DNA of 64,000 nt from the sequence record OZ346175.1. One strand, written 5' to 3'. A model generated the notes under the pieces. The model saw nothing but the letters and a program-made list of their open reading frames with translations. It had not been told where the DNA came from and did no database searches. The DNA is from a phage. Position 1 is the stretch's first letter, and each line of letters opens with the position of its first letter. Shown here one piece after another: positions 1 through 64,000 of this stretch. The translations under genes were made by a program, and so were the position numbers.

Positions 1-55
1 TGGTGTTAATATTCTTTATGGGTATTCTCACCATCTTGGCTGATGAGGTGATTAA

Positions 56-250
56 ATGCCTACAATCCTAGCAATTCTTCTAAAAAATCTAGGTAGCTTC
101 TTCTGGAAACTCATTTTATCCCTTCTAAGTGAATACATGATTGAGAAAGTGTTCTTTAAGCTTGCAAGATACCTTGCGAGTAAAACAGACACACCTATTG
201 ATGATGAGTTCGTAGATAACTTAGAAAAAGCTTTTAAGGGGGAGAAATAA
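56..250 (+). CDS. hypothetical small hydrophobic protein
   Basis: 64-aa ORF, hydrophobic N-terminus; no recognisable motif. Confidence 0.3.
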   Translation: MPTILAILLKNLGSFFWKLILSLLSEYMIEKVFFKLARYLASKTDTPIDDEFVDNLEKAFKGEK

Positions 251-622
251 ATGAAGTGGCTAGAGGAAGCTTTTAAAAATAATATTGGTGCAATTGTAGT
301 TGGTATTTTTAGTGTTATTGGGATGTATACCACGATGCAAGTTTCGGATGGTAAACAAGAAGTGTCTATCACAACAAAGTTACAGCAGCTAGATAATTAT
401 TCCAAAAGTAATTATTCAGCTATTCGTGATTTACAGTCTGATATGAGGCTGCTTCAGCTAGGGATGGAGAACCAGAAAGTCCAGTTAGAGAATGTTAAGG
501 GAGAGAACGCAAAACTTACTAAGACTCTTGATAAATTCTCTGATAGTGTGAACAATCTGGCTCAATCAGTATCAGCCCTCCAAGCTATTACTGAGAAGAA
601 CACAAAGAATACTGAAAAATAA
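251..622 (+). CDS. hypothetical membrane-anchored coiled-coil protein
   Basis: 123-aa ORF; N-terminal hydrophobic segment (GAIVVGIFSVIGMY) then heptad-like Q/L/N-rich region; terminator follows. Confidence 0.45.
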   Translation: MKWLEEAFKNNIGAIVVGIFSVIGMYTTMQVSDGKQEVSITTKLQQLDNYSKSNYSAIRDLQSDMRLLQLGMENQKVQLENVKGENAKLTKTLDKFSDSVNNLAQSVSALQAITEKNTKNTEK

Positions 623-628
623 AATTTT

Positions 629-658
629 AAGGCTCCTTTTTACGGGAGCCTTTTTTGT
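629..658. terminator. rho-independent terminator between convergent genes
   Basis: ggctcc-loop-ggagcc hairpin followed by T-run; lies between + ORF ending 622 and - thyA ending 661. Confidence 0.5.
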
Positions 659-660
659 TT

Positions 661-1560
661 TTACTTACCTACTGATAAAGGTGCTTCAATCTTCCCTGCA
701 TGTTGGTAGTTGTTAATGCCACCAATAAAATCACTTGCAGTAAGGTGTTTTAGGTCACTTAAAGTATTAAGTTGTAGACCAATCTCAAAAGTTGGTGCAT
801 GGAACTCTTCATTGTTCATCAGTTCATAAACCTGCTTCATATGATTCTGATAAATCTGAGTATCTCCAAAGACACCTATCAAGTACCGTGGAGTGTATCC
901 AGTCATCTTACAAAGAACTTCCAGAATAAAACCATAAGATGCAATATTAAACGGAAGTCCTAAAAAGGTGTCTACTGAACGCTGATACCACTGTAAGTCA
1001 ACTTCACCCTCGTTAGTAATATAAATCTGAAACAGAACATGGCAAGGTGCTAGAGCCATTGAGTTTGCTGCAATATCTGCTGCATTCCAAGCATTCACAA
1101 GCATGTAACGGTCTGTGATATCACCCTTCATCTTCGTTACTAAGGTCTCTAGCTGGTCTACAACACAACCGTTATGACCTTCAAAGTTTCTCCACTGAAC
1201 TCCGTAGATTCTTCCACCTGCATCTTCTAACCAATCTTGTTCAGAGGAATAGTTAGAGCTTAACCAACGTTTAAAATCATCTGACCAGATAGTCCAGCGT
1301 TCCCCATCATTTTCACCCCAAGTACGGTAACGGAGTTCGCCAAGTTTATTCTCACCATTCAGGAACCATAAAGCTTCCCCAATAACTTGCCGCGTAAACA
1401 CCTGTTTAGAGGTTAAGAGTGGGAAACCAGTTCTCATATCAAAACGAAACTGTGGTGGAGCAAATGCAGAGATAACATCCCCAGTTCGTGTAGTACGCAG
1501 TTCACCAACAGATAGAACATGGTTCAGGATATTTTTGTAACTCAAATCAGCTTGTGACAT
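661..1560 (-). CDS. thyA: thymidylate synthase
   Basis: 299 aa; active-site region LAPCHVLFQ and overall ThyA-like sequence (FPLLTSK, DLQWYQRS). Confidence 0.9.
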   Translation of the reverse strand: MSQADLSYKNILNHVLSVGELRTTRTGDVISAFAPPQFRFDMRTGFPLLTSKQVFTRQVIGEALWFLNGENKLGELRYRTWGENDGERWTIWSDDFKRWLSSNYSSEQDWLEDAGGRIYGVQWRNFEGHNGCVVDQLETLVTKMKGDITDRYMLVNAWNAADIAANSMALAPCHVLFQIYITNEGEVDLQWYQRSVDTFLGLPFNIASYGFILEVLCKMTGYTPRYLIGVFGDTQIYQNHMKQVYELMNNEEFHAPTFEIGLQLNTLSDLKHLTASDFIGGINNYQHAGKIEAPLSVGK

Positions 1561-1561
1561 A

Positions 1562-2107
1562 TCAAAAGTGTCCTTTTACTTGTGGAACATAAATCTCAAA
1601 GGTTGCTTTACCATCATCTGAGGGTCTTGACTGCACCTTTGCAAATACACGGTTATCATACAGTTTATCGAAGAAGTTTTCAAAAGGTAAATACACAGTG
1701 GCCTCTTCAGTGACTTTATGGAAAACTGTATGGAAAACTACACCAGCATACGGTAAAGCATTGACAAGGACACCTGCACCACCAATTACAAAGACATCTT
1801 CATCAATAGAGCTATCAAGATACTTCAAAAATGCTCCAAATGACTCTTTACTGGCTTTAGCATACATTACATCATCTTTGCCAAAGTCTATGCCTAAGTA
1901 TGGTACAGAATTTGTTAAGATGAGGTTTGCACGTTCTGGTAAAGGTTTACTACCCAGAGTCTTAAAAGTCTCATTACCCATGACTACTAAGTTATTTTTA
2001 GTGAGTCTCTTAAACTCTTGCATGTCCTGTTTATGTCGAGGCCACGGCATACCAGTTGGAGTACCAAATTCACCGTTTTCACCACTTGCAAATATTAGCT
2101 TAATCAT
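1562..2107 (-). CDS. frd: dihydrofolate reductase
   Basis: 181 aa; N-terminal MIKLIFA...GMPW..K.D, VIGGAGV motif; adjacent to thyA as in T4/T5-type phages. Confidence 0.85.
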   Translation of the reverse strand: MIKLIFASGENGEFGTPTGMPWPRHKQDMQEFKRLTKNNLVVMGNETFKTLGSKPLPERANLILTNSVPYLGIDFGKDDVMYAKASKESFGAFLKYLDSSIDEDVFVIGGAGVLVNALPYAGVVFHTVFHKVTEEATVYLPFENFFDKLYDNRVFAKVQSRPSDDGKATFEIYVPQVKGHF

Positions 2108-2364
2108 TTTGTAAACCCTCTCTTAATGAACCAGTTGATGACACTCTTCACAACTTTACTACGATGGTAGATAAAATGTGGAGAGTGTTGGTATGAACCA
2201 TAAGCCCAGAAAGCGATAATTTCATTACACCCTGTGCATCGGGTACTTTCTTCAGCAATATGACCGTTGACTATTTCACTTACTTCACCTTGTAAGTCTG
2301 TACACCCACAATGTGGACATCGGATAGGTGTTCCATCAGACTCATAGCAGTGTTCAATTTTCAT
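2104..2364 (-). CDS. hypothetical zinc-ribbon protein
   Basis: 86 aa; CPHCGC...CTGC cysteine pairs; ATGA start/stop overlap with DHFR gene. Confidence 0.5.
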   Translation of the reverse strand: MKIEHCYESDGTPIRCPHCGCTDLQGEVSEIVNGHIAEESTRCTGCNEIIAFWAYGSYQHSPHFIYHRSKVVKSVINWFIKRGFTK

Positions 2365-2817
2365 CTATTTAACCTCAAAAACTGGTTCAAGAACCAATAT
2401 AAAGTCTACACAGTAATCTTCTTCATCCAGAATACCATCAAAGTTCTTAGGAACGAAGTCGAAGAGGCTCATAACAAAACAGTCAGAAGTGACCTTGATA
2501 GTTCCTCCCATGTTTTCTACAGTTAATATTGTACGGCTTTCTGTTACCTCCCTCAGAAGATTACCCACAAAGTCATCTAAGAAGTACTTCATTAGCGACT
2601 TGAAACCTTTAGGGTAATCTGTACCAGAGTATGTTTCAATCTGTGGTACAAGTTTAACATTTATACTAGTCTTTGTTAAGAACGTTTTAGAGAACATACT
2701 ATCAGGTAGCTTACAAACAGTCTTTCCAGTACCTTCATGCTCAATCTCAACAAAACCAGCTTCATCGCCACATGTAACTATTTTAAAAGATGCTTCATTC
2801 TCATACTGTGAAGCCAT
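2365..2817 (-). CDS. hypothetical protein
   Basis: 150-aa ORF co-oriented and tightly packed with neighbours. Confidence 0.5.
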   Translation of the reverse strand: MASQYENEASFKIVTCGDEAGFVEIEHEGTGKTVCKLPDSMFSKTFLTKTSINVKLVPQIETYSGTDYPKGFKSLMKYFLDDFVGNLLREVTESRTILTVENMGGTIKVTSDCFVMSLFDFVPKNFDGILDEEDYCVDFILVLEPVFEVK

Positions 2818-2892
2818 AAACTTTTAAGCATTTCTTTAAGGAAGTCTGCATGAGCATCTTGTAAGAAGATATCAATCATAGTTAATCACCTA

Positions 2893-3252
2893 TTATGGGA
2901 ACAAACACTTAATGTCATCGTTTTTGAAAACAAAACTTGTGTAATTATGACCATCAACATCCAGCCAAACAGCCTGAACATCTACACCATCAAGATTTTG
3001 GTAAAGCTCTTTGATGAAGTGGTCTTTCACAATCTGACTGCTAGTTGTTTCCAGCTTAATGTTCGAGATTGCTGAACCTACAGCCATATAGCCCATGACA
3101 CGTTTCTTCTCAGTATGCTTAATCTTACCATCTTTGTAAGCCATAATGAGATTGGAAAGAATCTTTACACCATAATACTTTTCAAGGTGAGTAGGTACAC
3201 CATAAAAGCCTAATGCGAAGTTTTCAGAGTGGATAATGTTTTCACGTTTCAT
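2893..3252 (-). CDS. hypothetical protein
   Basis: 119-aa ORF in leftward gene array. Confidence 0.5.
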   Translation of the reverse strand: MKRENIIHSENFALGFYGVPTHLEKYYGVKILSNLIMAYKDGKIKHTEKKRVMGYMAVGSAISNIKLETTSSQIVKDHFIKELYQNLDGVDVQAVWLDVDGHNYTSFVFKNDDIKCLFP

Positions 3253-3253
3253 A

Positions 3254-3553
3254 TTAGTCTGCCAACCTTAAATTGAAATTAACACCAAATTTTTCACATA
3301 CTTCCAACATATACTCAAGTGAAACATTCCCAGTGAGGTGGATTATGTTGGATACACGAGCTTGAGAGATACCACAAATTTTAGCAACTTGCTCTTGAGA
3401 AAGACCTCTGGATTTAATCTCTCTCTTAAAACGATGTGCAACGAAGTCTCTCATTTCGTCTACATCCATTGGACAAATATAACTCTCCATTTCAGCCTCT
3501 CTATCAGCCTCCCAATCATCTTGTGGGGCATAAGGGTCAAAAACCTCATTCAT
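3254..3553 (-). CDS. helix-turn-helix (XRE/Cro-like) DNA-binding protein
   Basis: HTH-like segment LSQEQVAKICGISQARVSNI; start trimmed to internal Met (MNEVF) of ORF 3254..3583. Confidence 0.55.
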   Translation of the reverse strand: MNEVFDPYAPQDDWEADREAEMESYICPMDVDEMRDFVAHRFKREIKSRGLSQEQVAKICGISQARVSNIIHLTGNVSLEYMLEVCEKFGVNFNLRLAD

Positions 3554-3758
3554 CTTTCTTCTTCCGTTTGCGTGAAGTGTCAATCAATGAATCTATGTTT
3601 GTAGCTCTAACCTTTTCACGTTCATCGTTAAGATAATCATCAAGAGCCTTTTCAATCTGTGAATCATCTTGACAGATGACTGTAAAGACTGTAAAGCCAT
3701 CTGTATCATCAATTATCTTACCATAACCGCTTCTGGGATGTAACTTTTTAAGAGCCAT
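3546..3758 (-). CDS. hypothetical protein
   Basis: 70-aa ORF, basic C-terminus. Confidence 0.4.
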   Translation of the reverse strand: MALKKLHPRSGYGKIIDDTDGFTVFTVICQDDSQIEKALDDYLNDEREKVRATNIDSLIDTSRKRKKKDE

Positions 3759-4143
3759 ACCAAATACCTGTGCAGCTTCTGTTTTCTAAGAAATACTCAA
3801 CACCGTACATAGCTTTTTGCATCAAATCTTCTTTAAACTGGATACGATGATTTAGCATAGCCTGTACATCAATATCTTCATGGTGCTTCTCTTTAATGTT
3901 TGCAGATTGCAGGAAATACTCTGCAAGAACACGATACTGATAGTCAGTTACTTTATCAGTCATCTCTGTCAAAGACTCTTCAGAGATTGGTTTAAGTAGC
4001 TCACCATTAGCTAGAGCAACACCTTTAACAATCTGGCAAGTGTCTTCTGGAACACCTGATAAGTCCACATTTGGAAGTTCTGTTGCATTAACTGGTAAAT
4101 TCATTGCCATAACCATTGCAGCAGCTAATAAAACCTTTTTCAT
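3748..4143 (-). CDS. hypothetical secreted protein
   Basis: 131 aa with N-terminal signal-peptide-like segment MKKVLLAAAMVMAMNLPVNA. Confidence 0.5.
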   Translation of the reverse strand: MKKVLLAAAMVMAMNLPVNATELPNVDLSGVPEDTCQIVKGVALANGELLKPISEESLTEMTDKVTDYQYRVLAEYFLQSANIKEKHHEDIDVQAMLNHRIQFKEDLMQKAMYGVEYFLENRSCTGIWYGS

Positions 4144-4731
4144 AATAACCTCAAAGTTATATTAAATTTTGTATTACATTGAGTATAAAAATAAGCTATA
4201 ACACCTGACTTGTCAACAGATTTTATAGCTTATTTGGCAGATTTTTTATAAGGCTACTGCCATCCTTCCATACCCTACCTTACCACACCCAACCATACCT
4301 AACCAAACTACACCATACAATACCTTATTAAAAGACCCTCTTAAAGACCTTTTAAAAAGGTAAGTCTCATTTTAATGTAGATGAGACTAACTACCCATAC
4401 CAAACAGCACCGCACTATGCCTTACCCCACCTCACCGAGCCTCGCCCCACATCACTTAAAAAACCCTTTTCAAAGACTCTTAAGTGATGTTGGTGAGTAC
4501 CCGTTGGTTTATGCTGCTCAGTATACTCACCAAATTTTCTATGTCAACAACTTTCTAATAAAGTTTTATGAAGATTTTGCTTAACAACCCGCCTCACATG
4601 CCTGTGCTCTTTCTTAATAAAGAGTGACCTCTTCTTGACAGAGCGCCTATTCTTGTAAGTATTACTAGGATACTTATCATGAACCGGACAACAGCTACCC
4701 GGATTGGTAAACTTGATAATCTCTCTTTTCA

Positions 4732-5832
4732 CTATTCATAATCCCTAATAACTAGCCCAACAGGGAACTGTAAAGACCCCTTACGAGTCATCTTCTGGAA
4801 CTGAACCGTTAAAGGCTTCCCGATAAACTCTTCAGGGTGTTCAGCAAGATACTGTTTCTTCTCATGAGTAGTCTTCCATGAGACATCTACAAAGACGTTA
4901 GGAAGAGTCTCTACAACGAACTTACCATGACCACGCTTATCGGTCTTTACACCAGTCACTTTAAACTCTTCAGTGTGCATCTTCTTGTGCTTAATCAAGA
5001 AGTATGAACGGTGACAACACTCATAGAAGGAGTCTTCAGAGATTGAACGGTACATTGCACCTTCAAACTTAGCTTCAACCCACTTATCATGGGCTTCATC
5101 AAACTCTTCCCAAGAATTTACACGGATAGTCTGTACAGGAACAACTCTACAGGTATCCCCAAGCTCAACAATAGGTGAGTTATCAATAACTTCACGACGT
5201 TCAGGCCAAGATTTTGAATTGTCGCAGATATCATACCAGTAGAATTTAAGAAGGTGACGGTCTGGATTGTCAGCATTCTTAATCATAGATACAATATCTT
5301 CTAAGTCCCAACCATGAGCATAAATCTCTCCATCAAAGTCTTCAACTTGCGGATGTAATTTAAGCAACAAAAGCAAATCTGGAATTAGTTCTGCTGGAAC
5401 GTTGTAAACAGTATTCTCACGAGAATAAGCTGTGAAACCGACTGAATCAGCATCTCTTGAAATTCTACAACGGACACCATCAAGCTTTGGTTGAGCATCA
5501 GCAGGGAACTTCAGATACTTTGCATGGCTAACCTTTGCAGCATCATGAGCAAGCTGTACACCTACTTTCTCAGTATTCTTTGCAGACTCTTTTGTGTAAG
5601 CGTAGCCTTTACGGTCAACTTGCTTTTTATACTTAGCAGCAACTTCAAAGAGAGCTTGCTGTTCAGCGTTACGCTCATTCTTTTTACCGATGTTTTTCGG
5701 TTCTGCTGTGTACTCTTCAAACATCATCTTGCCATTTTCTTTACCATAGGTTGTAATAACTTTGTCACCTACAGCAACGCATGACCAGACGTTGAAAGAG
5801 CCATCTTTATTTTGTTTGTATAGGATTGTCAT
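4732..5832 (-). CDS. ATP-dependent DNA ligase
   Basis: Nucleotidyltransferase motif I K-x-D-G (PKLDGVRC); size and layout like T7-type ligase; start set at MTILYKQ. Confidence 0.85.
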   Translation of the reverse strand: MTILYKQNKDGSFNVWSCVAVGDKVITTYGKENGKMMFEEYTAEPKNIGKKNERNAEQQALFEVAAKYKKQVDRKGYAYTKESAKNTEKVGVQLAHDAAKVSHAKYLKFPADAQPKLDGVRCRISRDADSVGFTAYSRENTVYNVPAELIPDLLLLLKLHPQVEDFDGEIYAHGWDLEDIVSMIKNADNPDRHLLKFYWYDICDNSKSWPERREVIDNSPIVELGDTCRVVPVQTIRVNSWEEFDEAHDKWVEAKFEGAMYRSISEDSFYECCHRSYFLIKHKKMHTEEFKVTGVKTDKRGHGKFVVETLPNVFVDVSWKTTHEKKQYLAEHPEEFIGKPLTVQFQKMTRKGSLQFPVGLVIRDYE

Positions 5833-5834
5833 TT

Positions 5835-6026
5835 TTATTCCTCTGAGTGATACCAAGTATTGCAAGCATTACATGCGTAAAGCTCTAAGTCATTTTTATC
5901 TGGTTTATGAAAACAGTTTGCTCCGCAGTGGCAACGAAATGGCTTTCCACCAACTGTCAGGACGAAGGACTGAATCTTTCCATCAGGAGTCCGTACAGCA
6001 TTTTTATGCTTATCTTCTTTGTTCAT
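5835..6026 (-). CDS. hypothetical zinc-finger protein
   Basis: 63 aa; CHC...C and CNAC cysteine clusters. Confidence 0.4.
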   Translation of the reverse strand: MNKEDKHKNAVRTPDGKIQSFVLTVGGKPFRCHCGANCFHKPDKNDLELYACNACNTWYHSEE

Positions 6027-6229
6027 TTCCTCTTGCCACCAATTTCTACGTCAATAACTTGAACATCACCAGCAACATCAAACTTATGAATGATGCTTTC
6101 CACAGTGTAAGTCCAACCATCAATGCGAACCAACTCACCTTCTCGTGGGACGATTGGGTTACGTTGAGCTACCGTTGTAGTAGAGTGAACAACATCATAA
6201 CAATAGATATAGTTTACTAGGACTTCCAT
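6023..6229 (-). CDS. hypothetical protein
   Basis: ORF 6023..6328 trimmed to internal Met (MEVLV) preceded by GAGGG, avoiding overlap with upstream lipoprotein gene. Confidence 0.35.
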   Translation of the reverse strand: MEVLVNYIYCYDVVHSTTTVAQRNPIVPREGELVRIDGWTYTVESIIHKFDVAGDVQVIDVEIGGKRK

Positions 6230-6239
6230 CGTGAAACCC

Positions 6240-6476
6240 TCACTCAATAACCGTAGTGTGTGATTGACCATTTTTGCCATAGCTATAAGATGTTGTTGTT
6301 TGGGAGTTTGGACATCTGACAACAACAATATCTCTGCTTATAGCATCACCATGTAACTTGTATACTCTGCAATCTTGCATCTCTGGTGGGAGGCTGTAAG
6401 AAGCATTTTTATCTTCATAAGAAGGGTTGCAGCCAGATAGAAAAATAACACCAAGCGCAATTACTGATTTCCACAT
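6240..6476 (-). CDS. putative lipoprotein
   Basis: Signal peptide with lipobox-like LSGC (MWKSVIALGVIFLSGC). Confidence 0.5.
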   Translation of the reverse strand: MWKSVIALGVIFLSGCNPSYEDKNASYSLPPEMQDCRVYKLHGDAISRDIVVVRCPNSQTTTSYSYGKNGQSHTTVIE

Positions 6477-6663
6477 AATACACCCCTGTTTACTGTTCAC
6501 GATGCTCTACTTCTCTGTATGTACGTCGATAATGAATGATAAGTGGTGCTAATTCATTGCTTTTAACATTTGAGCGTAACAGTTGCCAGTCAAAACCTTT
6601 ACCAACTCTTCCATATAAATTAAAAAACTTAACTTTGCGTTTCATTTTCGGTATCTCCAATAT

Positions 6664-6891
6664 TCAGAGGTTAATATTAATACGTTCGCCCTTAAGGACT
6701 CCAGTACGGTCCCTTGCAATCTTACCATCAACAATAAGGATATGCGCAGACCTTAAAGAGTCATTATTAAAACCTTTTACGAACTTACTAGGCATCACTA
6801 CAATAAGCATCTCCTGAATCAACTCTGGAGTATAGCAGTTATCATGAAGTTGTTGGATAACGTCTGCAAGTGTCATTTTTGATGTCTCCAA
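6664..6891 (-). CDS. hypothetical protein
   Basis: 75-aa ORF. Confidence 0.4.
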   Translation of the reverse strand: METSKMTLADVIQQLHDNCYTPELIQEMLIVVMPSKFVKGFNNDSLRSAHILIVDGKIARDRTGVLKGERININL

Positions 6892-7082
6892 TACTCAATG
6901 TCAATAAGTTCTTGTGCAATGCTTTTCAGATTACCTTTCAAGAAAACCTTCTCAGAACCTGAAAGAGATGAATTGTCAATTAACCTGTTCATTCTCTCAA
7001 ACAACTTCTGCTTACGGTTCTTGATAGTTTCCTTTGAAGCGCCTTTCATCATCGCTGCATGGGTTCTTCCACGATGGCTCAT
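6873..7082 (-). CDS. hypothetical protein
   Basis: 69-aa basic ORF. Confidence 0.4.
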   Translation of the reverse strand: MSHRGRTHAAMMKGASKETIKNRKQKLFERMNRLIDNSSLSGSEKVFLKGNLKSIAQELIDIEYWRHQK

Positions 7083-7133
7083 AAGTCCTCCTATACAAGA
7101 TATTGTATAAGGTACTCTTCCCTGAGCACCTTG

Positions 7134-7661
7134 TCAACTTAGTTTTGCAAACTCTCCGTGGAGTTTAATAGCAGCTTCACAGTAAGCTTTATGGGCTTCT
7201 TCAGGTGTGTCATGGTAACCTAAAAACATCTTCTTACCTTTATAACTTATCTGTGCGACCCACTTACCAGACTTCTTCTTCAGGCTTACACCCTTATAGC
7301 CTGATTTATTGGTGGATAGTTTGCTTTTATTCCAAGCACTTTGGTAGTCATCTGCTTCTCTTAAGTTTACAATCCTGTTATCAAGGGAGTCTCCATTAAT
7401 ATGGTCAATAACACCTTTCGGCAACCTACCATACATGTACAGCCATGCGAGTCTGTGTGCTTTATGTGCTTTCTTGTCAAAATAGATAGTAATCTGCTTA
7501 TGACCAGTTGAGTCAATCTGGATGCTCCCCGCTACCTGTCCTGCGTACTGACTATTAAAAACTTTAACAGCCTTTGAGTCGCCCTCTCTACGAAGCCAAG
7601 TAAAGACCCCTGTTTCGGGGTCATAGTGTAGTAGTTCCTTTAAACGTTCTTTTGTAATCAT
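7134..7661 (-). CDS. HNH homing endonuclease with AP2-type DNA-binding domain
   Basis: HNH region (HINGDSLDNRIVNLR) plus AP2-like segment (YKGVS...GKWVAQI...GYHDTPEEA); free-standing immediately downstream of intron-containing polymerase gene. Confidence 0.8.
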   Translation of the reverse strand: MITKERLKELLHYDPETGVFTWLRREGDSKAVKVFNSQYAGQVAGSIQIDSTGHKQITIYFDKKAHKAHRLAWLYMYGRLPKGVIDHINGDSLDNRIVNLREADDYQSAWNKSKLSTNKSGYKGVSLKKKSGKWVAQISYKGKKMFLGYHDTPEEAHKAYCEAAIKLHGEFAKLS

Positions 7662-7671
7662 TTTGTCACCA

Positions 7672-8228
7672 TTAATGCACTTCCAACCACGATTTACCAA
7701 CCTTTGCTGTACCAGTTACAAGTGTTTCTTTCCTCAAACCTAAGTTTTTTGAAGCTTGTCCATACATCCAGTCAGCAATTGCTTTCATATCATGTGTCAT
7801 ACCCTCTGGACATTCCCAACTATTTTCATCGTGATATGCCAGAAGTAACCTTGCTCCGATAGCTGGTTTTCGAGCATTCAGTTTTGTCAGGCCATCTTCA
7901 CAGGCTTTTCTTGCTGCTAGGTTGATGGCCTCATTCTGAATCTGTGCTTCCGAACTCATCAGGAGGTAGTTCAGTAGTTTATGTGGAGATTTGCACCATA
8001 TCCATGCTCCAGCGACCCTGATATAACCACCTTTAGCAATTGAAGAATTCTTCCCAAAAACCTCTTCCAGAGCCTTTTTAGACGCCTTAAAATCGGCTTC
8101 TAAGCTATCAAGTAACTTCTTAATCTTTGGCAGACGCATATAGTAAGTTTGTTTAGTTAATGCACCTTCCTCTGTAGAAGCTGCCTTAATGGTTTTGGCA
8201 AACTTCTCATCACCTGCACCGAACAATA
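7672..8228 (-). CDS. DNA polymerase, family A (T7 gp5-like), exon 2
   Basis: Begins LFGAGDEK (second half of motif B), contains YHDE motif C, ends ...SWLEVH like family-A polymerases. Confidence 0.9.
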
Positions 8229-8496
8229 CATCTGGTCAATACACTCGCAAGGTGTACCAGTTCTCTTATGAACTTCTCCGCATTTCTACGGAGTGTCGGA
8301 CTATATCACGTAGTAGTAATACTACCGTTGCACTTGGGAATGGTCATTGGCTTACCACCCTACTCTACTCAGTTCATACGTTAAGTATGCTTTTCGATAG
8401 TCTCTGAACGTTCCTCTTAAGAGGCTTCGCTGCTGATTACCATATCTTTACAGACTTAGGCTTCCAGCAATTCACAACGTTTTACATGCGCCACTG
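8229..8496 (-). mobile_element. group I self-splicing intron (ORF-less) in DNA polymerase gene
   Basis: Minus-strand P (aattgctggaag), Q (aatcagcagcg), R (gttcagagacta) and S (gatatagtcc) elements; exon ends in U pairing with gcgcau guide just inside intron; intron ends in G; splicing restores IYALLFGAGDEK. Confidence 0.85.
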
Positions 8497-10639
8497 ACGC
8501 ATAAATGCCATTTTTGGCTTTCTTACGACCTTTTGTAATCTCGTGGAGAAGTTCCTCATCCTGTGTCTCCCTACAACGAACAATATCTTCTTCCTTGTTC
8601 AGACCAAAGTAAATACTGTTCAGTGTATGCGCATCAGTCCCTGTGTAGACTTCATAGAGGTCGTTCTCAGCATCATAACGAAGATACTTGTCAGTTTCTG
8701 GATTAAGGTGCTTATCAAGATGTTTGCAATAATATCTCCCATCTTCTTGCTTGGTAAATTCTACTGACTCTTTACCTTCAGTTACTGCTTTAGTGAACTC
8801 TTTATCACCCATAAAGTTACACAGTAAAACAAGCTGTGCAGAGTTCTGGTCAACAGAAACAATGTTAGTCCCCTCTTCACAAATCCACACTGCCCTCATA
8901 GGTGCTCCATAGACAGCAGCACCAGACGGTACGTTTACAATACCATATTGTGTCATACGTCCAGTTGAAGTACCAAACACCATTGCACCAGCACTAAGGC
9001 GACCATCAGGACGAATCTGGTTCAACCAACCTTTTTCATCATCCTTTGAGTTCTCAATAGTTCTGCGTCGGTGCATCAAAGTATAGTACTTAGCAATCTT
9101 CTGTCCAAGCTCACCTTCAATCGTATCATAAGATGATTCAGTAAGTTTTGGTGAAGTACGGATTAAGCAAGGCTCAAGCAAATCTGTGTACTTCTTCACA
9201 GACCAGTTATGCTCAATGTACTGTACACCTTCATGTTCAACATAACTCAAACCACACCGCTCAACCATTTCCTGCCACTTAGGATGTTTTGTAATCATCT
9301 TTTTATTGTCTTTGAAACGACAAACTTTGACAGGGCGACCATCTGAATCTTTCTTGTAGTTCCAGTCATCTGGAATCCAACCAACTGATTTCAAGTAGTC
9401 TTTAACAACTGCTACCTGAGTCATATGAGAAACTTCAAACTCAATTGGTGTATATGGTGCATCAATCAAACCTGTGTAGCGACTTGACTCAAGTTCAAAG
9501 TGATTGACAACGTGACTGTTATAGTACTTCACAGTCTTGACTGTTTTTACTGGTTTCCAGTCTTTGCATTTTTTGCCAATCTTTGCATTCAACTCGTTGC
9601 AGATTGCACGAGCATCCTTCATCGCTACAAAACCCTCTTTGTACTCTTCACCAGTTACAGAGTTGGTTGGTGTATAGCAATTTCTCTTTTCAATGTTAAA
9701 AATCTTTGTAGTTGGCTTACCAAATGGCTTGATTTCATATGTCTGCATCTCACCATTACGTACCTGCTGACGATACTTTGTCTTAGGGTACTTGGTAATT
9801 CTTTTCAGTCCATCTGCATGACCAAATGCTTCAACATACTCATTCCAAGCTTTTGCAAACTCTTCTCCAGTGACTTTACCTTTGGTCTTAATAGTTGGAG
9901 GTAGATGTGGTTCAACCTCTGAAGCAAGCTCATTAGTCAACTTGTCAAGCTCCTTTACATGGAACTCCATAAGCTCTTTATCAGCTTTCCAACCATTGAT
10001 AGCTTGTTGACTCATCCAGAAAGATGTTTCTTTAGCTCGCATGTAAGTTTCATAAGTGTCTATGCCACACTTCTTAAGCTTGAGATACTCGTTATCAAGT
10101 GCCCGTTTAGTTTTGGCGTTAATACGGATATCTTCTACAACACGAGTGAAGATTTCTGCATTCCACACACCCCAATGCTCAATCTCTGGCTTACGAACAC
10201 CAACACGAGCACCCCATGCAGCCAAGCCATGAGCACCTTTATAACCCTTTGGAGTTGGTCTATCCATCCACTGAACACGAGACTGGATAAGAGAATCCTG
10301 AAAGAAATTACTCCACGGCTTACACTTTGGATTATCAAAGTTCCATAAATCAGGTGCAATGTGATTAAAAACCCACCAGTCATAACCGAGACCGTTATGG
10401 ATGCAAAGACGTTTTGCCTTTAACGCAAATTCAACACCTTCACGTAAGCCACCCTTAATGTACTTGGTATACTTGTGACCGAGGATAGGTTCATCCGTAA
10501 AGACCCATACAGGTGGCTCTTCATCGTCAGATTTATAGTCTGCGAAAGCCATTACGTGCACTTTAGTGAACTCAAGGAGTAAACCATCAGTTTCTGTATC
10601 ACCAACTAAATGTAAGTTTTTAAAATCTACGTTTTCCAT
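8497..10639 (-). CDS. DNA polymerase, family A (T7 gp5-like), exon 1
   Basis: N-terminal 3'-5' exonuclease motif DTETDG, T7 gp5-like blocks, ends in first half of motif B (RKKAKNGIYA); start at MENVDF with GAGGGAG RBS. Confidence 0.9.
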
Positions 10640-10702
10640 TTTTACTCCCTCTAAAATCATTAACCTCATACATTACTGCAAAAAATTATAAAAAGCAAGT
10701 TG

Positions 10703-10727
10703 ACAATGCACTTGACAAGGTGTTAAT
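10703..10727 (+). promoter_or_regulatory. conserved tandem TTGACA element (putative promoter/operator)
   Basis: gttgacaatgcacttgacaaggtgt; near-identical 25-mer recurs at 56041..56065, core acttgacaaggtg also at 26454..26466. Confidence 0.4.
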
Positions 10728-10896
10728 CTTTGCGAAGTGGGTTTTTACTTAAAAGGTTACTTAACAGTTTAACTATACAGATACTTTAAAACTCTTAAAA
10801 GATTATTTAATAGCTTTTAAAAAGCTTTAAAGTATAACGTATAGAATACGTTAAGATAAAAGATTAAAACTTAATAGTTACTTAAAAGAGGCTTAC

Positions 10897-11319
10897 ATGC
10901 AGAAAATGTTTGTTCACCCAGACATAGCTGACTTTGTTAGAGCTTTGCAGAAGTTGGAAGAACTTGACATTGCTGCTCAACGGGAATATGCTCACCATCA
11001 CAGGAGAATGGTTGATATACAACATGAAATAGAGTTATCTGAAAACTATGAAGATGACTTAAAATGCTCTGTGTTTGAGCATATGAAAGATGTTGCTACA
11101 GCGAGACGTAAAGCTAAAGACACAGTTGCTTTACTAGACTCTCTTAAAAAGAGGTTGCAAAGTGGTACAGACCTGTGTAATCTAGCGTCACTGATTAACG
11201 ATGTTGAAACTTCTTGGGATAGGCACTATTATCCACGTTCTGAAAAGACACTTGACTTTTCTTCATCCGAAAACTTAAAATGTTCTAGAAAGAAACTTAA
11301 CCAACTGAGAGAGAAATAA
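10897..11319 (+). CDS. hypothetical protein
   Basis: 140-aa ORF, first gene of rightward block. Confidence 0.5.
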   Translation: MQKMFVHPDIADFVRALQKLEELDIAAQREYAHHHRRMVDIQHEIELSENYEDDLKCSVFEHMKDVATARRKAKDTVALLDSLKKRLQSGTDLCNLASLINDVETSWDRHYYPRSEKTLDFSSSENLKCSRKKLNQLREK

Positions 11320-11320
11320 T

Positions 11321-12121
11321 ATGAATATCAATGTAGAAAAGATGCTTGAAGAAAAAGGTATTGACGAAGCATTTTTAATCAATGCCGTAGAAAGCATGGC
11401 TATGATTCTTCGTGGGAACAACTACACAGAACAGTTTATGCCTTCAAGCTATAACTTGCCTGAAGACAAGTCTGATAATGGTGCTTTTGCAGAACAGGTT
11501 AACATGATGTTGACAGACACTACACTTGCTTTAGCATCTATAGTCGTAGGTGTTGATGCTCTTGCAGAGTTCATTTTTAAGGAGATGCAGAAAAATGACT
11601 ATATCTCCCTTAACTCTGAAGAAAAGGACTTATTACTGTCATTAGGTAATAATGAGTTAATTTCCATGATAATTTCATCAACAAGTGCTGTTATGGCTGC
11701 TCTTGAGAAGCGAATGGGAGAGAAGCTGTCACGATATGAAAAACTTGATTGGGGGGTAGAAGAACTAAACCCACGAATCCAAGAAATTATCCAGCAAACC
11801 AAAGATTCTTTGGAAGAAGCTGTTGAAAATGACTCTGTAGCTGATATAGAACCACTTCAGGTGAAAGTTGCACTGATGATTCCAGCTATCTCTACAATGA
11901 TGAATATCGTTGCACTAATCCAACTTTCACAGATGATGGGTGTAAGTATTGAGTTCATTGAGGAGATGACTGGTGGCGTTAGTATGCAAGCAATCAATGA
12001 TGTTTTGGTGAATATTGGTGCTTCAATCATTGAAGAGAAACTACGCATTAACTTCGGTGATGATTTTGTGAAGCAAATCTCAGCTATGGCTGAAAAAGAG
12101 TCTGCTGAGCAACTGCACTAA
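11321..12121 (+). CDS. hypothetical protein
   Basis: 266-aa acidic ORF, 1-nt spacing to upstream gene. Confidence 0.5.
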   Translation: MNINVEKMLEEKGIDEAFLINAVESMAMILRGNNYTEQFMPSSYNLPEDKSDNGAFAEQVNMMLTDTTLALASIVVGVDALAEFIFKEMQKNDYISLNSEEKDLLLSLGNNELISMIISSTSAVMAALEKRMGEKLSRYEKLDWGVEELNPRIQEIIQQTKDSLEEAVENDSVADIEPLQVKVALMIPAISTMMNIVALIQLSQMMGVSIEFIEEMTGGVSMQAINDVLVNIGASIIEEKLRINFGDDFVKQISAMAEKESAEQLH

Positions 12122-12182
12122 GTCTTTATAAATCTTACAAGCCTCCTTAGTTGGGGGCTTTTTAGTAATTAAGGGAGATAAA

Positions 12183-12926
12183 ATGAGTAATATTATCGCA
12201 TTTACTGGAAAGGCACGTTCTGGAAAAGACACCTCATGTTCTATTGTGAAGAACATCTTAGAGGATGAGTACGGCTACAATGTTGCTGTAATGGCCTTTG
12301 CAGACAACCTTAAACTGTCTGCATCAAAGATATTTGACCTGACTTGGAATGACCTGTATGGTGAAACTAAAGAGACTCCACGGGTATTTAACTTATCATA
12401 TCCTGAACTGATGTTTAAAGTTACGGAAGCCATGAAGTTCACCTTCAGAGATGAACGTTACCATATGGACTTCAAGCTTATGTCAGAGTTAACCGGACGA
12501 TTAATCATGGAGCTTAAGAAGGTTGCTAAACCGACTCTATTGACACGTCTGGGGTTTAGCAAAAAGTATAAATTCTCATCAAGACAAATTCAACAGGTTT
12601 GGGGCACTGAAGTTGTCCGTAAAGTAATGGGCGACAAGTTCTGGTCTAAAGACCTTGAAAAAAGAATGGTTAGATTCCATGAAATGTGCTCACTTAGAAA
12701 TCAATATGGTTTTGTATTAATCAGTGATTTAAGATTTGACTCTGAAGCTGAATGGCTGAGTAGATTTGCACACCAAACTATTGAAGTAAAAAGAGACAAT
12801 GTGGACAAAGTTTCATCACATGTTTCAGAAAATGGGATTTCTACAAAATATGAGCGTGACATTATTCATAATAATGGTACTCTTGCAGACCTTGAGAACA
12901 AGCTAAGAGCCATCATTAAAGTTTAA
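12183..12926 (+). CDS. deoxynucleoside monophosphate kinase-like protein
   Basis: N-terminal P-loop FTGKARSGKDT resembling T4 gp1-type dNMP kinase. Confidence 0.65.
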   Translation: MSNIIAFTGKARSGKDTSCSIVKNILEDEYGYNVAVMAFADNLKLSASKIFDLTWNDLYGETKETPRVFNLSYPELMFKVTEAMKFTFRDERYHMDFKLMSELTGRLIMELKKVAKPTLLTRLGFSKKYKFSSRQIQQVWGTEVVRKVMGDKFWSKDLEKRMVRFHEMCSLRNQYGFVLISDLRFDSEAEWLSRFAHQTIEVKRDNVDKVSSHVSENGISTKYERDIIHNNGTLADLENKLRAIIKV

Positions 12927-12934
12927 AAGAGAGA

Positions 12935-13135
12935 ATGAAGATGAGAGTAAAAGACAATTTTAAAGTTATTGACCACCGTTTAGTGGAACTCTCATCTCTT
13001 TCCAGTGAGGTAATGATTGAACGTCTTAAGAGAGTTGAATCACGAAGGAAAGAGATTGCAGATGAAATTCATGAACTGGACAAGATTGAAAATGGATTGA
13101 AGGCAGAACTACAACGAAGAGGTGCTAATGTCTAA
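12935..13135 (+). CDS. hypothetical protein
   Basis: 66-aa coiled-coil-like ORF. Confidence 0.4.
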   Translation: MKMRVKDNFKVIDHRLVELSSLSSEVMIERLKRVESRRKEIADEIHELDKIENGLKAELQRRGANV

Positions 13136-15113
13136 AGGTCGTAAATTGAAAGAGGCTGGTCAGTTTGTTGGTCATTGCGCATGTCCACGTTGTGGTTCAT
13201 CAGATGCTGGTTCAATCTATCACCATGACGATGATTCTTATTCAATGACTTGCTTTAGTTGTAACAAAGGTTTCCCAGAGTGGGATTTTGATAAAGGACA
13301 AATCGTGAGCACTTATTCTACTGGTTCAGACAATAAAAACCGTACTTTCCGTGGAATGGATTTAGACGATGTAAAAGAAAACCTAGAAGCAATGGACTTG
13401 AAAGATAGGAAGATTCCTGCAAAAGTTCTTGAGCGTTTGGGTATTAAGGTTGACATTGACAGTGATGGTGAAATTGACGCACATTTCTACCCAACTTACA
13501 AACGTAATGAAGATGGTAAGCTAGAACATGTTGGCTACCGTGTTCGTCACCGTTACCCAGAAGACCATCCAAAAGAGCACCTACGTGGTAAGCTAAAAGA
13601 CTTTTCTGGTGGTGTTGGAGACATTAAAGGTGAACTGGCAATGTTTGGTTCATGGATTGCTCCAGAAGGTGGTAACCGTCTATTCATCTGGGAAGGTGAG
13701 ATGGAATGTGCGACAGCAATCTACATGACCTCTTTGGCGATTAAAGATAAGTCTCGTCGTAAGAATTACTGTCACGTATCTGTCCCATCGGGTGCAAACA
13801 TTAAGTCTATCAAAGACAACTATCAGTACATCACATCATTTGATGAGATTTACTTGTGCTTTGATAATGATGAAGCAGGTGCTAAAGCTACCAAAGAGGC
13901 TGCTGGCATTCTCCCTATCGAGAAGGTTCGTTTATTCCAGTATCCAGAAGGTGTAAAAGACCTTAACGAATGGTGGACAAAGTTCTATAAAGAGAAAGAT
14001 ACAGTTCTGGAAGGATTTAAGCAGCGTATCTACAATGCACCTCGTTACTGTCCTGCTGGTATCAAGAACTTCGCAGATGGTTTTGAGGCAATGAAGAATC
14101 GTGGTCAGATTCCATTGATTCCTTTCCCAGAATCATTCGGAGATTTGAACAGACTGACTTATGGTGGTTATGGACTAGGTGAGATTACAACTCTGGCAGC
14201 ACCATCTTCAGTGGGTAAATCAGCATACACTCGTGAAATGATTTACACAGCTTGGAAAGAAACCGATTACAATATTGGTGTAATTCCTGTAGAAGATACC
14301 TATGAAGAGTTGATGGAGATGCTCTGTGCAATCCACCTGAGCAAGCAGATTTCTGAGATTCCTTATGACGAACGTGATTGGGATGAATTGAAGGGAGCGC
14401 ACGCAGAACTATCTAAAGGTCGTCGTATCCACATCGTAGACCATCAAGGGGCAATTGACCAAGATAACTTACTGGAGTTTGTTGACTATCTTGTTAATAG
14501 CTTAGACTGTAAGATTATTATTCTTGACCCTATTACGTTGGCTCTGTCACGTTCAGATACGGATGAAGAGGAAGTTTTGTCTGAGCTATTGCGTCGTTGC
14601 AAACGCTACCAGTATGCACAAGTGAACGTCTGTCACGTTCGTAAGAGTGCAGGTGGTCAGAAGGCTAACTCTGAAGGTGGAGATATCTCTGAAGAGGATA
14701 TTAAAGGCTCTGGTGCGTATTTCCAGATTTCTATGAACAACATTCTGTTAATGCGTAACAAGGTTGACCCAGACCCTGTTAAGAAAAACTTGACAAAAAT
14801 CAAGCTAACTAAATGTCGTCGTCACGGTAAGTCAACGGGTATTGCTGGTCATACTTGGTACAATCCAGATACAGGACGCCTCATCAAAGCATCTGGTTGC
14901 GGAGTTGACATTGATGGTGCAGCAGAAAATATTCGCCAACAGTTTGGTATTGGTGAAGCTGAAGACCATTACGATGACTCTTTGCCACATTATGAGGATG
15001 AAGTGTTTGACCGTGAGACTGGTGAAGTCTATACTGAAGAGCAGCGTCAAAGCTCAACGATTCCACCTGTATTAAGTGAGGATGCAGATGACTGCCCATT
15101 CGAAACTGAGTGA
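13122..15113 (+). CDS. DNA primase-helicase (T7 gp4-like)
   Basis: N-terminal Cys4 zinc ribbon (CPRCGSSD...CFSCNKG), central primase region, C-terminal helicase with Walker-A-like AAPSSVGKS. Confidence 0.85.
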   Translation: MLMSKGRKLKEAGQFVGHCACPRCGSSDAGSIYHHDDDSYSMTCFSCNKGFPEWDFDKGQIVSTYSTGSDNKNRTFRGMDLDDVKENLEAMDLKDRKIPAKVLERLGIKVDIDSDGEIDAHFYPTYKRNEDGKLEHVGYRVRHRYPEDHPKEHLRGKLKDFSGGVGDIKGELAMFGSWIAPEGGNRLFIWEGEMECATAIYMTSLAIKDKSRRKNYCHVSVPSGANIKSIKDNYQYITSFDEIYLCFDNDEAGAKATKEAAGILPIEKVRLFQYPEGVKDLNEWWTKFYKEKDTVLEGFKQRIYNAPRYCPAGIKNFADGFEAMKNRGQIPLIPFPESFGDLNRLTYGGYGLGEITTLAAPSSVGKSAYTREMIYTAWKETDYNIGVIPVEDTYEELMEMLCAIHLSKQISEIPYDERDWDELKGAHAELSKGRRIHIVDHQGAIDQDNLLEFVDYLVNSLDCKIIILDPITLALSRSDTDEEEVLSELLRRCKRYQYAQVNVCHVRKSAGGQKANSEGGDISEEDIKGSGAYFQISMNNILLMRNKVDPDPVKKNLTKIKLTKCRRHGKSTGIAGHTWYNPDTGRLIKASGCGVDIDGAAENIRQQFGIGEAEDHYDDSLPHYEDEVFDRETGEVYTEEQRQSSTIPPVLSEDADDCPFETE

Positions 15114-15369
15114 TAGTTATAAAAGAGAGGGGTTCACACCCTTCTTTGAAGAAAAAAGTTTAAATAAATTTCAGGAAGAGTGTTTGACAAAGATTGATAG
15201 ATTCTATAGAATGCTCCTCATGAAATGCGATGGAGAGGTTGAGATAAAAGAAGATTTTCACCAGAGCATGATTACAGTCATCATTGCGCTGCCTCAGCAT
15301 AATATTAGTTGGCTGTTTATAATTAAAGAAAATGTGTTTGAATATCAAGTATATCGGAGAATATCATGA
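15076..15369 (+). CDS. hypothetical protein
   Basis: 97-aa ORF overlapping end of primase-helicase gene. Confidence 0.35.
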   Translation: MRMQMTAHSKLSDSYKREGFTPFFEEKSLNKFQEECLTKIDRFYRMLLMKCDGEVEIKEDFHQSMITVIIALPQHNISWLFIIKENVFEYQVYRRIS

Positions 15370-15515
15370 AACACTCTAAAGCATTTGAAAAAGTTTTTGG
15401 GGATTCCTTAAAAGCCACTGCTGGAAAACCAGCAAAATACTATGAAGAAAAACGTGTAAGAACTGGAAAAACTGCACGTAAAGCAGCTTCTAAAGATAAG
15501 CACAACTTCCAGTAA
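15366..15515 (+). CDS. hypothetical small basic protein
   Basis: 49-aa ORF (MKHSKAFEKVFG...) with ATGA overlap to upstream ORF; below ORF-track size cut-off. Confidence 0.3.
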   Translation: MKHSKAFEKVFGDSLKATAGKPAKYYEEKRVRTGKTARKAASKDKHNFQ

Positions 15516-15522
15516 TTAGTAT

Positions 15523-15551
15523 TTGACAATAGAGTATCAACAAATTAGAAT
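15523..15551 (+). promoter_or_regulatory. sigma70-type promoter
   Basis: TTGACA-N17-TAGAAT upstream of SSB gene. Confidence 0.5.
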
Positions 15552-15587
15552 TGGTACTCTTCATAAATTGAGATAGAGGTTTAAATA

Positions 15588-16445
15588 ATGTCTAAAGTTG
15601 TTAAAATGAAAGCTCCGGTAGAGAAGTACAACGGTACTGAACGTCAAACTCTGCGTTACCTGCTGAAAGATGTCTGGTTTTATTACCTGAACACTTCACC
15701 ACGTCCGGGAAAAGGTAAGTCTATTGATAAAAAATTCCCAGGAAAAGATTGTAACTACAGCGTATCAATTCTGGCAGAAGACGGTAACAAACTCTTTAAA
15801 GAGTTTACTAAGTCTAAGAAAAATCCAGAAGGCTGGGATAAAGTTACTACTGAAGCAGTTGACGCAGATGACTTTGAAGAGAAGTTTGGTTGTAAGCCAC
15901 CTTTTGAAGCAGACACTTACTACATCTTGAAAGTAAGTCGTGCAGCAGCTTATAAAGATGGTGCTGTATGGACAGCTAAACAGTCATTCCCTGTAATGCT
16001 GATTGAAGAAGTGAATGGTAAGCGTGTAGCTGTTAAGCAGCCGATGAAGAAAATCAAAGCTCAAGCATCTGATAAACATGAAGATGACAAGAACTATGAT
16101 GTAATTCATCCAGATATCGCAGTTGGTAACGGTTCTTTTGGTAGTGTGATTCTTTCTACTCACTTCTACACTTTTGAGAACAATGTTCTGACAAAACCTA
16201 TTCAGGAACAGTTTATCATCGATACCCTTGTACCTTACACTGGTGGTAACGGTGCTAATGGTGAACCTGAACTGGATGAAGATGAACTGGCTATGCTTGG
16301 TCTTGATGGTGTCGAAGATAACGGTGAAATCACTGAAGAAGACGCAACAGACCATAAATCTTCGAATGATTCTGATGATGGTGATGATGAAGATTTGCCA
16401 GACCCAGATGACGAAGAAGATGAAGACTTCGATACAGAAGACTAA
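15588..16445 (+). CDS. single-stranded DNA-binding protein (T7 gp2.5-like)
   Basis: 285 aa with strongly acidic C-terminal tail (DDGDDEDLPDPDDEEDEDFDTED). Confidence 0.7.
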   Translation: MSKVVKMKAPVEKYNGTERQTLRYLLKDVWFYYLNTSPRPGKGKSIDKKFPGKDCNYSVSILAEDGNKLFKEFTKSKKNPEGWDKVTTEAVDADDFEEKFGCKPPFEADTYYILKVSRAAAYKDGAVWTAKQSFPVMLIEEVNGKRVAVKQPMKKIKAQASDKHEDDKNYDVIHPDIAVGNGSFGSVILSTHFYTFENNVLTKPIQEQFIIDTLVPYTGGNGANGEPELDEDELAMLGLDGVEDNGEITEEDATDHKSSNDSDDGDDEDLPDPDDEEDEDFDTED

Positions 16446-16507
16446 TCTCTAAAAGTTACTTTAAAGCCCTGTACTTAGTATGGGGCTTTTTCATATGGAG
16501 AGCCATA

Positions 16508-17554
16508 ATGGAGAAGTACACATTAACAAAGCTTCCCGATTCAGTTACACATGTCTTTATTGACTCTGACAGTATTGCCTATAAAGGTGCTTGTGTAGTT
16601 GAGAAAGCAAAATATAAATATGTCAATAAACTCACAGCAGAAGAATCTGATTCGTTTGATAATGCGAAAGATGCTGCAAGATGGTTAGCAGACCAGAGAA
16701 TCCTTGTGGAAGAACTTGGCCTGACATTTGATGAAGATGAATGGGAAAGACAGACTTGGAAAGAAGCTAAGAGTGAAAAAGAAGCTATCATGGCTACTCA
16801 ACAGGTTCTTCAGGAATGGCTTAAGGTTGTTGGTAAAGAGAGAACTTGGGTAGGCTATTTAACAGAGAAAGGTGTGCATAAGCATAAAGACATTAAAGGT
16901 CTTGAGCACCAATATCAAGGTAACCGTAAAGATGCTGTCACACCAACACACTTAGTTGCTTGTCGTGAGTATCTTCTGTCAAGACCAGAGTTCAAACTAA
17001 TTCTTGATGGATTTGAAGCCGACTCTATCGTTATTGCTAAAGCTGAAAAGATGGGTAAAAAGGCTGCCTTAATGAGTATTGATAAAGACCTTCGCCAAGC
17101 TGAAGGGACTTACTGCATTGATATGACCTATGAAAAGTCACCTTTGATTTTCATTGCTGATAACAACGTTGGTGAAATTTGGGATTGCCCAATAAAATCG
17201 ACACCAAAAGCTAAGAAGACAGTTGGGGTAGGTTTTAAATTTCTTTGTTACCAAGCTGTGGCTGGTGATAATGCTGATAATTATTTTGGTTTAAAGGGCG
17301 TTGGTAAGGCTACTGTAATGAAAGCTCTTGAAGGTAAAACCACCTACAAAGAGTGTCTTGATGCAATTTATGAGCTTTATGCTAAGAAAGAGTCATACAC
17401 TTATGTCTCGTGGGATGGTCAAACAATTACCAGAACACCTTTAGAGTTAATGCAGCAACACTTTTTCTTAGCTTATCAGGAAAGAAACAAGAAAGACGAT
17501 TTTACTTTTGATAAGTATGGGTGGACACCAAATGTTAACTCAACAAACTCTTAA
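16508..17554 (+). CDS. 5'-3' exonuclease / flap endonuclease-like protein
   Basis: 348 aa; acidic-cluster N-terminus (HVFIDSDSIAYK) and position next to SSB/primase genes. Confidence 0.55.
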   Translation: MEKYTLTKLPDSVTHVFIDSDSIAYKGACVVEKAKYKYVNKLTAEESDSFDNAKDAARWLADQRILVEELGLTFDEDEWERQTWKEAKSEKEAIMATQQVLQEWLKVVGKERTWVGYLTEKGVHKHKDIKGLEHQYQGNRKDAVTPTHLVACREYLLSRPEFKLILDGFEADSIVIAKAEKMGKKAALMSIDKDLRQAEGTYCIDMTYEKSPLIFIADNNVGEIWDCPIKSTPKAKKTVGVGFKFLCYQAVAGDNADNYFGLKGVGKATVMKALEGKTTYKECLDAIYELYAKKESYTYVSWDGQTITRTPLELMQQHFFLAYQERNKKDDFTFDKYGWTPNVNSTNS

Positions 17555-18023
17555 AGAGTACCTACATTATGACCCCGAAACAGGGGTCTTTACTTGGATT
17601 AAGAAATCTGCTAGACACACAAAAATTGGCTCTGTTGCAGGTACAAACTTAAGAGGGTATACCAGAATTTATTTGTTTGGTAAGGGCTATTATGCACATA
17701 CCCTAGCCGTTCTGTATATGGATGGATACCTACCTGAGTGTGTTGACCATAAAAATCATGTAACACTAGACAATCGCTGGGTAAATCTTAGGGCATGTAC
17801 GTTATCAGAGAACCAATGTAATAGGTTGCTCAATAAGAACAATAAATCAGGTGTTAAAGGTGTGTACTACAAAAAACAGTATGGTAAGTGGTCTACACAG
17901 ATAACTTTTAAGAAGAGGGTCTACTTCTTCGGCAACTATGACACTATTGATGAAGCAGCAGAGGTTGTAAATAGGGAACGTCAACGTTTACACAAAGAGT
18001 TTGCTAATAAAGGTGATGAATGA
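17508..18023 (+). CDS. HNH homing endonuclease with AP2-type domain
   Basis: Paralogous to 7134..7661 (LHYDPETGVFTW..., VDHKNHVTLDNRWVNLR, GVKGVYY...GKWSTQI); likely starts at internal Met. Confidence 0.8.
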   Translation: MISMGGHQMLTQQTLKEYLHYDPETGVFTWIKKSARHTKIGSVAGTNLRGYTRIYLFGKGYYAHTLAVLYMDGYLPECVDHKNHVTLDNRWVNLRACTLSENQCNRLLNKNNKSGVKGVYYKKQYGKWSTQITFKKRVYFFGNYDTIDEAAEVVNRERQRLHKEFANKGDE

Positions 18024-18520
18024 GAAAAATAAAAGGTTTTGGCAATTGCCCTGAATATGGACATTGGGTTTCACTATGTGGTGAAGTTGACCCAGCAAAG
18101 CACTTTGGTTTTGTCTACCTAGTGTACTGCAAAAAGACTGGACAGTACTATTTGGGTAAGAAACAGTTTAACAGTGTGACCAAAAGAAAAGTTGCTGGGA
18201 AGACTCGGAAGAAGATAGTCACTAAGGAAAGTGATTGGATGACTTATGAGACTTCTTCTGAGTATATTAAAAAAGATATTGAGAGTTTTGGAAAAGAATT
18301 TTTTGACTTTTACATTATTCAGACCTACTACACAAAAGGTGGCCTAGCCTATGGTGAAGCAAACCTTCAACATAAATTCGATGTAATGACAAAAAGGATT
18401 GACTCTAAGCTCAGACTCTTCTACAATGCCAATATTGCAGCAATTAAGTTTATCACTAAAGAAACTTATGAAGATGCTGAAAAAAGAATCCATAAGGTCA
18501 TGAAAGCAAATTGTGCTTGA
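18020..18520 (+). CDS. putative GIY-YIG-like endonuclease
   Basis: N-terminal FGFVYLVY...TGQYYLGKK resembles GIY-YIG motif; weak call. Confidence 0.4.
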   Translation: MRKIKGFGNCPEYGHWVSLCGEVDPAKHFGFVYLVYCKKTGQYYLGKKQFNSVTKRKVAGKTRKKIVTKESDWMTYETSSEYIKKDIESFGKEFFDFYIIQTYYTKGGLAYGEANLQHKFDVMTKRIDSKLRLFYNANIAAIKFITKETYEDAEKRIHKVMKANCA

Positions 18521-18526
18521 TAACTA

Positions 18527-18790
18527 TTGAGAGAGAATAAAATGTTTAACAAAAGTAAAGCTGTGAGTCATGTAGCAAAAGTTGACAGCAAGATTGAAGA
18601 ACTTGAGCGCGTTCTTACAAATGCCAGAGAGTCAATAATTAAAGAGGTTGAAGCTGTTGAATCTCAAATGCAGCACCTAATGCTTAAACGTCAAGAGCTA
18701 CGTGAGCATCTAGAATATATTGAAACACGAGAGCTAAAGGTTAACAAATATTTTAAGGAGTCCGAATGTTTAACTCAAGAGAATCAGTAA
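18527..18790 (+). CDS. hypothetical protein
   Basis: 87-aa coiled-coil-like ORF. Confidence 0.4.
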   Translation: MRENKMFNKSKAVSHVAKVDSKIEELERVLTNARESIIKEVEAVESQMQHLMLKRQELREHLEYIETRELKVNKYFKESECLTQENQ

Positions 18791-19521
18791 AAAACTGGAA
18801 CCTTCGTTGTGGAAACACTCAAAAGCAACCTTACAGTGATGAGTATTGGGAATCTTTAAAATCTCAATCTCTGTGTATGCTTGAAGAAGCAAAAGAGCTT
18901 GTAAAAGCAATTGAAGAGAAAGACCCCATTGAGACACTGGATGCTCAGGCAGATTTGCAATATGTTCTTGACGGTTTGATTTACCTGTCACAACATGACC
19001 ATAACGGTGCTATGAAAGCTGTTTGCCATAATAATGACCTGAAATACACAGATGACTATGAAGAGGCTTTAAAACGTCTTGCAGACATTGAAAAGCGTAC
19101 TGGTCAAGAGTGTATTATCAGAATGTCAGTAGTTGATGGTAAAGAGTGGTATGCGATTGTTCGTGCAGCCGATGGGAAGATTATGAAGCAATCAAATCTC
19201 CCTAAAGTACAGCTTGGTGAATACATTGTAGAACTTGAAAGCCAAGAACTTTTTGTGGTAGTATCTGAGACATGCGTTATCTGCAAAGGTATTGTAGGTA
19301 GCTTAAAGGATTTGGGTGTAGATGGTTTTGTAGAAGTTAATCCAATTACCTCTAAAGCAGATAAAGACTTCTGTAAAGAGAACGGACTATGGATTGCAGA
19401 TATTGTCTACTATGATGGTGAGCAGTTCCATGTAACCTCATACCCGAAACTGAATTATGATGCTAATAACCTGAAGTGCTGGTTAAAAGGGGTTGGTTAT
19501 AATGGATTCACAGAACATTAA
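18766..19521 (+). CDS. hypothetical protein
   Basis: 251-aa ORF. Confidence 0.45.
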   Translation: MFNSRESVKNWNLRCGNTQKQPYSDEYWESLKSQSLCMLEEAKELVKAIEEKDPIETLDAQADLQYVLDGLIYLSQHDHNGAMKAVCHNNDLKYTDDYEEALKRLADIEKRTGQECIIRMSVVDGKEWYAIVRAADGKIMKQSNLPKVQLGEYIVELESQELFVVVSETCVICKGIVGSLKDLGVDGFVEVNPITSKADKDFCKENGLWIADIVYYDGEQFHVTSYPKLNYDANNLKCWLKGVGYNGFTEH

Positions 19522-19825
19522 TAAAGAAGGCGTGGCTCAAAAGAGCCACTTCTCAAACTACAATATCTCTATGACGGTGTTTATGAATGACCCGTTACTT
19601 GAGAAGTATGGTGAGACTCCAGATACACTTCTGGATAATGAACAAGTTTTAAAAGCAGTTCTGTACAAATACGGGATTGATATTGAGAAAGAGTATTCTT
19701 TTGAAATCTGCCAACACAGAAATACTTTCGGTAAAGTTGTGATGGCTCCGCTCTTTATGGGTGTAGAAAGGACTGACTATGGTTGGTTGTATCTGAAAAG
19801 AAACTTGGAGAAATACCGTGTCTAA
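19493..19825 (+). CDS. hypothetical protein
   Basis: 110-aa ORF. Confidence 0.4.
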   Translation: MVIMDSQNINKEGVAQKSHFSNYNISMTVFMNDPLLEKYGETPDTLLDNEQVLKAVLYKYGIDIEKEYSFEICQHRNTFGKVVMAPLFMGVERTDYGWLYLKRNLEKYRV

Positions 19826-20153
19826 AGCAAAAAAGCTATCTTATGATGACATTATCTCAGGTGCTAAGTTAGGTGTTGATAGTATCGGACAAGATGTTAA
19901 GCACGGAGACACAGTCATGTACTGTGATGACCGAAGAGGTAGAAGTGCAATCTTGTTTGGAAGAATTGTTTGCAAGATGAGAGGTAATTACGTTGTTGCA
20001 GACATGGATGTGAACGTTACACAAAAACTTGAAGCAATTATGGATGCTAGCGCACCATCATGGTTCCTAAATTGTATGCACACCTCGTCAGTCACAAAAG
20101 TAAGTGATAAGTTTTACGATATGTGGCAGAATGAGCAAATTTTCAAGATTTAA
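19818..20153 (+). CDS. hypothetical protein
   Basis: 111-aa ORF followed by terminator. Confidence 0.45.
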   Translation: MSKAKKLSYDDIISGAKLGVDSIGQDVKHGDTVMYCDDRRGRSAILFGRIVCKMRGNYVVADMDVNVTQKLEAIMDASAPSWFLNCMHTSSVTKVSDKFYDMWQNEQIFKI

Positions 20154-20158
20154 ACTAG

Positions 20159-20183
20159 GGAGCCTCTTCGGAGGCTCTTTTCA
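20159..20183 (+). terminator. rho-independent terminator
   Basis: gggagcctc-ttcg-gaggctc hairpin followed by T-run. Confidence 0.6.
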
Positions 20184-20199
20184 TCTGTAGGATTCAAAA

Positions 20200-22434
20200 A
20201 TGATTAAGACAATTAAAAAATCAAACGGTACAGTAGTAAACTTTGACCCAGAAAGACTGAATAAGTGGGCATCATGGGCAGATAAGCGTGGGATTATCTG
20301 GTCAGAAGTCACTATGGAAGCTATGAAACGTGTCTATGAAGGTTGCACTACAAAAGAGATGCACCAAGCCATGATTGATGTTTGTGTTGATAAACAAACT
20401 CAAGAGTACTCAGACATGGCTGGACGGCTACTTCTGGGGATTATCTACAAAGAAGCCTTTGGAGGCTTTACTAAGGTTCCTATGCTGGTTACCTTCGTTA
20501 AAAATATGGAGAGAGCAGGACTTTGGGAGAAGATGGATTATTCACAGGAAGAGCTTGAATACCTGCAAGGTTACATCGTACACTCAAAAGATATCTCTTA
20601 CGGTTATGCAGTCTTGAAACAGTTCAGAGACAAGTATGGTATCCGTGATATTAAAACGGGAAGACTTTTTGAGTCACCACAATTTATGTTTATGGGTATG
20701 GCTATGAAAGCTTTTGAGAAGCAACCAAAGCACCGTAGACTGCAAGATGTTATCAAGCTGTACACTTATCTATCTGACCTGAAGATTAATGCTCCCACAC
20801 CTTATTTAAACGGTTTAAGAGCTACTAAATCAGGTTATGCGTCATGCTGTTTGATTAAGGCGAACGATACTGCTGAATCTCTAGGTATTGCTGCAAAGGT
20901 TGCCTATGACATGACCACAAAGCAAGCTGGTATTGGGATGCTGATGGAGACTCGCACTATTGGTGATGGCATCCGTCAAAATACTATTGAACACATGGGT
21001 AAGCTGCCTTATTATAAGCTTGTACGTTCATCTGTAGAGGCAAACAAACAGAAGAGTCGTGGTGGTTCAGCTAATAACTTCTACACTGCTCTAGACCCGC
21101 AGATTGAAGATTTACTGCGTTTGAAGCACCCTACAACGGTTCCTTCTAAACGTATTAATGAGATGGACTACTCATTCGGCACAAACGATTATTTCTGGCA
21201 GTGTGTTCAGTATGATACAGATTGGTTGCTATTCTCTTACAAAGATGCACCAAAACTCTATGACATGTTCTACACAGCATCTGCTGATGAGTTTGCTATG
21301 GCAGTTGGTCACGCAGTACATACAGGAGTTAAGCACAGACGAGTAAAGGCTCGTGAAATTGCTAAGCTGTTTATTCAACAGCGTTATGCTACAGGTCGTG
21401 TGTATCCATTCTTCACTAACAATGCAAACACACATACACCATTTAAAGAACCATTGAAGATGTCAAATCTTTGTATGGAAATTGTATTGCCAGTGTATGG
21501 TTTTGAGAAAGAGACAGACCTTTACAGAGACGATGCTGTGAAAGAGGATGGTGAGGTGGCTCTTTGCTTCCTAGCTAGTTTGGTTGCAGGGAGAATTTCA
21601 GAAGATGAATACGCTGACGTTGCTTATTATGCTCTTGCAATGGTTGACTCCGTTATTGACCTTATGGATTATCCGTATCCGTCGATGTGTAACCATGTTC
21701 AGAAGCGTCGTTCTGTTGGGATTGGCCTTACAAATGTGGCTCATTACCTTGCGAAGAACTACGTGAACTACTCTTCACGAGCAGGTAAAACGAAACTTCA
21801 TGAACTTGCAGAGATGCACTCTTACTATCTGCATGAAGCCTCTCTGAGACTTGCTAAAGAGCGTGGCGTTCCAGAGTACATGAAGTTCACTAAGTATCCT
21901 GAAGGCTGGGTTCCTCCAAAGACAGCTAACAAGAAGATTGATGAAAAGCATGATGCAAAACTACGATATGATTGGGATGACTTAGCACAACGTATCAAAG
22001 AAAATGGTGGAATCCGAAACTCTGTATTAGAAGCTTACATGCCTAATGAGAGTTCTTCACTAGCAACTAATACGACAAACGGCTTGTACCCAATTCGTGA
22101 CTTTATTTTAACTAAAAAGTCTGCAACCGGTAACGTACTGTTTATTGTTCCAGATTATGAAGAACTGAAGTATGTCTATGAAATTGCTTGGGATATTGAC
22201 ACCTTTGATATGATTGATTGTTATGCAATTGTTCAAAAGTTCACTGGTCAGGCTATCTCTTCAGACTTCTATGTTGACTATGCAAAGTCTAAGAAGGTAT
22301 CATTGGCTCAAGCTTTGAAGTACATGATTTATGCCAACTCGGTAGGTATGAAAACCATGTACTACCTTAACAGTCGCATTGGTGTAGGTAAATCTGCACT
22401 GCAAGATGCTTATTGCGAGGGTTGTGGTGTTTAG
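20200..22434 (+). CDS. nrdA: ribonucleotide reductase class I large subunit
   Basis: 744 aa; class I RNR large-subunit-like sequence; followed by small subunit and glutaredoxin genes. Confidence 0.9.
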   Translation: MIKTIKKSNGTVVNFDPERLNKWASWADKRGIIWSEVTMEAMKRVYEGCTTKEMHQAMIDVCVDKQTQEYSDMAGRLLLGIIYKEAFGGFTKVPMLVTFVKNMERAGLWEKMDYSQEELEYLQGYIVHSKDISYGYAVLKQFRDKYGIRDIKTGRLFESPQFMFMGMAMKAFEKQPKHRRLQDVIKLYTYLSDLKINAPTPYLNGLRATKSGYASCCLIKANDTAESLGIAAKVAYDMTTKQAGIGMLMETRTIGDGIRQNTIEHMGKLPYYKLVRSSVEANKQKSRGGSANNFYTALDPQIEDLLRLKHPTTVPSKRINEMDYSFGTNDYFWQCVQYDTDWLLFSYKDAPKLYDMFYTASADEFAMAVGHAVHTGVKHRRVKAREIAKLFIQQRYATGRVYPFFTNNANTHTPFKEPLKMSNLCMEIVLPVYGFEKETDLYRDDAVKEDGEVALCFLASLVAGRISEDEYADVAYYALAMVDSVIDLMDYPYPSMCNHVQKRRSVGIGLTNVAHYLAKNYVNYSSRAGKTKLHELAEMHSYYLHEASLRLAKERGVPEYMKFTKYPEGWVPPKTANKKIDEKHDAKLRYDWDDLAQRIKENGGIRNSVLEAYMPNESSSLATNTTNGLYPIRDFILTKKSATGNVLFIVPDYEELKYVYEIAWDIDTFDMIDCYAIVQKFTGQAISSDFYVDYAKSKKVSLAQALKYMIYANSVGMKTMYYLNSRIGVGKSALQDAYCEGCGV

Positions 22435-22489
22435 TTTTAATAACTATGAGGGTCGTAAAAGACCCTCTAAAAATAACTTTGGAGAGACC

Positions 22490-22747
22490 ATGAAAGATTT
22501 AATAGAAAAACATGAGCGACCTATATACTTGCTCCACAAGCCTCGGAAAACGATGTACTATGTGAGTAGCACAGACATGATGATAAAACAAAAGGATGAC
22601 TCATGGGTTGCTGGTATATCTTACATCTCTACAGCAGATGGTAAAATCTACGCAAGACCTTATGAGATGTTCAATGAAGAAAATTGGGAAGTTTTAGACA
22701 GAAAACAAGCCTTAGAAATGATAAAGAAAGGAGAAATCACACTATGA
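22490..22747 (+). CDS. hypothetical protein
   Basis: ORF 22406..22747 trimmed to Met preceded by GGAGAG; sits between nrdA and nrdB. Confidence 0.4.
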   Translation: MKDLIEKHERPIYLLHKPRKTMYYVSSTDMMIKQKDDSWVAGISYISTADGKIYARPYEMFNEENWEVLDRKQALEMIKKGEITL

Positions 22748-23817
22748 TTAACCAGTACCCAATCTTTTTAGGCGGTGAGAGAAAAACTTTTGACTCACTT
22801 AATAAGCACTACCCAAAAATCTTTGAACTTTATAAACAACAAAAAGCACAAGACTGGTCAGAAGATGAGTTCCCTTTTGAGCAATCACGTCTTGATTTTG
22901 AGAGTGTGCCAGCATCAATGTCAGGTGTAATGCTTGAGATTCTTAAGTGGCAGTGGGAAGCAGATACCCAAGTTGCTAAGAGCTTGGCATTCGCCTTTGC
23001 ACCATTCATCTCTGATGATATTTATGCAACTGCAATTATGAAGCAGTCTGAGATTGAAAACCTACATGCTCTAACTTACTCGGAGATTGTAAGGCAATGT
23101 ATTAAAAATCCTGAAACAATCTTAGATGAGATTAACCAGAACGTTGCTGTACAAGACCGATTAAAAACTGTGAATCGTGTTCTTGAAGAATTACTAGATG
23201 AAGGTATAAACTACCGACTGAGTTATGTCCGTGGCTCACTTCTGGACAAAGACCCTTTACACTTCCATAAAGTGATTCTGAAAGGTCTATTTGCAGTGAC
23301 TGCACTGGAAGGTATATCTTTTATGGCATCCTTTGCATGTACTTTTGCACTTGATGCTCAAGATAAATTTCAGGGTATTGCTCAAGCGGTACAGAAAATT
23401 ATGCTTGACGAAATCCTTCACACTAAAATTGATATTGAAGTTTTAAAAGAAACTTTAAGAGATGATGAGTGGCAGAAAGCTTTTCAACAAATTCTTCCAG
23501 AGATTAAAGTAATCTTAGATGAAGTAGTTGAAAGTGAAGAGAAATGGTCGTATTATATCTTCTCCGAAGGACGTGCTGTAGTTGGCTTAAATACAAAGCT
23601 TCTTCATGAGTGGGTTTACTATAATGCTGCCCCGCTGTATGACATGTTTGGCATTCAAAGAGATTTTGTAGCTCCTAAAGAACCACCTTTGAAGTACATG
23701 ATTAAGAAGATGGAAATTGATAAAGAGCAGAATGCTAATCAGGAGCAACAGAACGGTGCGTACCTGTTGAATACTGTTGTAGACGATTTGAATAGTGGAT
23801 TTTTAGAGGTTCCTTAA
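22744..23817 (+). CDS. nrdB: ribonucleotide reductase class I small subunit
   Basis: 357 aa from internal Met (MINQYPIFLGG) with ATGA overlap to upstream ORF; ferritin-like RNR small-subunit sequence. Confidence 0.85.
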   Translation: MINQYPIFLGGERKTFDSLNKHYPKIFELYKQQKAQDWSEDEFPFEQSRLDFESVPASMSGVMLEILKWQWEADTQVAKSLAFAFAPFISDDIYATAIMKQSEIENLHALTYSEIVRQCIKNPETILDEINQNVAVQDRLKTVNRVLEELLDEGINYRLSYVRGSLLDKDPLHFHKVILKGLFAVTALEGISFMASFACTFALDAQDKFQGIAQAVQKIMLDEILHTKIDIEVLKETLRDDEWQKAFQQILPEIKVILDEVVESEEKWSYYIFSEGRAVVGLNTKLLHEWVYYNAAPLYDMFGIQRDFVAPKEPPLKYMIKKMEIDKEQNANQEQQNGAYLLNTVVDDLNSGFLEVP

Positions 23818-24059
23818 TGACTTATGTAATTTACTCCAAAACTGGATGCCCTCAGTGTGAGACTGCAAAGAATTTTGCAAAAGTTCGTGGTATTGACCAC
23901 GTTGTGAGAATGTTAGGGCAGGATTATGAGCTATCAGACCTGATGGATATTGCACAGATGCCAGTTCGTCAGATGCCATTCATCATGAAAACTGATGGAC
24001 AAAACCTAAAACCTGTTGGTACGCTACAGAATTTTATGGCAGAGGTGAATAATGCTTAA
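23817..24059 (+). CDS. glutaredoxin-like protein
   Basis: 80 aa; CPQC active-site motif near N-terminus; downstream of nrdAB. Confidence 0.7.
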   Translation: MTYVIYSKTGCPQCETAKNFAKVRGIDHVVRMLGQDYELSDLMDIAQMPVRQMPFIMKTDGQNLKPVGTLQNFMAEVNNA

Positions 24060-24258
24060 ACGCCTTTGGGAAGGTTTGGTTGTTGATGCACCAGCTATTG
24101 TGATTGGTATGCTTATTGTTAACCTATTTACTGACTTTGAACAAGGTTCATTGTTTGGAGCCATGTTACTATGGGTTATCTTTGAAATATTAGAGATACA
24201 GTTAGGTATCACTGAAAAACTAAGAGAACTCTTTGCGAAGTTTTCTAAAAAGATTTAA
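24052..24258 (+). CDS. hypothetical small membrane protein
   Basis: 68 aa, hydrophobic. Confidence 0.35.
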   Translation: MLKRLWEGLVVDAPAIVIGMLIVNLFTDFEQGSLFGAMLLWVIFEILEIQLGITEKLRELFAKFSKKI

Positions 24259-24265
24259 AATGAAA

Positions 24266-24286
24266 GGGTCTCTTCGGAGACCTTTT
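24266..24286 (+). terminator. rho-independent terminator
   Basis: gggtctc-ttcg-gagacc hairpin followed by T-run. Confidence 0.55.
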
Positions 24287-24306
24287 TAGCATGTAAAGGG
24301 GCAATA

Positions 24307-26451
24307 ATGAACAAAGTACAGATTATTAAAAAGAATGGCTCACTCGAAGAACCTGATATCAAAAAAGTTTTAGCAGCAGTCACAAAGTCAGCTAATAGGG
24401 TTGGGTATAAAGAACTTCCACCAGATGTTACCCAAGCTCTTGAGTCAGCATTTATGAGGATTCTGGTAAAATCTACTAAGCAGAATAATTTACTCATTTC
24501 AGTAAATGATATTCACAGTATTGTTGAGGGTGCTTTGGCAGAAGTCAATCACGAGATTTATGAGTCTTACTCAACATATAGAAATTACCGTAAAGAGGTT
24601 GCTCAAAATTGGGACGAGCTTTACCAAAAGACTAGGGATACACTCTTCTTAGGTGACCGTGAAAATGCTAACTTTGACAGTAGTTTAATTTCTACAAAAG
24701 GCTCAATTATTCGTGGTTACTTGACTAAAGAAATCTTTAAACAGTACCATTTAACACCAGAGGAACTTGAAGCCATTGAAAAAGGGTTTATCTACATCCA
24801 TGACTTAAGAGACCTAATTTTTGGTGGTATCAACTGTTGCCTGTTTGACATCGGCAAAGTACTGAAAGGTGGCTTTGAAATGTCTGGTATCGAATATTGT
24901 GAACCAAAGTCTGTGCTGTCAGCCTTACAGGTTATTGGTGATGTAGTTCTTTCAGCAACTGCACAGCAATTTGGTGGCTTTACTTTAGCAGAGATTGATA
25001 AGGTACTTGTGCCGTATGCTAAAAAATCTTTAGTGTACCACTCAGAGAAAGCTGAAGAGTACGGAATCCCTAAAGAGCAACACTATAATTACGTAATGGA
25101 GCAATTACAGAATGAGTTAACACAAGGTTTCCAATCTCTTGAAATGAAACTCAACACTGTTCCTTGCAGTCGCGGTGATTTTGCATTTACTACTCTGACA
25201 TTTGGCCTGTTGGAACCAGATATGCACAATGAAGATAACCGTCTTCAGTTTATGATTGCTAATACAATCCTTAATGTAAGGATGAACGGGCAAGGGAAAA
25301 GCAAAAAACCTGTTGTTTTTCCTAAACTTGTGTATATCTATGAAGAGACAAGACATAAACTTGATGTATGCCAAGCAAGGTTGTTTGAAAAAGCTATTGA
25401 GTGTTGCTCTAAAGCGATGTATCCAGATTTCTTAAGTGTATCTGGTCATGGTGCTGTAGCAGATGCTTTTGAGCGTTCTGGTAAGGTGATTTCACCGATG
25501 GGTTGCAGAGCTTTCTTGTCTCCATATCTTAACGAGAATGGGGAAGAGTTCTATGTAGGTCGTGCTAACATTGGTGCTGTATCTTTGAACTTGCCAATGA
25601 TTTACCAGTATTCTAAAGAGAATGGTTTAGATTTCTGGAAAGAGCTTGATAAGTACCTAGAGATGATTCGCAGCTTCCACAAGAAACGCTACGAAATGAT
25701 TGCTAATATGCCAGCAAGCTCTAACCCTCTTGCATTCACACAAGGTGGCCTGTACAAAGGGACTAAGAAATCTACCGACAAGGTTGGCTGGGATATCGTG
25801 AAGTCCTTCACAGCTTCTTTTGGAGTTACTGCGCTTGATGAGCTATCTGTTCTTGCTGAAGGTAAACGACTTCATGAAGTTGGGAGCTATAGTTTTGCAT
25901 ACGATGTTCTGGCATACATCAACATGAAGACTGAAGAGTTTAAAAATGAAGATGGCTTCTTATATGCAGTCTATGGCACTCCAGCAGAATCACTTTGTGG
26001 AACTCAGCTAAAACAGTTCAGAGATATGTTTGGCGTTATCAAAGGCGTTTCTGACAAGGAATACTTTACAAACAGTTTCCATATGAATGTTGCAGCAGAT
26101 ATTACACCATTTGAGAAGCAGGACTTAGAAGAGCCATTCTTCCATATCTGTAGAGGTGGCAGAATCCAGTATGTCAGGGTAGCTAACCCAGAAAACTTAA
26201 CAGCACTTAAGAGTTGTATTACAAGAGGGATGTTGAAAGGTTTTTATCAGGGACTTAACTTTGACCTAGCAATTTGTGAGCATTGTGGTAGCAGACCAAA
26301 GGCTGATGTTGAAGAATGTGAGGTTTGCCATTCACATGATATCTCTGTGATTAACAGGGTGTGTGGGTATCTTGGGTGGACTAAGATTAAAGGTGAATCA
26401 CGAATGAACGATGCAAAAATTGCTGAGATTCGTGATAGAGTCTCTATGTAA
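24307..26451 (+). CDS. nrdD: anaerobic ribonucleotide reductase (class III)
   Basis: 714 aa; C-terminal Cys4 cluster (CEHCGS...CEVC) and glycyl-radical motif RVCGYLG. Confidence 0.9.
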   Translation: MNKVQIIKKNGSLEEPDIKKVLAAVTKSANRVGYKELPPDVTQALESAFMRILVKSTKQNNLLISVNDIHSIVEGALAEVNHEIYESYSTYRNYRKEVAQNWDELYQKTRDTLFLGDRENANFDSSLISTKGSIIRGYLTKEIFKQYHLTPEELEAIEKGFIYIHDLRDLIFGGINCCLFDIGKVLKGGFEMSGIEYCEPKSVLSALQVIGDVVLSATAQQFGGFTLAEIDKVLVPYAKKSLVYHSEKAEEYGIPKEQHYNYVMEQLQNELTQGFQSLEMKLNTVPCSRGDFAFTTLTFGLLEPDMHNEDNRLQFMIANTILNVRMNGQGKSKKPVVFPKLVYIYEETRHKLDVCQARLFEKAIECCSKAMYPDFLSVSGHGAVADAFERSGKVISPMGCRAFLSPYLNENGEEFYVGRANIGAVSLNLPMIYQYSKENGLDFWKELDKYLEMIRSFHKKRYEMIANMPASSNPLAFTQGGLYKGTKKSTDKVGWDIVKSFTASFGVTALDELSVLAEGKRLHEVGSYSFAYDVLAYINMKTEEFKNEDGFLYAVYGTPAESLCGTQLKQFRDMFGVIKGVSDKEYFTNSFHMNVAADITPFEKQDLEEPFFHICRGGRIQYVRVANPENLTALKSCITRGMLKGFYQGLNFDLAICEHCGSRPKADVEECEVCHSHDISVINRVCGYLGWTKIKGESRMNDAKIAEIRDRVSM

Positions 26452-26604
26452 AACTTGACAAGGTGGTGTGGGTCTTGGTAGGCTTACATCACCTTTTTAT
26501 TGGGTGTTAGATATGGCAGATAGTATTGTTGGGTTGTTCATAGGTTCTGTCTTACTAGGGTTCTTTTTAGGACTCTCCTATTGTGAGTTGAGAGATAAGT
26601 TAAA

Positions 26605-26805
26605 ATGTTTAAAATACCAAAAACGTTGATACACATACTCCACATACTAATCTTCTTCTTTGGGGTTAGTGTTATGGTATGGGGTTTTTCAGACCCACAA
26701 TGGAGTTTCGCATATCATGGTCAGATGGATTTATGGTCATGCTTCAAACCATTTTTAGGGTTAGCTATAGCATTCAGTGCATTGCCAACTAAGGTGAAAT
26801 TATGA
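26605..26805 (+). CDS. hypothetical small membrane protein
   Basis: 66 aa, two hydrophobic segments. Confidence 0.4.
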   Translation: MFKIPKTLIHILHILIFFFGVSVMVWGFSDPQWSFAYHGQMDLWSCFKPFLGLAIAFSALPTKVKL

Positions 26806-27197
26806 TTAAGTTGAACAAAAAACAGTTAGAGTGGATTAAAGATTACGCCTCAGAGTGTGGCTCTTGCGAAAAGAGTCACGTAAGATATTCAATATTCCAT
26901 ACAACCTTCACATTGTATATCAGTGACAACGTTCTAAGTGATTCCGTAGAAGACGGTGTAGCATTAACTAATGAGTTACTTGATAAACTAGCTGTAGTCA
27001 CTGGAACTTGGTCTGAAGAAGACGGTCATGAATTATCTGACAATGTTGTCTTCTACACCATTGAAAACATTATGAACCCAGAGTATATTGCACTCATGAC
27101 TTGTGCACAAGACTGTGTGCTCTTACAAGACTTCATTAAAGAGCACTGTGAAGAGTTTATTACTAAATATGTTCCTTGTCAGGTGGTGTTTGAATGA
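26802..27197 (+). CDS. hypothetical protein
   Basis: 131-aa ORF with ATGA overlap. Confidence 0.45.
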   Translation: MIKLNKKQLEWIKDYASECGSCEKSHVRYSIFHTTFTLYISDNVLSDSVEDGVALTNELLDKLAVVTGTWSEEDGHELSDNVVFYTIENIMNPEYIALMTCAQDCVLLQDFIKEHCEEFITKYVPCQVVFE

Positions 27198-27493
27198 GTA
27201 AAACAATTCGAAGAAAAGGTTTAAAGAACGTTCACGGACTCTATGAGTGGAGAAATGAGGTACGTAACAGAGAAAATGCTTCAGATGTCTACTTCCATTC
27301 TGATATGATGTCCAGAAAAGGTGGCTCTTATGACTTTACAAGTCAGCCTTGTAGAGAGATTAAGAAGGTTACTAAACGTCTTACAAGAACACAAATCAGG
27401 CAGCTTTCTAAGACATCCTTCTTAGATGAGGACTTTGACATTGACAGCAAGTCTCCAAAGAAAGCTGCTCAGAACACTTATATGTATTGGTGA
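27194..27493 (+). CDS. hypothetical protein
   Basis: 99-aa basic ORF. Confidence 0.45.
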   Translation: MSKTIRRKGLKNVHGLYEWRNEVRNRENASDVYFHSDMMSRKGGSYDFTSQPCREIKKVTKRLTRTQIRQLSKTSFLDEDFDIDSKSPKKAAQNTYMYW

Positions 27494-27502
27494 GGTAACT
27501 AG

Positions 27503-27988
27503 ATGAATTACATGGAGATTAGGCCATTTGACACAGCTAATGGTGAAGGGGTTCGTGTAAGCCTCTTTGTAGCTGGTTGTAAGCATCACTGTGAAGGCTG
27601 CTTCAACAGGGAGTCTTGGAAGTTTAATGCTGGTAAAGAGTTTACTTATGCAAACCTCTACGGCATCATTAAGTTAATGGATGATGAGGCCATAAGTGGA
27701 TTATCAATACTCGGTGGAGAACCTCTGGATGATAGAAATATTCGAGAGGTCACCAACATTTGTAAACGTATTAAAACTGTTTACCCAGAAAAGTCTATCT
27801 GGCTCTGGACAGGTTTTCAGTTACACGAAAAAATTCACTTAGATGTGATGAAATATGTTGACGTAGTGATTGATGGTAAGTATGATTCATCTAAACCAAC
27901 AGTTAAACCTTATCGTGGTTCTGATAACCAAACCCTCTGGAGAAAAGAGTATGGGTGGCAAGGTGATTGTCAATGGCGAGCAGAATGA
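27503..27988 (+). CDS. nrdG: anaerobic ribonucleotide reductase activating protein
   Basis: 161 aa; radical-SAM Cys cluster GCKHHCEGC near N-terminus. Confidence 0.85.
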   Translation: MNYMEIRPFDTANGEGVRVSLFVAGCKHHCEGCFNRESWKFNAGKEFTYANLYGIIKLMDDEAISGLSILGGEPLDDRNIREVTNICKRIKTVYPEKSIWLWTGFQLHEKIHLDVMKYVDVVIDGKYDSSKPTVKPYRGSDNQTLWRKEYGWQGDCQWRAE

Positions 27989-28226
27989 TTATTCTGGCAA
28001 GTGGACTTACGACATCAACAAGTTAGATGCTTGGATGATTTATACAAGAGAAAAATTTGGCGAACGTTCATTATGTGCTCTTGCAACAATGGTGAAGAAC
28101 GTTACCTTTGTCATTCATGAATCAGATAAGTTTGGAGACTTCTACAGGATTCAAAACATTAGAGAAGGTATAACTCCAATCGGTATCACTGAAGAAGAAC
28201 TCCATAAGTTCTGTATTAAACTTTAA
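27951..28226 (+). CDS. hypothetical protein
   Basis: ORF 27870..28226 trimmed to internal Met; overlaps end of nrdG in another frame. Confidence 0.4.
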   Translation: MGGKVIVNGEQNDYSGKWTYDINKLDAWMIYTREKFGERSLCALATMVKNVTFVIHESDKFGDFYRIQNIREGITPIGITEEELHKFCIKL

Positions 28227-28241
28227 TGAGAGAGACTAAAA

Positions 28242-28508
28242 ATGGGAATTTTAGGTAATATGAAAGCTGGCTTCTTGAAGGCACTGGCAAAAGCAGCAGC
28301 AATCATTTCTATGACTGGAAAGCAGGTTGGTGTAGATGCTTCAGCAATTGCACAGGTTCTTGCAAGCCAAATTGAACAGCAGCCTTACATCCACGTTGGA
28401 CGTGGCAAAGGTGGTAAGAAACAAGCACATCGACCAACTGGTGCAGCAGCAATTAAACGTGCAGCTAAAAAAGCTCGTAACCGTAAACGTAATAAGAAGG
28501 CTAAATAA
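28242..28508 (+). CDS. hypothetical protein with basic C-terminal tail
   Basis: 88 aa; Lys/Arg-rich C-terminus (KRAAKKARNRKRNKKAK). Confidence 0.45.
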   Translation: MGILGNMKAGFLKALAKAAAIISMTGKQVGVDASAIAQVLASQIEQQPYIHVGRGKGGKKQAHRPTGAAAIKRAAKKARNRKRNKKAK

Positions 28509-28510
28509 TC

Positions 28511-28831
28511 ATGAGCAAAGTTTATAACACTCGTAAATTACAGATTTTCGTACTGTGCCAGTTTATGGCTAAAGAGTATAACTACTACTACTGTGGTACA
28601 GGGTTCATCAGCGATGATGACGGTTCATACCTACCATTTAAAGAAGCTGTGAAGCTCTTTAATGAAGAGAAAAACTCTAAGAAAGATATTGAAAAGGTTA
28701 AGCTAACCTACAGCAAGAAAGATAAGAAGATTATCTGCCTAGATAACTTTGTAAAAGTTACTGGAGAAGCAAAAGAGTTTATGGATGAGAGTGAGATTTC
28801 ATTCACAAGCATCTTGAAAGTAGCTCAGTAA
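28511..28831 (+). CDS. hypothetical protein
   Basis: 106-aa ORF followed by terminator. Confidence 0.45.
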   Translation: MSKVYNTRKLQIFVLCQFMAKEYNYYYCGTGFISDDDGSYLPFKEAVKLFNEEKNSKKDIEKVKLTYSKKDKKIICLDNFVKVTGEAKEFMDESEISFTSILKVAQ

Positions 28832-28844
28832 ACAGATACTATAA

Positions 28845-28868
28845 GGGAACTGTAAAGGTTCCCTTTTT
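28845..28868 (+). terminator. rho-independent terminator
   Basis: gggaac-loop-gttccc hairpin followed by T-run. Confidence 0.55.
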
Positions 28869-28882
28869 ATTTTGGAGATAAT

Positions 28883-29398
28883 ATGTACCTGTCAAATCTG
28901 AAACGTTCTGCTGCAATGTCAGTGTTAAGACTCAGTTTTGAGGAACGTCAAGAGTTCATTGACTCCCACCAATACGACCCTTCTAACTCCAATCACATGA
29001 TTCTCTGGAATCGTGACAGTACTCGTGAAAGAGCACTATTCCGTTACTACCCACATTACACCATAGACAAATTGTATGAATGTTTTGTTGTGAAGAACAC
29101 CATTACAGTACTCAATAAACTTTGCAGATACACAGGTAGTCAATCCTTCACATTAGGCCACCACAAACCCGTTACAAAGGGTGGTGAGCATCACTGTGCA
29201 AACTGGTTTATCCAGACTAAACTTGATAACCAGAAGCAAGGGGATAACCTCCTAAGCACACCTAAGATGACCTATGAAGAGCAAGAGAAATATATCAAAA
29301 ATAATATGCCAGATGTGCTTGACAACAACTATACAGATTTGGCAATATCTCTCCTGTTGAAGTTCGAGACAGTTTATAGGGCAACTTACAATGGCTAA
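28883..29398 (+). CDS. putative HNH endonuclease
   Basis: HNH-like segment LGHHKPVTKGGEHHCANW. Confidence 0.5.
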   Translation: MYLSNLKRSAAMSVLRLSFEERQEFIDSHQYDPSNSNHMILWNRDSTRERALFRYYPHYTIDKLYECFVVKNTITVLNKLCRYTGSQSFTLGHHKPVTKGGEHHCANWFIQTKLDNQKQGDNLLSTPKMTYEEQEKYIKNNMPDVLDNNYTDLAISLLLKFETVYRATYNG

Positions 29399-29669
29399 AG
29401 AGAAGTGGGAGATTTTACCATTAGTCAGTGAAGGCGGTAATGGTTGTGAAATGTACATGATACGTGGGCATGTTCCAGAACCAATTGCACTTGAGATGGT
29501 AAACAACTTTACAGATGGCTCTTACAAAGACTTAGGGGAGCCAAATATAAAGCAGCAATGGGTAAAGCCTGTACCAGACAGCACAGGTAACTGTAGTGTA
29601 CTTTATCACGTTGTAGACCCTGCAAAATGCAAATCTGCAATGGCAGTAACAAACGTAACTTTTGATTGA
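29391..29669 (+). CDS. hypothetical protein
   Basis: 92-aa ORF. Confidence 0.4.
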   Translation: MAKEKWEILPLVSEGGNGCEMYMIRGHVPEPIALEMVNNFTDGSYKDLGEPNIKQQWVKPVPDSTGNCSVLYHVVDPAKCKSAMAVTNVTFD

Positions 29670-29680
29670 GAGAGAAAACT

Positions 29681-30562
29681 ATGAAAACTGTTATTGAAGC
29701 CGTCGTCACCGCTCAAGAGAAATTCTTCCACACAGAAAAATTTAATATCATTCAATTCCCATCTGGAGAGATTGGTGGAAACTTCTCTGAAGATTTTGTT
29801 AAGTTTACTGAGCGTAATGCTGGTAAGATTGATAATGTTATAATTACTGTACAGGGATATGACAAAGATACACTGTTTGCATTAGCTTTGGCTAAGGATG
29901 CCGTTGACAGTCTTGTTCCCCAGAAATCAGCGATGAAAACCGTTGTTTTCGGGTTCTTACCAAATGCTCGATATGACCGCCACATGTTCAAAGGTGATGC
30001 AGCAGCACTGAAAGTCTTTGCCAACCTAGTTAATGCAATGGGTTTTGATGCAGTATGTGCTCTTGACCCTCACAGTAATGTTGCAGAAAACTTATTTAAG
30101 TGCTTTCAAAGCATGAAGCAAAAAGATGTGGCAGTACACTTTGCAAGTGACCCACGCATTGATTTCTTGGTAGCCCCAGATGCAGGTGCAGCTAAGAAGA
30201 CTGAAGATACCGCTAAAGAGGTGGATAAACCGTATATCACAATGTCTAAGGTGCGCAATCTTAAGACTGGAGAAATCACTGGTATGCGAATCCTTGACGA
30301 TGTTGATTTGACCGATAAAACTGTCATGATTCTTGATGATATCTGTGATGGTGGTCGAACCTTCGTAGAGGCAGCTAAACACCTACGTGAAGCAGGTGCA
30401 AAACGTGTGGAACTCTATGTAACTCATGGTATTTTCTCTAAAGGTGTTGAAAACTTGCTTGACAACGGTATTGACCATATCTACACTACAAACACTTTAG
30501 GTGAAGCTAAAGACCGTGGCTTAACACATTACGCCCAAGTTACTGTAGCAACCATTGATTGA
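29681..30562 (+). CDS. prs: ribose-phosphate pyrophosphokinase (PRPP synthetase)-like protein
   Basis: PRPP-binding motif MILDDICDGGRTF and ALDPHS segment; start set at MKTVIEAV; directly upstream of NAMPT. Confidence 0.6.
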   Translation: MKTVIEAVVTAQEKFFHTEKFNIIQFPSGEIGGNFSEDFVKFTERNAGKIDNVIITVQGYDKDTLFALALAKDAVDSLVPQKSAMKTVVFGFLPNARYDRHMFKGDAAALKVFANLVNAMGFDAVCALDPHSNVAENLFKCFQSMKQKDVAVHFASDPRIDFLVAPDAGAAKKTEDTAKEVDKPYITMSKVRNLKTGEITGMRILDDVDLTDKTVMILDDICDGGRTFVEAAKHLREAGAKRVELYVTHGIFSKGVENLLDNGIDHIYTTNTLGEAKDRGLTHYAQVTVATID

Positions 30563-30572
30563 AACTTTATAG

Positions 30573-30594
30573 GGGCTTGAAAGCCCCATTTTGA
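30573..30594 (+). terminator. rho-independent terminator
   Basis: ggggctt-gaa-aagcccc hairpin followed by T-rich tract. Confidence 0.5.
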
Positions 30595-30607
30595 GAGAGA
30601 TTAAAAG

Positions 30608-32389
30608 ATGACTAAATCGCTTTACGCAGTACCAGCAGGTTTAAACGCAGATGCTTACAAATCTGGTCATGTTTACCAGTACCCTAGTGCAACAGAATAC
30701 TTGATGTTCAACCTGACACCACGTAGTGACAAATGGTTTAACAGCCCCTTAGCAATTGATGGTGTAGTAGCTTTTGGTATTCAACGTTTCGTTAAAGATT
30801 ACCTGATAGACCACTGGAACGCCACTTTCTTTGAACGTGATAAAAAAGAAGCAGTTGACGAAATCTTAGAAGTCATGAATGGTGTTCTGGGTAAAGATGC
30901 TATTGGTCGAGAGCATTGGGAAGCACTTCACGATTTAGGCTATCTACCAGTTGAAGTATACGCTGTAGAAGAAGGTACAGTTGTTCCTATGCGTGTTCCA
31001 ATGATTGTCTTCCAGAACACTGTTTCAGGTTTCCATTGGGTAGCAGGTTATCTGGAAGATGCTTTCTCTGCTGAGATTTGGAAGACTTGCACCATTGCAA
31101 CTATTGCATTGCACTACAAACGTATCTGTAAGAAGTGGGCTGACCTTACTTGCGACAATGACTTACATTTACCTTATCAGTGCCATGACTTTGCTATGCG
31201 TGGTATGTCCGGCTTTACCGATGACGCATTTAATGCTGTAGGTCACTTAACCAGCTTTAAAGGAACTGATAGCTTCCCTGCTGTATACACGGCTAAACGC
31301 ATCTATGGACAGTCTTACCCAATTTCTGATATTGGTAGTTCTGTACCAGCCACTGAACACTCTGTAATGTGTGCAAACATTGCTTGGGAAGGTGGTAATG
31401 AATTGATTGAAGAGGAAAGACGCTTTAAAGGTGAGTTGCAAACCTTCCGTCGTTTCTTAACAGAAACTTACCCAACTGGTATTGCAAGTATTGTTTCAGA
31501 TACTTATAACTTCTGGAGAACTGTGTCAGAAATCTTACCAGCACTTCGTAAAGAAATTATGGAACGTGATGGTAAGCTGGTAATTCGCCCTGACTCTGGA
31601 GACCCTGTACATATTGTCACAGGCTATAAAGCAATCCACTTAGAGTGTGCTAAGAAGGCTTATTATGAGCACATAAGCAAGCTGGAAGCTAGTGACACAA
31701 TGTTGAATGCTGTTCTGAACATGAAGCTTGAAAACATCAACTATGGTATTGCTGGATGGCTACTGTCAGAAGGCTACGAAATGGTTGTTGACAGAGAAGA
31801 CTTTGAAGTTGCTGATACAGTGATGTTGAAAAATGCTTATATGGTTGGCTCTGCAAACGTTGTAACACGTCCTGTAGCAGAGATTGATGGAGCTATTAAG
31901 ACCCTGTACAACATCTTCGGAGGGACTATTAACTCTAAAGGGTTTAAGGTACTGGATGAGCACATCGGCCTTATCTATGGTGACTCTATCACGCTGGAAC
32001 GTGCAAACGAAATCCTGAAGCGTCTGTATGAAATGGGTTTTGCAAGCTCTAACGTAGTGTTTGGTGTAGGCTCTTACACTTACCAGTACATGACTCGTGA
32101 CACCTTTGCATTTGCTGTCAAAGCAACTCTTGCAAGCATTGGTGGTAAAGAGATTATGCTTGCAAAAGACCCTAAAACAGATAGTGGTGTTAAGAAATCT
32201 GCCTTTGGTGGTGTAGCACCTATGTGGGATGGTGATAAGCTGAAAGCTGTAGATGGCTATGGATTCCAGAGTTTTGCAGATGTACTTGACCACCAAGCTT
32301 GTGCTTTACGTTTAGTCTTTAGCGACTCTGAGCAGTTCGGTTATACAACTCTTGGAGATATTCGAAATAATATTGACAAGCAGCTTTAA
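30608..32389 (+). CDS. nadV: nicotinamide phosphoribosyltransferase
   Basis: 593 aa; NAMPT-like blocks (ADAYKSGH..QYP; HDFAMRGMSGF...SFKGTDSFPA). Confidence 0.85.
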   Translation: MTKSLYAVPAGLNADAYKSGHVYQYPSATEYLMFNLTPRSDKWFNSPLAIDGVVAFGIQRFVKDYLIDHWNATFFERDKKEAVDEILEVMNGVLGKDAIGREHWEALHDLGYLPVEVYAVEEGTVVPMRVPMIVFQNTVSGFHWVAGYLEDAFSAEIWKTCTIATIALHYKRICKKWADLTCDNDLHLPYQCHDFAMRGMSGFTDDAFNAVGHLTSFKGTDSFPAVYTAKRIYGQSYPISDIGSSVPATEHSVMCANIAWEGGNELIEEERRFKGELQTFRRFLTETYPTGIASIVSDTYNFWRTVSEILPALRKEIMERDGKLVIRPDSGDPVHIVTGYKAIHLECAKKAYYEHISKLEASDTMLNAVLNMKLENINYGIAGWLLSEGYEMVVDREDFEVADTVMLKNAYMVGSANVVTRPVAEIDGAIKTLYNIFGGTINSKGFKVLDEHIGLIYGDSITLERANEILKRLYEMGFASSNVVFGVGSYTYQYMTRDTFAFAVKATLASIGGKEIMLAKDPKTDSGVKKSAFGGVAPMWDGDKLKAVDGYGFQSFADVLDHQACALRLVFSDSEQFGYTTLGDIRNNIDKQL

Positions 32390-32404
32390 AAGTATATGAT
32401 AAGA

Positions 32405-32425
32405 GGCTCCTACGGGAGCCTTTTT
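32405..32425 (+). terminator. rho-independent terminator
   Basis: ggctcc-tacg-ggagcc hairpin followed by T-run. Confidence 0.6.
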
Positions 32426-32442
32426 AATTTCTGGAGAAGATT

Positions 32443-32778
32443 ATGAAAATCAAAGAAATGAACATTAACGTTGTCCTAGAAGAACGTTGGGAGAACATTA
32501 AGAAACCTGAAGATGGTAAAAAGTTCCTTAACAAAATTTTAGTAGCAGCTAAAGAAGAACTGACTGGCAAGATTGCAGCAGCAATCACAATAAAAATCTG
32601 TGTAAAAGGTCTTCCACAACATCACCAATTTGCACTTGACGAGTTTAAAGGAAGCTTCTACAATCCAAACAAACAGATGCTTGAAAGTAACTTTGCAGTG
32701 TCTACAAGTATCGTTCATGACAGAAGCTTTATCCTTTACAAGAATATGAGAGGTGAGTCATGCAAGCATATTGGATAG
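32443..32778 (+). CDS. hypothetical protein
   Basis: 111-aa ORF. Confidence 0.45.
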   Translation: MKIKEMNINVVLEERWENIKKPEDGKKFLNKILVAAKEELTGKIAAAITIKICVKGLPQHHQFALDEFKGSFYNPNKQMLESNFAVSTSIVHDRSFILYKNMRGESCKHIG

Positions 32779-32936
32779 AAATTTTACTGTCACTCGGTAG
32801 TGTAGCAGTCCTTGTTTATCTTCTTTGTAAGTACTTTGCAGAACACAAGAAGTGTGACTACTGTAACGGAGAAGGGTATACAAGAGCAGGTTGTTGCCCT
32901 ATGTGTGGTGGTTCTGGTAAAATGTTTAATAAGTAA
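32760..32936 (+). CDS. hypothetical membrane-anchored zinc-ribbon protein
   Basis: 58-aa ORF (MQAYWIEILLSLGSVAVLVYLL...CDYCNGEGY...CPMCGGSGK); below ORF-track size cut-off. Confidence 0.3.
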   Translation: MQAYWIEILLSLGSVAVLVYLLCKYFAEHKKCDYCNGEGYTRAGCCPMCGGSGKMFNK

Positions 32937-32964
32937 TTTAACAGTAAACTAAGAGGAAAGTATT

Positions 32965-33711
32965 ATGCGCATGGTAAATGACCACGCAGAAGTGATTAAG
33001 AGTTCAACTTCTTTAGAGACGTCTCAAGCACAGATTACAATGACACCTGAGATGTTCAGCCTTTTGAGTTCTGGTGTATACACCTTTAAAGAAAGGGCAG
33101 TGATTCGTGAACTGTCATGTAACGCAGTAGATGCTCAGAAAGAAGCTGGAAAAGAGAACATCCCATTCCATGTGCATTTACCTACTCGTTTTGAGCCTTA
33201 CTTCGAAGTTCGTGATTTTGGAACTGGATTGACTCATGATAAAGTAATGAGTTTGTATCTGAACTATGGGGCTTCTACGAAGAATGACTCCAATGATTAC
33301 ATTGGTGCAATGGGTATCGGCTCAAAATCCCCATTTGCAATTGCTCAGTCATTCACAGTATCTAGCTATGTTGATGGTGTTGTTAATAAGTACTCTGTTT
33401 ACCTTGAGAATGGTATCCCTCAAGTAACTAAGCTTACTACCAACCCAACAAATGAACCCAATGGTTTAGCTGTACGTGTGGCAGTTGCTGACCATCGTAT
33501 TTCAAAGTTCTTTGAAGAGGCTGGTCACGTATACTCATACTTTGCTGTAAAACCAGAAAGTAACATTGTATATGATGATGTATTAGCAGATATGAATGTC
33601 ATTGCCCGTGAAGAGGGTGTTTATGATGCTATGATTCATAAGCAAAGCTGGCGTTCTAGTGGCAACAGGACAGAGTTTAATGTGGTGATGGGTAATATTG
33701 CCACCCAGTGA
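32965..33711 (+). CDS. rIIA: rIIA-like protein, N-terminal GHKL ATPase part
   Basis: GHKL-type motifs (ELSCNAVDAQ; RDFGTGLT; GAMGIGSKS); ends 4 nt into the next ORF, which continues the rIIA-sized product. Confidence 0.55.
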   Translation: MRMVNDHAEVIKSSTSLETSQAQITMTPEMFSLLSSGVYTFKERAVIRELSCNAVDAQKEAGKENIPFHVHLPTRFEPYFEVRDFGTGLTHDKVMSLYLNYGASTKNDSNDYIGAMGIGSKSPFAIAQSFTVSSYVDGVVNKYSVYLENGIPQVTKLTTNPTNEPNGLAVRVAVADHRISKFFEEAGHVYSYFAVKPESNIVYDDVLADMNVIAREEGVYDAMIHKQSWRSSGNRTEFNVVMGNIATQ

Positions 33712-35330
33712 ACATGGAAGCATTACTTGGTGATGATTTCTTCAAAGTCTTGCCAGAGTTTTTCCGTAGGAGCGTAGACCTTGTAAACATCTACATGCCT
33801 ATTGGTTCAGTTGCTATTGCAGCTTCTCGTGAAGCATTGCAGATGAATGACACGACAAAAAATGTTATCATTGAGGCTACTAAAAAGATAACTGAAGCCA
33901 TTACAAAGGATGTTATCAAGAAAGTTAATAGCCAACCTACACTCATGGATGCTGCACAGGCTTATGCTGAGTTACGTTTGAACTCACGAGAGATGTTTAA
34001 TGCTGTGTGTCCAAAGCTAGAGTGGGGTGGCGTTAAGCTTGATTCTCTGGAAGAAGAATTGCTAAACATTCGTCGTGGAATTATCTACGCAGAAGACGGC
34101 TCAGTCATTTACGAACGTGACGGTAAAGGTAATATTAAGGTTGATAGGAACGGGAACAATATCCCTAAAGTAGATTATCTTTATGACCCAGTTGCTTATG
34201 TCAAGTTTAACTCTTTAGAGAGTAAGATTCGTGCAACAGCACTATCCTACACTCAAGAGGCGAGCATGTTCAACATCTTTGGTGCAATGCGCAAAAGCCA
34301 GATTGGACAGTTTTTGTTCGTGATTAATGACCGTCGAAATAAAAATGGCACTGAGAAGACTGTTGGGCGTAACCAAATCTTGCGTGGTGCATGTCGAGAC
34401 TATGCAAGTGAGTCTAGTCTGTTTCACAGATACAATGGTATTGTCTTTGTATTCTCGACTGAAAAAGAGTTAGATGACTTAATCAATCTGCACAAACTTG
34501 ATAAAAGCTTGCTAAAGATTGTGAAAATGTCTGATAAGGAACACCATTACCAGCGTAAAGAAGCTGTAAGAGGTGTTGTAAAACTCTGGAAAGCTGTTCC
34601 AGCAGAAGGTGTAGCCTCCTACAAAGAGGTGTCAGAGGACTTAGACACAATTGAAGAACCTCAGCTTTACATTAAGGCAATTGGTGACACAGTTGATGGC
34701 GAATGTTTTTGCTCATCTCCAGAAGATGTAGCTAAGTCAGTTGCCAATGTCATTGAAAAGACAGTCTATGTTTTCCGAAAAGCAAATTGGAAAAAGATAC
34801 CAGAAGACTGGATTGAAGTAGATGAGAAGCTCTTGAGCAACAGCTTAACTAATGTTCACTGGATTAATCATAACAGGTATATGACACGTATCTATATGAA
34901 TGGTGTCCTAGACCTGACAAGCAGTTGGATTATTGCCAGAAACTTTACGTTCAATAACAGGAAGATTTCTCGTGGCTATTGCTATTCACGGGATACAAAC
35001 AAAACTATCTTCCTAGAAGGTAATGAAGAGGCTGTAGAGGCAATGTTTGGTAAAATCCAGTATGTTGCTGCACCATTTGCATACACTTACACTATTAGTG
35101 TGTTGAAAACTTTGAAAGATTGTCTTGACAACGATACAAAGCTTTACAAGAAAATTAAGAAAGCTGGTGACCGTATGGTTATTAAGGTGACAAACTACCT
35201 TTCAAAAAGAAAACAAGAAAACTTCTTGCTTTCCCATTTAGATTGGAATAAAGTGTCACCCATCGAAGTGAGTAAGTTCTTAGGTTTTGATGTGAAGTGT
35301 GTTCCAGAAGGAACTACAGTTTACGATTAA
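33708..35330 (+). CDS. rIIA: rIIA-like protein, C-terminal part
   Basis: 540-aa ORF starting at GTG 33708 (ATG at 33714) overlapping the upstream stop; followed by rIIB-like gene. Confidence 0.5.
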   Translation: MNMEALLGDDFFKVLPEFFRRSVDLVNIYMPIGSVAIAASREALQMNDTTKNVIIEATKKITEAITKDVIKKVNSQPTLMDAAQAYAELRLNSREMFNAVCPKLEWGGVKLDSLEEELLNIRRGIIYAEDGSVIYERDGKGNIKVDRNGNNIPKVDYLYDPVAYVKFNSLESKIRATALSYTQEASMFNIFGAMRKSQIGQFLFVINDRRNKNGTEKTVGRNQILRGACRDYASESSLFHRYNGIVFVFSTEKELDDLINLHKLDKSLLKIVKMSDKEHHYQRKEAVRGVVKLWKAVPAEGVASYKEVSEDLDTIEEPQLYIKAIGDTVDGECFCSSPEDVAKSVANVIEKTVYVFRKANWKKIPEDWIEVDEKLLSNSLTNVHWINHNRYMTRIYMNGVLDLTSSWIIARNFTFNNRKISRGYCYSRDTNKTIFLEGNEEAVEAMFGKIQYVAAPFAYTYTISVLKTLKDCLDNDTKLYKKIKKAGDRMVIKVTNYLSKRKQENFLLSHLDWNKVSPIEVSKFLGFDVKCVPEGTTVYD

Positions 35331-35335
35331 AGTGT

Positions 35336-35365
35336 TTGACAAGGGGCTTCAAAGCCCCTTAGAAT
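35336..35365 (+). promoter_or_regulatory. sigma70-type promoter with palindromic spacer
   Basis: TTGACA-N18-TAGAAT; spacer is the inverted repeat aggggcttcaaagcccct. Confidence 0.45.
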
Positions 35366-35409
35366 ATCCTCAAAAAATGATTTATTAACTAACAAGAGAG
35401 AGTAATAAG

Positions 35410-36492
35410 ATGACTACTAAAACTAAAGCACAGATTGACGCAGAAATTTACAAACTGGTTAAAGAAGGTAAGCTGACTAAAACAGCTATTGCACAGAAAT
35501 TTAATACTTCAACCCGTTCAGTCGGTCGTGCTGTAGAGCGTCATGAAGCAATATTAAAAGGGAATAAGAAGGTAACTTCTACACCAGCTACGAAGACTTT
35601 GAAGCAAGTTGCTAAGACCTTTAAAAAGAAAGCTGACAAACCAGTTGAAAAGGTTGTTAAAGATTCTGTACAGAAAGCTCCAGTAAATAAACTGCACGAA
35701 GCTATGCAGAAAGATGACAAGATTGAGTACATGATTACTGGTGACTCTGTAATTATGACTTACGGTTCAGAATCTGAAATTGTTGAGTCTACTCATCCGA
35801 ACTATCAAGAGATTGTAGTTCATGTTGTGAAAGGTGAGTTCAAGAAAGCCTTTGAACTGATGAACATTCGTAAGTCTATCGAAAACTTCACGCAGGGAGC
35901 TATCACAATCAAAGGTGATAAGCTATTCTACGGTGCTGTTGAGATGCGTTCTACTCTGGTTGACCGTATACTTCACATGATGAAAACTGGTGATAAAGGT
36001 TTTGAACGACTTGTAATGTTCTTCGAAAAACTGATGGAAAACCCATCTAAAGATTCTGTAGAACAACTTTGGGGATTCATATCTCACCTTGATGTTGAAA
36101 TTGATGAAGAAGGCTACATCATTGGTTGGAAGAAAGTCTCTACTCGTGAAGGCAAGCTGGTTGACTCCCGCACCTGCAAAGTACCTAATGATTTGGGTAA
36201 CATTGTAGAAATGCCACGTTGGATGGTTGATAATAACCGTAACGTGACTTGCTCTCAAGGTCTTCACGTTGGTGCTTGGGATTATGTTCGTTACTTCTCA
36301 GGTGATACAATTCTGAAGGTTCGTGTCCATCCACGAGACGTTGTATCCGTACCAACTGATTACAACGATATGAAGATGCGTTCGTCTCGTTATGAAGTTG
36401 CAGCAATCGTTGATAATCAACGTAAAGTGCTGAAAGAATGGGATGGCAAGACTGAAGCTTTGCATGACGTAAACGTGAAATCTAATAAGTAA
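35410..36492 (+). CDS. rIIB: rIIB-like protein
   Basis: 360 aa; C-terminal blocks (LFYGAVEMRSTLVDRIL; CSQGLHVG; VHPRDVVSVPTDYNDMKMR) match recalled T4 rIIB. Confidence 0.7.
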   Translation: MTTKTKAQIDAEIYKLVKEGKLTKTAIAQKFNTSTRSVGRAVERHEAILKGNKKVTSTPATKTLKQVAKTFKKKADKPVEKVVKDSVQKAPVNKLHEAMQKDDKIEYMITGDSVIMTYGSESEIVESTHPNYQEIVVHVVKGEFKKAFELMNIRKSIENFTQGAITIKGDKLFYGAVEMRSTLVDRILHMMKTGDKGFERLVMFFEKLMENPSKDSVEQLWGFISHLDVEIDEEGYIIGWKKVSTREGKLVDSRTCKVPNDLGNIVEMPRWMVDNNRNVTCSQGLHVGAWDYVRYFSGDTILKVRVHPRDVVSVPTDYNDMKMRSSRYEVAAIVDNQRKVLKEWDGKTEALHDVNVKSNK

Positions 36493-36501
36493 TTTCTTAA
36501 A

Positions 36502-36526
36502 AGGCTGCTTCGGCGGCCTTTTTTAT
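36502..36526 (+). terminator. rho-independent terminator
   Basis: aggctgc-ttcg-gcggcct hairpin followed by T-run. Confidence 0.55.
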
Positions 36527-36585
36527 TTGTATTTTGTGCAGAGTGCTGTATAATTGTTGTCACGATAAACTAAACAGGAGAACCA

Positions 36586-37134
36586 ATGAAGAAATTGATT
36601 CTAGGTTTGTGCTTAATGTTTACAGCACACTTATCTTATGCAGTTGACTGCCCAGAGCTATCAATTAGCCAAAAAGTAAACATGTTAAAAGCTTACCAGT
36701 ATGGTGAGAATAACATGGGTAAAGGTTGGGGTATCACTCTAGCTGCTATAGCCTTACAAGAGTCAGAGTTAGGTCTGAAGGTAGAGAATAAAAAGACACA
36801 TGATTATGGTATCTTCCAGAATCACTTGAAGACTGTTGTAAAGCGTAACAAAATCAGTCCTAATGTGGCTAAAAAGAAACTCTTAAAAGACTTTGACTAT
36901 GCTGCTAAGGAAACTCACAAAGAGCTTGAGTTTTGGACAAAGGTGCATGGTCAGCCAAAGTCAAAGAAGACTTTACAAAAAGTCTTAGCATCATATAATG
37001 CTGGGTATTCGTACAGAATCCCTAAAGCTAAGAAATATTCTCAAGATGTTTATAACAATATGAAAGTAATTGCTCAATGTGAATTTGCAACAAACATTTC
37101 TAAGGTAAACCATGAAAAAATTAAGAAAGTCTGA
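36586..37134 (+). CDS. secreted lytic transglycosylase-like protein
   Basis: Signal peptide (MKKLILGLCLMFTAHLSYA) and SLT-like motifs (QESELG; DYGIFQ; SYNAGYS). Confidence 0.55.
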   Translation: MKKLILGLCLMFTAHLSYAVDCPELSISQKVNMLKAYQYGENNMGKGWGITLAAIALQESELGLKVENKKTHDYGIFQNHLKTVVKRNKISPNVAKKKLLKDFDYAAKETHKELEFWTKVHGQPKSKKTLQKVLASYNAGYSYRIPKAKKYSQDVYNNMKVIAQCEFATNISKVNHEKIKKV

Positions 37135-37807
37135 TGAAGTATTGTGCCATGCTTATGACTTACATCCTCATGAGTTAGTTCTTGATTCCTGTGTATGGAC
37201 TCCAGAACAGTGCAGGGATTTTGAAGACACCGCAAGAGAAGTTGTATGTTCACTTGAAGAGTTCCACACATCAGAGCCAATTGTGAATGTTGTAGATAAA
37301 GAGACTGGACAAACTATAGGTGTAAGTCGTGATAGCTTAGTCATAGTCAATAAAGACCTTGTAGAAAAAGGTAACCTCATCTTAGCAGATATTGATGGTG
37401 TTCTTACAAATTTTAATCACGAAGATTGCTCAACGGAATTGACTGATGGGTCATTCTCACAGTACACTAATCTTCTTGACTCTGTAAGAGCAAAACCAAC
37501 GTATGTCTTTAGTATTATTGATGCAATTACTAATCATGCTGCCATTGGACTCTTGACAGCGAGAGGTGAATCTCAGAGAATACCTACTGAGATGTTTTTA
37601 AGGCACAATATAGAGCATGATTACTTGCTTTTTATGCGTGGTTTTGGAACTAACTCTATAAGTGCAGAAAGTTTGAAAGTGAGGATGATTCAATCTTGCA
37701 TTCTTCCTTACTTTAATATAGTATGTTTTATAGAAGATACAGAGAAGAATGTTCAGAAGGTAAACAGAATACTTCCACACATCAAAACCATGTTAGTTAA
37801 ACATTGA
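37112..37807 (+). CDS. HAD-superfamily phosphatase-like protein
   Basis: HAD motif I-like ILADIDGVL; true start may be an internal Met. Confidence 0.4.
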   Translation: MKKLRKSDEVLCHAYDLHPHELVLDSCVWTPEQCRDFEDTAREVVCSLEEFHTSEPIVNVVDKETGQTIGVSRDSLVIVNKDLVEKGNLILADIDGVLTNFNHEDCSTELTDGSFSQYTNLLDSVRAKPTYVFSIIDAITNHAAIGLLTARGESQRIPTEMFLRHNIEHDYLLFMRGFGTNSISAESLKVRMIQSCILPYFNIVCFIEDTEKNVQKVNRILPHIKTMLVKH

Positions 37808-37817
37808 GAGAAAACTT

Positions 37818-38282
37818 ATGAACAATATCATTACGGTAGCACTGGATGTTACGGCAAACAAATCTGAAGTAGTTCGTAACATTATCAAGAGCAACTTTGA
37901 GGGTAAAATTTTCCGTGCTGTCAACGTAAAAGCAGACGGTAACATCCGAGAGTATCGTGCTCTTTTGAATGTTAAGAAACACGTAAAAGGTTCTGGCTCA
38001 ACCACAGCACACAAAGAAAACCTGATGACTATCTATGATATGGGGATGGCTTCAGAATTAGGTGCTGAAGGTATCGTTAAAGAAGGTGCTCCGTATCGCT
38101 CTTTCAATCTGGAAACTGCTCTTATGCTTTCCTTTACAAGTGGTTCTAAAACAACTACTTATCTCTTTACTGATGCTGCAACGGTATCTGCTATCAAGGA
38201 TAGCACTGTCAAAGCTGGGGTAGCTGCTGCTGCAAAAGCTTCTTCGATGGCTGCAAATGTCCTTGCTAAAGTCCTCGGTTAA
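37818..38282 (+). CDS. hypothetical protein
   Basis: 154-aa ORF with good RBS spacing, followed by terminator. Confidence 0.5.
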   Translation: MNNIITVALDVTANKSEVVRNIIKSNFEGKIFRAVNVKADGNIREYRALLNVKKHVKGSGSTTAHKENLMTIYDMGMASELGAEGIVKEGAPYRSFNLETALMLSFTSGSKTTTYLFTDAATVSAIKDSTVKAGVAAAAKASSMAANVLAKVLG

Positions 38283-38294
38283 GGTTAAGATACA

Positions 38295-38315
38295 GGCTCC
38301 TTCGGGAGCCTTTTT
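38295..38315 (+). terminator. rho-independent terminator
   Basis: ggctcc-ttcg-ggagcc hairpin followed by T-run. Confidence 0.6.
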
Positions 38316-38334
38316 CATTTCAGGAGATTGTTAA

Positions 38335-38682
38335 ATGACATTTAAAGAGTTCTGTCAAGCTACTTTCATAATTGTTTTCTTAGTTGGGGCAGGTGTCTGG
38401 GGAGGATACTCTTACAGAGACTATCAAGTTGCTGAAGCTGAGCTAAATAATGAGAAACTAATAAGTGTTGCCAAAGATGCTTATCAGGAAGGTTTAGCCA
38501 CACTGAGCACCAATTACAAAAATGATTTGAAAGATGTGCTTGCTAAGAATAAGCATACAAAAGAGGTACTAACGTATGAAAAGACTAAGCCAGAGTTTTA
38601 TAATGTTTGTGTTACTGATAATTATGTCAGGGTGTTCAACGAACAAAGTGAGCAGTACATTCAAAAACTCCCAAGTAAGTGA
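38335..38682 (+). CDS. putative inner-membrane spanin (Rz-like)
   Basis: N-terminal transmembrane segment (FIIVFLVGAGVWGGY) then charged helical periplasmic region; lipoprotein gene embedded in its 3' end. Confidence 0.45.
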   Translation: MTFKEFCQATFIIVFLVGAGVWGGYSYRDYQVAEAELNNEKLISVAKDAYQEGLATLSTNYKNDLKDVLAKNKHTKEVLTYEKTKPEFYNVCVTDNYVRVFNEQSEQYIQKLPSK

Positions 38683-38845
38683 GAGTGATAAGTACACTCA
38701 AGAAGAATCACGGTATAGCATCAAAGGCAACACAGGTAGTGATGTAGCAGCAGCACTTGAGTTCTACCGTGACGGATTTTACCAGTGTACAATCAAAGCT
38801 AATAACCTTATTGACATGATTTTATTAGGGAATAAGCAGCAATGA
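38576..38845 (+). CDS. putative outer-membrane spanin lipoprotein (Rz1-like)
   Basis: Signal peptide with lipobox MSGC; starts inside the previous gene in another frame and extends past it. Confidence 0.45.
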   Translation: MKRLSQSFIMFVLLIIMSGCSTNKVSSTFKNSQVSESDKYTQEESRYSIKGNTGSDVAAALEFYRDGFYQCTIKANNLIDMILLGNKQQ

Positions 38846-39111
38846 CAGAGAACGAAGATACTTTCTATGTAGAAGGGTACTTACTGCTACCACGACCAAA
38901 AGAAACTTATATGCGGGTTGATTTCTCACCAACCATTATGGATAACGTGATGTGTCATATCTTTATGCAAGGTGTCACAGCACAACTTAAGCATGTTGGT
39001 AAAGAGTGCAAAATAAAGGTTGACACTCATCCAGAAATCAAAGAGAATCACTACACATGGTTCTTACCAGACTCTAAAGAAATCTTAGCAGTTCTTAAAA
39101 CGAGGAAGTAG
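38842..39111 (+). CDS. hypothetical protein
   Basis: 89-aa ORF. Confidence 0.4.
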   Translation: MTENEDTFYVEGYLLLPRPKETYMRVDFSPTIMDNVMCHIFMQGVTAQLKHVGKECKIKVDTHPEIKENHYTWFLPDSKEILAVLKTRK

Positions 39112-39113
39112 CT

Positions 39114-39368
39114 ATGCAGATTAATGGAAGAGACTTTGTAGCCGTTTACTATGATAACGATAAAGAAGTTGGTGTAGCACAGGTAACCTATGGCAATGGT
39201 AAGTGGCTATATGGAACAATCGCAGTAGTAGGAACAAGAAGTGATACAAAAACTTTTAAAGATTGTGTTGACCTTCTTGAAGAATCCATCCACAATCATT
39301 GGTGTCTGATATGGATGACTGACAATGAAGTGATGGAACGTTTCAAAAAAAAATTGATATCAACATAG
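39114..39368 (+). CDS. hypothetical protein
   Basis: 84-aa ORF. Confidence 0.4.
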   Translation: MQINGRDFVAVYYDNDKEVGVAQVTYGNGKWLYGTIAVVGTRSDTKTFKDCVDLLEESIHNHWCLIWMTDNEVMERFKKKLIST

Positions 39369-39416
39369 ACAGCATTGAGCATGTTGACTTGTATGAACTG
39401 ACTGAGAAGGTAAATT

Positions 39417-39644
39417 ATGAAAGTAATTCTAGCCAGAGATAAAAAGACACGGAAAATTATCCGGTCAGCAGTATTTATTGGAAGAAATGAAGTGATTCCT
39501 TTTACAGCAAATGATGCGATAGTCTACAGGAAAAAATTAGCATTCAGTTATTGCTTACGTGGCTTTATCTCCCAGCCATTGGAAGACTTTAAAAGTCGTT
39601 GTGGTAAAGGTATCATCATTCAAGAGGCAATTATCAATGGCTGA
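39417..39644 (+). CDS. hypothetical protein
   Basis: 75-aa ORF. Confidence 0.35.
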   Translation: MKVILARDKKTRKIIRSAVFIGRNEVIPFTANDAIVYRKKLAFSYCLRGFISQPLEDFKSRCGKGIIIQEAIING

Positions 39645-39837
39645 CTTCTGCAAAGACTGTTCTATCGAAATGTTTGGACGTGATACAGGTGACTTAAAAG
39701 GTCTTATCACTGAAGACGACTTTAAAGCTGGTTATGCAATGCCAGTAATCTGTGAAGGTTGTGGGTGTATCTGGGTAGACCACGAAGGGCAACGTGTAAA
39801 ACCTTCAGAGGATAAAGAATCTTGGGAGAGATGTTAA
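39637..39837 (+). CDS. hypothetical zinc-binding protein
   Basis: ORF 39559..39837 trimmed to MADFCKDCS...CEGCGC. Confidence 0.35.
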   Translation: MADFCKDCSIEMFGRDTGDLKGLITEDDFKAGYAMPVICEGCGCIWVDHEGQRVKPSEDKESWERC

Positions 39838-40623
39838 ATGGGTATTGTAAAAATCATCAATGGGGATATCTTCTCAGCATTTGATAAAGGTAAGTTTGAT
39901 ATTATTGGTCACGGTTGTAACTGTATGAACTTAATGGGTGCAGGTATCGCTGATAAGATTTCTAAACTTTACCCAAAAGCATATGAGACCGATACAGAAG
40001 TTTATCTGTATGCAGGTGGTATAAGTCACAAACCCTGTGAAAATTTGCTAGGCAATTTCTCTGTAGCACGTTTAAAACAAGGCCGTATAGCCAATCTTTA
40101 CACTCAGCTTAAGACTGGTAAAGATGCCCGATACAGTGATTTAGAGTCATCTTTGAAGCAACTTAACAGATACTGTGAAGTTAATCAGTTGAAGAAAGTT
40201 GGCTTACCTATGATTGGTGCAGGTATCGGCGGACTAGACCCTCAAGCCGTCACAGTTATCATTAATCAGGTGATGAAGAGTGTAGATGTTTATCTGTATG
40301 TCTACGAAGGAGAGATGTACCACAAGTTACGCTCAGGTTGGAAGAATTACTGTGAACCAGAATACTTTGCAGGTGTAGTAGTGTTCATAGACGACACAGT
40401 TACCCTCTTCAGACGAAGAAAAGGTAAGGTACATCAAAGTAACCCTCCGGTTGAAAAGATGTCTCTAAGTAACGCTCTAGTTACCCACCTGTCGAAGAGC
40501 AATCACAGGATTGCAGTAACATTTGGCAGTGATGCAGATACATATATCTATGCAAGAACTGATGAGGATATCGAGTTAATCTTCTCTTCACCAGAGCTTA
40601 CCTTCTTAGACGCAAAGAACTAA
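39838..40623 (+). CDS. macro-domain (ADP-ribose binding/processing) protein
   Basis: Macro-like motifs IIGHGCNCMNLMGAGIA and GLPMIGAGIGGLD in N-terminal 150 aa, plus about 110-aa C-terminal extension. Confidence 0.55.
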   Translation: MGIVKIINGDIFSAFDKGKFDIIGHGCNCMNLMGAGIADKISKLYPKAYETDTEVYLYAGGISHKPCENLLGNFSVARLKQGRIANLYTQLKTGKDARYSDLESSLKQLNRYCEVNQLKKVGLPMIGAGIGGLDPQAVTVIINQVMKSVDVYLYVYEGEMYHKLRSGWKNYCEPEYFAGVVVFIDDTVTLFRRRKGKVHQSNPPVEKMSLSNALVTHLSKSNHRIAVTFGSDADTYIYARTDEDIELIFSSPELTFLDAKN

Positions 40624-40692
40624 GAAACTTCGTAGTAAATTCACAATAGACTAAGCCTTTCTTATCTGGTAAATTTTTCAGGTAAGGAGGGC

Positions 40693-40880
40693 TTTTTCAT
40701 TTCAGATTTGTGCAGGTAGAGTTCTGTAGAGAAATCTATAGAGAAAATTTTGAACTCCAAAGAGAAAATTCATTCTCAAACTGTGCAGGTAATCTCCAAA
40801 GAGCTTTTTCATTTTCAAAACGTGCAGACCCCGCTCAGGTCGGGCAAGAAAAATCATTTTAGAATTGTGCAGGTAGGTGG
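40693..40880. repeat. iteron-like direct repeats (4-5 copies)
   Basis: Repeated unit tttcatt(t)tca(a/g)a-N2-3-gtgcaggta near 40693, 40765, 40803, 40848, with an extra gtgcaggtgg at 40878. Confidence 0.6.
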
Positions 40881-41051
40881 GTGCAGGTGGGGATGTCGCC
40901 ATTTCTCACAAGGCTACCACATCTGGAAATAAAAGTCAACAGAAAAATTTGTAGCGGATTGAAAAATAATTCTTGATTGTAGTTCTGTTTTGTGGTAGTC
41001 GTGCGCGCCCGTTTCATTCCATTTTTGCCAAAAATATTTTAAAAATTTTTA

Positions 41052-41080
41052 TTGACTCTTTGAACGGGTTTTTATAGTAT
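41052..41080 (+). promoter_or_regulatory. sigma70-type promoter
   Basis: TTGACT-N17-TAGTAT in AT-rich region upstream of first small ORF. Confidence 0.5.
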
Positions 41081-41133
41081 TTGCATCAGACGGGGCGACA
41101 AGCTCACTACCTTAAACTAGGAGAATCTAAAAA

Positions 41134-41340
41134 ATGCTTTACAGTCGTGAATTGATGGTTACAACCAACGTTAATACAAATGTAAAACGCTTTTACATGC
41201 AAATTTGTGGCGTATGGTCTAGAATATCAGAAGCTGACTATTGCAACTATGTAGAAACAGCTATAAACTCTAATTGCTACCTTACAAGAAATACTAAGAA
41301 GTTTACAAGGCAAACAGCGATTTACTATTACGATAAATAA
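41134..41340 (+). CDS. hypothetical small protein
   Basis: 68 aa; preceded by conserved leader taaactaggaga-N8-ATG. Confidence 0.45.
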   Translation: MLYSRELMVTTNVNTNVKRFYMQICGVWSRISEADYCNYVETAINSNCYLTRNTKKFTRQTAIYYYDK

Positions 41341-41428
41341 AAAGTACTTTACAAGGGGCTTATAGTTCGATAAAGTAAGCCCCAGATAAAGAGCTTTACT
41401 AACTAACCTTAAACTAGGAGATTCAAAA
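41341..41428 (+). repeat. intergenic cassette family A, copy 1
   Basis: aaagtactttacaaggggctta-loop-taagcccc-agataaagagctttac...cttaaactaggagattcaaaaATG. Confidence 0.7.
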
Positions 41429-41812
41429 ATGGCTTATCGTGCACCGAAATTCATCAACAAAGACAACTTTCGCAAAGTACTGGAGAAGTCACTTGATGAA
41501 AATTTTAAAGGTAACATTATCGTTGTTCACGCATTCAATTTTAAGTATGATGTAAACGGGAATAGAATCAACCATTACACGGCAACCATGTTAGATGGTA
41601 CACTTTCAAGTGAAAAAGCCGTACTAAATGCACTGGCAGGACGTGGAAAGGTATTAGTAAGATGTGATAAGAGACGTTATCAGGGCGGCGCATATGGTTA
41701 TAATGATGCTGTTTACCATCTTGAAAATATGGGCTATCAAGTAGAAAAAGCTGGAGCATCACAAATCATCGGCAGCGATGGTTATGTAACAATCTTCAAA
41801 ATTAACGAATAA
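41429..41812 (+). CDS. hypothetical protein
   Basis: 127 aa; cassette-preceded. Confidence 0.5.
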   Translation: MAYRAPKFINKDNFRKVLEKSLDENFKGNIIVVHAFNFKYDVNGNRINHYTATMLDGTLSSEKAVLNALAGRGKVLVRCDKRRYQGGAYGYNDAVYHLENMGYQVEKAGASQIIGSDGYVTIFKINE

Positions 41813-41897
41813 AGTACTTTACAAGGGGCTTAAAAGTTGATATCTTAAGCCCCAGATAAAGAGCTTTACCACTAAATCCTAAACTGGAGATTCTAAA
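41811..41897 (+). repeat. intergenic cassette family A, copy 2
   Basis: Same cassette; stem ggggcttaa/ttaagcccc with different loop. Confidence 0.7.
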
Positions 41898-42410
41898 ATG
41901 AAAACTGTAGACGCTACCTTTGAAGTTGTAAAAGAAAAATTCACCATTATTTATGAAGCTGTCAATTGCTTTGAAGCAAGCCATAATCTTGATAATTGGA
42001 AGTTTACAGATGACCATCAAGGCGGTGTGACGATTAAAAATCCTAACTGTCAGCGTAATGATTTTAAATATGCAATCCCTTTACATTACAGCCTTAAACA
42101 GCTTTCTAGTGACTATGCAAAACAAGGCCGGGAAAATCCATCAAAAGAGGCTTACGCAAGCTTACAGAAAGAACTAGAAAGAGATTTAGAGGCTTCAGAG
42201 TACAACCTTGCCGCGAAAGTTGTGGATGCAAACGGTAACACGGTTTTAGAAAGTTTTTATCTTGGTTATGCTTTCGATTGGTGCTATCGTGACGGTGAGG
42301 ATTTAGAAGATAGACTAAAAGAAGAGGTGAGCAATTCAGACGCAGAGGCTGAAGTATTAGAACGTTTGGAAGCATTAAAAGATTCAGTGATGAATATCTT
42401 TAAGAACTAA
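41898..42410 (+). CDS. hypothetical protein
   Basis: 170 aa; cassette-preceded; acidic C-terminus. Confidence 0.5.
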   Translation: MKTVDATFEVVKEKFTIIYEAVNCFEASHNLDNWKFTDDHQGGVTIKNPNCQRNDFKYAIPLHYSLKQLSSDYAKQGRENPSKEAYASLQKELERDLEASEYNLAAKVVDANGNTVLESFYLGYAFDWCYRDGEDLEDRLKEEVSNSDAEAEVLERLEALKDSVMNIFKN

Positions 42411-42500
42411 ATAGACCTCTTTACACGGGGCTAACAAGCTGATATGATAGCCCCAGATAAAGAGCTTTACCACTCAATCCTTAAACTAGGAGACTCAAAA
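42411..42500 (+). repeat. intergenic cassette family A, copy 3
   Basis: Stem ggggcta/tagcccc with compensatory change relative to copies 1 and 2. Confidence 0.65.
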
Positions 42501-42797
42501 ATGAAATTATCGAATAAAGTTCGTGAAAATCTAAGCAAGTTACTCAACAAAATTGATTTTATCGAGACATCAAGAAATAGCCATGATGTTATGGAATGGT
42601 TACACGGAAAAATAAAAGGTCATCGTGTAGTGATTTGCTTATGGAATAGTTGCAGGGAGTATAAAAACCCTGTATTGCAAGTCAATATTTACGATGATAC
42701 TTTTAAAAGTCCAGTAAAGTCTAAAAGTGACTTATTAGAAGCCTATGAGATAACTGTAAACGGCAAAGTGTCACGTAAAGAGGAAACACCATGTTAA
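42501..42797 (+). CDS. hypothetical protein
   Basis: ORF 42444..42797 trimmed to Met (MKLSNKV) placed after cassette RBS. Confidence 0.5.
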   Translation: MKLSNKVRENLSKLLNKIDFIETSRNSHDVMEWLHGKIKGHRVVICLWNSCREYKNPVLQVNIYDDTFKSPVKSKSDLLEAYEITVNGKVSRKEETPC

Positions 42798-43123
42798 TGA
42801 CTGGTATCACTGCAATCATTGCCATTCTCGCGCTGTATAAGGCATATAAAGCCTATAATCTAGCAAATAAGGCAATCACACAGCAGGTTAGCAATAACCT
42901 CGTAGAGAGCTTTCTAGGGCGTCTCAGTGATGAGCAAATAAAGCGGCTAGAGATGAGCTTCAGATATAAAGCGAAAACCTATCAGATAAGTGACATCTTC
43001 AAAGATGATTTTCAGTTAGTCGATGATTATAATTCTCTGATAAATGCTTTAAATATCAGTGACTTAAAAGACTACTACGCTGTAATTGTTCAAGAATTGA
43101 GCAAACGGAAACAAAATGTTTGA
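42791..43123 (+). CDS. hypothetical protein
   Basis: 110 aa; hydrophobic N-terminus (ITAIIAILALY). Confidence 0.45.
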   Translation: MLMTGITAIIAILALYKAYKAYNLANKAITQQVSNNLVESFLGRLSDEQIKRLEMSFRYKAKTYQISDIFKDDFQLVDDYNSLINALNISDLKDYYAVIVQELSKRKQNV

Positions 43124-43149
43124 CACTGGTTTTTAGATAGGTTAAATTA

Positions 43150-43212
43150 CACATCAACGGGGAGGGAATGACCTTCCCCACTAAATAAAGTCCTAAACTG
43201 GAGATTCAAAAA
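43150..43212 (+). repeat. intergenic cassette family B, copy 1
   Basis: atcaacggggagggaatgaccttccccactaaataaagtcctaaactggagattcaaaaaATG. Confidence 0.65.
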
Positions 43213-43380
43213 ATGTTTTGTGCAGGTGATAAAGTTGTCTGGAATGATATAGATGACGGTTTATGTACGAAAGTTGTTGTTATCTTAGAAATTGATTATA
43301 TCACTGGTGTTGCAACTGTAGCAGATAATGATATAATCTTTGACGTCTTAATTAGTGAACTGTCAAAATAAAATCCTTAA
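43213..43380 (+). CDS. hypothetical small protein
   Basis: 55-aa ORF (MFCAGDKVVWNDIDDG...) after family B cassette; below ORF-track size cut-off. Confidence 0.4.
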
Positions 43381-43396
43381 ACTAGGAGCTTTTAAA

Positions 43397-43669
43397 ATGT
43401 ATACTACTAACAACGGTCGCACCTTAAACGTAACCCTTCGTCACTATGTGAACGGTGTAATGCACTTCGAGGATTTACAAGCCGAACAACATATCTTAGA
43501 TTGGCAACTTGCAGGACTACAAAAAACTGCTACAGGATACGGGAAAAAGATTCCAACCAGTTGGAAAGTATACTACGAAGGCCGTTTGCGCAGAATTTAT
43601 CAGGATGTGCAAAGCAATAGCGCATCGAGTTACATCATAGTAAAAGGTAAAAAGCTGCATTTAGTGTAA
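43397..43669 (+). CDS. hypothetical protein
   Basis: ORF 43355..43669 trimmed to Met (MYTTNNGR) after taaactaggag leader. Confidence 0.45.
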   Translation: MYTTNNGRTLNVTLRHYVNGVMHFEDLQAEQHILDWQLAGLQKTATGYGKKIPTSWKVYYEGRLRRIYQDVQSNSASSYIIVKGKKLHLV

Positions 43670-43755
43670 AGTACTTTACAAGGGGCTTATAGTTCGATAA
43701 AGTAAGCCCCAGATAAAGAGCTTTACCACTAAATCCTAAATTGGAGAACTTAAAA
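43668..43755 (+). repeat. intergenic cassette family A, copy 4
   Basis: Near-identical to copy 1. Confidence 0.7.
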
Positions 43756-44160
43756 ATGGCTATTAATAACCGTGAGTTATCAATCTTAAAAGCACGTTTG
43801 ACCGTTAACCGGATTAATGTTATCACGTCATCAGCGCCTGATGAGACATTGCACAACATTATTGGGAAGATTCAAAGCGTTATCTTAGACGTTGAAAACG
43901 TAAAAAACTCATTGACTGACGTTGCAGCAGGTATCACGCTAGACGGTGCACAATATGAAATGACCGACATGTTAGGCAAATCTAAGGTAATGAATAAAGA
44001 GCTTGATTTGAAAATGTTTCGGTTTGCTGTTAAAGTGTGGCTATCTGTCGAGTATGACGCTAACTTTGCAATCGCTGACTTTTTCGCCACTTGGTTACAA
44101 CGTAATTTGACAAATCATGATTTTCGTGGTATCTGTGATGCAATTTATGCAGAACTCTAA
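43756..44160 (+). CDS. hypothetical protein
   Basis: ORF 43741..44160 trimmed to Met (MAINNRE) after cassette. Confidence 0.5.
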   Translation: MAINNRELSILKARLTVNRINVITSSAPDETLHNIIGKIQSVILDVENVKNSLTDVAAGITLDGAQYEMTDMLGKSKVMNKELDLKMFRFAVKVWLSVEYDANFAIADFFATWLQRNLTNHDFRGICDAIYAEL

Positions 44161-44194
44161 AAATTTATCTTGATTTTGGTTTTTAAAACAAGTA

Positions 44195-44261
44195 AATTAC
44201 TAATCAACGGGAGGTAATAGCCTCCCCACTAAACAAAGTCCTTAAACTAGGAGATTCAAAA
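44195..44261 (+). repeat. intergenic cassette family B, copy 2
   Basis: Variant stem gggagg-taatag-cctccc (compensatory relative to copy 1). Confidence 0.65.
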
Positions 44262-44465
44262 ATGGCTATTATTAACGGTTTAACCATTGAAACTACACAC
44301 ATCAAAGATATTAAAGTCGGTGATGTAGTTCTCTTTCACGGCGTAGAAAAAACCGTCACGGCGAAAGATATTACAGAGGACTCCTTCATGGGTAGGTCAC
44401 TCTTCGGTGATTCTTATTGCTTAGGTTACCGTGCAGTTTTAAAAGTTGTAAAAAATAACCGATAA
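44262..44465 (+). CDS. hypothetical small protein
   Basis: 67 aa; cassette-preceded. Confidence 0.45.
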   Translation: MAIINGLTIETTHIKDIKVGDVVLFHGVEKTVTAKDITEDSFMGRSLFGDSYCLGYRAVLKVVKNNR

Positions 44466-44550
44466 AGTACTTTACAAGGGGCTTATAGTTCGATAAAGTA
44501 AGCCCCAGATAAAGAGCTTTACCACTAAATCCTAAACTGGAGATTCTAAA
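44462..44550 (+). repeat. intergenic cassette family A, copy 5
   Basis: Near-identical to copy 1. Confidence 0.7.
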
Positions 44551-45093
44551 ATGAAATGCTTTCACGGTACTACCCAAGAAAATTTCCTCAACCTGATTAA
44601 TAACGGTGACAAGCCATCAGGTGCATGGAATTGTTCGGATATGGACGGCAATTTTTACGTGTACCCAGAAAATAAAATCTATGGCGACGATGAGGAAGAG
44701 ATAATCTCTGAAGGTATCCAGCAAGCGTTAGGTAATGCCACTATTACGGCCGCTTTCCAGATGAAAACCCAAAATATTGTTATCTTAGAACTTGATATCC
44801 CAGAGGATGACCTAAATGACGATTATTCTTGTGATAATATGTCTGGCGTAGCAAGTTTTACAGAATACTTCGATTTAAATTGGATTAAAAAGGTTTACGT
44901 AACAGAGTTTAACGCTATGTATTCGCCTTTTTGTCTTCCTTCATTGGATAACCCAAATTTAAATTATCTTGATGAGTCTCTGGAGCTTCTTGCTAAAAGT
45001 GTCCAACAGTCGGGCAGTATTCAGGTTTTTTGTGACATCATGGACACACTAACGGGAAACATCGCAGAAGAGGATTTAAAGAGCTTTTTCTAA
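44551..45093 (+). CDS. hypothetical acidic protein
   Basis: 180 aa, Asp/Glu-rich; cassette-preceded. Confidence 0.5.
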   Translation: MKCFHGTTQENFLNLINNGDKPSGAWNCSDMDGNFYVYPENKIYGDDEEEIISEGIQQALGNATITAAFQMKTQNIVILELDIPEDDLNDDYSCDNMSGVASFTEYFDLNWIKKVYVTEFNAMYSPFCLPSLDNPNLNYLDESLELLAKSVQQSGSIQVFCDIMDTLTGNIAEEDLKSFF

Positions 45094-45159
45094 AAACCTA
45101 TGCAATCGCCTTATAAACACTGATTAGCCCCTCACAGGGGCTTTTAAGAGGCTTAAATC

Positions 45160-45393
45160 ATGCTTACAACCGTTTATCTTATCCTTTCTATTTGTAATGG
45201 TCATTCATGTGATTTTAAAGGGCTTGAGGAGTTTACAGGAAGTAAAGAAAATGCTGTTCAGGTCTGTCAGATAGCAAGGCAAGACTACCCCGCCAGTGAT
45301 GACATACAATGTTACTTTAAGACAGAAGATGAAGATGGTATCTATTTCGATAGTGTAGACGGTCAATATGAAATAATTATAGAAAAAGACTAG
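45160..45393 (+). CDS. hypothetical small protein
   Basis: 77 aa; preceded by small hairpin gcccctcacaggggc. Confidence 0.4.
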   Translation: MLTTVYLILSICNGHSCDFKGLEEFTGSKENAVQVCQIARQDYPASDDIQCYFKTEDEDGIYFDSVDGQYEIIIEKD

Positions 45394-45409
45394 ACAAGCC
45401 TGATAAAAA

Positions 45410-45483
45410 TCTGTAAATTACTAATCAACGGGGAGGGAATGACCTTCCCCACTAAACAAAATCCTAAACTGGAGATTTAAAAA
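45410..45483 (+). repeat. intergenic cassette family B, copy 3
   Basis: ctgtaaattactaatcaacggggagggaatgaccttcccc...ctaaactggagatttaaaaaATG. Confidence 0.65.
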
Positions 45484-45825
45484 ATGGCTTATGTAACCGT
45501 AATTACTGATAAAGAGGGTTCATCTTGGTCAACTCAGGTTAGTGATAAGATGTCGCCTATGCAGTGCCTAAAATACTTTGAACAGTGGAACAAAGGCGAG
45601 GACACAAGCCCCTTTCAAGTGATGAAGATTATCCATGTAGACAATGAAGGGAAGAAAACGACTTTAAACAGTGAGTTCTATGCAACCCGATTTGAAACGA
45701 GATGTAAAACGATGAAGTTATTACGTGAATCCGGTTATGCCCATATCGCCGCGTTAATCTGGGATGACCTGCTAAAAAGTCAGCGTATCAGCTATGTAAA
45801 ACCTGAAAAAATATTCATCAGTTAA
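45484..45825 (+). CDS. hypothetical protein
   Basis: 113 aa; cassette-preceded. Confidence 0.5.
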   Translation: MAYVTVITDKEGSSWSTQVSDKMSPMQCLKYFEQWNKGEDTSPFQVMKIIHVDNEGKKTTLNSEFYATRFETRCKTMKLLRESGYAHIAALIWDDLLKSQRISYVKPEKIFIS

Positions 45826-45857
45826 TCAATAACTTACAAAAAACTTTCAAAAAAGTA

Positions 45858-45886
45858 TTGACAACGCCCCTTGACATTGGTAGATT
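45858..45886 (+). promoter_or_regulatory. sigma70-type promoter
   Basis: TTGACA-N17-TAGATT. Confidence 0.45.
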
Positions 45887-45984
45887 TGTTCGAGGGGGTT
45901 TATCTAAAAGGGATTAACTTAAAAGATTCTTTATAGATAAACTTAAAAAAATTGCTTGCAATCAGATATCAAAACAAGTAAATT

Positions 45985-46046
45985 ACTAATCAACGGGATG
46001 TAATAGCCTCCCCACTAAACAAAGTCCTTAAACTAGGAGATTCAAA
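45985..46046 (+). repeat. intergenic cassette family B, copy 4
   Basis: Same as copy 2 with one loop substitution. Confidence 0.65.
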
Positions 46047-46577
46047 ATGAACAAATTTCAAGCTATCAACTACATTCGCTCAAATGCTGTAATGTCTAAG
46101 CCTGTTAAAGATACCTATGAATTTCGCTGCAATGGGGTACACTTTGCAACCATCACTAAATCAGAAAACGGGGCTTATTACGTTCATCGTCGTAATGTTG
46201 CAACCGTTGTAGTCTCTCACTTTATGCAAGCTGTAGCAGAGTTATTACCGCTATTCTTAGGGATTTACTTGGATGAGTGTAAAAACGTTCACAACCACGT
46301 TAAAAACCTTTTAAACGGTTATAAAATGGCTTATGAACGTTCTATCAAGTCCTTAAACAAGTTCTATAAAGCCCCTGTAAATACTGTTTCAATGGCCTAC
46401 GCTGCAAATGGTGAAAGAGTAAACCTATCCAATGTGGAAGATATCGAGCTTTACGACCATCGGCCTAACGGTTACTCTCAGACACTCGGTGAAGGTTTAA
46501 CGTTCAATATCAAGAACTTAGAAAAAACTTTAAAAGATATTGAAAAAGATATTGACGAGACAATCAAAAATCTGTAA
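46047..46577 (+). CDS. hypothetical protein
   Basis: 176 aa; cassette-preceded. Confidence 0.5.
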   Translation: MNKFQAINYIRSNAVMSKPVKDTYEFRCNGVHFATITKSENGAYYVHRRNVATVVVSHFMQAVAELLPLFLGIYLDECKNVHNHVKNLLNGYKMAYERSIKSLNKFYKAPVNTVSMAYAANGERVNLSNVEDIELYDHRPNGYSQTLGEGLTFNIKNLEKTLKDIEKDIDETIKNL

Positions 46578-46645
46578 ATTGTCAATCAACGGGGAGGGAA
46601 TGACCTTCCCCCCTAAATAAAATCCTTAAACTAGGAGATTCAAAA
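46575..46645 (+). repeat. intergenic cassette family B, copy 5
   Basis: ctgtaaattgtcaatcaacggggagggaatgaccttcccc... Confidence 0.65.
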
Positions 46646-46894
46646 ATGGCAACTATCCGCGCAACTGTTAACGAATTTGGCTTCTACTCTCTGGATGTTA
46701 AATTTGACCTTGTAGGCACTGACAACGCCTTTGAAATGGTGAAAGGTCTTATCAGTCAGACCATCAAGGACTATAATCCTTCTGATGAGTTCTGGAAAGA
46801 AACAAAACAGGAAGTTCTCAAAGAGGGTTATTCTTATCACTATTGGGGTGAAAAAATTGTCTCTCTGTACTACGACAAAGAAGGCACTAACTAA
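46646..46894 (+). CDS. hypothetical protein
   Basis: 82 aa; last gene of rightward block. Confidence 0.5.
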   Translation: MATIRATVNEFGFYSLDVKFDLVGTDNAFEMVKGLISQTIKDYNPSDEFWKETKQEVLKEGYSYHYWGEKIVSLYYDKEGTN

Positions 46895-46932
46895 ACGCCG
46901 CAACGGGGCTAAATAGCCCCAGATACCTTTAC

Positions 46933-46955
46933 AGCCCCTTAAATGGGGCTTTTTT
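46933..46955 (+). terminator. rho-independent terminator
   Basis: agcccctt-aaat-ggggct hairpin followed by TTTTTT. Confidence 0.6.
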
Positions 46956-46965
46956 ACGTCTTATC

Positions 46966-48570
46966 AAACCCCTTATACAACCCTTTCCCTTTCCTTTCCT
47001 TTCCTTTCCAGAATCTTATCAGACCTTAAAAAGCAATAACTTTACAGCCTTTTACTAAGTCAATTAATTGGCCTTATTAATAAGCCCTTAAACATAAGCC
47101 AATAACCCCAGAAAGGGGGCAACCCATTTAAACGCCATATAAAGCCCTATAACGGCCTTTTTAACCTAACTTAAGGGATTGCATTACCTCACCCTTAAAA
47201 GCCCTTTATAAAGCTTCACAGAGCCTTAAAAGAATCTTATAAGGGTGTAAGCTTTATTATCTCGTTAGCTATCTTGTGAACTACTAAACAACCCCCTTGA
47301 TAGTAACTGAAAAGTATGTTATAGGGGCTTTAAAGTTACTTTGAAGTAGCTTAAAAGTTACGTAAATGCTAGCCCCCTTAACATTTTCTTAACAATTTCT
47401 TAACAAACTCTACATAGTTATGCTTGTTAGGGACTTGTTAGCCCCTTGTTAAATCTCTGTTACAACCATGTAAAAGCCTTGTAAGAGTCTTTGACATAGC
47501 CTTTAAAGCCCCTGTAAAGCCCTATAAAGAGCTTTCTACATAGTTGGGGTGTAATTACTAGGAAGAGGCTTAAAAGAGCTTACAAGGAGCTATAGAGAGC
47601 TTTTAAGAGGTATGTTAAGAGAATCACTAAGAGGGAAAGGGAACGATAAGAAAAGAGATAGTGACCATGTAATAGCTTGTTAAAAAGGTTAAACACTTGT
47701 TAGGAACTTGTTAATTGTCTTAACAAAATAACCCTTTAAAATTAACTTGTTAGCTCTTGTTAGTCATCTGTTAAGCATCTGTAAAGACTATTCAGCACTT
47801 GTTAATTGGTATTGTTACCAATCCCTAGAAAACTGTTAAGCCCTTGTTAGTTCTGTTAAGAAACTGTTAAGACCTTTGAAGAGTTGTTAAGAAGATGTGA
47901 GAGCTGTTAAGAGATTGTTAAGGATATTTTAAAATTTTGCAAAGTACTTGTAAGGGAGTTGTTAAGGGCTACCAAGCAGATATACATCCTAATCAGATAT
48001 TTTTCAGTTCCTTCAAAGACCCTAAAAAATGACTTGATAGTCCTATTTTATAAAAATTTTAAGATTCTGAATAATTACCTAGACAGTCTTTTAAAAATAC
48101 AGGTAATAACAGGCTTATAAGATACCTTGTTAGTACCGTGTTAGACCTTGTGAGATAAGGTCTGTAAAGATATTCCTGTTAAGTTTGTTAAAACAGTCTA
48201 TATAGAGGCTTAGTAATACCTAGTGAACACCTATAGAGAGTCACATAGCTAACCTAGAGATTAAGAGGTGTATAGGAGCTTCTAAGAGTGTGTAGAGAGA
48301 TGATTAAGGTGATTGTATAGGTTGTTTAGAAGGCTTGTTAGAAGAGTGTTTAGAGGGCTATTTAGAAGGGCTATACAGAGGGCTATTAAGACCACTAGAT
48401 AGTTACTAAGATACTATATAGTACTATATAACTATATAGAGAGTAAGATTAAGAAGGTTGTTAAGGAGGATAGATACTTTGTTCACATATGATGGTGGCC
48501 CAGAGGTTGGGACAACCGATAAAATTTTATAAAAATTAAAAAGCCCCCAATTAAGGAGGCTCTTAAGATA
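46966..48570. repeat. ORF-free repeat-dense region between convergent transcription units
   Basis: No ORF of 60 aa or more in any frame; (CCTTT)n tract near 46980-47010; more than 20 copies of (c)ttgttag/(c)tgttaag around 47395-47930; gggctat(t/a)(t/c)aga(a/g)g and ctatata repeats around 48300-48450. Confidence 0.7.
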
Positions 48571-48573
48571 TTT

Positions 48574-49167
48574 TTAAATCAGTGTTTCCAGAACTGTTTT
48601 CAATGATGACTTGGTTGTCTGATAAAAATGAGTGAATCCATTGTTGTTATCGAATATCTGCATCATAACAGCATCTCCCTTGATTGGGTACACTCGGATA
48701 TCATAGTGAAACCCATTAAAGACAGCAGAACCATTACAGAATACACTAAAATCATCCACTGAGATGTACTCTTCATGTCCTGTGATTTTTATACAAACAC
48801 CTTTACTCGGTCTCTTAGGGTTGATATCTTCCATCACAGACATACTCTGTCCACCAAGAGATACCATAGTGACCACTTTACGGTTCTTCTGTTTAAAGTA
48901 CATCTTAACTTTCTGCAAAGTGTCTTCATAGAATGGATAAGACCTTTCTACAAAGATTCCTTCAAGTGGCTCTTTACCATTTTCAACTTCTCTGTTATGA
49001 CGTACTGCAAAGATAATTTGTTCAAACCAGTCAAGATTTTCTTCGGAGAGTGCTTCCCGAATATCATTCCAGTCAAGGACTAGATAGTTGCCTTCAACTT
49101 CTTTTAAGTTATCTTTTTCCATAGCTATCATACCATTATCGTAAAACTTGGTAATCCGGTACTGCAA
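48574..49167 (-). CDS. hypothetical protein
   Basis: 197-aa ORF, last gene of leftward operon. Confidence 0.45.
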   Translation of the reverse strand: MQYRITKFYDNGMIAMEKDNLKEVEGNYLVLDWNDIREALSEENLDWFEQIIFAVRHNREVENGKEPLEGIFVERSYPFYEDTLQKVKMYFKQKNRKVVTMVSLGGQSMSVMEDINPKRPSKGVCIKITGHEEYISVDDFSVFCNGSAVFNGFHYDIRVYPIKGDAVMMQIFDNNNGFTHFYQTTKSSLKTVLETLI

Positions 49168-49600
49168 ACTTGTTGTTGTTGTTCTTAATGAGGTCTTCTT
49201 CTGTTACTAAGAATGTAAGACCACACAAGTGTGTGTAGTGGCTATCATACTCAAATATTTTAAGTAAATATTTACCATCATGGTAAACAAATTCTACTAC
49301 ACCTTTTGCAACAATCTTTCCAGTCTTGAAGTCTTTAAGGCGGTATACATTACCAACTTTAGGAACTGTTTTCATCTCAGGTTCTTTTAGTTTCTCACCA
49401 ACTTCTACATCACCTAGTAAGTTAGAACTTTCAAAAGCTGCATGTTTCATATAAGCTTCTGAGCATTCCCAGATAAAGCAACTTACAAGAACCTTAGCAG
49501 CATGTCTTGAACAATTCAGCTTATCACAAATCTCTATGTACATTTCATGTTTAGTTGAATTGTTAAGCATGGCTTTTTGAACGACTTCTTTAATTTTCAT
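49136..49600 (-). CDS. hypothetical protein
   Basis: 154-aa ORF. Confidence 0.45.
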   Translation of the reverse strand: MKIKEVVQKAMLNNSTKHEMYIEICDKLNCSRHAAKVLVSCFIWECSEAYMKHAAFESSNLLGDVEVGEKLKEPEMKTVPKVGNVYRLKDFKTGKIVAKGVVEFVYHDGKYLLKIFEYDSHYTHLCGLTFLVTEEDLIKNNNNKFAVPDYQVLR

Positions 49601-50018
49601 AAGCTCTCCGAATAACCCTATTAAGCATCTCTAAAGTCAGCTTTCCAGATTCTAAATGTGGCATAATGAGCTTTAAAGCTTCTTCAACATCATGCACAAC
49701 ATCTATTATACCTTCTTCATAGGCTTCTACAAGGATATCTTTTACATTTTGTGATTTACCTTTTTGTGGTATCACTAGACGCATATCAAACTCATTTGCT
49801 TGAGGATGGTTCTTACCACGCCAGAAACCGTCCTTATCAAAGCTTATAAAGTTATCCTCATTAAAATTAATACCACAAACCTTAAACTTATCTAAAACTA
49901 TGCAGTTGAGAGGGTAATCATCACTTGCATCATTCATTCCAAGAAACTTAACAGTAGCTATATACCTCTGTGTCTTTGCATCTACAACGTCAAGCTCTTT
50001 ACCTATAAGTTCTTTCAT
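49590..50018 (-). CDS. hypothetical protein
   Basis: 142-aa ORF. Confidence 0.45.
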   Translation of the reverse strand: MKELIGKELDVVDAKTQRYIATVKFLGMNDASDDYPLNCIVLDKFKVCGINFNEDNFISFDKDGFWRGKNHPQANEFDMRLVIPQKGKSQNVKDILVEAYEEGIIDVVHDVEEALKLIMPHLESGKLTLEMLNRVIRRAYEN

Positions 50019-50071
50019 TTCGCTACCTTCTAAGTTTCTACAAAGGGGCTATCAAGTAACCCCTTAAGCTA

Positions 50072-50296
50072 TTACTCAGACTTTTCAGTCTTCTTATCAG
50101 ATTTCTTACTAGTCTTCTTCTCAGCTTTCTGTTCAGGCTCCTTCTCAGAAGTTGCCTTAATAACCATATCAAGAAGCTCTGATAAGTCACTCTTCAGCAA
50201 AGTAACAGGCTGCTCGTTGTAGAAGTTTTTGTCAAGATAAACTTTGAACTCTTCTATAGAAGGAAATCCAAAGATTGGTACAGGTGTCTTAATCAT
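50072..50296 (-). CDS. hypothetical protein
   Basis: 74-aa ORF with Lys-rich C-terminus. Confidence 0.4.
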   Translation of the reverse strand: MIKTPVPIFGFPSIEEFKVYLDKNFYNEQPVTLLKSDLSELLDMVIKATSEKEPEQKAEKKTSKKSDKKTEKSE

Positions 50297-50372
50297 TACT
50301 TAGTCTCTCCATAGGCATCTTTCAAGATTGCCTTGTTAATCATTTCAGCGATTGCAAAACGAACACATACAG

Positions 50373-50876
50373 CTATAATTGTAGGTTGCATTCTTTACTT
50401 ACCTCTTCAAGTTTAATCTCCGAGTCCTTAAGTCGTTTCTTATGAACTCTGAATCTTAGTAGTGAGATAATGATACCAGCTAAAGGAACAGCATACAAGT
50501 ACCATACATCATATACCTTTGCAGTAATCTGTGTGATAGTTAAATCTTGAGCTATGTAACTGATTGCTGATACGGCTAGTAATGTTGCTAAGAAGAAAAC
50601 CAGTATCATAGCAATATTCAGACAACCTCTGGCATGGTATTCATGCTTAATGCACTTATTCTTCTCTTCAACAACCCTGTTGTAGTCATTTGTAAAGTCT
50701 CTGTAGAAAGCTTTCAAGTATTCTTGAGTGTAGCCTTCAAAGCAACCTGTACCGTACCAATAGTCACCACCAAAGTGTGCTATGATACCGGTATCCCCAT
50801 TTGGTTTGGTTACTCTCAAAGAGGTGTGATGACGAGTATCCTGATAATCTATCTTATATCTTTCTTCGTAAATCAT
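50373..50876 (-). CDS. hypothetical membrane protein
   Basis: 167 aa with two hydrophobic segments. Confidence 0.45.
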   Translation of the reverse strand: MIYEERYKIDYQDTRHHTSLRVTKPNGDTGIIAHFGGDYWYGTGCFEGYTQEYLKAFYRDFTNDYNRVVEEKNKCIKHEYHARGCLNIAMILVFFLATLLAVSAISYIAQDLTITQITAKVYDVWYLYAVPLAGIIISLLRFRVHKKRLKDSEIKLEEVSKECNLQL

Positions 50877-51121
50877 TTTCCAATCCCTATCAATCGTTTA
50901 TTCCACTCAAGGTCAACAAGTCTTTGCAGGACTTTCCCTCTAGGTGTTACACCTTTTAAATCTGCATCATAGCAACGGTAAAAGTCACCTTCAGCGTGTT
51001 TACCATAGCATTTTCTGATATTCTGACTCCTACGATATTGTTCTAATAGAGACAGCTTGTAGTAATCTTCAACTGTAGTTAGTTTTTTCATTCTTTCACC
51101 GTAGTGTTTCTCTAGAAACAA
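50873..51121 (-). CDS. hypothetical protein
   Basis: 82-aa ORF. Confidence 0.4.
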   Translation of the reverse strand: MFLEKHYGERMKKLTTVEDYYKLSLLEQYRRSQNIRKCYGKHAEGDFYRCYDADLKGVTPRGKVLQRLVDLEWNKRLIGIGK

Positions 51122-51174
51122 AAAAGGGAACTACCTCTCGATAGCTCCCATCATAATCAGTGCTGTATACTTGG

Positions 51175-51756
51175 TCAAGAGTATTTTTTAGGCAGTAATG
51201 CACTACGCTTGTTACTCTCTTCACTCAACAGTGCAATGAAATCATCACTTTTACCTTTCCACGGGCTGAATGAAGGAATGTGTTCACGAATTGCTTCAAT
51301 CACTGTCTTCAGTGCTGTATTCTTCATCCACCAATCAGAGTCTGCTGATGCTACCACGTAGTATCCACCGTCATCAGTTAAAATTGGCTCTGAGATACAT
51401 GGCGAAATCAAAGTGGTAATGATTGAACCATTGTTCATGTAGTATGTGCGTTTCATAACCTTTTCAAGAAGCTTGTGAAGGTCACCAAACAATGTTACAA
51501 GTTCTTTGTGGTCAATATCTTTTTCGAGGCTTGCTCGATACTTCAATAGTGCAGCATCAACCTCTCTGTCATTGAACTTGAAATATTGAACTTCTTCCAC
51601 AAGGCAAACACTGATGTTGTTAACGTTCATAGTCAACTTACAAACTTTTACAGGAGAGTTGATATTTGGTTGAAAAAGTGCAACACACCCTTCAATGTTT
51701 CCAAAATGTTGTACTAGTGTTACTTGTGGAATGATATCCTGTTGCTCTTCGGACAT
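51175..51756 (-). CDS. hypothetical protein
   Basis: 193-aa ORF. Confidence 0.45.
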   Translation of the reverse strand: MSEEQQDIIPQVTLVQHFGNIEGCVALFQPNINSPVKVCKLTMNVNNISVCLVEEVQYFKFNDREVDAALLKYRASLEKDIDHKELVTLFGDLHKLLEKVMKRTYYMNNGSIITTLISPCISEPILTDDGGYYVVASADSDWWMKNTALKTVIEAIREHIPSFSPWKGKSDDFIALLSEESNKRSALLPKKYS

Positions 51757-52100
51757 TACAGTTTCCTCATTAAATACTTTTTAAGTTGTGTGTTAGGTTT
51801 CTCAAAAACTTCTATAGAAGATATCTTGACAGATTCACCACGCATACCTGTGTGTTTGAATATATAGTACTCTAACATCCCTATATACTTTGCTGGTAAG
51901 TCATGTTTGACATACACCGTTACAGAATCTTCAAATTCAACGACCTTTGTACCATCTTTGTAGTTAAACTCTTTAGGATGGTTGTAGTTGTCTATGTCGT
52001 ACATTAAAAAGAGTCTTTTACGTTGTAAGTCAAGCTTATTTGTTAAAGACTCTTTGATATCTGAGAAGTTTTTGTACACTGTGACATGGAGCTTACTCAT
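51756..52100 (-). CDS. hypothetical protein
   Basis: 114-aa ORF. Confidence 0.45.
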   Translation of the reverse strand: MSKLHVTVYKNFSDIKESLTNKLDLQRKRLFLMYDIDNYNHPKEFNYKDGTKVVEFEDSVTVYVKHDLPAKYIGMLEYYIFKHTGMRGESVKISSIEVFEKPNTQLKKYLMRKL

Positions 52101-52386
52101 CGTTAAACTCTCTGACGAAGAAATAGTTGACTTTGTTATTACCTACCATAAGGTCAAAGCAGGTATTCTCAAAAGGTTTGTTGTAGGCATCATATGAAAC
52201 ATATGGGTCAGCTACTTGCTTAGTGCTTAACTTCTTACTTGATGGGTTTAAGAGGCCACCATACAGTTTCTTGATAGCCTCTTCTACAACAGACCAGATG
52301 ATTTCGTCAGTAATTTCTTCGTACAGGTCAAGTTCACGCTCTAGTGAGAAGTCACAAATAGGGAAAATAACCTGCACTTTACTCAT
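52093..52386 (-). CDS. hypothetical protein
   Basis: 97-aa ORF. Confidence 0.45.
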   Translation of the reverse strand: MSKVQVIFPICDFSLERELDLYEEITDEIIWSVVEEAIKKLYGGLLNPSSKKLSTKQVADPYVSYDAYNKPFENTCFDLMVGNNKVNYFFVREFNDE

Positions 52387-52775
52387 TAACGGATAACCTG
52401 TGTGACTTGAATTGCTTCAGTTACTGACAAGTCACCTACTTTCTCTTCTTTGATAAAAGTGAAGGTGAGTTCAACAGGCTCTTGCTCTTCTTGCTCAACT
52501 GGAACACCGTTAAGCTCATCAAAGATTGATTGAGTTGTCCAGTCTTCTCCACCATCTGGATAATGGATGGCGTAACGAGGAAACTCCATATCATACCAGC
52601 CAAATACAGGGCAACCATCTTCATCATCTCGCATTCTGCGAAGGGTGCTACCTGAGCCTGTAAAGCGAAGACTAATATTCCCATTACACTCAAAAATCAC
52701 TGCGTCGGCAAGTCCAGCATCTTCTCGACCATCATGTCCAAAAGTGTCAACTTTTACTTGAATTTCTTTATTCAT
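52386..52775 (-). CDS. hypothetical protein
   Basis: 129-aa ORF. Confidence 0.45.
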   Translation of the reverse strand: MNKEIQVKVDTFGHDGREDAGLADAVIFECNGNISLRFTGSGSTLRRMRDDEDGCPVFGWYDMEFPRYAIHYPDGGEDWTTQSIFDELNGVPVEQEEQEPVELTFTFIKEEKVGDLSVTEAIQVTQVIR

Positions 52776-53166
52776 AAAAACCTCTCTCTGCTTGTTCGAT
52801 TTTTGCTCTTAAAACTTCACAACGTTCTATGTGATATCTGGCCTCATGCTCATGTGTTGCCAAAGTCCTTTCAAGAACTGTTTTATAGTAACTCGCAAGC
52901 TGCTCTCTTGTCAAGGGGTGTTCTGAAATAATATCAAGGCCACTTTCCCCTAGAGTATTAAACTGCCCGTGTTCATTTACATGGTAAGTCTCAAACTTGA
53001 ACAGGCCGTTGTTAGCAGATTCAATAGGTGAGAGTTCAGCCAACTCAACAGTGAACATTGTGTGTACCCTATCACCAATTGTGACAATGTTACTCCCAAT
53101 GATTCTCACCATTGAGCCATTACGAGTGTACTTAAAAGTCCCAACATCATCAGCCCAAAGTTTCAT
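52768..53166 (-). CDS. hypothetical protein
   Basis: 132-aa ORF. Confidence 0.45.
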   Translation of the reverse strand: MKLWADDVGTFKYTRNGSMVRIIGSNIVTIGDRVHTMFTVELAELSPIESANNGLFKFETYHVNEHGQFNTLGESGLDIISEHPLTREQLASYYKTVLERTLATHEHEARYHIERCEVLRAKIEQAERGFYE

Positions 53167-53180
53167 AGTTTTCTCCTTAG

Positions 53181-53208
53181 AAAATAAAAAAGGCTCCCGA
53201 AGGAGCCT
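53181..53208 (-). terminator. rho-independent terminator (minus strand)
   Basis: aggctcc-loop-ggagcct hairpin with U-run on the minus strand, after lysozyme gene. Confidence 0.55.
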
Positions 53209-53217
53209 ATGAAGATA

Positions 53218-53682
53218 TTACTTTGGATATACACTGTCAAGATAAATGTCAGCTTCCATTCTACGTCTGTTTTTCAGGCCGTTTGAAGTGACCTTCTTAC
53301 CTTTGACTGTGACCTTGTTCCACCACTGCATAGCTTCTGCACAACCAACCTTATTACCAGCATTGTGGCGCTTGATAAATGTGGAGTCCTGCATAGCCGT
53401 GATACCAATGTTGTATGTTTCACTTACAAGTGCATCAAACTCATTCTGAGAAGTTGGAACCTTGATAGCTTTGTTAACTGCTGCAACGAATTTTTCAACA
53501 TCTGCAAGAAGATACTGTTCAGCTTGTTCAGCCGTAATTTTCATACCCATCTTAACAGGCTTCCCACCAATACGGATTGTTCCATACCCAATTGTGGGGA
53601 TTCCAGCAGAATCTTCGTAAGCCTCTAGCTTAAGACCTTCAAAGAACTTAATAGCTTCTAAACCTTTTCTTGAGAGTTGCAT
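53218..53682 (-). CDS. T4-type lysozyme (glycoside hydrolase family 24-like endolysin)
   Basis: EGLKLEAYEDSAGIPTIGYG aligns with T4 lysozyme catalytic region. Confidence 0.8.
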   Translation of the reverse strand: MQLSRKGLEAIKFFEGLKLEAYEDSAGIPTIGYGTIRIGGKPVKMGMKITAEQAEQYLLADVEKFVAAVNKAIKVPTSQNEFDALVSETYNIGITAMQDSTFIKRHNAGNKVGCAEAMQWWNKVTVKGKKVTSNGLKNRRRMEADIYLDSVYPK

Positions 53683-54566
53683 TATGCCTCCCCTGCTGGA
53701 TTAACTGTAACTGTTGCCGCATTAGATGTTACAGAGCCGCCTGCACCAGTCACTACACAAGTGTAGCTTCCTGCATCAGCGGTTGTTGCACCTTCTTTGG
53801 TGTAAGTTGCAGTAGTTGCATCGAGGATGTCTTCCTCACCTTTCTTCCACTGGTAATCTGTCGCACCTGTTGCCACAACATTCAGCGTTAAGGTATCACC
53901 TTCAGTGATTTCTTGATTGGTTGGTTGCTGAGTGATTACCGGAAGTGCGTTCACAGTCACTGTTGCTGCATCTGAGGTAACACTTGTTCCACCCTCTCCA
54001 GATACAACACAAGTGTATGAACCAGCGTCAGAAGGTGCTACTGACTGTTTTGTGTAAGTTGCAGAATTGGCACTAGGGATATCCTCACCATCCTTCTTCC
54101 ACTGATATCCAGTGGCGTTAGTTGCTAGAATGCTTAGAGTAAGTGTGCCACCCTCATTGACTGTTTGACCTGTTGGTTGCTGAGTAATTGCTGGTGGCTT
54201 AATAGCATCCTTCAACTTAGCATTCAACATTGAGAACGGCTTAACTCTTGCCAACCATTCACAGTAAATTGTGTCAACATCTTTACCATTGATGATTGCA
54301 TACTGCAAATCCATGAAGAAATCAGCAGTTCTCATCTGTGCACCAACACTGTAAAGCAATTCATCACTAAATGGAACTTTGTAGTCTGGTTTGTAGTCAA
54401 ACTTCTCAACTTCTGCAATATCAGCTTCAGGCCAATATGAACTATAGGTAAGTGGTAAAATAGCCTCTTGATATGTTCTAAAATCATACCTCTTACCAGC
54501 CTTTACATTTGCAATGAAACCCTTCACAAACTCTTTGAAGTCTGGGTAAGTCTTTGCTTTAATCAT
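53682..54566 (-). CDS. hypothetical protein with two Ig-like domains
   Basis: N-terminal about 120 aa paralogous to next gene; two tandem Ig-like repeats (YQWKKDGEDI...AGSYTCVV). Confidence 0.55.
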   Translation of the reverse strand: MIKAKTYPDFKEFVKGFIANVKAGKRYDFRTYQEAILPLTYSSYWPEADIAEVEKFDYKPDYKVPFSDELLYSVGAQMRTADFFMDLQYAIINGKDVDTIYCEWLARVKPFSMLNAKLKDAIKPPAITQQPTGQTVNEGGTLTLSILATNATGYQWKKDGEDIPSANSATYTKQSVAPSDAGSYTCVVSGEGGTSVTSDAATVTVNALPVITQQPTNQEITEGDTLTLNVVATGATDYQWKKGEEDILDATTATYTKEGATTADAGSYTCVVTGAGGSVTSNAATVTVNPAGEA

Positions 54567-54934
54567 TTCTTTTTAGCCTCTAAATGTGCGTTTAGTCTAA
54601 AATAACCTTTGTGATGCGGAGATACATCACCAACAACAATACCTTTAACCTTATAGCCTTTACCAATTACATACTGGATATCCATAAGGAATCTTCCAAG
54701 TCCAACAATATGGAACATTGGATATAATAGGTTCTCAGAATCTGGAATATTGATTTCAGGTTTGTAGGTACGCTGTTCGATTGTTGGTGTAATATCTTCT
54801 TCAGGCCATTTGCTGAGTCTCCATGTCAAAGGTGTTGGGATAACATCATTAAGGTTGTACCTTTCACCATTTTGCACGGAATTGATATAGGATTGTAGGA
54901 AGCAATAAAAGTCTTTTGCACTCTTAGCTTTCAT
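54563..54934 (-). CDS. hypothetical protein (paralog of N-terminal domain of 53682..54566)
   Basis: Shares KAK..DF..YI..V..G.RY...PLT...WPE.DI...YKP...MDIQY.I pattern with downstream gene. Confidence 0.5.
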   Translation of the reverse strand: MKAKSAKDFYCFLQSYINSVQNGERYNLNDVIPTPLTWRLSKWPEEDITPTIEQRTYKPEINIPDSENLLYPMFHIVGLGRFLMDIQYVIGKGYKVKGIVVGDVSPHHKGYFRLNAHLEAKKK

Positions 54935-54981
54935 TAAATATCCTTATAAATAGTTAAAGGGGCATCAGCCCCTATTCACAC

Positions 54982-55572
54982 TTAAGCTTTGGTCTTAAGT
55001 AGGTTCTTAAGTTTTTTAAGATTCATACTCTCATCAAACTTAAAACCAAATCCATTGACATAATCAATGAACTCGGATTTCTTACTGAGTGACAATGCGT
55101 AACTCATATCAAAGTTCTTACTTGTTTCTGCGTCTGGACTAGAGTTCACATCAAATGAAATTTCTGTAGGCTCTTGCTTACTCTTTCTCATGTTATCAAC
55201 CAACAAACATGTATAATTTGCTGGATAGAAATTTACACTACCATCAACGTAGCTGTACTTATTATTATGGATAAGGTTGGAAAATACCTTAAGGAATGTT
55301 TCTGAGTCGTGGCAAACAAGTTTGAATTGGCTGCTCTCTCCAAGCGCAACTAATGAGTACGGACTTTCACTATCAAAGTCATAATTTTGATTCGATGCCG
55401 TTACTGTTGCACGCATCAAGTTATTAGCAATAGTCTTCTGTTTAAAAGAATTTTGAACATAGTGAAGACCTCTATCACACTGATTGACTAGCTCTTTAAG
55501 CAGGTCATTTGCATATGGTGAATTAATTGATACAGAGCCATCACTATTGTAATTAAAACTTACTGTTAACAT
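54982..55572 (-). CDS. hypothetical protein
   Basis: 196-aa ORF. Confidence 0.45.
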   Translation of the reverse strand: MLTVSFNYNSDGSVSINSPYANDLLKELVNQCDRGLHYVQNSFKQKTIANNLMRATVTASNQNYDFDSESPYSLVALGESSQFKLVCHDSETFLKVFSNLIHNNKYSYVDGSVNFYPANYTCLLVDNMRKSKQEPTEISFDVNSSPDAETSKNFDMSYALSLSKKSEFIDYVNGFGFKFDESMNLKKLKNLLKTKA

Positions 55573-55799
55573 TTTTCAGTTCTCCTGCGGTTTATAATTT
55601 TGCTGCAATAGAGAAACGAAGTAAACTCACTGGAAGAAACCATTAAGTGTTGTTCACTAGATTGAGCCATTGCCCTGAAATACATTCCAGTCAAAGCATC
55701 ATAGTGACTATTCTTTCCAATTGAGGTTATATAGCCATGACTCTTTGCAGTTTGATATAAATCTATAATATCTGCGATTTCTAATTGGGAACTACACAT
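55566..55799 (-). CDS. hypothetical protein
   Basis: 77-aa ORF. Confidence 0.4.
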   Translation of the reverse strand: MCSSQLEIADIIDLYQTAKSHGYITSIGKNSHYDALTGMYFRAMAQSSEQHLMVSSSEFTSFLYCSKIINRRRTEKC

Positions 55800-55963
55800 A
55801 GATAATCCTCTTGTCTTCTGTAATTTTGAAAGAACAGGTACAGACCAATTTCAGAGGACGAATAGTAGATTAATTCTACCATTTTTGATTCCTTACAGTG
55901 ATTGGTATTCTTACCTTTCTTCGGTTTATTTGATTTTCTCATTAAGTCTCCTTTGTAGAACAA
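55781..55963 (-). CDS. hypothetical small basic protein
   Basis: 60-aa ORF at head of leftward operon; weak. Confidence 0.25.
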   Translation of the reverse strand: MFYKGDLMRKSNKPKKGKNTNHCKESKMVELIYYSSSEIGLYLFFQNYRRQEDYLCVVPN

Positions 55964-56040
55964 GGCAGACCTACAGCTTTAAGTAAGATGGTACAGTAAT
56001 CCATACAACAAGTCAAGAACTATTGCAAGTTAAAAAAGTT

Positions 56041-56065
56041 GTTGACAAAGTACTTGACAAGGTGT
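56041..56065 (+). promoter_or_regulatory. conserved tandem TTGACA element (putative promoter/operator)
   Basis: gttgacaaagtacttgacaaggtgt; 23/25 identical to 10703..10727; in divergent intergenic region. Confidence 0.4.
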
Positions 56066-56191
56066 AGGCTTATAAATACTTAGAAGATAACTTAAAAGGT
56101 TCCTCTAAAAAGGCTATTTAAATAGATATCTTTCTGGATATCTATCTTTTATCTTAAAAGCCTTTTAAGAGGTCTTATAAGAGGCATACCA

Positions 56192-56563
56192 ATGAAAAAC
56201 AGAACAAACAAAGGCCAGTTTAAAAAAGGCCAGTCTGGAAACCCATCTGGAAGACCAAAAGGCTCTCGTAACAAAAGCTCACTCGTAAAAGCTCAACTGA
56301 CCATTGATAATTCTGCTGAGTTTGCTGCAAAGTTGTTTGAAGCGATTGTTACAAGGGATGCTGCTAAGCTTGCAGAGTTCGGTTTGACGACTGACGATGT
56401 AAACCTGAAGTCGATGATGGAAGCTGGTAAAACTATCATGACCCACTCAGCAGGTGAGATGAAAGCGATTGCAGCAGACACTAAGAAGACCCCTGATAAC
56501 GGTTGTCAAACCCAGACAGATAACAAACCAACGTTTTCTGCTGTAGCGACTCTCAAAAAATAA
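56192..56563 (+). CDS. hypothetical protein with GNPSGRPKG motif
   Basis: 123 aa; N-terminal KGQSGNPSGRPKGSRNK basic motif. Confidence 0.5.
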   Translation: MKNRTNKGQFKKGQSGNPSGRPKGSRNKSSLVKAQLTIDNSAEFAAKLFEAIVTRDAAKLAEFGLTTDDVNLKSMMEAGKTIMTHSAGEMKAIAADTKKTPDNGCQTQTDNKPTFSAVATLKK

Positions 56564-56645
56564 TTTTAAAAGGTGTTGACAGACTCTACAAAGTTGCTCT
56601 AAAGTCTGTCACATCAACAAACAAAATGAGAGAAGAGAGTAAAAT

Positions 56646-58061
56646 ATGAGCGAGTTATTTAAACATGCGCACCTTCATGCAGGTCGAACTGAAAATGGTG
56701 CTGTAAACCATACTTCATCAATGTCTGCTCTAGTAAACTTTTACAAAGCTGCTGGTTCAAGCCGTAGCAACGTAGAAATCTTACCAGACCTGTTCTACAA
56801 AGCTTTGCGTGAGGATGTTGATGTTGCAGTTCGTATTTTGCTTCATATGCGAGATGTACGAGAAGGTATGGGTGAGCGTAAAGCCTTCAGGACTGTTTTG
56901 CTTCAAGCAATTGAAGACAAAGTTTTAGAGTCTACGCAGGTTCTTCGCATTATGGATAAGATTGCAGAACTTGGTCGTTTTGATGACTTCAAAATCTTCG
57001 TAGGTACTCGTTTCGAGACAGATGCCTTCAAACATTTAGAAGCAGCATTACTAGACCCTGCAACAGAAGGTTTGGCGGCTAAGTGGTTACCACGAGTCAA
57101 ACCACGTCATAAGCAGTTTGTAAAACGTTTCTGCAAGTTTGCCAACTTGAGTGAGAAAGAGTACCGCACACTGTTGTCTGCACTATCTGATACAGTTGAG
57201 CAAAAAATCTCTGCTAATGAGTTTGGTAAGATTGACTACAGTAAGATTCCTTCACTTGCTGCTGCACGTTACCAAAAACTGTTTAACCGTAAAGATGGAG
57301 AGCGTTACAAAGCTTACATCGAGTCCTTATCAAAAGGTGAGACTAAGATTAACGCTGGTGCTGTTTACCCATACGATGTGATTAAATCTGTCAAGTATGG
57401 TAATGCAGATGTTGCTAATGAGCAGTGGAAAGCACTACCAAACTGGATGGCAGAAGGTGAAAACATCTTGTGTATGTCTGATGTATCAAGTTCAATGTCT
57501 TGGGTGAATTTTGGCTCCATTACTGCTCTGGATATTGGTGTATCACTTGCCTTGTATGTAGCAGAACGCAATACAGGTTGCTTTAAGAATGAGTTAATGG
57601 TTTATTCAACAAACCCTCACTTCATCGAACTGAGTGGTGATTTACGAAACCGTCATCGTCAGGTGATGCGACACGTTGAATATGGCTCAACTAACTTACA
57701 AGCAGCTTTTGACCGCATTCTTGAAACAGGTAAAAGAAACAACTTGACTCAGAAAGATATGCCAAGTAAGCTTATCATCTTCTCCGATATGGAGTTCAAT
57801 CAGGTTGATGGAGCTAACGGTCGTACAAACTTTGAAGCAATTCAGAGTAAGTACAAAAAAGCTGGATATGAGATGCCACAACTGGTATTCTGGTACTTAG
57901 CAAACCGTAATGGTACTTGCGAAGTATCTGTTAAGGATAACGGTGTAGCAATGGTATCAGGGTTCTCTCCAGCCACTTTAAAAGCTCTGCTTGGTGGTGA
58001 GAAGTTTGACCCAATCAGTGTAATGCTCAAAGCAGTAATGATTGACCGTTATATCTGGTAA
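56646..58061 (+). CDS. Ro60-like (TROVE + von Willebrand A) protein
   Basis: 471 aa; helical N-terminal region then vWA MIDAS DVSSSM in ILCMSDVSSSMSW, plus IIFSDMEF and C-terminal GFSPATL blocks matching recalled Ro60. Confidence 0.6.
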   Translation: MSELFKHAHLHAGRTENGAVNHTSSMSALVNFYKAAGSSRSNVEILPDLFYKALREDVDVAVRILLHMRDVREGMGERKAFRTVLLQAIEDKVLESTQVLRIMDKIAELGRFDDFKIFVGTRFETDAFKHLEAALLDPATEGLAAKWLPRVKPRHKQFVKRFCKFANLSEKEYRTLLSALSDTVEQKISANEFGKIDYSKIPSLAAARYQKLFNRKDGERYKAYIESLSKGETKINAGAVYPYDVIKSVKYGNADVANEQWKALPNWMAEGENILCMSDVSSSMSWVNFGSITALDIGVSLALYVAERNTGCFKNELMVYSTNPHFIELSGDLRNRHRQVMRHVEYGSTNLQAAFDRILETGKRNNLTQKDMPSKLIIFSDMEFNQVDGANGRTNFEAIQSKYKKAGYEMPQLVFWYLANRNGTCEVSVKDNGVAMVSGFSPATLKALLGGEKFDPISVMLKAVMIDRYIW

Positions 58062-58079
58062 AAAGTTTTAAAAAGGGTA

Positions 58080-58108
58080 TTGACAATGTGTTTAATACCC
58101 TTTAATAT
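58080..58108 (+). promoter_or_regulatory. sigma70-type promoter upstream of tRNA cluster
   Basis: TTGACA-N17-TAATAT; -35 sits inside inverted repeat aagggtatt...aataccctt. Confidence 0.5.
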
Positions 58109-58227
58109 GTTCTACATAGAAGCGAAATGAGAGCTTTTCTAAGATACTGAAAAATATTTTAAAAAAGTTCTTGACAATCACTAAAAAAATAATGTTAAAG
58201 TGGTTACATAGAGTTTGAAAAGTTTAT

Positions 58228-58304
58228 CTCTGTTTAGCTCAGCTTGGTAGAGCGTTCCGTTTGGGGCGGTAAGGCCGGAGGTTCAAGTCCTCCAACAGAG
58301 ACCA
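58228..58304 (+). tRNA. tRNA-Pro (anticodon TGG)
   Basis: Hand cloverleaf: acceptor ctctgtt/aacagag, anticodon loop ttTGGgg, T-arm ggagg-ttcaagt-cctcc, CCA encoded. Confidence 0.7.
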
Positions 58305-58311
58305 AATTAAT

Positions 58312-58389
58312 GTTCCAGTAGACAAAATGGTAAAGTCACCACTCTTTCAAAGTGGATATCTGAGGGTTCAAATCCCTTCTGGAACGCCA
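58312..58389 (+). tRNA. tRNA-Glu (anticodon TTC)
   Basis: Acceptor gttccag/ctggaac, anticodon stem ccact/agtgg, loop ctTTCaa, T-loop ttcaaat, CCA encoded. Confidence 0.6.
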
Positions 58390-58396
58390 GTTTTGA

Positions 58397-58469
58397 CAGA
58401 AGACCAATTACAGCAAACTTAATCTTATTCATCTGAAGGTAAATCGGACAAAGAAGAGATTTGGTCTGG
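58397..58469 (+). ncRNA. structured element A (cagaagacc...ggtctgg stem family)
   Basis: 5' cagaagaccaattacagcaa and 3' tggtctgg; stem agacca/tggtct; family member without tRNA-like module. Confidence 0.35.
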
Positions 58470-58480
58470 TCATTAAGAAT

Positions 58481-58557
58481 TGCGGGTATAGAGAAAGGGC
58501 GTCTCACATGTCTCATTAGCATGGTATCGGCAGGTTCGACTCCTGCACCCGCCTCCA
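58481..58557 (+). tRNA. tRNA-Met or Ile2 (anticodon CAT), non-canonical acceptor
   Basis: D-stem gaga/tctc, anticodon stem catgt/gcatg, loop ctCATta, T-arm gcagg-ttcgact-cctgc; acceptor pairing needs one mismatch. Confidence 0.5.
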
Positions 58558-58563
58558 AATTTG

Positions 58564-58624
58564 CAGAAGACCGTATTCAGCAACAAAATACTTTTTTGCG
58601 GATAAAAGAAAAAACACGGTCTGG
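58564..58624 (+). ncRNA. structured element B (cagaagacc...ggtctgg stem family)
   Basis: cagaagaccgtattcagcaa ... cggtctgg; stem agaccg/cggtct (compensatory relative to A). Confidence 0.35.
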
Positions 58625-58635
58625 CAATGTATTAA

Positions 58636-58712
58636 GGTTAGGAAGCACATAAGGTATGTGCGGTCGCCTGTTAAGCGAATGGCACAGGGTTCGAATCCCT
58701 GACTAACCGCCA
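58636..58712 (+). tRNA. tRNA-Asn (anticodon GTT)
   Basis: D-stem gcac/gtgc, anticodon loop ctGTTaa, T-arm caggg-ttcgaat-ccctg, CCA encoded; position 8 is A (atypical). Confidence 0.55.
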
Positions 58713-58720
58713 AATTAAAT

Positions 58721-58808
58721 GTGTCGTTATCCCGTAGATGGTAGCGGTGGGGACTGTAAATCCCTTGTCATTGAGACTCGGTAGGTTCGACTCCTACACG
58801 GCACACCA
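58721..58808 (+). tRNA. tRNA-Tyr (anticodon GTA)
   Basis: 88 nt with long variable arm; anticodon stem gggga/tccct, loop ctGTAaa; T-arm gtagg-ttcgact-cctac; CCA encoded. Confidence 0.7.
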
Positions 58809-58813
58809 ATAAA

Positions 58814-58890
58814 GGCTATGTAGTTTAACTGGAGAAAATACTCCCCTGTCACGGGAGATGATGTGAGTTCAAGTCTCATCGTAGCCGCCA
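58814..58890 (+). tRNA. tRNA-Asp (anticodon GTC)
   Basis: Acceptor ggctatg/cgtagcc, anticodon stem ctccc/gggag, loop ctGTCac, T-loop ttcaagt, CCA encoded. Confidence 0.75.
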
Positions 58891-58951
58891 ATTTTGAGAG
58901 GGCTATTTAGCCCCTCCCTTAAAGAGTTCTTACGAGTATTCTTTAAGGGAG

Positions 58952-59035
58952 CAGAAGACCAAATACAGCAAGAATGTATGAAATTTCAAGCCAATTTAAT
59001 TTTGAAAATTTAAAACTTGGTCTGGCTCAACAAAT
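58952..59035 (+). ncRNA. structured element C (cagaagacc...ggtctgg stem family)
   Basis: cagaagaccaaatacagcaa ... ttggtctgg; stem agaccaa/ttggtct. Confidence 0.35.
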
Positions 59036-59038
59036 TTA

Positions 59039-59170
59039 CAGAAGACCGTTTACAGCAAAACTTAAACAATCTATTTCTCCGGTAAAGAAAAGGCGAAGGT
59101 TCGATTCCTTCACTCGGCAGATGTCGAGTTGGTGTAATGGTAGCACTTAAGATGATAAACAACGGTCTGG
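59039..59170 (+). ncRNA. Y-RNA-like element D with circularly permuted tRNA-like module
   Basis: 8-bp closing stem agaccgtt/aacggtct; internally T-arm gaagg-ttcgatt-ccttc, acceptor-like stem actcggc-agat-gtcgagt closed by a loop, then D-arm gtg-taatggtag-cac. Confidence 0.5.
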
Positions 59171-59171
59171 T

Positions 59172-59315
59172 AATTATCTTTGTAGATAAGTTATTAAGCT
59201 TACCTGTGAGTATGCGACCACAAAGGGTGAAAGGGTAAATTCTAGATTTAAACCCAACAAGGCACATCGCTACAGACCTTAAGCAAGTCTGGGTAGCTTA
59301 TCTACAAAGATAATT
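59172..59315 (+). ncRNA. structured element closed by 19-bp perfect inverted repeat
   Basis: aattatctttgtagataag (59172-59190) exactly complementary to cttatctacaaagataatt (59297-59315); internal cagacc...gtctgg hairpin. Confidence 0.4.
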
Positions 59316-59319
59316 TAAT

Positions 59320-59395
59320 GGAAGTGTAGCAGAATGGTGATGCGGCAGACTTTTAATCTGACAGGCGATGGGTTCGAATCCCTCCACTTCTACCA
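59320..59395 (+). tRNA. tRNA-Lys (anticodon TTT)
   Basis: Acceptor ggaagtg/cacttct, anticodon loop ctTTTaa, T-loop ttcgaat (T-stem needs a bulge), CCA encoded. Confidence 0.55.
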
Positions 59396-59399
59396 ATAT

Positions 59400-59476
59400 G
59401 GTTCAGTCGCAGATAAGGTAATGCAAGGGTCTCATAAGCCCTATGAATGTTGGTTCGATTCCCATCTGAACCTCCA
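59400..59476 (+). tRNA. tRNA-Met (anticodon CAT)
   Basis: Acceptor ggttcag/ctgaacc, anticodon stem agggt/gccct, loop ctCATaa, T-loop ttcgatt, CCA encoded. Confidence 0.6.
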
Positions 59477-59477
59477 A

Positions 59478-59553
59478 GCTGGTATAGTTAAGAAGGTTAT
59501 AACACTCCCCTGATAAGGGAACATCGGTGGTTCGATTCCACCTACCAGTACCA
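59478..59553 (+). tRNA. tRNA-Ile (anticodon GAT)
   Basis: Acceptor gctggta/taccagt, D-stem gtta/taac, anticodon loop ctGATaa, T-arm ggtgg-ttcgatt-ccacc, CCA encoded. Confidence 0.75.
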
Positions 59554-59568
59554 ATTTCAATAAAGTTG

Positions 59569-59597
59569 TTGACATTGAGATGTGACTACTTTATAGT
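59569..59597 (+). promoter_or_regulatory. sigma70-type promoter internal to tRNA cluster
   Basis: TTGACA-N17-TATAGT. Confidence 0.5.
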
Positions 59598-59798
59598 AAC
59601 CTTAGTTTTCGTTGCGTAGCGTCTATTTTGCAAATTTAAAATAAATGCAAACGACAATGTTTTTCTGGCAGTAGCTTGATAGGCTAAACACCAGTGAGGT
59701 CTTCCAATCCCTCATCAAAGAATTTGGCGTACTCGCCCACGGTATGATTAATAAGGTGGGCATCTTTAAGGGCTTTCTAAGAGAGTCTTTAAAGATAA

Positions 59799-59876
59799 TG
59801 CACCCTTAGTTCAATTGGATAGAGCAACGGTCTTCTAAATCGTTAGTTACAGGTTCGAATCCTGTAGGGTGTACCA
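59799..59876 (+). tRNA. tRNA-Arg (anticodon TCT)
   Basis: Acceptor gcaccct/agggtgt, D-arm gttc-aattggata-gagc, anticodon stem acggt/atcgt, loop ctTCTaa, T-arm acagg-ttcgaat-cctgt, CCA encoded. Confidence 0.75.
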
Positions 59877-60018
59877 AATAGTTAGCAGATTACTTAGACG
59901 GCCTTAGCGGGTCTTCCTGTAGGGAGGTGGTCTGTATCTCATGTTTTCCAGAACATGTAAATAATCTGAGAAGAAGCTTGACAGTGTTGAGATAACAGGG
60001 TAAGCTTCGAATTATAAT

Positions 60019-60101
60019 ATGGGACGATGTTAAGACTCTAAGGCATGAGCAACGGCCTCCAAAACCGTTTCAAAGGGGTTCAACTCCTCCGTCCCATGCC
60101 A
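60019..60101 (+). tRNA. tRNA-like gene, probable Trp (anticodon CCA), atypical D region
   Basis: Acceptor atgggac/gtcccat, anticodon loop ctCCAaa, T-loop ttcaact, CCA encoded; D region about 7 nt longer than canonical. Confidence 0.45.
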
Positions 60102-60114
60102 AAGTCTTATTAGG

Positions 60115-60202
60115 GGTAGGTAGCGGCTAATGGCAGCCAAACAGTCTTGAAAACTGTTGCCACTGTAGAGATACGGTGAGGGTTCGACTCCTTTACTTAC
60201 CG
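60115..60202 (+). tRNA. tRNA-Ser (anticodon TGA)
   Basis: 88 nt with long variable arm; anticodon stem acagt/actgt, loop ctTGAaa; T-arm gaggg-ttcgact-ccttt; CCA not encoded. Confidence 0.7.
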
Positions 60203-60458
60203 CCTAATAAGATTTACTCCGTCCATGCTTGTTCGCATTGTCGGTTTATCCCTCGTGTATTGTCGTACACTGTCAAAGCACCTAGTAGGTGTCACGGAGA
60301 AGAGATAATATCAAGCTCTCCAAAGGTTCTAGTCACCGGATTAAACAAGACTATGCAAAGACCTATTTAGGTCTTTTTAGAGGGCTTCTAAGGTTATTAG
60401 TCGCTTGTTGTGGAACCTTGTTGCTCAGGTTCTTAGAAGTTCTCTAAAAAGATTTAAT

Positions 60459-60536
60459 GGGAGATTGACGGTAATTGGTAAACCTACCATCCTTAGAAGT
60501 TGGTGTTTGAGGGTTCGAATCCCTTGTCTCCTACCA
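60459..60536 (+). tRNA. tRNA with apparent anticodon TAG (Leu-type) on short-variable-arm scaffold
   Basis: Acceptor gggagat/gtctcct, anticodon loop ctTAGaa, T-arm gaggg-ttcgaat-ccctt, A73, CCA encoded; no long variable arm. Confidence 0.45.
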
Positions 60537-60543
60537 AATTAAT

Positions 60544-60619
60544 GCAGGTGTAGCAAAATGGTTATGCGGCTGACTCTTAATCAGTAAGACGATGGGTTCA
60601 ATTCCCTCCACCTGTACCA
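60544..60619 (+). tRNA. tRNA-Lys (anticodon CTT)
   Basis: Paralog of 59320..59395; acceptor gcaggtg/cacctgt, anticodon stem gctga/tcagt, loop ctCTTaa, T-loop ttcaatt, CCA encoded. Confidence 0.6.
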
Positions 60620-60625
60620 GACATC

Positions 60626-60702
60626 GGGGTCATAGTTTATATGGTTAAAATTCGAGTTTTGCAAACTTGGGAACTGAGTTCAATTCTCAGTGACTCCACC
60701 AA
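60626..60702 (+). tRNA. tRNA-Ala (anticodon TGC)
   Basis: Acceptor ggggtca/tgactcc, anticodon stem cgagt/acttg, loop ttTGCaa, T-arm ctgag-ttcaatt-ctcag, CCA encoded. Confidence 0.7.
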
Positions 60703-60708
60703 TTAGTG

Positions 60709-60781
60709 CATCCATAGTTTAAACGGGAAAATTACAGTCTTCCAAACTGAGGTTGAGGGTTCGATTCCCTCTGGATGCTCC
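60709..60781 (+). tRNA. tRNA-Gly (anticodon TCC)
   Basis: Acceptor gcatcca/tggatgc, anticodon loop ctTCCaa, T-arm gaggg-ttcgatt-ccctc. Confidence 0.65.
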
Positions 60782-60796
60782 AAATTAAGGTGTGAT

Positions 60797-61210
60797 ATGA
60801 AAATATGCAGTACTTGCAGAATACCAAAAGATGAAAGCTTATTCCATAAGAATAAGAACAAGAAAGATGGTCTTCAAAGTCAATGCAAAGACTGTGCAAG
60901 ACTTCGTGATGCAAAGAGTTATCAAGCAAATGATAAAAGGAAAGAGGCTATTAAAAGCACTCGTAACTTCAAGAGAGAGTATAACAAGACTCTAGCTAGA
61001 AGGTACAAAGCTTTATGCAAATGTCATATATGTGGTGAGAAAGAACCAGTTGCATTGGATTTACACCATACAGACCCTTCCCAGAAAGATTTGAATCCTG
61101 CATCACTTTATTCATACTCCACAAAAAGATTAAAAGATGAAATCAGAAAGTGCATTGTCTTGTGCGCTAACTGTCACAGAAAAGTACATGCTGGTATCAT
61201 AAAAGTTTAA
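60797..61210 (+). CDS. HNH endonuclease inside tRNA cluster
   Basis: 137 aa; zinc-binding Cys pairs and HNH motif (LDLHHTDP...CANCHRKVH); flanked by tRNA genes. Confidence 0.75.
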   Translation: MKICSTCRIPKDESLFHKNKNKKDGLQSQCKDCARLRDAKSYQANDKRKEAIKSTRNFKREYNKTLARRYKALCKCHICGEKEPVALDLHHTDPSQKDLNPASLYSYSTKRLKDEIRKCIVLCANCHRKVHAGIIKV

Positions 61211-61211
61211 T

Positions 61212-61288
61212 GCTGCTTTCGTATAATTGGCTATTACACATCCCTTGTAAGGATGGAAATGCAGGTTCAAGTCCTGTGAGCAGCACCA
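61212..61288 (+). tRNA. tRNA-Thr (anticodon TGT)
   Basis: Acceptor gctgctt/gagcagc, anticodon stem catcc/ggatg, loop ctTGTaa, T-arm gcagg-ttcaagt-cctgt, CCA encoded. Confidence 0.75.
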
Positions 61289-61292
61289 ATTC

Positions 61293-61379
61293 AGAGGTCA
61301 AGTGAAAGACCGCTTTGAGTCAACTGAAGACCGTAACAAATCCCACGGAGTTGAGTTAGCGGCACAACTCCAGACCTCT
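61293..61379 (+). ncRNA. structured element E between tRNA genes
   Basis: Closing stem agaggtc/gacctct; internal hairpin ggagttg-agttagcggca-caactcc; two gaagacc motifs. Confidence 0.35.
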
Positions 61380-61384
61380 TTCAT

Positions 61385-61459
61385 ACTCGCTTAGTTTATA
61401 TGGTAAAACATCACCCTTACAAGATGAAGAAAAAGGTTCAAGTCCTTTAGTGAGTACCA
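61385..61459 (+). tRNA. tRNA-Val (anticodon TAC)
   Basis: Acceptor actcgct/agtgagt, D-stem gttt/aaac, anticodon loop ctTACaa, T-arm aaagg-ttcaagt-ccttt, CCA encoded. Confidence 0.7.
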
Positions 61460-61460
61460 T

Positions 61461-61538
61461 GTTCCAGTATCCCAATTGGCAGAGGATGCAAGCTCAAACC
61501 TTGTATTAGTGACGGTTCGAATCCGTCTTGGAACACCA
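61461..61538 (+). tRNA. tRNA with apparent anticodon CAA (Leu-type) on short-variable-arm scaffold
   Basis: Acceptor gttccag/ttggaac, anticodon stem gcaag/cttgt, loop ctCAAac, T-arm gacgg-ttcgaat-ccgtc, A73, CCA encoded. Confidence 0.45.
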
Positions 61539-61543
61539 ATTTT

Positions 61544-61619
61544 GCAGGATTAGTTCAAATGGATAGAGCAACAGTCTACGAAGCTGTTAATAGGGGTTCG
61601 AATCCCTTATCCTGCGCCA
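61544..61619 (+). tRNA. tRNA-Arg (anticodon ACG)
   Basis: Acceptor gcaggat/atcctgc, D-arm gttc-aaatggata-gagc, anticodon stem acagt/gctgt, loop ctACGaa, T-loop ttcgaat, CCA encoded. Confidence 0.75.
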
Positions 61620-61638
61620 ATTTAAAGAGGCTATTTAG

Positions 61639-62196
61639 ATGAGATATTTGAAGTATGCTTCATGGATTTTTTTAGCTTTGTTAGAGCCATTTGCAGCAAT
61701 CTTAGCAGTTATCTTAGCACCTTTTGTAGTTCCATTCTACAGTGAGAAGAAAGGACACTTACCTTTCGGGTTCAGATGGATGGAGACATATGACAACCCA
61801 ATTGATGGTGATGAAGGTCACGTTAAAAGATGGGCTAATATTAGATGGATTGGTAAACTAGGTGTCTACATGCAAAGAGTCGGATGGCTCTGGAGAAACA
61901 AAGCTTATAACTTCTCTTACCATGTATTAGGAAGAGATGTAAGAGATGTTACTAAGTGGAAAGGTAATATCAACGTAAGTTCTGACCCCGAAGATAATCA
62001 GACAGGTTATCTCCTAATGTGGAACAGTAATGCTTGGGGATTATTCGCTTTTATCCCATCAATTAAAATCTTTGGTAAACAATTTTACTGGAGAATTTAT
62101 ATTGGATGGAAACTAAAAAGTGTTGTCCCAGAAGAAAGAGCATTCTCAAGGGAAAGAGTTATGTTGGCATTCTTTATTCATCCACTGAGAAAGTAA
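61639..62196 (+). CDS. hypothetical membrane protein
   Basis: 185 aa; hydrophobic N-terminus (WIFLALLEPFAAILAVILAPFVVPF), Trp-rich; embedded in tRNA cluster. Confidence 0.5.
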   Translation: MRYLKYASWIFLALLEPFAAILAVILAPFVVPFYSEKKGHLPFGFRWMETYDNPIDGDEGHVKRWANIRWIGKLGVYMQRVGWLWRNKAYNFSYHVLGRDVRDVTKWKGNINVSSDPEDNQTGYLLMWNSNAWGLFAFIPSIKIFGKQFYWRIYIGWKLKSVVPEERAFSRERVMLAFFIHPLRK

Positions 62197-62204
62197 AGAT
62201 TTAA

Positions 62205-62280
62205 AGGGGATTAGTTTACAAGGTTAAAACCTCGGTCTTTGAAATCGAAGAAGTTGGTTCAATTCCAACATCCCCCGCCA
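62205..62280 (+). tRNA. tRNA-Gln (anticodon TTG)
   Basis: Acceptor aggggat/atccccc with unpaired 1:72, anticodon stem tcggt/atcga, loop ctTTGaa, T-arm gttgg-ttcaatt-ccaac, CCA encoded. Confidence 0.65.
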
Positions 62281-62282
62281 AT

Positions 62283-62361
62283 GCTCCATTACTCCAATTG
62301 GCAGAGAGGCCAGACTTAAAATCTGTGTTATGTATCGGTTCGAATCCGATATGGAGTACCA
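62283..62361 (+). tRNA. tRNA with apparent anticodon TAA (Leu-type) on short-variable-arm scaffold
   Basis: Acceptor gctccat/atggagt, anticodon loop ctTAAaa, T-arm atcgg-ttcgaat-ccgat, A73, CCA encoded; variable region 7 nt. Confidence 0.45.
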
Positions 62362-62366
62362 AATTT

Positions 62367-62442
62367 AGCGGTATAGCATAACTGGCAATGCAGCAGCCTC
62401 TGAAGCTGTCCTATTAAGGTTCAAATCCTTATGCCGCTGCCA
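62367..62442 (+). tRNA. tRNA-Gln (anticodon CTG)
   Basis: Acceptor agcggta/tgccgct, D-stem gcat/atgc, anticodon stem gcagc/gctgt, loop ctCTGaa, T-arm taagg-ttcaaat-cctta, CCA encoded. Confidence 0.65.
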
Positions 62443-62473
62443 CTTCTAAGGATTCTTGCGAGAGTCCTTAAAT

Positions 62474-62549
62474 GTGGCCTTATCATAAACGGTAATGACC
62501 CATGCTGTGAACATGGTCTATACGGGTTCAAATCCCGTAGGTCACCCCA
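62474..62549 (+). tRNA. tRNA-His (anticodon GTG)
   Basis: Acceptor gtggcct/aggtcac, D-stem tcat/atga, anticodon stem ccatg/catgg, loop ctGTGaa, T-arm acggg-ttcaaat-cccgt, CCA encoded. Confidence 0.75.
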
Positions 62550-62554
62550 ATTTA

Positions 62555-62631
62555 TAGTCCAAGTAGCTTATATGGTTAAAGCGCGTGTCTGAAAAACATG
62601 AGAAGAGGGTTCAAATCCCACTGGACTACCA
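62555..62631 (+). tRNA. tRNA-Phe (anticodon GAA)
   Basis: Acceptor tagtcca/tggacta, D-stem gctt/aagc, anticodon stem cgtgt/acatg, loop ctGAAaa, T-loop ttcaaat; 3' end register ambiguous. Confidence 0.55.
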
Positions 62632-62647
62632 ATTTCAAAGGTGCTTA

Positions 62648-63382
62648 ATGAAAGAGATGACAGAACAAGGTAAGGAGATTTTTAATCTCTTAAAAACTGG
62701 TAAAGGGTTCTCTAACCCGCTTATTACTGGTGCAGCAGTTCTCGGTGGAACCGTAGCTGCTTCTACATCACTTGTAAGCTCTATTAGTTCTGTAACAGAC
62801 CCTACAATGAAAGAGAAACTTGTTGCTGCTGGACTTACAACAGTCCTTCTAAACAGCTTTACAACAAGCCTTACAAGCACTACAGCAACTACTAAAACTC
62901 TGACAGACTACGGTCAAAAATCTATTGATGAGTTTTCATCACGTATGCAGGTAGCAAAGGGGTATTCCAATGTTATGGGTGCAGCAGGAGAACAAGTTGG
63001 TTGTACACCATTCAGTGGTATCATGGGTGTTGCTACAGAGTATGGTCAAAAAGCTATTGACATGATGAACAGTACACTAGATAGTGTTAATGGTGTGTTA
63101 AGTGACTTACAAGATGCTATTGATAAGGGTCTTGATACTGTTTCTGATTTAGCTAACCAAGCTGTCAGTAAGATTAATGAAGGTATTTCAAAGATTACAG
63201 CTTATGCAGATGAAGTTGTGCAGATGATTGAAGAAGAAGCTGCCCCTATTGCAGAGTACCTTAAAACGAATATCAATGGGTTCTTAGCAGGTATCTTACC
63301 AGACTGGTTTGACGATGCTTGTAAAACTGGTGTGATTGACACTATTGCAACACCAGAAATGAAGAGCGCATTACAGAAATAA
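62648..63382 (+). CDS. hypothetical Ser/Thr-rich protein
   Basis: ORF 62585..63382 trimmed to MKEMTEQ to clear tRNA-Phe; Ser/Thr-rich low-complexity N-terminal half. Confidence 0.45.
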   Translation: MKEMTEQGKEIFNLLKTGKGFSNPLITGAAVLGGTVAASTSLVSSISSVTDPTMKEKLVAAGLTTVLLNSFTTSLTSTTATTKTLTDYGQKSIDEFSSRMQVAKGYSNVMGAAGEQVGCTPFSGIMGVATEYGQKAIDMMNSTLDSVNGVLSDLQDAIDKGLDTVSDLANQAVSKINEGISKITAYADEVVQMIEEEAAPIAEYLKTNINGFLAGILPDWFDDACKTGVIDTIATPEMKSALQK

Positions 63383-63383
63383 T

Positions 63384-63476
63384 GGAAGATTAACCCTAAA
63401 AGGTAAGGGAGCAGTTTGCTAAACTGCCAGTAGCTGAGAAATCGGTGTACCAGTTCAAGTCTGGTATCTTCCTCCA
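63384..63476 (+). tRNA. tRNA-Ser (anticodon GCT)
   Basis: 93 nt with 21-nt variable arm; acceptor ggaagat/atcttcc, D-stem ccc/ggg, anticodon stem gcagt/actgc, loop ttGCTaa, T-arm accag-ttcaagt-ctggt, CCA encoded. Confidence 0.75.
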
Positions 63477-63480
63477 ATTT

Positions 63481-63556
63481 GAATCCGTGACAGAAATGGA
63501 TATGTACCTGTCTGCAAAACAGGTTTATAAGGGTTCGAGTCCCTTCGGATTCTCCA
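63481..63556 (+). tRNA. tRNA-Cys (anticodon GCA)
   Basis: Acceptor gaatccg/cggattc, anticodon stem cctgt/acagg, loop ctGCAaa, T-loop ttcgagt, CCA encoded. Confidence 0.75.
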
Positions 63557-63593
63557 AGTTATTTTACTCTCTCTCAATTAAAATAATAATAAT

Positions 63594-63653
63594 GCCCTGC
63601 TATAAGTATTCTTCCTTTCGCTACCGAAGAGTATTTTTAGACAGGGCTTTTTT
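63594..63653 (+). terminator. putative terminator at end of tRNA cluster
   Basis: gccctg ... cagggc outer stem with internal hairpin, followed by TTTTTT. Confidence 0.45.
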
Positions 63654-63778
63654 ACAGAGTTATACTTTATAGGAAGACTTATACAGTATGTCTCTGACGT
63701 ACATTGTGGTTTCTCCTTGACGGTCTCTGTGCCGTCTTTTTTAAGGAGAAACATGGTTAATTATTTGGAGAAAACATA

Positions 63779-63979
63779 ATGAGTGAGACCGTTTATAAAG
63801 AACTTTATGAAGCTAACAAAAAGCTAGAATTTATGCAGAACACTATCATGGCAATTGCAGATAGATTATCTGTAGCAACAGGTATTGATATCAAAGAAGC
63901 CTCTATGGATGCACTTCTTGATGCTGTTGATGCAAAGTTCGAAGTTAAGAAAGAAGAGACTGCTACAGACTCTGAATAA
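63779..63979 (+). CDS. hypothetical small protein
   Basis: 66-aa ORF preceded by ggagaaa RBS. Confidence 0.45.
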   Translation: MSETVYKELYEANKKLEFMQNTIMAIADRLSVATGIDIKEASMDALLDAVDAKFEVKKEETATDSE

Positions 63980-64000
63980 TTCTATTTGCGGAGGTGCTTA

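What the first reader, a model, noticed from the sequence alone, without database searches (positions are those of the whole stretch)
41100..46650. Hyperplastic block of 14 small ORFs, each preceded by one of two conserved hairpin+leader+RBS cassette families
Family A (5 copies: 41341, 41811, 42411, 43668, 44462) is aaagtactttacaa-ggggctta-loop-taagcccc-agataaagagctttaccactaaatcctaaactggagattcaaaaATG. Family B (5 copies: 43150, 44195, 45410, 45985, 46575) is ...ctaatcaacggggaggg-loop-ccttcccc-actaaacaaagtcctaaactggagattcaaaaATG. Stems differ between copies by compensatory changes (ggggctta/taagcccc versus ggggcta/tagcccc; ggggaggg...ccttcccc versus gggagg...cctccc) while loops vary. In family A a TTTACA lies 17 nt upstream of a TA-rich hexamer inside the loop, so the inverted repeat would flank a -10 element. 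The layout resembles promoter-stem-loop cassettes reported to shuffle small genes in T4-type phages; the small proteins are uncharacterised and could be host-takeover or anti-defence factors.
Basis: seen in the sequence. Interest (0 to 1): 0.7.

Follow-up and report, generated by a model that had tools for sequence, protein, structure and literature searches.

The report
Promoter-hairpin cassettes between small phage genes
In this Felix O1-type phage, ten near-identical ~90-base spacers, each with a promoter-like site, an RNA hairpin and a standard ribosome-binding leader, sit between small early genes exactly where related phages have gained, lost or swapped those genes, a design so far described only in T4-type phages.

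Summary
The window is a Felixounavirus (Felix O1-like myovirus). Five family-A and five family-B cassettes lie at the stated coordinates and nowhere else in the 64 kb. In the complete genome of the close relative finno they also occur only in this block. Ten of the 14 ORFs, not all, are preceded by A or B.

Family B is a sigma-70-type promoter (TTGACA-like, N17, TAAATT) followed by a hairpin 2-4 nt after the predicted start. Family A has TTTACA-N17-TAnnnT, with the spacer and the -10 inside a hairpin. [quoted passage not shown]

Across 68 distinct copies from four genera, 96.8% of cells pair, with compensatory changes and G.U far outnumbering A.C. This points to a sense-strand RNA structure.

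In nine genomes, all 23 indel junctions fall in cassette or leader-bearing intergenic DNA or within 13 nt of it. Hairpin and leader variants also reassort at orthologous sites.

The architecture matches the PeSL cassettes of T4-type phages. In Felix O1 and wV8 these repeats were only listed as direct repeats. Promoter, terminator or processing activity remains untested, and the proteins remain of unknown function. Verdict: a new member of a known kind.

The parts
40653..40694 (+). Intrinsic terminator closing the upstream unit (t13 of Felix O1); upstream boundary of the block
   Evidence: Terminator scan: 17-pair stem followed by TTTTCATTT. Same sequence as Felix O1 t13 in PMC3185647 Table 2.
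41052..41133 (+). First promoter of the block (TTGACT-N17-TAGTAT) plus the shared leader and SD, upstream of ORF1
   Evidence: Promoter scan; leader motif CCTTAAACTAGGAG at 41110.
41338..41428 (+). Family A cassette 1: -35 at 41348-41353, -10 TAAAGT at 41371-41376, three-tier hairpin about 41341-41397, type 2 leader
   Evidence: MFE -20.7 kcal/mol, z -4.0.
41810..41897 (+). Family A cassette 2: -35 at 41818-41823, TG-extended -10 TATCTT at 41841-41846, hairpin 41810-41868, type 1 leader
   Evidence: MFE -21.1 kcal/mol, z -4.45.
42408..42500 (+). Family A cassette 3 (7-bp upper stem): -35 at 42420-42425, TG-extended -10 TATGAT at 42443-42448, type 2 leader
   Evidence: MFE -21.5 kcal/mol, z -5.1.
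43667..43755 (+). Family A cassette 4: -35 at 43675-43680, -10 TAAAGT at 43698-43703, type 1 leader
44463..44550 (+). Family A cassette 5: -35 at 44471-44476, -10 TAAAGT at 44494-44499, type 1 leader
43120..43212 (+). Family B cassette 1: -35 TTGACA at 43120-43125 (contains the TGA stop of ORF5), -10 TAAATT at 43143-43148, hairpin 43159-43179, type 1 leader
44170..44261 (+). Family B cassette 2: TTGATT at 44170-44175, TAAATT at 44193-44198, hairpin about 44209-44227, type 2 leader
45391..45483 (+). Family B cassette 3: TAGACA at 45391-45396 (contains the TAG stop of ORF11), TAAATT at 45414-45419, hairpin 45430-45450, type 1 leader
45956..46046 (+). Family B cassette 4: TTGCAA at 45956-45961, TAAATT at 45979-45984, weakened hairpin about 45995-46013 (one U.C mismatch, z only -1.4), type 2 leader
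46552..46645 (+). Family B cassette 5: TTGACG at 46552-46557, TAAATT at 46575-46580 (contains the TAA stop of ORF13), hairpin 46591-46611, type 2 leader
43369..43396 (+). Leader-only spacer (type 2 leader and SD, no promoter or hairpin) between ORF6 and ORF7
   Evidence: Where ORF6 is absent (Felix O1, wV8, AYO145A, Bas63, Alf5), ORF7 sits directly behind the B cassette.
41134..46894 (+). Fourteen small ORFs (52-180 aa): 41134-41340, 41429-41812, 41898-42410, 42501-42797, 42791-43123, 43213-43371, 43397-43669, 43756-44160, 44262-44465, 44551-45093, 45160-45393, 45484-45825, 46047-46577, 46646-46894
   Evidence: ORF list. No Pfam match. For the first ten ORFs, the only ones scanned against PHROGs, nine match families of unknown function and one has no match.
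45125..45147 (+). Weak terminator-like hairpin (GCCCCTcacAGGGGCTTTT) after ORF10; the only gene junction in the block with a T-run
   Evidence: Annotated as a rho-independent terminator in wV8.
46905..46956 (+). End of block: an A-type upper stem with a tiny loop (GGGGCTAaaTAGCCCCAGATA), then CTTTACA, then the true terminator GCCCCttaaatGGGGCTTTTTT (t23 of Felix O1)
   Evidence: PMC3185647 Table 2.

Best explanation
The ten elements are portable expression cassettes of the PeSL type. Each packs three things into the roughly 90 nt between one stop codon and the next ATG: a host sigma-70 promoter, a G+C-rich stem-loop that acts in the sense-strand RNA, and a standard unstructured leader with a strong SD.

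Family B (inferred). RNA polymerase starts about 7-9 nt after TAAATT, so the hairpin sits 2-4 nt from the 5' end of the mRNA. That is the geometry of a 5'-terminal stabiliser hairpin.

Family A (inferred). The promoter (TTTACA-N17-TAnnnT) lies inside the hairpin, and transcripts would start at the conserved AGAUAAAG just 3' of the upper stem. RNA reading through from upstream folds the whole 60-nt, 19-pair, three-tier hairpin. This hairpin would insulate neighbouring cistrons, either as an attenuator or 3'-end barrier or as an RNase III-type processing site.

Recombination role. All cassettes are co-oriented, about 90 bp long and nearly identical. They therefore also give homologous recombination a place to delete, insert or swap whole genes while every gene stays correctly expressed. 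This keeps the block hyperplastic.

Shown here: the repeats, their confinement to the block, the conserved promoter geometry, sense-strand base-pair covariation, and indel junctions and variant reassortment within the cassettes. Inferred: promoter activity, start sites, what the hairpins do to RNA, and that recombination rather than selection alone places the junctions.
For: Repeats and confinement.

Family B promoter. In 111 distinct copies, a -35 hexamer (TTGCAA 33, TTGACA 32, TAGACA 15, TTGACG 15, TTGATT 10) lies exactly 17 nt before TAAATT (92) or TAAAGT (14). The hairpin starts at the same nucleotide in 77 of 79 distinct leaders, although its sequence and length (4-9 bp) vary.

Family A promoter geometry. 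In 143 distinct copies, TAnnnT lies 17 nt (136 copies) or 18 nt (7 copies) after an invariant TTTACA. TG is at -15/-14 in 68 copies. The spacer stays at 17 nt whether the stem is 7, 8 or 9 bp. Within the loop only T-12, A-11 and T-7 are well conserved. The Erwinia phage phiEa104 keeps TTTACA-N17-TAGTAT/TAATCT although its stem has changed.

RNA structure. The 19-pair structure has 96.8% of cells paired, against 31-57% when the partners are slid. No shuffle out of 500 reaches the observed covariation score. Pair 7-59 is GC:50/UA:11, pair 21-46 is GC:61/UA:6, and pair 23-44 is UG:36/CG:30. Non-Watson-Crick cells are G.U 108 against A.C 6. The MFE fold reproduces the structure at about -21 kcal/mol, z -4 to -5.

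Shuffling. All 23 junctions (at least 9 distinct events) have both ends in cassette or leader-bearing intergenic DNA or within 13 nt of it, although the inter-ORF spacers make up only 20% of the block. Where the junction is an insertion in the relative, the flanks overlap by 63-102 nt, which is the cassette itself. At a single orthologous site, such as upstream of g10, all four combinations of hairpin variant and leader type occur. The same gene sits behind A, B or leader-only depending on its neighbour.

Match to PeSL architecture, for which promoter and terminator activity were shown by lacZ fusions in RB49/phi1: PMC2839356 section 14.
Against: - No transcript ends have been mapped for any Felixounavirus in the searchable literature.
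- Family A -10 hexamers are weak (4-5 of 6) and sit in a G+C-rich inverted repeat.
- The TTTAC of the -35 also pairs in the middle stem, so its conservation is not independent evidence for a promoter.
- No cassette hairpin is followed by a T-run, and the terminator scan finds none at the cassettes. Classical intrinsic termination is therefore not predicted.
- Junctions at gene boundaries are partly expected from survivorship, because only rearrangements that keep genes intact are seen.
- Sequences in the covariation counts are related by descent and by copying, so counts of sequences overstate the number of independent events.
- Felix O1 RT-PCR timing does not separate A-fed from B-fed genes.
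Confidence: 0.7

Rival explanations
1. The elements are purely RNA-level and family A has no promoter. The block would be transcribed from 41052 and the family B promoters as polycistronic RNA. The three-tier family A hairpins would be RNase III-type processing sites or 3'-exonuclease barriers that cut the RNA into separately stable mRNAs, as at the T7 early RNase III sites.
For: - The hairpin has 19 pairs in three tiers with a 3x3 internal loop, which is the length and shape class of T7 early RNase III sites (established knowledge of the T7 R0.3-R1.3 sites).
- Lower-stem covariation (GC:50/UA:11) can only matter in RNA that reads through from upstream.
- The G.U versus A.C asymmetry is 108 to 6.
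- TTTAC conservation is explained by pairing.
- Family A -10 hexamers are weak.
Against: - An RNA hairpin alone does not explain why the TTTACA-to-TAnnnT distance stays at 17 nt while stem and loop lengths change.
- It does not explain why only the -12, -11 and -7 positions of the loop are conserved.
- It does not explain why TG precedes the hexamer in about half of the copies.
- The unpaired CA of TTTACA is invariant, while the next base varies freely.
- The two readings are not exclusive.
Confidence: 0.2
2. The inverted repeats are DNA operators for a dimeric phage or host regulator that switches the early promoters off or on.
For: The palindromes overlap the promoter core (family A) or the initial transcribed region (family B). 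The phage encodes at least one annotated transcriptional regulator elsewhere (finno_91).
Against: - Both arms change together (GGGG/CCCC to GGTG/CACC), which preserves pairing rather than a recognised sequence.
- G.T is tolerated on one strand only.
- The distance between half-sites varies (11-14 nt in A, 4-8 nt in B), as does stem length.
- The two families have unrelated arms.
Confidence: 0.04
3. The hairpins are simply intrinsic terminators that end each gene's transcript.
For: They are G+C-rich stems placed right after stop codons. The PeSL stem-loop of RB49 lowered lacZ read-through about as much as rrnB T1 (PMC2839356).
Against: No T-run follows any of the ten hairpins (AGATAAAG after family A, ACTAAAC after family B), and the scan calls none of them. 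True terminators with T-runs exist at the block edges and at 45125. In family B the hairpin lies downstream of the promoter it would have to insulate.
Confidence: 0.04
4. The cassettes are sites for a dedicated, structure-specific recombination system acting on folded single-stranded DNA, like integron attC sites, rather than substrates of general homologous recombination.
For: They are about 60-nt imperfect palindromes with conserved unpaired bases between promoter-poor small ORFs. The strand asymmetry (G.T against A.C) would fit a folded + strand of DNA as well as it fits RNA.
Against: No integrase or other site-specific recombinase is annotated in the finno genome. Junctions show 63-102 nt of continuous homology rather than a fixed crossover point, and hairpin and leader parts reassort independently. 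Sequence conservation, not only structure, is very high.
Confidence: 0.02

Closest known systems
PeSL (promoter-early stem-loop) cassettes of T4-type phages RB49/phi1, T4/PST and KVP40/nt-1 (Arbiol et al. 2010, PMC2839356; Comeau et al. 2014, PMC4122927)
   Same: [quoted passage not shown]
- Sigma-70-like -35/N17/-10.
- A GGGG...CCCC stem-loop with G-T pairs, placed between -35 and -10, overlapping the -10, or just after the -10.
- An SD plus ATG at the 3' end.
- Clustering among small genes of unknown function.
- Indels and replacements between close relatives bounded by the repeats.
   Different: - The phage lineage is different (Ounavirinae), and blastn finds no similarity to T4-type phages.
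- There are two sharply conserved families instead of a loose motif.
- The family A stem-loop extends to a three-tier hairpin that pairs the -35 region with the first 15 transcribed bases, and it shows covariation.
- No T-run follows the stems.
- All cassettes share one leader that exists in two forms.
- Promoter and terminator activity and mini-circles have not been tested here.
RNase III processing sites of the T7 early region (R0.3-R1.3)
   Same: Intercistronic irregular hairpins of about 20 pairs, with an internal loop, between small early genes transcribed by host RNA polymerase. In T7, cleavage leaves a 3' hairpin on the upstream mRNA.
   Different: There is no sequence similarity and no cleavage data. 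The T7 sites contain no promoter. Here the internal loop coincides with a predicted start site.
5'-terminal stabiliser hairpins (e.g. the ompA 5' UTR; established knowledge that a stem-loop within a few nucleotides of the 5' end slows RNase E-dependent decay)
   Same: The family B hairpin begins at a fixed position 2-4 nt from the predicted 5' end. Its position is conserved although its sequence varies.
   Different: The start site is only predicted, and no half-life data exist.
Direct repeats listed for Felix O1 (Whichard et al. 2010, PMC3185647) and DR_1 to DR_9 in the wV8 GenBank record
   Same: These are the same sequences. The 57-bp repeat CTTTACATGGGGCTTAAAAGTCTGTAAAGTAAGCCCCAGATAAAGAGCTTTACCACT is family A, and the 39-bp repeat TTGACACTGG...TAAATTACACATCAAC is the family B promoter.
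   Different: They are reported only as repeats, with no promoter, hairpin, leader or shuffling interpretation. Felix O1's listed putative promoters do not include them.
Integron gene cassettes with attC sites
   Same: Arrays of small ORFs separated by imperfect palindromes of about 60 nt; gene-by-gene gain and loss.
   Different: There is no integrase. The spacers are conserved in sequence and carry their own promoters and ribosome-binding sites. Junctions show extended homology.

Membership tests
PeSL cassettes | [quoted passage not shown] | tested here: met
   The family A repeat begins at or within 2 nt of the TAA of the upstream ORF and ends at the ATG (88-93 nt). Family B is 91-94 nt, and in three copies the stop codon lies inside a promoter hexamer.
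PeSL cassettes | Sigma-70-like -35 and -10 hexamers with about 17-nt spacing | tested here: met
   Family B: TTGACA-like, N17, TAAATT in 111 distinct copies. Family A: TTTACA, N17/18, TAnnnT in 143 of 143 distinct copies. This is sequence evidence only.
PeSL cassettes | G+C-rich stem-loop (GGGG...CCCC, with G-T pairs) inside or next to the promoter | tested here: met
   The positions correspond to the 'between -35 and -10 / overlapping -10' and 'downstream of -10' subclasses of PMC2839356.
PeSL cassettes | Shine-Dalgarno sequence and start codon at the 3' end | tested here: met
   GGAG or AGGAG lies 8-9 nt before the ATG in all ten cassettes.
PeSL cassettes | Concentrated in hyperplastic regions of small, dispensable ORFs | tested here: met
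   All copies lie in a single block in the window and in the whole finno genome. Gene content ranges from 9 to 16 ORFs in nine genomes. Bas63 genes of this region have mixed essentiality (preprint 10.1101/2024.10.10.617714).
PeSL cassettes | Indels and replacements between close relatives bounded by the motif | tested here: met
   All 23 junctions fall in cassette or leader DNA or within 13 nt of it. At insertion junctions the flanks overlap by 63-102 nt.
PeSL cassettes | Demonstrated promoter and terminator/attenuator activity | not testable with these tools
   This needs reporter fusions or transcript mapping. No such data were found for Felixounavirus.
PeSL cassettes | Excision of cassette-flanked genes as mini-circles | not testable with these tools
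   This needs inverse PCR on infected cells or virions.
PeSL cassettes | Host phage is a T4-type myovirus, or the motif is homologous in sequence to T4-type PeSLs | tested here: not met
   The phage belongs to the Ounavirinae. blastn of both cassettes hits almost only records named as Ounavirinae-type enterobacterial or Erwinia phages, plus single records named Staphylococcus and Campylobacter and two more not itemised. The membership claimed is of the kind, not of the homologous family.
Intrinsic (rho-independent) terminator | G+C-rich hairpin followed directly by a T-run | tested here: not met
   The scan finds no terminator at any cassette. The tails are AGATAAAG (A) and ACTAAAC (B).
RNase III processing site (T7-early type) | Irregular hairpin of about two helical turns with an internal loop, in an intercistronic position | tested here: met
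   Family A has 8 + 5 + 6 pairs with a 3x3 internal loop and a 1x1 mismatch. Family B (4-9 pairs) is too short.
RNase III processing site (T7-early type) | Cleavage by RNase III at a defined position | not testable with these tools
   This needs in vitro cleavage, or comparison of rnc+ and rnc- hosts.
Rfam families | Match to a curated covariance model | tested here: not met
   There are only two sub-threshold chance hits in 40500-47200.

The most novel reading that the evidence does not exclude
Family A may be a doubly coded element. The same 60 nt would read in DNA as a sigma-70 promoter. In read-through RNA it would fold into a covarying three-tier hairpin whose 3' internal loop (AGA) is an RNase III-type cleavage site. 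Initiation and processing would then produce the same 5' end (AGAUAAAG...). Every ORF, wherever recombination drops it, would receive an identical monocistronic mRNA regardless of upstream transcription. Family B would reach a similar end with a 5'-terminal stabiliser hairpin, giving two mRNA-stability classes within one early block.
Probability: 0.2. Interest if true: 0.7.

Novelty: new member of a known kind. Interest (0 to 1): 0.5.

Why it matters
This would show that promoter-stem-loop cassettes as vehicles of modular gene shuffling are not peculiar to T4-type phages. They would have arisen, or been retained, in an unrelated and therapeutically used group: Felix O1-like phages of E. coli, Salmonella, Shigella, Citrobacter and Erwinia.

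It gives a concrete reading for repeats that have sat uninterpreted in the Felix O1 paper and the wV8 record since 2009-2010. It supplies about 250 genomes' worth of natural variation, with real base-pair covariation, for studying how such cassettes work.

Practically, the cassettes mark safe insertion points and ready-made expression signals for engineering these phages. They also delimit a pool of about 17 or more interchangeable small early genes that are candidates for host-takeover or anti-defence functions.

Tried and rejected
- Literature searches for transcript mapping or promoter studies in Felix O1-like phages found nothing useful. The phiEa21-4 genome paper is not held, and the wV8 paper does not mention the repeats.
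- Rfam gave no family.
- Protein function. No Pfam match for any of the 14 ORFs. For the first ten ORFs, PHROGs gave only unknown-function families and no match for ORF6. Homologues of the 180-aa ORF10 are confined to Felix O1-like phages. Its AlphaFold model is poor (pLDDT 55) and has no significant PDB fold match. The published hint of an RNA 2'-phosphotransferase-like domain in Bas63 gp107 could therefore not be checked.
- The idea that the block lies next to the physical genome end was dropped. The UAB_Phi87 record, from a phage whose terminal repeats were determined experimentally, starts in the tRNA region, assuming that record opens at the physical end.
- The DNA-operator, plain-terminator and attC-like readings were considered and ranked low for the reasons given under the rival explanations.
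- A first fixed-length pattern for family A matched only the 7-bp-stem copy. The shorter core pattern was used instead.

Full report
**What the window is.** Megablast of 41000-47000 finds 257 phage records. All the best ones are Felix O1-like myoviruses (Felixounavirus: finno, skuden, JohannRWettstein = Bas63, wV8, AYO145A, Felix O1) at 87-94% identity. The block lies between two intrinsic terminators, 40653-40694 and 46933-46950. These are t13 and t23 of Felix O1 (PMC3185647). It sits at the end of the long rightward unit that carries replication and nucleotide-metabolism genes.

**The observation.**
- The family A core CCCCAGATAAAGAGCTTTAC occurs five times exactly, and the family B pattern five times. 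Both have 0.00 matches expected in shuffles. All copies are on the + strand, within 41.3-46.6 kb, and nowhere else in the 64 kb.
- In the complete genome of finno, all 6 A copies, 6 B copies and 11 leader motifs lie in the homologous block only.
- There are 14 ORFs of 52-180 aa, but only ten follow an A or B cassette.
- The exceptions are these. ORF1 follows a separate promoter (TTGACT-N17-TAGTAT, 41052-41080) plus the shared leader. ORF5 overlaps ORF4. ORF7 has the leader only. ORF11 follows a weak terminator-like hairpin.

**Anatomy of family B.**
In the window the -35 is TTGACA, TTGATT, TAGACA, TTGCAA or TTGACG, followed by exactly 17 nt and then TAAATT.
- In 111 distinct copies collected from IMG/VR contigs and GenBank phages, the same geometry holds. 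The -35 is TTGCAA (33), TTGACA (32), TAGACA (15), TTGACG (15) or TTGATT (10). The -10 is TAAATT (92) or TAAAGT (14).
- The hairpin begins at the same nucleotide, the first G after ATCAAC, in 77 of 79 distinct leaders. Its sequence and length still vary, from 4 to 9 pairs and including 41 G.U pairs.
- With a start 7-9 nt after the -10, the hairpin would lie 2-4 nt from the 5' end of the RNA. This step is an inference.
- In three window copies the upstream stop codon lies inside a promoter hexamer: TGA in TTGACA, TAG in TAGACA, and TAA in TAAATT.

**Anatomy of family A.**
- TTTACA is followed 17 nt later by TAAAGT, TATCTT or TATGAT. The last T of this hexamer is the first base of the 3' arm.
- In 143 distinct copies, TAnnnT lies 17 nt (136 copies) or 18 nt (7 copies) after an invariant TTTACA, and TG precedes it in 68 copies.
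- The 17-nt spacer is kept whether the upper stem has 7, 8 or 9 pairs. The one-base difference in total length is taken up between the -10 and the conserved AGATAAAG.
- Per-column information shows that within the loop only the positions matching -12, -11 and -7 are well conserved. The base after TTTACA is free.
RNA folding gives an upper stem of 8-9 pairs, a 3x3 internal loop (CAN/AGA), a middle stem CUUUA/UAAAG, a 1x1 mismatch and a lower stem of 6 pairs. The whole runs from the stop codon of the upstream gene to about 15 nt past the predicted start. Its energy is about -21 kcal/mol, z -4 to -5.

**Is the pairing real, and on which strand?**
- On an alignment of 68 distinct family A cores, including Erwinia phage copies, the 19-pair structure has 96.8% of cells paired. 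The figure is 31-57% when the partners are slid by 1-3 columns. No shuffle out of 500 reaches the observed covariation score.
- Pair 7-59 is GC in 50 sequences and UA in 11. Pair 21-46 is GC in 61 and UA in 6; the latter are the Erwinia-type copies, GGTG...CACC. Pair 23-44 is UG in 36 and CG in 30.
- Among non-Watson-Crick cells, G.U outnumbers A.C by 108 to 6. A duplex-DNA palindrome or a dimeric protein site predicts no such asymmetry. Pairing in the + strand, meaning the sense RNA or less likely the + DNA strand, does.
- Caveat: the copies are related by descent and by copying, so these are counts of sequences, not of events.
- No Rfam family matches.

**The shared leader.** Both families, and the two cassette-less leaders at 41110 and 43375, end in the same A/C-rich leader and SD. 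The leader exists in only two forms, CCT-AAAyT-GGAG and CCTT-AAAyT-AGGAG. There are 215 and 145 distinct contexts respectively and no hybrids. The added U and A would form one more pair of a small anti-SD:SD hairpin. However, two linked alleles are weak evidence for structure. Both leader forms combine with both hairpin families.

**Shuffling.**
- Gene-family maps for the window and eight relatives show 9 to 16 genes per block, drawn from 17 families.
- blastn chains give 23 junctions, representing at least nine distinct insertions, deletions or replacements. Both ends of each fall in cassette or leader-bearing intergenic DNA or within 13 nt of it. The inter-ORF spacers make up only 20% of the block.
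- Where a relative carries an extra gene, the two flanking alignments overlap by 63-102 nt in window coordinates. That overlap is the cassette itself.
- The cassette in front of a gene depends on its neighbour. Gene 12 follows B in the window and A in wV8. Gene 2 follows A here and a promoter/B-type leader in wV8 and AYO145A. Gene 7 has a bare leader here and a B cassette where gene 6 is absent.
- At one orthologous site, upstream of gene 10, all four combinations of hairpin variant and leader form occur among close relatives. This points to exchange inside the cassettes, not only selection for intact genes.
- Between genera, phiEa104 and PMBT37 carry homologues of six or seven of the genes at 27-50% identity in a different order. 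The cassette core remains 77-80% identical in nucleotides.

**Comparison with what is known.**
- Whichard et al. listed the family A 57-mer and the family B promoter 39-mer of Felix O1 simply as direct repeats. Neither is among their putative promoters.
- The wV8 record annotates them as DR_1 to DR_9, and its paper does not discuss them.
- The PeSLs of RB49/phi1 are defined as follows: upstream stop codon, AT-rich stretch, sigma-70 hexamers, a GGGG...CCCC stem-loop with G-T pairs most often between -35 and -10 or overlapping the -10 (sometimes downstream of it), then SD and ATG. They showed promoter and terminator activity in lacZ fusions and form mini-circles.
- Families A and B fit this architecture feature by feature. 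The differences are as follows:
  - the phage lineage, with no blastn similarity to T4-type phages;
  - two tightly conserved families rather than a loose motif;
  - the extended, covarying three-tier hairpin;
  - the absence of T-runs after the stems;
  - the single shared leader.
- I therefore file this as a member of the PeSL kind in a new lineage, not as a homologue.

**Mechanism.** The best-supported reading (confidence about 0.7) is a composite cassette: a host-type promoter, a sense-RNA hairpin and a standard translation leader, which doubles as portable homology for recombination. What the hairpins do is the least certain part. Classical termination is not predicted. For family B, a 5'-terminal stabiliser fits the fixed position. 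For family A, the lower stems can only form in read-through RNA. Their covariation therefore argues for a role in insulating or processing polycistronic RNA. The size and shape resemble T7 early RNase III sites, and the predicted promoter start coincides with the 3' internal loop. This is a resemblance drawn from established knowledge, not a test.

**Proteins.** None of the 14 ORFs has a Pfam match. Nine of the first ten ORFs, the only ones scanned against PHROGs, fall in families of unknown function. ORF10 (44551-45093) equals Bas63 gp107. A preprint reports that this gene is more needed in strain S17-1 and faintly resembles the NAD-binding domain of RNA 2'-phosphotransferase. My model of it was too poor to test this.

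**Verdict.** The finding is ordinary in kind but new for this lineage, with unusually clean comparative evidence. Interest is 0.5.

Noticed in passing
window 40694-40872: Four copies of a ~22-nt motif (TTTTCATTTnnnAnnTGTGCAG) lie between terminator t13 and the block's first promoter. The Erwinia phage phiEa104 has a similar four-copy array at the same place (L133 ~1760-1900). It could be a regulator-binding array controlling entry into the block.
   Followed up: partly
window 46950-48570: A 1.6-kb stretch has no ORFs longer than 53 aa (mechanical ORF list) and holds 12 of the window's 15 CTTGTTA and 16 of its 59 TGTTAA, many in tandem or inverted pairs. It is conserved at 87-94% in 255 phage records and annotated only as 'repeat_region' in some. 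It looks iteron-like, but its function is unknown.
   Followed up: partly
window 39838-40623: The 261-aa protein just upstream of the block, called 'phosphatase' in GenBank records, has a Pfam Macro (ADP-ribose-binding/processing) domain, E 6.5e-8. A polynucleotide kinase gene lies a few kb away in relatives.
   Followed up: no
window 35337-35372; 26455-26500; 7125 region (- strand): Other promoter-with-hairpin composites exist outside the block. Examples are TTGACA-aGGGGCTTcaaAGCCCCt-TAGAAT upstream of the ORF at 35410, TTGACA followed by a long hairpin and TTTTT at 26455, and TTGACA-AGGTg...tACCTT on the minus strand. Embedding a stem-loop right after the -35 seems to be a general habit of this genome.
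   Followed up: partly
window 41110-41133, 43375-43396 and the 3' part of all ten cassettes: The leader occurs in only two forms, CCT-AAAyT-GGAG and CCTT-AAAyT-AGGAG. There are 215 and 145 distinct contexts and no hybrids. The paired U/A insertion would add one pair to an anti-SD:SD mini-hairpin.
   Followed up: partly
window 43121-43123, 45391-45393, 46575-46577: Stop codons of ORF5, ORF11 and ORF13 lie inside the -35 or -10 hexamers of the next family B promoter (TGA in TTGACA, TAG in TAGACA, TAA in TAAATT). The TAA of the ORFs before family A forms the foot of the hairpin.
   Followed up: yes
window 46905-46956: The block ends with what looks like a rearranged family A cassette: the A-type upper stem with a 2-4-nt loop and no -10, then AGATAC, then CTTTACA, then the true terminator.
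   Followed up: partly
window 45826-45955: The unusually long (220 nt) spacer before ORF13 holds an extra promoter-like site (two overlapping TTGACA, N17, TAGATT) inside a CCCCT...AGGGG inverted repeat, upstream of family B cassette 4. That cassette's own hairpin is weakened by a mismatch.
   Followed up: no
L133 (phiEa104) 3799-3941, 6286-6400, 6690-6767, 8287-8656: The Erwinia phages have further cassette families not seen in the window. One is TTGCAAAGGGGTTAcggttatgagacTATAACCCC; another is GAGGGGTTAAAATCCCCTC plus a leader ending in AAAGGAATCAAAA. The homologue of g4 lies after that of g10, so gene order as well as gene content differs between genera.
   Followed up: partly

What the first reader, a model, noticed from the sequence alone, without database searches (positions are those of the whole stretch)
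46966..48570. 1.6-kb ORF-free region densely packed with short direct repeats between convergent operons
No ORF of 60 codons or more in any frame. It contains a (CCTTT)n tract (46980-47010), more than 20 copies of an 8-bp motif (cttgttag / ctgttaag / ttgttaag) between 47395 and 47930, and further arrays (gggctat(t/a)(t/c)aga(a/g)g; ctatata) around 48300-48450. Repeat arrays of this kind in phages mark replication origins, packaging or terminus-proximal regions, or injection-stop signals such as the one described in the T5 first-step-transfer DNA.
Basis: partly seen in the sequence, partly recalled or inferred. Interest (0 to 1): 0.75.

Follow-up and report, generated by a model that had tools for sequence, protein, structure and literature searches.

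The report
Genome ends of a Felix O1-like phage
The gene-free, repeat-packed stretch is where the two ends of this Felix O1-like phage's linear chromosome meet, including its ~600-bp terminal repeat; this feature was already mapped experimentally in a close relative, so it is real and functional but largely known.

Summary
Window 46904-48573 is the largest ORF-free, tRNA-free stretch. It lies between convergent terminators and is packed with short repeats: 29 copies of TGTTAR, 18/kb against 1.4/kb elsewhere.

The window is a Felixounavirus, up to 94% identical to deposited phages. The region is the junction of the virion chromosome ends in a circularly permuted assembly. Two independent records (E9, ZX4221) start at the homologue of 47372 and end at the homologue of 47973, with identical 580/591-bp terminal copies. 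The 608-bp terminal repeat of UAB_Phi87, determined by Bal31 digestion and run-off sequencing, maps to the same place. The direct terminal repeat (DTR) here is therefore 47372-47973, flanked by unique non-coding DNA.

I found three points in no paper searched:
- The DTR holds 23 of the 29 TGTTAR copies, in roughly helical phase, at 33-40/kb in four Ounavirinae genera.
- The motif columns are more conserved than the spacers between them.
- The cut-site contexts are conserved as far as Kolesnikvirus.

My best inference is that the arrays are the recognition platform for the packaging machinery. I found no support for an origin or an injection-stop signal. Verdict: a known feature with a modest new anatomical description.

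The parts
46646..46894 (+). Last gene before the right chromosome end (82 aa, homologue of Felix O1 ORF23/Gp23)
   Evidence: ORF list. Felix O1 annotation places ORF23 immediately left of the same gap. Gp23 was found in Felix O1 virions by mass spectrometry (PMC3185647). PHROG 4559, function unknown.
46933..46957 (+). Intrinsic terminator closing the rightward gene block (hairpin 46933-46950 plus T-run); a second hairpin GGGGCTAAATAGCCCC lies at 46905-46920
   Evidence: Terminator scan. Coordinates checked. Homologous to Felix O1 terminator t23 at 12345-12368.
46966..47371 (.). Left flank: unique non-coding DNA at the right end of the virion chromosome. C-rich on the + strand, with AAGCCCT-type motifs. 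The least conserved part of the region.
   Evidence: GC skew down to -0.43. k-mer enrichment. 78-79% identity to Felix O1 and UAB_Phi87 against 87-95% for the other parts.
46982..47009 (+). (CCTTT)5.4 tract inside a hypervariable segment (46960-47100); copy number and neighbouring 23-bp units differ between relatives
   Evidence: Tandem Repeats Finder. Alignment of 11 phages. Low conservation bins at 46945-47095.
47190..47247 (.). Conserved imperfect palindrome (CACCCTTAAAAGCCC...AAGGGTG) in the left flank
   Evidence: Inverted repeat I6. ssDNA fold z-scores of -3.1 and -3.3. Conservation 0.96. No compensatory changes seen, so more likely a dyad protein site than a selected hairpin.
47349..47371 (.). 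Left cut-site context GCTTAAAAGTTACGTAAATGCTA| containing the palindrome TTACGTAA (47358-47365). The AAAGTTACGTAAAAGAGGCTAT unit varies in copy number: 1 here, 2 in E9, Felix O1 and Moogle, 3 in NJ12.
   Evidence: Alignment of boundaries. Coordinates.
47372..47973 (.). Direct terminal repeat (602 bp, single collapsed copy in this assembly). Starts GCCCCCTTAACA and ends GGGCTACC. The run-off-sequenced boundaries of UAB_Phi87 would put it at about 47380-47975.
   Evidence: E9 and ZX4221 records start and end at the homologous bases, with 580/591-bp identical ends. UAB_Phi87 608-bp DTR sequence mapped. Ro111lw has a 613-bp DTR.
47378..47452 (.). Left-end motif cluster: three TTAACA copies (motif on the - strand; 47378, 47389, 47400), then three TGTTAR copies on the + strand (47425, 47436, 47447), all at 11-bp spacing around TCTACATAGTT (47409-47419)
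   Evidence: Motif map. Tandem repeats of period 11. Inverted repeats I3 and I8 pair this cluster with the right-end array.
47613..47965 (+). Main TGTTAR array: 16 + strand copies and 1 - strand copy, with neighbour spacings mostly 9-11, 20 or 31 bp. The last copy (47960-47965) sits 8 nt from the right cut.
   Evidence: Phasing R=0.44 at 10.5-10.75 bp; 29 of 2000 random placements reach this.
47974..47986 (.). AAGCAGATATACA, the element immediately outside the right DTR boundary. Identical (13/13) in Felixounavirus, Mooglevirus, Suspvirus and Kolesnikvirus.
   Evidence: Boundary alignment including SPARTY and Roscha1. Coordinates.
47974..48570 (.). Right flank: unique non-coding DNA at the left end of the virion chromosome. 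G-rich on the + strand. The most conserved part. Holds 6 more TGTTAR copies (48128-48464), the period-12 array at 48325-48391 and ACTATATAG x3 at 48412-48440.
   Evidence: GC skew up to +0.53. 94-95% identity to Felix O1 and UAB_Phi87, at or above the adjacent genes. Tandem Repeats Finder. No Rfam family.
48539..48564 (-). Intrinsic terminator closing the leftward gene block
   Evidence: Terminator scan. Coordinates.
48574..49167 (-). First gene inside the left chromosome end (197 aa, homologue of Felix O1 ORF24), transcribed toward the end
   Evidence: PHROG 4330, function unknown.

Best explanation
**What it is.** The region is the chromosome-end (concatemer-junction) region of a Felix O1-like myovirus that packages DNA with short, exact, non-permuted direct terminal repeats. 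In replicating concatemers one copy of the 602-bp repeat (47372-47973) lies between the right-end flank (46966-47371) and the left-end flank (47974-48570).

**How the ends are made.** During packaging the terminase makes sequence-specific cuts at ...GTTACGTAAATGCTA|GCCCCCTTAACA and at ...TGTTAAGGGCTACC|AAGCAGATATACA. The repeat is duplicated, so every virion DNA starts and ends with it, as in T7-type phages.

**What is shown.**
- The location and boundaries of the repeat, by homology to sequenced ends and to an experimentally mapped relative.
- Conservation of the cut-site contexts across four genera.
- Transcription from both sides being terminated before the region, as judged from predicted terminators.

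**What is inferred.** The phased TGTTAR copies (23 in the repeat) are binding sites for a phage protein of the packaging machinery. This would be a TerS-like specificity factor, which has never been identified in this group. The protein would coat or wrap the repeat on one helical face. The outermost copies, which face outward at both ends (5'-TGTTAAGGG reads toward each cut), would position the two cuts.

I put about 0.9 on the terminus/DTR identity and about 0.4-0.45 on the packaging-platform role of the arrays.
For: **Identity of the phage.** 256 phage records match at 80-94% identity, and all those inspected are Ounavirinae.

**Sequenced termini.** E9 (PhageTerm: DTR, PMC11737134) and ZX4221 begin at the homologue of 47372 and end at the homologue of 47973. 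Their first 580/591 bp are identical to their last 580/591 bp. BPS15Q2 starts 14 bp away, and an SPT-1 contig ends about 5 bp away.

**Experimental termini.** UAB_Phi87 ends were mapped by Bal31, SpeI digestion and run-off sequencing. Its published 608-bp DTR runs AACATTTTCTTAACAA...GTTAAGGGCTACCAA. That is the same segment within 8 and 2 nt. Predicted SpeI end fragments are 2747 and 4435 bp, against the published 2819 and 4322 bp. Ro111lw has a 613-bp DTR.

**Kolesnikvirus.** SPARTY carries a 439-bp DTR, and the Roscha1 record starts within 1 nt of the homologous base. Short DTRs are also reported for Fifi106 and Fifi318.

**Arrays.**
- TGTTAR density is 33-40/kb in the DTR of Felix O1, UAB_Phi87, Moogle, SUSP1, SPARTY and Roscha1, against 1.2-1.8/kb in their coding DNA.
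- Motif columns are 94.5% conserved against 85.4% for spacers within the genus, and 90.9% against 69.6% versus Moogle and SUSP1. The permutation test gives 0 of 5000.
- Spacing is phased at about 10.5-10.75 bp.
- The boundary copies are inverted.

**Selection on non-coding DNA.** The DTR and right flank align full-length to Moogle and SUSP1, while the adjacent genes align only in part.

**No TerS.** None is annotated next to TerL in the group.
Against: - The window holds only one collapsed copy, so the repeat and the ends are inferred for this phage by homology, not observed.
- One paper reports pac-type headful packaging for a Felixounavirus (SEP1) from PhageTerm. This conflicts with the DTR reports, although Bal31 and run-off data are stronger evidence.
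- The published SpeI fragment sizes differ from my prediction by 72 and 113 bp.
- Boundaries from run-off sequencing and from deposited records differ by 8 and 2 nt, so the exact cut positions and any overhang are unknown.
- No protein is known to bind TGTTAR. The array's role in packaging is inference from position, phasing and conservation only.
- The phasing statistic is moderate (29 of 2000 random placements reach it).
- The outward-facing symmetry of the terminal copies is clear in Felixounavirus, Mooglevirus and Suspvirus but not in Kolesnikvirus.
Confidence: 0.8

Rival explanations
1. The TGTTAR arrays are sites for a DNA-binding protein that is not part of packaging. Examples are an end-protecting or end-tethering protein, a nucleoid-type or regulatory phage protein, or a decoy for a host protein. 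On this reading the arrays merely reside in the terminal repeat.
For: Phased, conserved, oriented short motifs indicate protein binding but do not say which protein. Linear ends need protection, and the PhageMaP authors suggest that the related phage Bas63 lacks a RecBCD inhibitor. A small virion protein (Gp23) is encoded right beside the end. Six further copies lie outside the repeat, in the right flank.
Against: The outermost copies abut both cut sites in mirror orientation. This is most simply explained by the cutting machinery. The motif is essentially absent from the rest of the genome, including promoter-containing intergenic regions, which argues against a general regulator. It matches no host consensus that I tested: DnaA box, IHF, Chi.
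Confidence: 0.25
2. The region is, or also contains, an iteron-type origin of replication. The phased repeats would bind an initiator, and the AT-rich stretch at 48020-48100 would melt.
For: The repeats look like iterons at about 11-bp spacing. A 20% GC stretch lies at 48040-48100. Local GC skew changes sign at about 47400.
Against: - The region is at the physical chromosome ends.
- It sits at a cumulative GC-skew maximum where transcription converges. The minimum and the divergent gene switch are at about 10-11 kb.
- There are no DnaA boxes or IHF sites.
- Flanking genes have no initiator-like domains.
- The local skew flip is explained by inverted orientation of the C-rich and G-rich motif families on the two flanks.
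Confidence: 0.07
3. The region is an injection-stop or ejection-control signal like that in the T5 first-step-transfer DNA.
For: It lies at a chromosome end and is rich in direct and inverted repeats.
Against: The repeat is only about 600 bp and encodes nothing, so there is no pre-early gene set to express during a pause. There are no DnaA boxes. No two-step transfer is reported for this group in the papers searched. Genes next to both ends are transcribed toward the ends, so a paused end would expose no promoter-proximal genes.
Confidence: 0.04
4. The region encodes one or more non-coding RNAs or a micro-protein.
For: The right flank is 94-95% conserved, at or above neighbouring genes. Each half is G-rich in the sense that divergent transcripts from about 47400 would have. 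A 17-codon ORF with AAGGAGG upstream lies at 48478-48531.
Against: - There is no Rfam hit; the best E-values are 0.16-0.18, far below gathering scores.
- Sigma-70-like sites are not above chance (12 against 7.3+/-3.1) and none is strong.
- The micro-ORF start and Shine-Dalgarno sequence are lost in most relatives, and the frame breaks in Moogle and SUSP1.
- Predicted terminators on both sides should stop entry of flanking transcripts.
Confidence: 0.05

Closest known systems
Direct terminal repeat of Felix O1-like phage UAB_Phi87 (Bardina et al. 2016, PMC4837284); also Ro111lw 613-bp DTR (PMC6454146)
   Same: It is a homologous sequence, 81% identical over the repeat. It has the same boundaries within 8 and 2 nt, the same length class (608/613 bp against 602 bp), and the same position between ORF23-like and ORF24-like genes.
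   Different: Nothing essential. The papers report only the repeat and its length. They do not describe the TGTTAR arrays, the conserved cut-site contexts or the flanks.
T7/T3 concatemer junction: 160/230-bp terminal repeat flanked by arrays of short repeats (from my own knowledge of Dunn & Studier 1983; not verified with the tools)
   Same: Both have a short exact DTR and a non-coding junction region packed with phased copies of a 7-8-bp motif. The ends are presumably made by site-specific cuts plus duplication of the repeat.
   Different: In T7 the arrays lie mainly beside the repeat; here most copies are inside it. T7 has an identified small terminase (gp18), and phage-RNA-polymerase promoters in the junction flanks contribute to end maturation. 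This phage has no RNA polymerase gene reported and no TerS annotated. There is no sequence similarity.
Repeated terminase-binding elements at pac/cos sites: lambda cosB R-sites, P1 pac hexamers, SPP1 pacL/pacR boxes (from my own knowledge)
   Same: All have multiple short, phased motif copies flanking a terminase cut, in opposed orientation on the two sides.
   Different: Those systems have 3-7 copies and a known TerS that binds them, and they produce cohesive or headful ends. Here there are about 23 copies over 600 bp, two cuts 600 bp apart, and no binding protein known.
Kolesnikvirus terminal repeats (Hafnia phage SPARTY 439 bp; Erwinia phages Roscha1, Fifi106/318)
   Same: The architecture matches: a C-rich left flank, a DTR with TGTTAA/TTAACA at 37-39/kb, a G-rich right flank, and an identical AAGCAGATATACA just outside the right boundary.
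   Different: The repeat is shorter and barely alignable outside about 125 bp. Motif orientation is more evenly split between the halves. The flank repeats use different words (TTCTAA, CTTCTCAG).
T5 injection-stop signal in the long terminal repeat
   Same: Both are repeat-rich non-coding DNA near a chromosome end.
   Different: The T5 signal lies inside a 10-kb repeat that carries pre-early genes and, as I recall, includes DnaA boxes. Neither feature is present here.

Membership tests
Short exact direct-terminal-repeat (T7-type) chromosome ends | The same sequence is present at both ends of the virion DNA | tested here: met
   Met for close relatives: E9 has 580 bp and ZX4221 has 591 bp identical at both record ends, homologous to window 47372-47973. 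For this phage itself it is inferred, because the window carries one collapsed copy.
Short exact direct-terminal-repeat (T7-type) chromosome ends | Unique, non-permuted ends at fixed nucleotides | tested here: met
   Four independently deposited records (E9, ZX4221, SPARTY, Roscha1) begin or end at homologous bases. Bal31 and run-off mapping in UAB_Phi87 gives the same segment. The boundary sequences are intact in the window. One dissenting PhageTerm report of headful packaging exists.
Short exact direct-terminal-repeat (T7-type) chromosome ends | Read-start pile-up and about 2x coverage over the repeat in this phage's own virion DNA reads | not testable with these tools
   No reads are available for the window.
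Short exact direct-terminal-repeat (T7-type) chromosome ends | Large terminase belonging to the short-DTR clade | not tested
   TerL lies just beyond the window end. Published trees place Felix O1-like TerL with DTR packagers.
Terminase recognition site with repeated binding elements (pac/cos-type) | Several copies of a short motif flanking the cut, in opposed orientation | tested here: met
   Three - strand copies start 6 nt inside the left cut, and the last + strand copy ends 8 nt inside the right cut. Both read 5'-TGTTAAGGG toward the cut.
Terminase recognition site with repeated binding elements (pac/cos-type) | Motif bound by the small terminase or an equivalent specificity factor | not testable with these tools
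   No TerS is identified in the group. Flanking proteins have no recognisable domains.
Iteron-type replication origin | Directly repeated initiator-binding sites | tested here: inconclusive
   Phased repeats exist, but their identity as initiator sites is untested.
Iteron-type replication origin | Host-factor sites (DnaA boxes, IHF) and an adjacent initiator gene | tested here: not met
   No DnaA box (1 mismatch or fewer) or IHF consensus. The neighbouring genes are of unknown function with no Rep-like domains.
Iteron-type replication origin | Position at the strand-bias switch expected of an origin (cumulative GC-skew minimum, divergent genes) | tested here: not met
   The region is at a cumulative-skew maximum with convergent genes. 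The minimum is at about 10-11 kb. This is confounded by gene orientation.
T5-type injection-stop signal | Lies in a long terminal repeat downstream of pre-early genes that are expressed during the pause | tested here: not met
   The repeat is 602 bp and ORF-free.
Known structured RNA families (Rfam 15) | Covariance-model match at or above the gathering score | tested here: not met
   The best hits score 22-26 bits against thresholds of 48-55.

The most novel reading that the evidence does not exclude
The roughly 23 helically phased TGTTAR copies in the terminal repeat are conserved at the same density in all four Ounavirinae genera examined. They would be the loading platform of a still-unidentified packaging-specificity protein, the 'missing' small terminase of Felix O1-like phages. 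The outward-facing end copies would set two mirror-image cuts 600 bp apart, which would explain how the repeat is defined and duplicated.
Probability: 0.4. Interest if true: 0.45.

Novelty: already known. Interest (0 to 1): 0.25.

Why it matters
Locating the ends matters in three practical ways:
- It shows that this assembly is circularly permuted.
- It shows that the 'convergent operons' are really the two chromosome ends.
- It shows where the genome should be opened for annotation.

Beyond that, how myoviruses with short terminal repeats recognise, cut and duplicate their ends is poorly understood. No small terminase is known for the Felix O1 group, which is widely used for Salmonella typing, biocontrol and therapy. 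A conserved, countable DNA motif at the ends, plus an invariant 13-mer beside one cut, gives concrete bait for finding the protein. It also gives concrete targets for mutagenesis. For engineering, it marks sequences that must be kept intact when rebooting or shortening these genomes.

Tried and rejected
- **Rfam scan at permissive E-values.** Nothing credible.
- **Sigma-70 promoter scan.** Not above shuffled expectation, and no strong site.
- **Micro-ORF at 48478-48531 with AAGGAGG upstream.** Its start and Shine-Dalgarno sequence are not conserved, and the frame is broken in other genera.
- **DnaA box, IHF consensus and Chi.** All absent.
- **Hairpin hypothesis for the conserved palindrome at 47190-47247 and for the DTR boundaries.** The palindrome folds better than shuffles, but substitutions are not compensatory. 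The boundaries do not fold.
- **Domain searches of six flanking proteins in Pfam and PHROGs.** Only families of unknown function.
- **The 66-aa ORF upstream of TerL as a TerS candidate.** It is acidic with no evidence of DNA binding. Not pursued.
- **IMG/VR scan for the boundary 15-mer.** Only nine Felixounavirus-like contigs carried the arrays. The other hits were chance matches, so no new lineage was found.
- **PhageMaP knockout data for the relative Bas63.** The library targeted genes only, so it is uninformative for this region.
- **NJ12 terminal 127-bp overlap.** An assembler artefact, not a repeat boundary.
- **BPS17W1 and ESCO50 record starts.** Arbitrary openings.
- **Literature search for T7 pacB and concatemer-junction details.** It returned nothing usable, and Casjens & Gilcrease 2009 is not held. 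The T7, lambda, P1 and SPP1 comparisons therefore rest on my own knowledge.
Full report
**1. The observation**

The stretch 46904-48573 has no ORF of 60 codons or more in any frame; the longest is 53 aa. It is the largest such gap in the window. The smaller gaps at 58-63 kb are filled by 26 tRNA genes.

Absence of long ORFs is not in itself improbable for DNA of this composition. Of 500 dinucleotide shuffles, 385 also lack one. What stands out is a 1.6-kb non-coding gap in an otherwise dense phage genome.

The gap is bounded by a + strand terminator (46933-46950) after the gene ending at 46894. On the other side a - strand terminator (48564-48539) follows the gene whose stop is at 48574.

- (CCTTT)5.4 at 46982-47009.
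- A period-12 array at 48325-48391.
- ACTATATAG x3 at 48412-48440.
- The 8-bp motif, whose core TGTTAR occurs 29 times (25 on +, 4 on -). That is 18/kb against 1.43/kb in the remaining 62 kb. CTTGTTA is about 100-fold enriched.

'More than 20' is therefore slightly generous.

**2. What the window is**

The region matches 256 phage records at 80-94% identity. All those inspected belong to Ounavirinae, mostly Felixounavirus, and the best match is phage LinBro at 93.8%. In Felix O1 itself the homologous gap lies at 12306-13927, between ORF23 and ORF24. The Felix O1 genome paper does not discuss the gap. It only infers 'short terminal repeats' from genome size.

**3. The decisive lead: deposited records begin and end inside the region**

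Several records start or stop within this region.

Phage E9 is reported from PhageTerm to have direct terminal repeats (PMC11737134). Phage ZX4221 is an independent record. Both start with GCCCCCTTAACATT, the homologue of window 47372. Both end with GTTAAGGGCTACC, the homologue of 47973. Their first 580 and 591 bp are 100% identical to their last 580 and 591 bp.

BPS15Q2 opens 14 bp to the left, and an SPT-1 contig ends about 5 bp away. Other openings are arbitrary or assembler artefacts: NJ12 with its 127-bp overlap, BPS17W1 and ESCO50.

**4. Experimental anchor**

Bardina et al. 2016 (PMC4837284) treated UAB_Phi87 DNA with Bal31. They identified two progressively degraded SpeI fragments and sequenced off the ends, reporting a 608-bp direct terminal repeat. 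Their Figure S1 gives its sequence: AACATTTTCTTAACAA ... GATGTTAAGGGCTACCAA.

In the UAB_Phi87 record this is the segment between GCCCCCTTAACA and AAGCAGATATACA. It agrees with the E9 and ZX4221 boundaries within 8 nt on the left and 2 nt on the right. Terminal SpeI fragments predicted from those boundaries are 2747 and 4435 bp, against the published 2819 and 4322 bp. The match is close but not exact.

A 613-bp repeat was reported for the Felix O1-like phage Ro111lw. Short repeats are also reported for Kolesnikvirus phages. One paper reports headful packaging for a Felixounavirus from PhageTerm alone. I weight the Bal31 and run-off data higher.

**Conclusion on identity.** The window is a circularly permuted assembly. 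The 'ORF-free region between convergent operons' is the junction of the two chromosome ends, made of three parts:
- Right-end unique flank, 46966-47371.
- One collapsed copy of the terminal repeat, 47372-47973 (602 bp).
- Left-end unique flank, 47974-48570.

Genes at both ends are transcribed outward, toward the ends.

**5. Anatomy beyond the published description**

*(a) Motif content of the repeat.* The repeat holds 23 of the 29 TGTTAR copies. It opens with three copies on the - strand (47378, 47389, 47400), followed by three on the + strand (47425, 47436, 47447), all at 11-bp spacing. It closes with a long + strand array whose last copy ends 8 nt from the right cut.

Read outward, both ends have the same form. 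The left end, on the bottom strand, is 5'-TGTTAAGGGGGC|. The right end, on the top strand, is 5'-TGTTAAGGGCTACC|. Inverted repeats I3 and I8 reflect this.

*(b) Phasing.* Inter-copy distances cluster at 9-11, 20-21 and 31 bp. The vector strength is 0.44 at a period of 10.5-10.75 bp, reached by 29 of 2000 random placements. Most copies therefore lie on one face of the helix.

*(c) Selection on the motif.* In an alignment of nine Felixounavirus, one Mooglevirus and one Suspvirus, every phage keeps 24-33 copies. Motif columns are more conserved than spacer columns:
- 94.5% against 85.4% within the genus.
- 90.9% against 69.6% versus Moogle and SUSP1.
- 0 of 5000 random hexamer sets match the observed value.

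*(d) Density across genera.* Motif density in the repeat is nearly constant: 33-40/kb in Felix O1, UAB_Phi87, Moogle, SUSP1, SPARTY and Roscha1. Their coding DNA has 1.2-1.8/kb. The Kolesnikvirus repeat is otherwise almost unalignable.

*(e) Cut-site contexts.* These are conserved:
- Left, in three genera: GTTACGTAAA(T/A)GCTA|GCCCCCTTAACAT.
- Left, in Kolesnikvirus: TTTACGCTATGGTTA|GCCACTTTTACAT.
- Right: the 13-mer AAGCAGATATACA immediately outside the boundary is identical in all four genera.

*(f) The flanks.*
- The left flank is C-rich (skew -0.43), the right flank G-rich (+0.53). They carry related words in opposite orientation (AAGCCCT against AGGGCTA).
- The left flank has a hypervariable segment with a (CCTTT)n tract and 23-bp units. 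It also has a variable-number GTTACGTAAA unit beside the cut and a conserved 58-bp imperfect palindrome.
- The right flank is the most conserved part. It is 94-95% identical to Felix O1 and UAB_Phi87, equal to or above the neighbouring genes. Together with the repeat it aligns full-length to Moogle and SUSP1, where the neighbouring genes align only partly.
- The Kolesnikvirus junction has the same layout built from different words.

**6. Mechanism**

*Shown.* The region is the chromosome-end region, the repeat boundaries sit at conserved sequences, and the non-coding DNA is under purifying selection.

*From established knowledge of short-DTR phages (T7-type; my own knowledge).* Concatemers carry one repeat per junction. 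The terminase cuts at fixed sites, and the repeat is duplicated during packaging.

*Inferred.* The TGTTAR copies are protein-binding sites, and the protein is most probably part of the packaging machinery. Three points support this:
- The end copies bracket both cuts in mirror orientation.
- The motif is virtually confined to this region.
- The group lacks any identified small terminase.

A phased array on one helical face suits cooperative coating or wrapping. I rate this sub-claim at about 0.4-0.45. The main alternative (about 0.25) is a non-packaging end-binding or regulatory protein.

**7. Rivals tested**

*Replication origin.*
- There are no DnaA boxes or IHF sites.
- There is no initiator-like neighbour.
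- The region lies at a cumulative GC-skew maximum, whereas the minimum and the divergent gene switch are at about 10-11 kb.
- The local skew flip is accounted for by the motif orientation.

*T5-like injection stop.* The repeat is short, has no genes, and has no DnaA boxes.

*Non-coding RNA or micro-protein.*
- There is no Rfam match.
- Promoter-like sites are at chance level.
- The one micro-ORF with a Shine-Dalgarno sequence is not conserved.

*Chance or low complexity.* Excluded by the enrichment and conservation statistics.

**8. Comparison and novelty**

The nearest known thing is the homologous, experimentally mapped repeat of UAB_Phi87, so the feature is already known for the genus. Functionally it resembles the T7/T3 concatemer junction with its arrays of short repeats. 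It also resembles the repeated terminase-binding elements of lambda cosB, P1 pac and SPP1 pac. These comparisons rest on my own knowledge. They differ in that here most copies lie inside the repeat, there are far more of them, and the binding protein is unknown.

In the papers I could search I did not find the array architecture, its conservation across the subfamily, or the invariant 13-mer. That is a modest descriptive addition, not a new kind of element.

**9. Verdict**

- Observation: confirmed.
- Interpretation: partly supported. Terminus and packaging are right; origin and injection stop are unsupported.
- Novelty: already known.
- Interest: about 0.25. The main value is as a handle on the unidentified packaging-specificity factor of Felix O1-like phages.

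Noticed in passing
window 1-64000: The tetranucleotide GATC is completely absent from the 64-kb window, with 0 observed against about 227 expected from a second-order Markov model. CCGG (0.43x) and CGCG (0.56x) are also depleted. This is total avoidance of the Dam/MboI/Sau3AI-type site.
   Followed up: partly
window 46646-46894 (+): The 82-aa gene immediately beside the right chromosome end is the homologue of Felix O1 Gp23. That 9.7-kDa protein was detected in purified virions by mass spectrometry (PMC3185647). It has no recognisable domain. A small virion protein encoded next to the DNA end could be an end-associated or ejected protein.
   Followed up: partly
window 63779-63979 (+): A 66-aa acidic ORF is identical to the one directly upstream of the large terminase gene in phage E9. 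TerL itself starts just beyond the window end. No small terminase is annotated in this phage group.
   Followed up: partly
window ~10669-11321: A divergent gene switch (- strand genes to the left, + strand genes to the right) coincides with the cumulative GC-skew minimum of the window. It is a more plausible place than the terminal region for an origin or early promoters.
   Followed up: no
window 58228-63556 (+): A cluster of 26 tRNA genes accounts for all the other ORF-free gaps in the window.
   Followed up: yes
window 46960-47100; 47349-47371; just right of 47989; just left of 48537: Indel hot spots within the otherwise conserved terminal region:
- (CCTTT)n copy number, and 23-bp AGAATCTATCCCACTAATTCGAC units present in E9, heid and BPS15Q2.
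- One to three copies of an AAAGTTACGTAAAAGAGGCTAT unit beside the left cut.
- A 24-bp insertion, ATGAGGTAGATTCTACCGAATCAA, 16 nt outside the right boundary in BPS15Q2, NJ12 and Moogle.
- A 25-bp indel before the - strand terminator.
   Followed up: partly
window 47409-47419 and 47535-47545: The 11-mer TCTACATAGTT occurs twice inside the terminal repeat. The first copy lies exactly between the inverted triplets of TGTTAR copies, and it is conserved in relatives. Its role is unknown.
   Followed up: no
L016/L017 (Hafnia phage SPARTY OK483342.1) junction: The flanks of the Kolesnikvirus terminal repeat carry their own dense arrays. There are about 17 copies of TTCTAA(A/G) on the C-rich flank. 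CTTCTCAG and further TGTTAAG copies lie on the G-rich flank. The layout is conserved but the repeat words are not.
   Followed up: partly

What the first reader, a model, noticed from the sequence alone, without database searches (positions are those of the whole stretch)
53682..54934. Tandem paralogs next to the lysozyme gene, one fused to two Ig-like domains
The first 120 aa or so of 53682..54566 and the whole of 54563..54934 share a conserved pattern (KAK..DF..YI..V..G.RY...PLT...WPE.DI...YKP...MDIQY.I). The longer copy adds two tandem Ig-like repeats (YQWKKDGEDI...GSYTCVV), typical of surface-exposed or carbohydrate-binding phage modules.
Basis: seen in the sequence. Interest (0 to 1): 0.45.

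Follow-up and report, generated by a model that had tools for sequence, protein, structure and literature searches.

The report
Capsid decoration gene plus Ig-less paralog
The long gene is the already-solved, Hoc-like head decoration protein of Felix O1-type phages (wrongly labelled "tail protein" in databases), and the short gene just upstream is an old, conserved copy of its capsid-anchor domain without the Ig domains, whose role is unknown.

Summary
The window is a Felixounavirus genome (99.3% DNA identity to LF82P9). ORF A (53682..54566, minus strand, 294 aa) and ORF B (54563..54934, minus strand, 123 aa) are true paralogs: BLASTP 38% identity over 101 aa, E=1e-16, z=25 against shuffles.

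A is not new. It is Hex-Dec / Sf14 gp20 / Felix O1 gp36, a monomeric Hoc-like protein. Its N-terminal ~118-aa capsid-binding domain (CapBD) plugs the centres of 60 capsid hexamers (PDB 9NCF and 9C2D, chain S). It displays 1-4 Ig-like domains; this phage has two.

B is a stand-alone CapBD (Felix O1 ORF37, Sf14 gp21). It goes unmentioned in both cryo-EM papers and is absent from the Felix O1 virion proteome.
- The duplication is old: the B-A-lysin order holds in three lineages.
- The B stop overlaps the A start (ATGA or an 8-nt overlap).
- B is under purifying selection (dN/dS 0.12).
- B has glycine in place of the capsid-contact Arg79.
- B is basic, whereas A's CapBD is acidic.
- B is dispensable: one clade carries it as a deletion pseudogene, and one genome carries a B::A fusion.

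Its mechanism is inferred only. My best guess is a non-virion or sub-stoichiometric factor that binds capsid hexamers. Interest is modest.

The parts
54563..54934 (-). ORF B, 123 aa, 14.3 kDa, basic. It is a stand-alone paralog of the Hex-Dec capsid-binding domain with no Ig domains (= Felix O1 ORF37, Sf14 gp21, VpaE1 ORF40c; phrog_4463, unknown function).
   Evidence: phrog_4463 E=6e-80; cross-hit to phrog_3995 E=4e-15; phmmer to 9ncf_S 6e-12 and 9c2d_S 2e-11; Foldseek hits only 9ncf_S and 9c2d_S, prob 1.0, TM 0.6; dN/dS 0.12.
53682..54566 (-). ORF A, 294 aa, 31.6 kDa, pI 4.5. It is Hex-Dec, the Hoc-like hexamer-centre capsid decoration protein (= Bas63 Hex-Dec, Sf14 gp20, Felix O1 gp36), annotated 'tail protein' in most genomes.
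   Evidence: 9ncf_S E=1.6e-245; 9c2d_S E=1e-167; phrog_3995 E=1e-170.
54213..54566 (-). Capsid-binding domain (CapBD) of A, residues 1-118. It carries Arg79 and Arg107, which in Sf14 gp20 form salt bridges to Asp221 of the major capsid protein.
   Evidence: dN/dS is 0.04.
53946..54197 (-). Ig-like domain 1 of A (residues ~124-207). It corresponds to Ig1 of the four-Ig Bas63-type protein (92% identity).
53697..53945 (-). Ig-like domain 2 of A (residues ~208-290). It corresponds to the terminal Ig4 of the four-Ig protein (94% identity). The internal Ig2 and Ig3 units are absent.
53218..53682 (-). Endolysin (GH24 phage lysozyme), 154 aa, the last gene of the unit. Its start overlaps A's stop (TAATG).
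53191..53208 (-). Terminator-like G+C-rich hairpin with a T-run, directly after the lysin gene. It is the likely end of the B-A-lysin transcription unit.
54788..54808 (.). 21-nt stretch encoding WPEEDI in B. It is a direct repeat (86% identity) of 54414-54434, which encodes WPEADI in A. The crossover of the natural B::A fusion in phage SP3_SHan-2021 falls in this motif.
54414..54434 (.). Partner copy of the repeat, inside A's CapBD.
54959..54972 (-). GGGGC-TGAT-GCCCC hairpin between the upstream 196-aa gene and B, followed by B's Shine-Dalgarno sequence (AAGGA, 54941-54945). It is conserved even in genomes where B is a pseudogene.
   Evidence: weak: z=-2.

Best explanation
SHOWN. The window comes from a Felix O1-type myophage (Felixounavirus). 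ORF A is that group's Hex-Dec protein, a monomeric, Hoc-like head decoration protein. In its solved homologs the N-terminal ~118-aa capsid-binding domain (CapBD) sits in the centre of the 60 pentamer-adjacent hexamers of the T=9 capsid. It is held partly by Arg79 and Arg107, which pair with Asp221 of the capsid protein, and its acidic Ig-like domains project outward. This phage has two of them, equivalent to Ig1 and Ig4 of the four-domain version. ORF B is a duplicate of the CapBD alone and ends exactly at the domain boundary. The duplication predates the split of Felixounavirus, Mooglevirus and a third, metagenomic lineage. B's stop overlaps A's start, and B-A-lysin ends at a terminator-like site. 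B evolves under purifying selection but has diverged strongly: 42 positions are conserved within each family yet differ between them, Arg79 is Gly, and net charge is +2 against -1.

INFERRED (about 0.35). B still targets the centre of capsid-protein hexamers, but as an Ig-less, non-displaying accessory. It might bind a different state or class of hexamer, such as procapsid hexamers or the 20 three-fold hexamers. Alternatively it might compete with Hex-Dec and so set how many Ig fibres a head carries. Either way it would be absent or sub-stoichiometric in purified virions. It is dispensable for plaque formation.
For: - **Identity of A.** phmmer gives E=1.6e-245 to 9ncf_S (Bas63) and 1e-167 to 9c2d_S (Sf14). 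Both Arg residues are conserved. Cryo-EM placement and the 1-4 Ig domain count come from PMC12609058 and PMC11821841. Felix O1 gp36 was found in virions by MS (PMC3185647), and the ORF35/36/37 order is confirmed.
- **B is a CapBD paralog.** BLASTP E=1e-16, z=25, phmmer 6e-12 to 9ncf_S. The AF2 model of B matches only the two CapBD chains in the PDB (prob 1.0, TM 0.6).
- **Age and retention.** The 196aa-B-A-lysin order is seen in all 27 loci whose sequence reaches the lysin gene; 25 have an ATGA overlap and 2 have an 8-nt overlap. The same order occurs in the divergent contigs L036 and L037. An NJ tree gives separate A and B clades, each containing all three lineages. Outgroups have a single CapBD gene.
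- **Selection.** dN/dS is 0.12 for B, 0.04 for A's CapBD and 0.08 for the lysin.
- **Divergence.** G78 replaces R79; median pI is 8.6 against 5.5.
- **Not a detectable virion protein.** Felix O1 ORF37 is absent from a proteome that did detect 9.7-13.7 kDa proteins. VpaE1 reported no extra protein at this locus. Both cryo-EM papers report no density on the other hexamers.
- **Dispensable.** An internal-deletion pseudogene is present in Z31 and fKMPT1. About 19 of 253 records have no B-level match, and relatives match the deleted locus in one piece, with A annotated as a single gene in most of them.
- **Still related to capsid binding.** A natural B(1-48)::A fusion replaces the gene pair in SP3_SHan-2021. 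In one outgroup lineage, an Ig-less CapBD is the only copy.
Against: - No direct evidence shows that B binds capsids at all.
- One of the two published capsid-contact arginines is lost in every B sequence. The other varies (H, Q or R).
- Neither cryo-EM study saw extra density, and B is missing from the Felix O1 virion proteome. A structural role in the mature head is therefore unlikely.
- The B-less clade annotates A as a single gene in most listed records, so B is not an obligatory chaperone of A.
- The AF2 model of B is only moderately confident (pLDDT 62), so I attempted no surface or interface analysis.
- The SP3 fusion is a single record and could be an assembly error.
Confidence: 0.72

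Rival explanations
1. B is a second true decoration protein of the mature head. It would occupy the 20 hexamers on the icosahedral three-fold axes that Hex-Dec does not bind, through a different and more hydrophobic or basic interface. It would have been missed because a monomer on a three-fold axis is smeared by icosahedral averaging and because the protein is small.
For: Hex-Dec binds only the pentamer-proximal hexamers. In three-fold hexamers the Asp221 residues are shifted away from Arg79 and Arg107. B has replaced exactly that region with its own invariant segment, PMFHIVGLG, and is basic. B and A have overlapping stop and start codons.
Against: Both cryo-EM papers state that the other hexamers show no density. 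T4 Hoc is seen despite averaging, as cited. The Felix O1 virion MS detected proteins of 9.7-13.7 kDa but not ORF37. B is a pseudogene in a viable clade.
Confidence: 0.12
2. B has taken on a new function unrelated to the capsid, such as binding a host or other phage protein. It would keep only the CapBD fold.
For: There are 42 conserved-but-different positions, a charge reversal and loss of Arg79. B is absent from virions. B's dN/dS is three times that of A's CapBD.
Against: The strict adjacency and start/stop overlap with A have been kept across three lineages. B's N-terminal 48 residues substitute for A's in a natural fusion. No other domain or motif was found in Pfam.
Confidence: 0.2
3. B is a functionless leftover of a duplication that is slowly decaying.
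For: It is lost in about 19 of 253 records and fused in one. Its function is unknown.
Against: dN/dS is 0.12 with dS up to ~1.2. The reading frame is intact at 122-124 aa in all 29 loci where the gene is present (27 IMG/VR loci, Sf14 and the window), and at 122 aa in a lineage only 45% identical. Long invariant B-specific segments exist.
Confidence: 0.04
4. A is a tail protein or tail-associated carbohydrate-binding module, as it is annotated in most GenBank records.
For: Database labels say 'tail protein' or 'major tail protein'. Felix O1 gp36 was called major tail protein in 2010.
Against: PHROG 'major tail protein' hits cover only the Ig region, residues ~96-208. Two cryo-EM structures place the homolog at hexamer centres of the head. 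The Bas63 paper explicitly calls the tail annotation inaccurate.
Confidence: 0.02

Closest known systems
Hex-Dec of Escherichia phage Bas63 (PDB 9NCF chain S) and gp20 of Shigella phage Sf14 (PDB 9C2D/9C3A chain S); Felix O1 gp36
   Same: ORF A is the same protein family. It has a near-identical CapBD with Arg79 and Arg107, the same Ig-like repeat type, the same position upstream of the endolysin, and the same 'tail protein' misannotation. ORF B shares the CapBD fold and 35 conserved positions.
   Different: A has two Ig domains (Ig1 + Ig4), against four in Bas63 and three in Sf14. B has no Ig domains, has Gly for Arg79, is basic rather than acidic, and has not been seen in virions.
[quoted passage not shown]
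   Same: It works alike: a non-essential monomer at hexamer centres that displays a string of Ig-like domains. Proposed roles are adhesion, aggregation and environment sensing.
   Different: The domain order is reversed, with the capsid-binding domain C-terminal in Hoc. [quoted passage not shown] Sequence similarity is confined to the Ig domains. I know of no Ig-less paralog described for Hoc (own knowledge, not tested).
T5 pb10 decoration protein
   Same: [quoted passage not shown]
   Different: Only the Ig domain matches (5lxk_A and 8zvi_a align to A residues 128-207). The anchor domains are unrelated in sequence and did not appear in the fold search.
Single-copy CapBD proteins of other Ounavirinae-like phages (Kolesnikvirus M7 gp008; metagenomic P0059, P0060, P0061)
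   Same: They have the same CapBD and the same locus next to the lysozyme gene.
   Different: They carry different display modules: Big_2-type Ig, or only a Lys/Ser-rich tail in P0060. None has a second, Ig-less copy.

Membership tests
Ounavirinae Hex-Dec / Sf14 gp20 decoration protein | N-terminal ~118-aa capsid-binding domain homologous to the modelled chains 9ncf_S and 9c2d_S | tested here: met
   A: E=1.6e-245 and 1e-167. B: E=6e-12 and 2e-11, with Foldseek prob 1.0 and TM 0.6.
Ounavirinae Hex-Dec / Sf14 gp20 decoration protein | Capsid-contact arginines Arg79 and Arg107 (salt bridges to capsid-protein Asp221 in Sf14) | tested here: met
   Met for A, where both are present. NOT met for B: Gly78 in all B sequences; position 107 is His in the window, Gln in most, and Arg in the divergent lineage.
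Ounavirinae Hex-Dec / Sf14 gp20 decoration protein | One to four C-terminal Ig-like domains displayed from the CapBD | tested here: met
   A has two (Pfam Ig_3 6e-23, Ig_2 6e-18). B has none: it ends at the CapBD boundary and has no Pfam hit. B therefore fails this feature.
Ounavirinae Hex-Dec / Sf14 gp20 decoration protein | Physically present at centres of the pentamer-proximal hexamers of the virion | not testable with these tools
   For A this is inferred from homologs (cryo-EM; Felix O1 MS). For B the published evidence is negative: it is absent from the Felix O1 virion proteome and the papers report no extra density.
Ounavirinae Hex-Dec / Sf14 gp20 decoration protein | Gene lies outside the structural module, directly upstream of the GH24 endolysin | tested here: met
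T4 Hoc family | N-terminal Ig domains followed by a C-terminal Hoc capsid-binding domain, with sequence homology over the whole protein | tested here: not met
   PHROG 'Hoc-like' hits cover only A residues 120-292, the Ig part. The domain order is reversed and the CapBD is topologically distinct (PMC12609058). A is an analog, not a member.
Phage major tail / tail tube proteins with Ig extensions (the database annotation) | Homology to a tail tube or tail protein core domain | tested here: not met
   Hits to phrog_158, phrog_853 and phrog_3575 align only to the Ig region, A residues ~96-208. The N-terminal domain matches only CapBD chains.

The most novel reading that the evidence does not exclude
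B is a previously unrecognised capsid-hexamer ligand. It would be an Ig-less 'blank cap' that binds hexamer centres Hex-Dec cannot use (procapsid or three-fold hexamers) or competes with Hex-Dec. Either way it would tune how many Ig fibres each head displays. That would be a two-gene system for regulating capsid decoration, which has not been described for Hoc-like proteins.
Probability: 0.2. Interest if true: 0.5.

Novelty: new variant of a known kind. Interest (0 to 1): 0.3.

Why it matters
The long protein matters mainly as an annotation fix. It is a head decoration protein, not a tail protein, which is relevant for phage display and for the immunogenicity or mucus adherence of therapeutic Felix O1-type phages.

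The short paralog is the only open point. Both 2025 cryo-EM studies asked why Hex-Dec decorates only 60 of 80 hexamers, and neither mentioned that a second CapBD gene sits next door with its stop overlapping the Hex-Dec start. If B binds hexamers, it offers a simple, testable handle on site selection and on the copy number of Ig fibres. Natural knockouts (mio, REP8-12, fKMPT1, Z31) are already available for that test. If B does not bind hexamers, it is one more small accessory gene.

Tried and rejected
1. **'Tail protein' annotation.** Rejected: only the Ig region hits tail families, and cryo-EM of homologs says head.
2. **Carbohydrate binding.** No CBM or lectin family matched. It stays untested.
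3. **Functional link to lysis.** The adjacency to the lysozyme is conserved synteny, also seen around single-copy CapBD genes. On visual inspection B has no hydrophobic stretch long enough for a holin; I ran no formal TM prediction.
4. **B as an obligate chaperone of A.** Disfavoured, because the B-less clade annotates A as a single gene in most listed records.
5. **Search for the divergent B (P0055) in IMG/VR.** Nothing found. It was found instead by exact look-up.
6. **VpaE1 proteome table.** The held supplement text contains only Table S1, so gp40 detection could not be read directly. Non-detection is inferred from the main text.
7. **wV8 and UAB_Phi87 papers.** They hold no useful virion proteome for this locus.
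8. **Transcriptomics of Felixounavirus.** No relevant paper turned up.
9. **AF2 model of B.** pLDDT is 62, with residues 32-48 below 50. It is good enough for fold assignment but not for interface analysis, so I made no surface claims from it.
10. **Promoter scan.** The count was not above the shuffle expectation, so I claim no promoter.

Full report
**1. What is there**

The window matches Felix O1-type myophages (Felixounavirus). The 2.7 kb around the finding is 99.3% identical to Felixounavirus LF82P9 and 95-97% identical to dozens of E. coli, Salmonella and Shigella phages. Three tightly packed genes lie on the minus strand:
- ORF B, 54563..54934, 123 aa.
- ORF A, 53682..54566, 294 aa.
- A GH24 endolysin, 53218..53682, 154 aa.

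B's stop overlaps A's start (ATGA), and A's stop overlaps the lysin start (TAATG). A terminator-like G+C-rich hairpin with a T-run follows the lysin. Upstream lies a conserved 196-aa gene of unknown function, then a divergent intergenic region. On the other strand are DUF5681, a DUF2828 'RNA-binding' gene and a 26-tRNA array.

**2.

- A against B: 38% identity over 101 aa, E=1e-16. The Smith-Waterman score is 147, against 27 +/- 4.8 for shuffles (z=25).
- PHROG profiles cross-hit. A matches phrog_4463 (B's family) at 1e-16, and B matches phrog_3995 (A's family) at 4e-15.
- A carries two Ig-like domains (Pfam Ig_3 6e-23, Ig_2, I-set) that are 67% identical to each other.

**3. What A is (already known)**

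- A matches PDB chain 9ncf_S ('Immunoglobulin-like domain protein', phage Bas63 capsid) at E=1.6e-245. It matches 9c2d_S/9c3a (Sf14 gp20) at E=1e-167.
- The two source papers show a monomeric, Hoc-like decoration protein. Its N-terminal ~118-aa capsid-binding domain (CapBD) sits in the centre of the pentamer-proximal hexamers of a T=9 head (one per asymmetric unit) and not on the other hexamers.
- In Sf14, Arg79 and Arg107 form salt bridges to capsid-protein Asp221.
- The Ig domains are flexible and number 1-4 across the genus (PMC12609058, PMC11821841).
- Both arginines are present in the window's A.
- The Bas63 authors state that the widespread 'tail protein' label is wrong. That label goes back to Felix O1 gp36, found in virions by MS in 2010 and called 'major tail protein' (PMC3185647). 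In Felix O1, ORF35/36/37 are lysin/A/B.
- Against a four-Ig reference, the window's two domains correspond to Ig1 (92%) and the terminal Ig4 (94%). Related loci show Ig1, Ig4, Ig1-4, Ig1-2-4, Ig1-2-3 and Ig1-2-3-4. Copy number therefore changes by in-register gain or loss among units that are ~70% identical.

**4. What B is**

- B is a CapBD with nothing attached. It ends ('...LNAHLEAKKK') where A continues into the linker to Ig1.
- phmmer links B to the two CapBD chains (6e-12 and 2e-11).
- An AF2 model of B has moderate confidence (pLDDT 62, pTM 0.64). In the whole PDB it matches only 9ncf_S and 9c2d_S (prob 1.0, TM ~0.6). In BFVD it matches the Sf15, Sf16 and Z31 homologs.
- B corresponds to Felix O1 ORF37, VpaE1 ORF40c and Sf14 gp21.
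- Neither cryo-EM paper mentions it. Word searches for 'paralog' and 'gp21' return nothing, and 'duplicat' occurs in the Bas63 paper, where the only passage shown concerns image processing.

**5. Evolution**

- An exhaustive profile search of 1.84 billion cluster representatives finds only 12 CapBD representatives. The domain is confined to Felix O1-like phages.
- In 27 IMG/VR loci plus Sf14 and the window, B is 122-124 aa. It is followed by A (210, 294, 372/377 or 461 aa) and the lysin in all 27 loci whose sequence extends that far. The B/A overlap is 4 nt in 25 of these and 8 nt in 2.
- A divergent 87-kb metagenomic phage contig has the same order, 195 aa - B' (122 aa) - A' (298 aa, two Ig) - lysozyme. 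B' is 45% identical to B, and A' is 57% identical to A in the CapBD.
- In an NJ tree, the A and B clades each contain Felixounavirus, Mooglevirus and this third lineage. The duplication therefore predates their split.
- More distant relatives keep the same locus frame but have one CapBD gene with other display parts. Kolesnikvirus M7 gp008 and P0059 carry Big_2-type domains. P0060 carries only a Lys/Ser-rich tail.
- Pairwise Nei-Gojobori dN/dS is 0.12 for B, 0.04 for A's CapBD, 0.12-0.13 for Ig1 and 0.08 for the lysin. B is a selected coding gene that evolves about three times faster than its paralog.

**6. How B differs from A's anchor**

- 35 alignment positions are conserved in both families and probably form the fold core.
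- 42 positions are conserved within each family but differ between them. They are concentrated in B residues 74-113.
- Arg79 of A is Gly78 in every B sequence, within the invariant segment PMFHIVGLG. Position 107 is His, Gln or Arg.
- B is basic (median pI 8.6, net +2). A's CapBD is acidic (pI 5.5), and whole A has pI 4.5.

**7. Is B in the virion, and is it needed?**

- The Felix O1 structural proteome detected gp36 (A) and small proteins of 9.7-13.7 kDa, but not ORF37.
- The VpaE1 study lists only gp54, gp58 and gp68 as additions to the Felix O1 set. That implies gp40 was not detected; this is an inference, because the table itself is a figure.
- Both cryo-EM studies report no density at the remaining hexamers.
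- About 19 of 253 phage records have no B-level match. In the two loci examined directly (Z31 and fKMPT1), B is a remnant with a lost start and a ~227-bp internal deletion. The fKMPT1 B-less locus (remnant plus A) is matched in one uninterrupted piece by fBSPA4, mio and REP8-12, and A is annotated as a single gene in most of these records. I did not inspect their sequence.
- One genome, SP3_SHan-2021, has a single 292-aa gene made of B residues 1-48 joined to A from residue ~50. The crossover lies in the shared WPE(E/A)DI motif, which is also a 21-nt direct repeat in the window.
- B is therefore dispensable for propagation. Its N-terminal lobe appears to be tolerated in place of A's, if that record is not an assembly artefact.

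**8. Mechanism**

The parts that are shown:
- A's identity and, by close homology, its mode of binding.
- B's homology, age and the selection acting on it.
- The start/stop overlap of B with A.
- B's dispensability and its non-detection in virions.

The inferred part, at about 0.35, is that B still addresses capsid-protein hexamer centres but as a non-displaying accessory. It may bind a different hexamer state or class, or it may compete with Hex-Dec.

| Rival | Probability |
|---|---|
| A true decoration of the 20 three-fold hexamers | 0.12 |
| A new function away from the capsid | 0.20 |
| Functionless remnant (contradicted by dN/dS and by the intact frame in three lineages) | 0.04 |
| A is a tail protein (refuted for homologs) | 0.02 |

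**9. Verdict**

However, the main object is a known, structurally solved decoration protein. The only new element is the Ig-less CapBD paralog, which the two cryo-EM papers and the searches run here do not discuss. It is a modest but cleanly testable lead.

Noticed in passing
L003:2001-2879 (Salmonella phage SP3_SHan-2021, MW296865.1); window repeats 54414-54434 and 54788-54808: A single 292-aa gene replaces the B+A pair. Residues 1-48 come from B and the rest from A, with the crossover in the shared WPE(E/A)DI motif. It is the only such record among 253 and could be a genuine unequal recombination or an assembly artefact.
   Followed up: partly
L004:1806-1997 (Shigella phage Z31) and L005:1806-1997 (fKMPT1). 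fBSPA4, mio and REP8-12 match the B-less fKMPT1 locus in one uninterrupted piece.: In Z31 and fKMPT1, B is a pseudogene with a lost start and a ~227-bp internal deletion. A is a single annotated gene in most records of this group. In Z31, A itself is split into 134-aa and 55-aa ORFs.
   Followed up: partly
window 53697-54197; loci L008-L034: The Ig domains behave as cassettes. The window has Ig1+Ig4 of the four-unit version. Relatives have Ig1, Ig4, Ig1-2-4, Ig1-2-3 or Ig1-2-3-4. The experimentally evolved VpaE1_ev78 and phage LF82P5 carry about 250 bp more than the window here.
   Followed up: partly
L038:5001-5462 and L039:952-1413 (metagenomic contigs, protein P0060): In a distant lineage the only CapBD gene next to the lysozyme has no Ig domain, just a ~30-aa Lys/Ser-rich tail. 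An Ig-less CapBD can therefore be the sole copy.
   Followed up: no
window 56646-58061 (+) and 58228-63556 (+): A 471-aa DUF2828/DUF7788 'RNA-binding protein' lies directly upstream of an array of 26 tRNA genes. The DUF2828-DUF5681 pair is conserved next to the CapBD-lysozyme block even in distant relatives.
   Followed up: no
window 54982-55572 (-): The 196-aa protein (phrog_4034, unknown function) always precedes the CapBD gene or genes, including in single-copy lineages where it is ~183-206 aa. One homolog has a faint PF26097 Phage_Inh_N hit. It may belong functionally with the decoration locus.
   Followed up: no
window 54959-54972 (-): A GGGGC-TGAT-GCCCC hairpin lies between the 196-aa gene and B. 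It is conserved even where B is a pseudogene. Its folding energy is only weakly better than shuffles (z=-2).
   Followed up: partly
BFVD hit A0A7H0XFQ0 (Pseudomonas phage phiK7A1, 155 aa): This is a weak fold match to the B model (prob 0.91, TM 0.52, 16% identity). It may be a distant CapBD-like protein outside the Ounavirinae.
   Followed up: no
phage-database hits: One record labelled 'Staphylococcus phage SA1' carries this Felixounavirus locus. VpaE1's table gives its B homolog as 99% identical to VpaE1 ORF40c. The host label is probably wrong or the sample contaminated.
   Followed up: no
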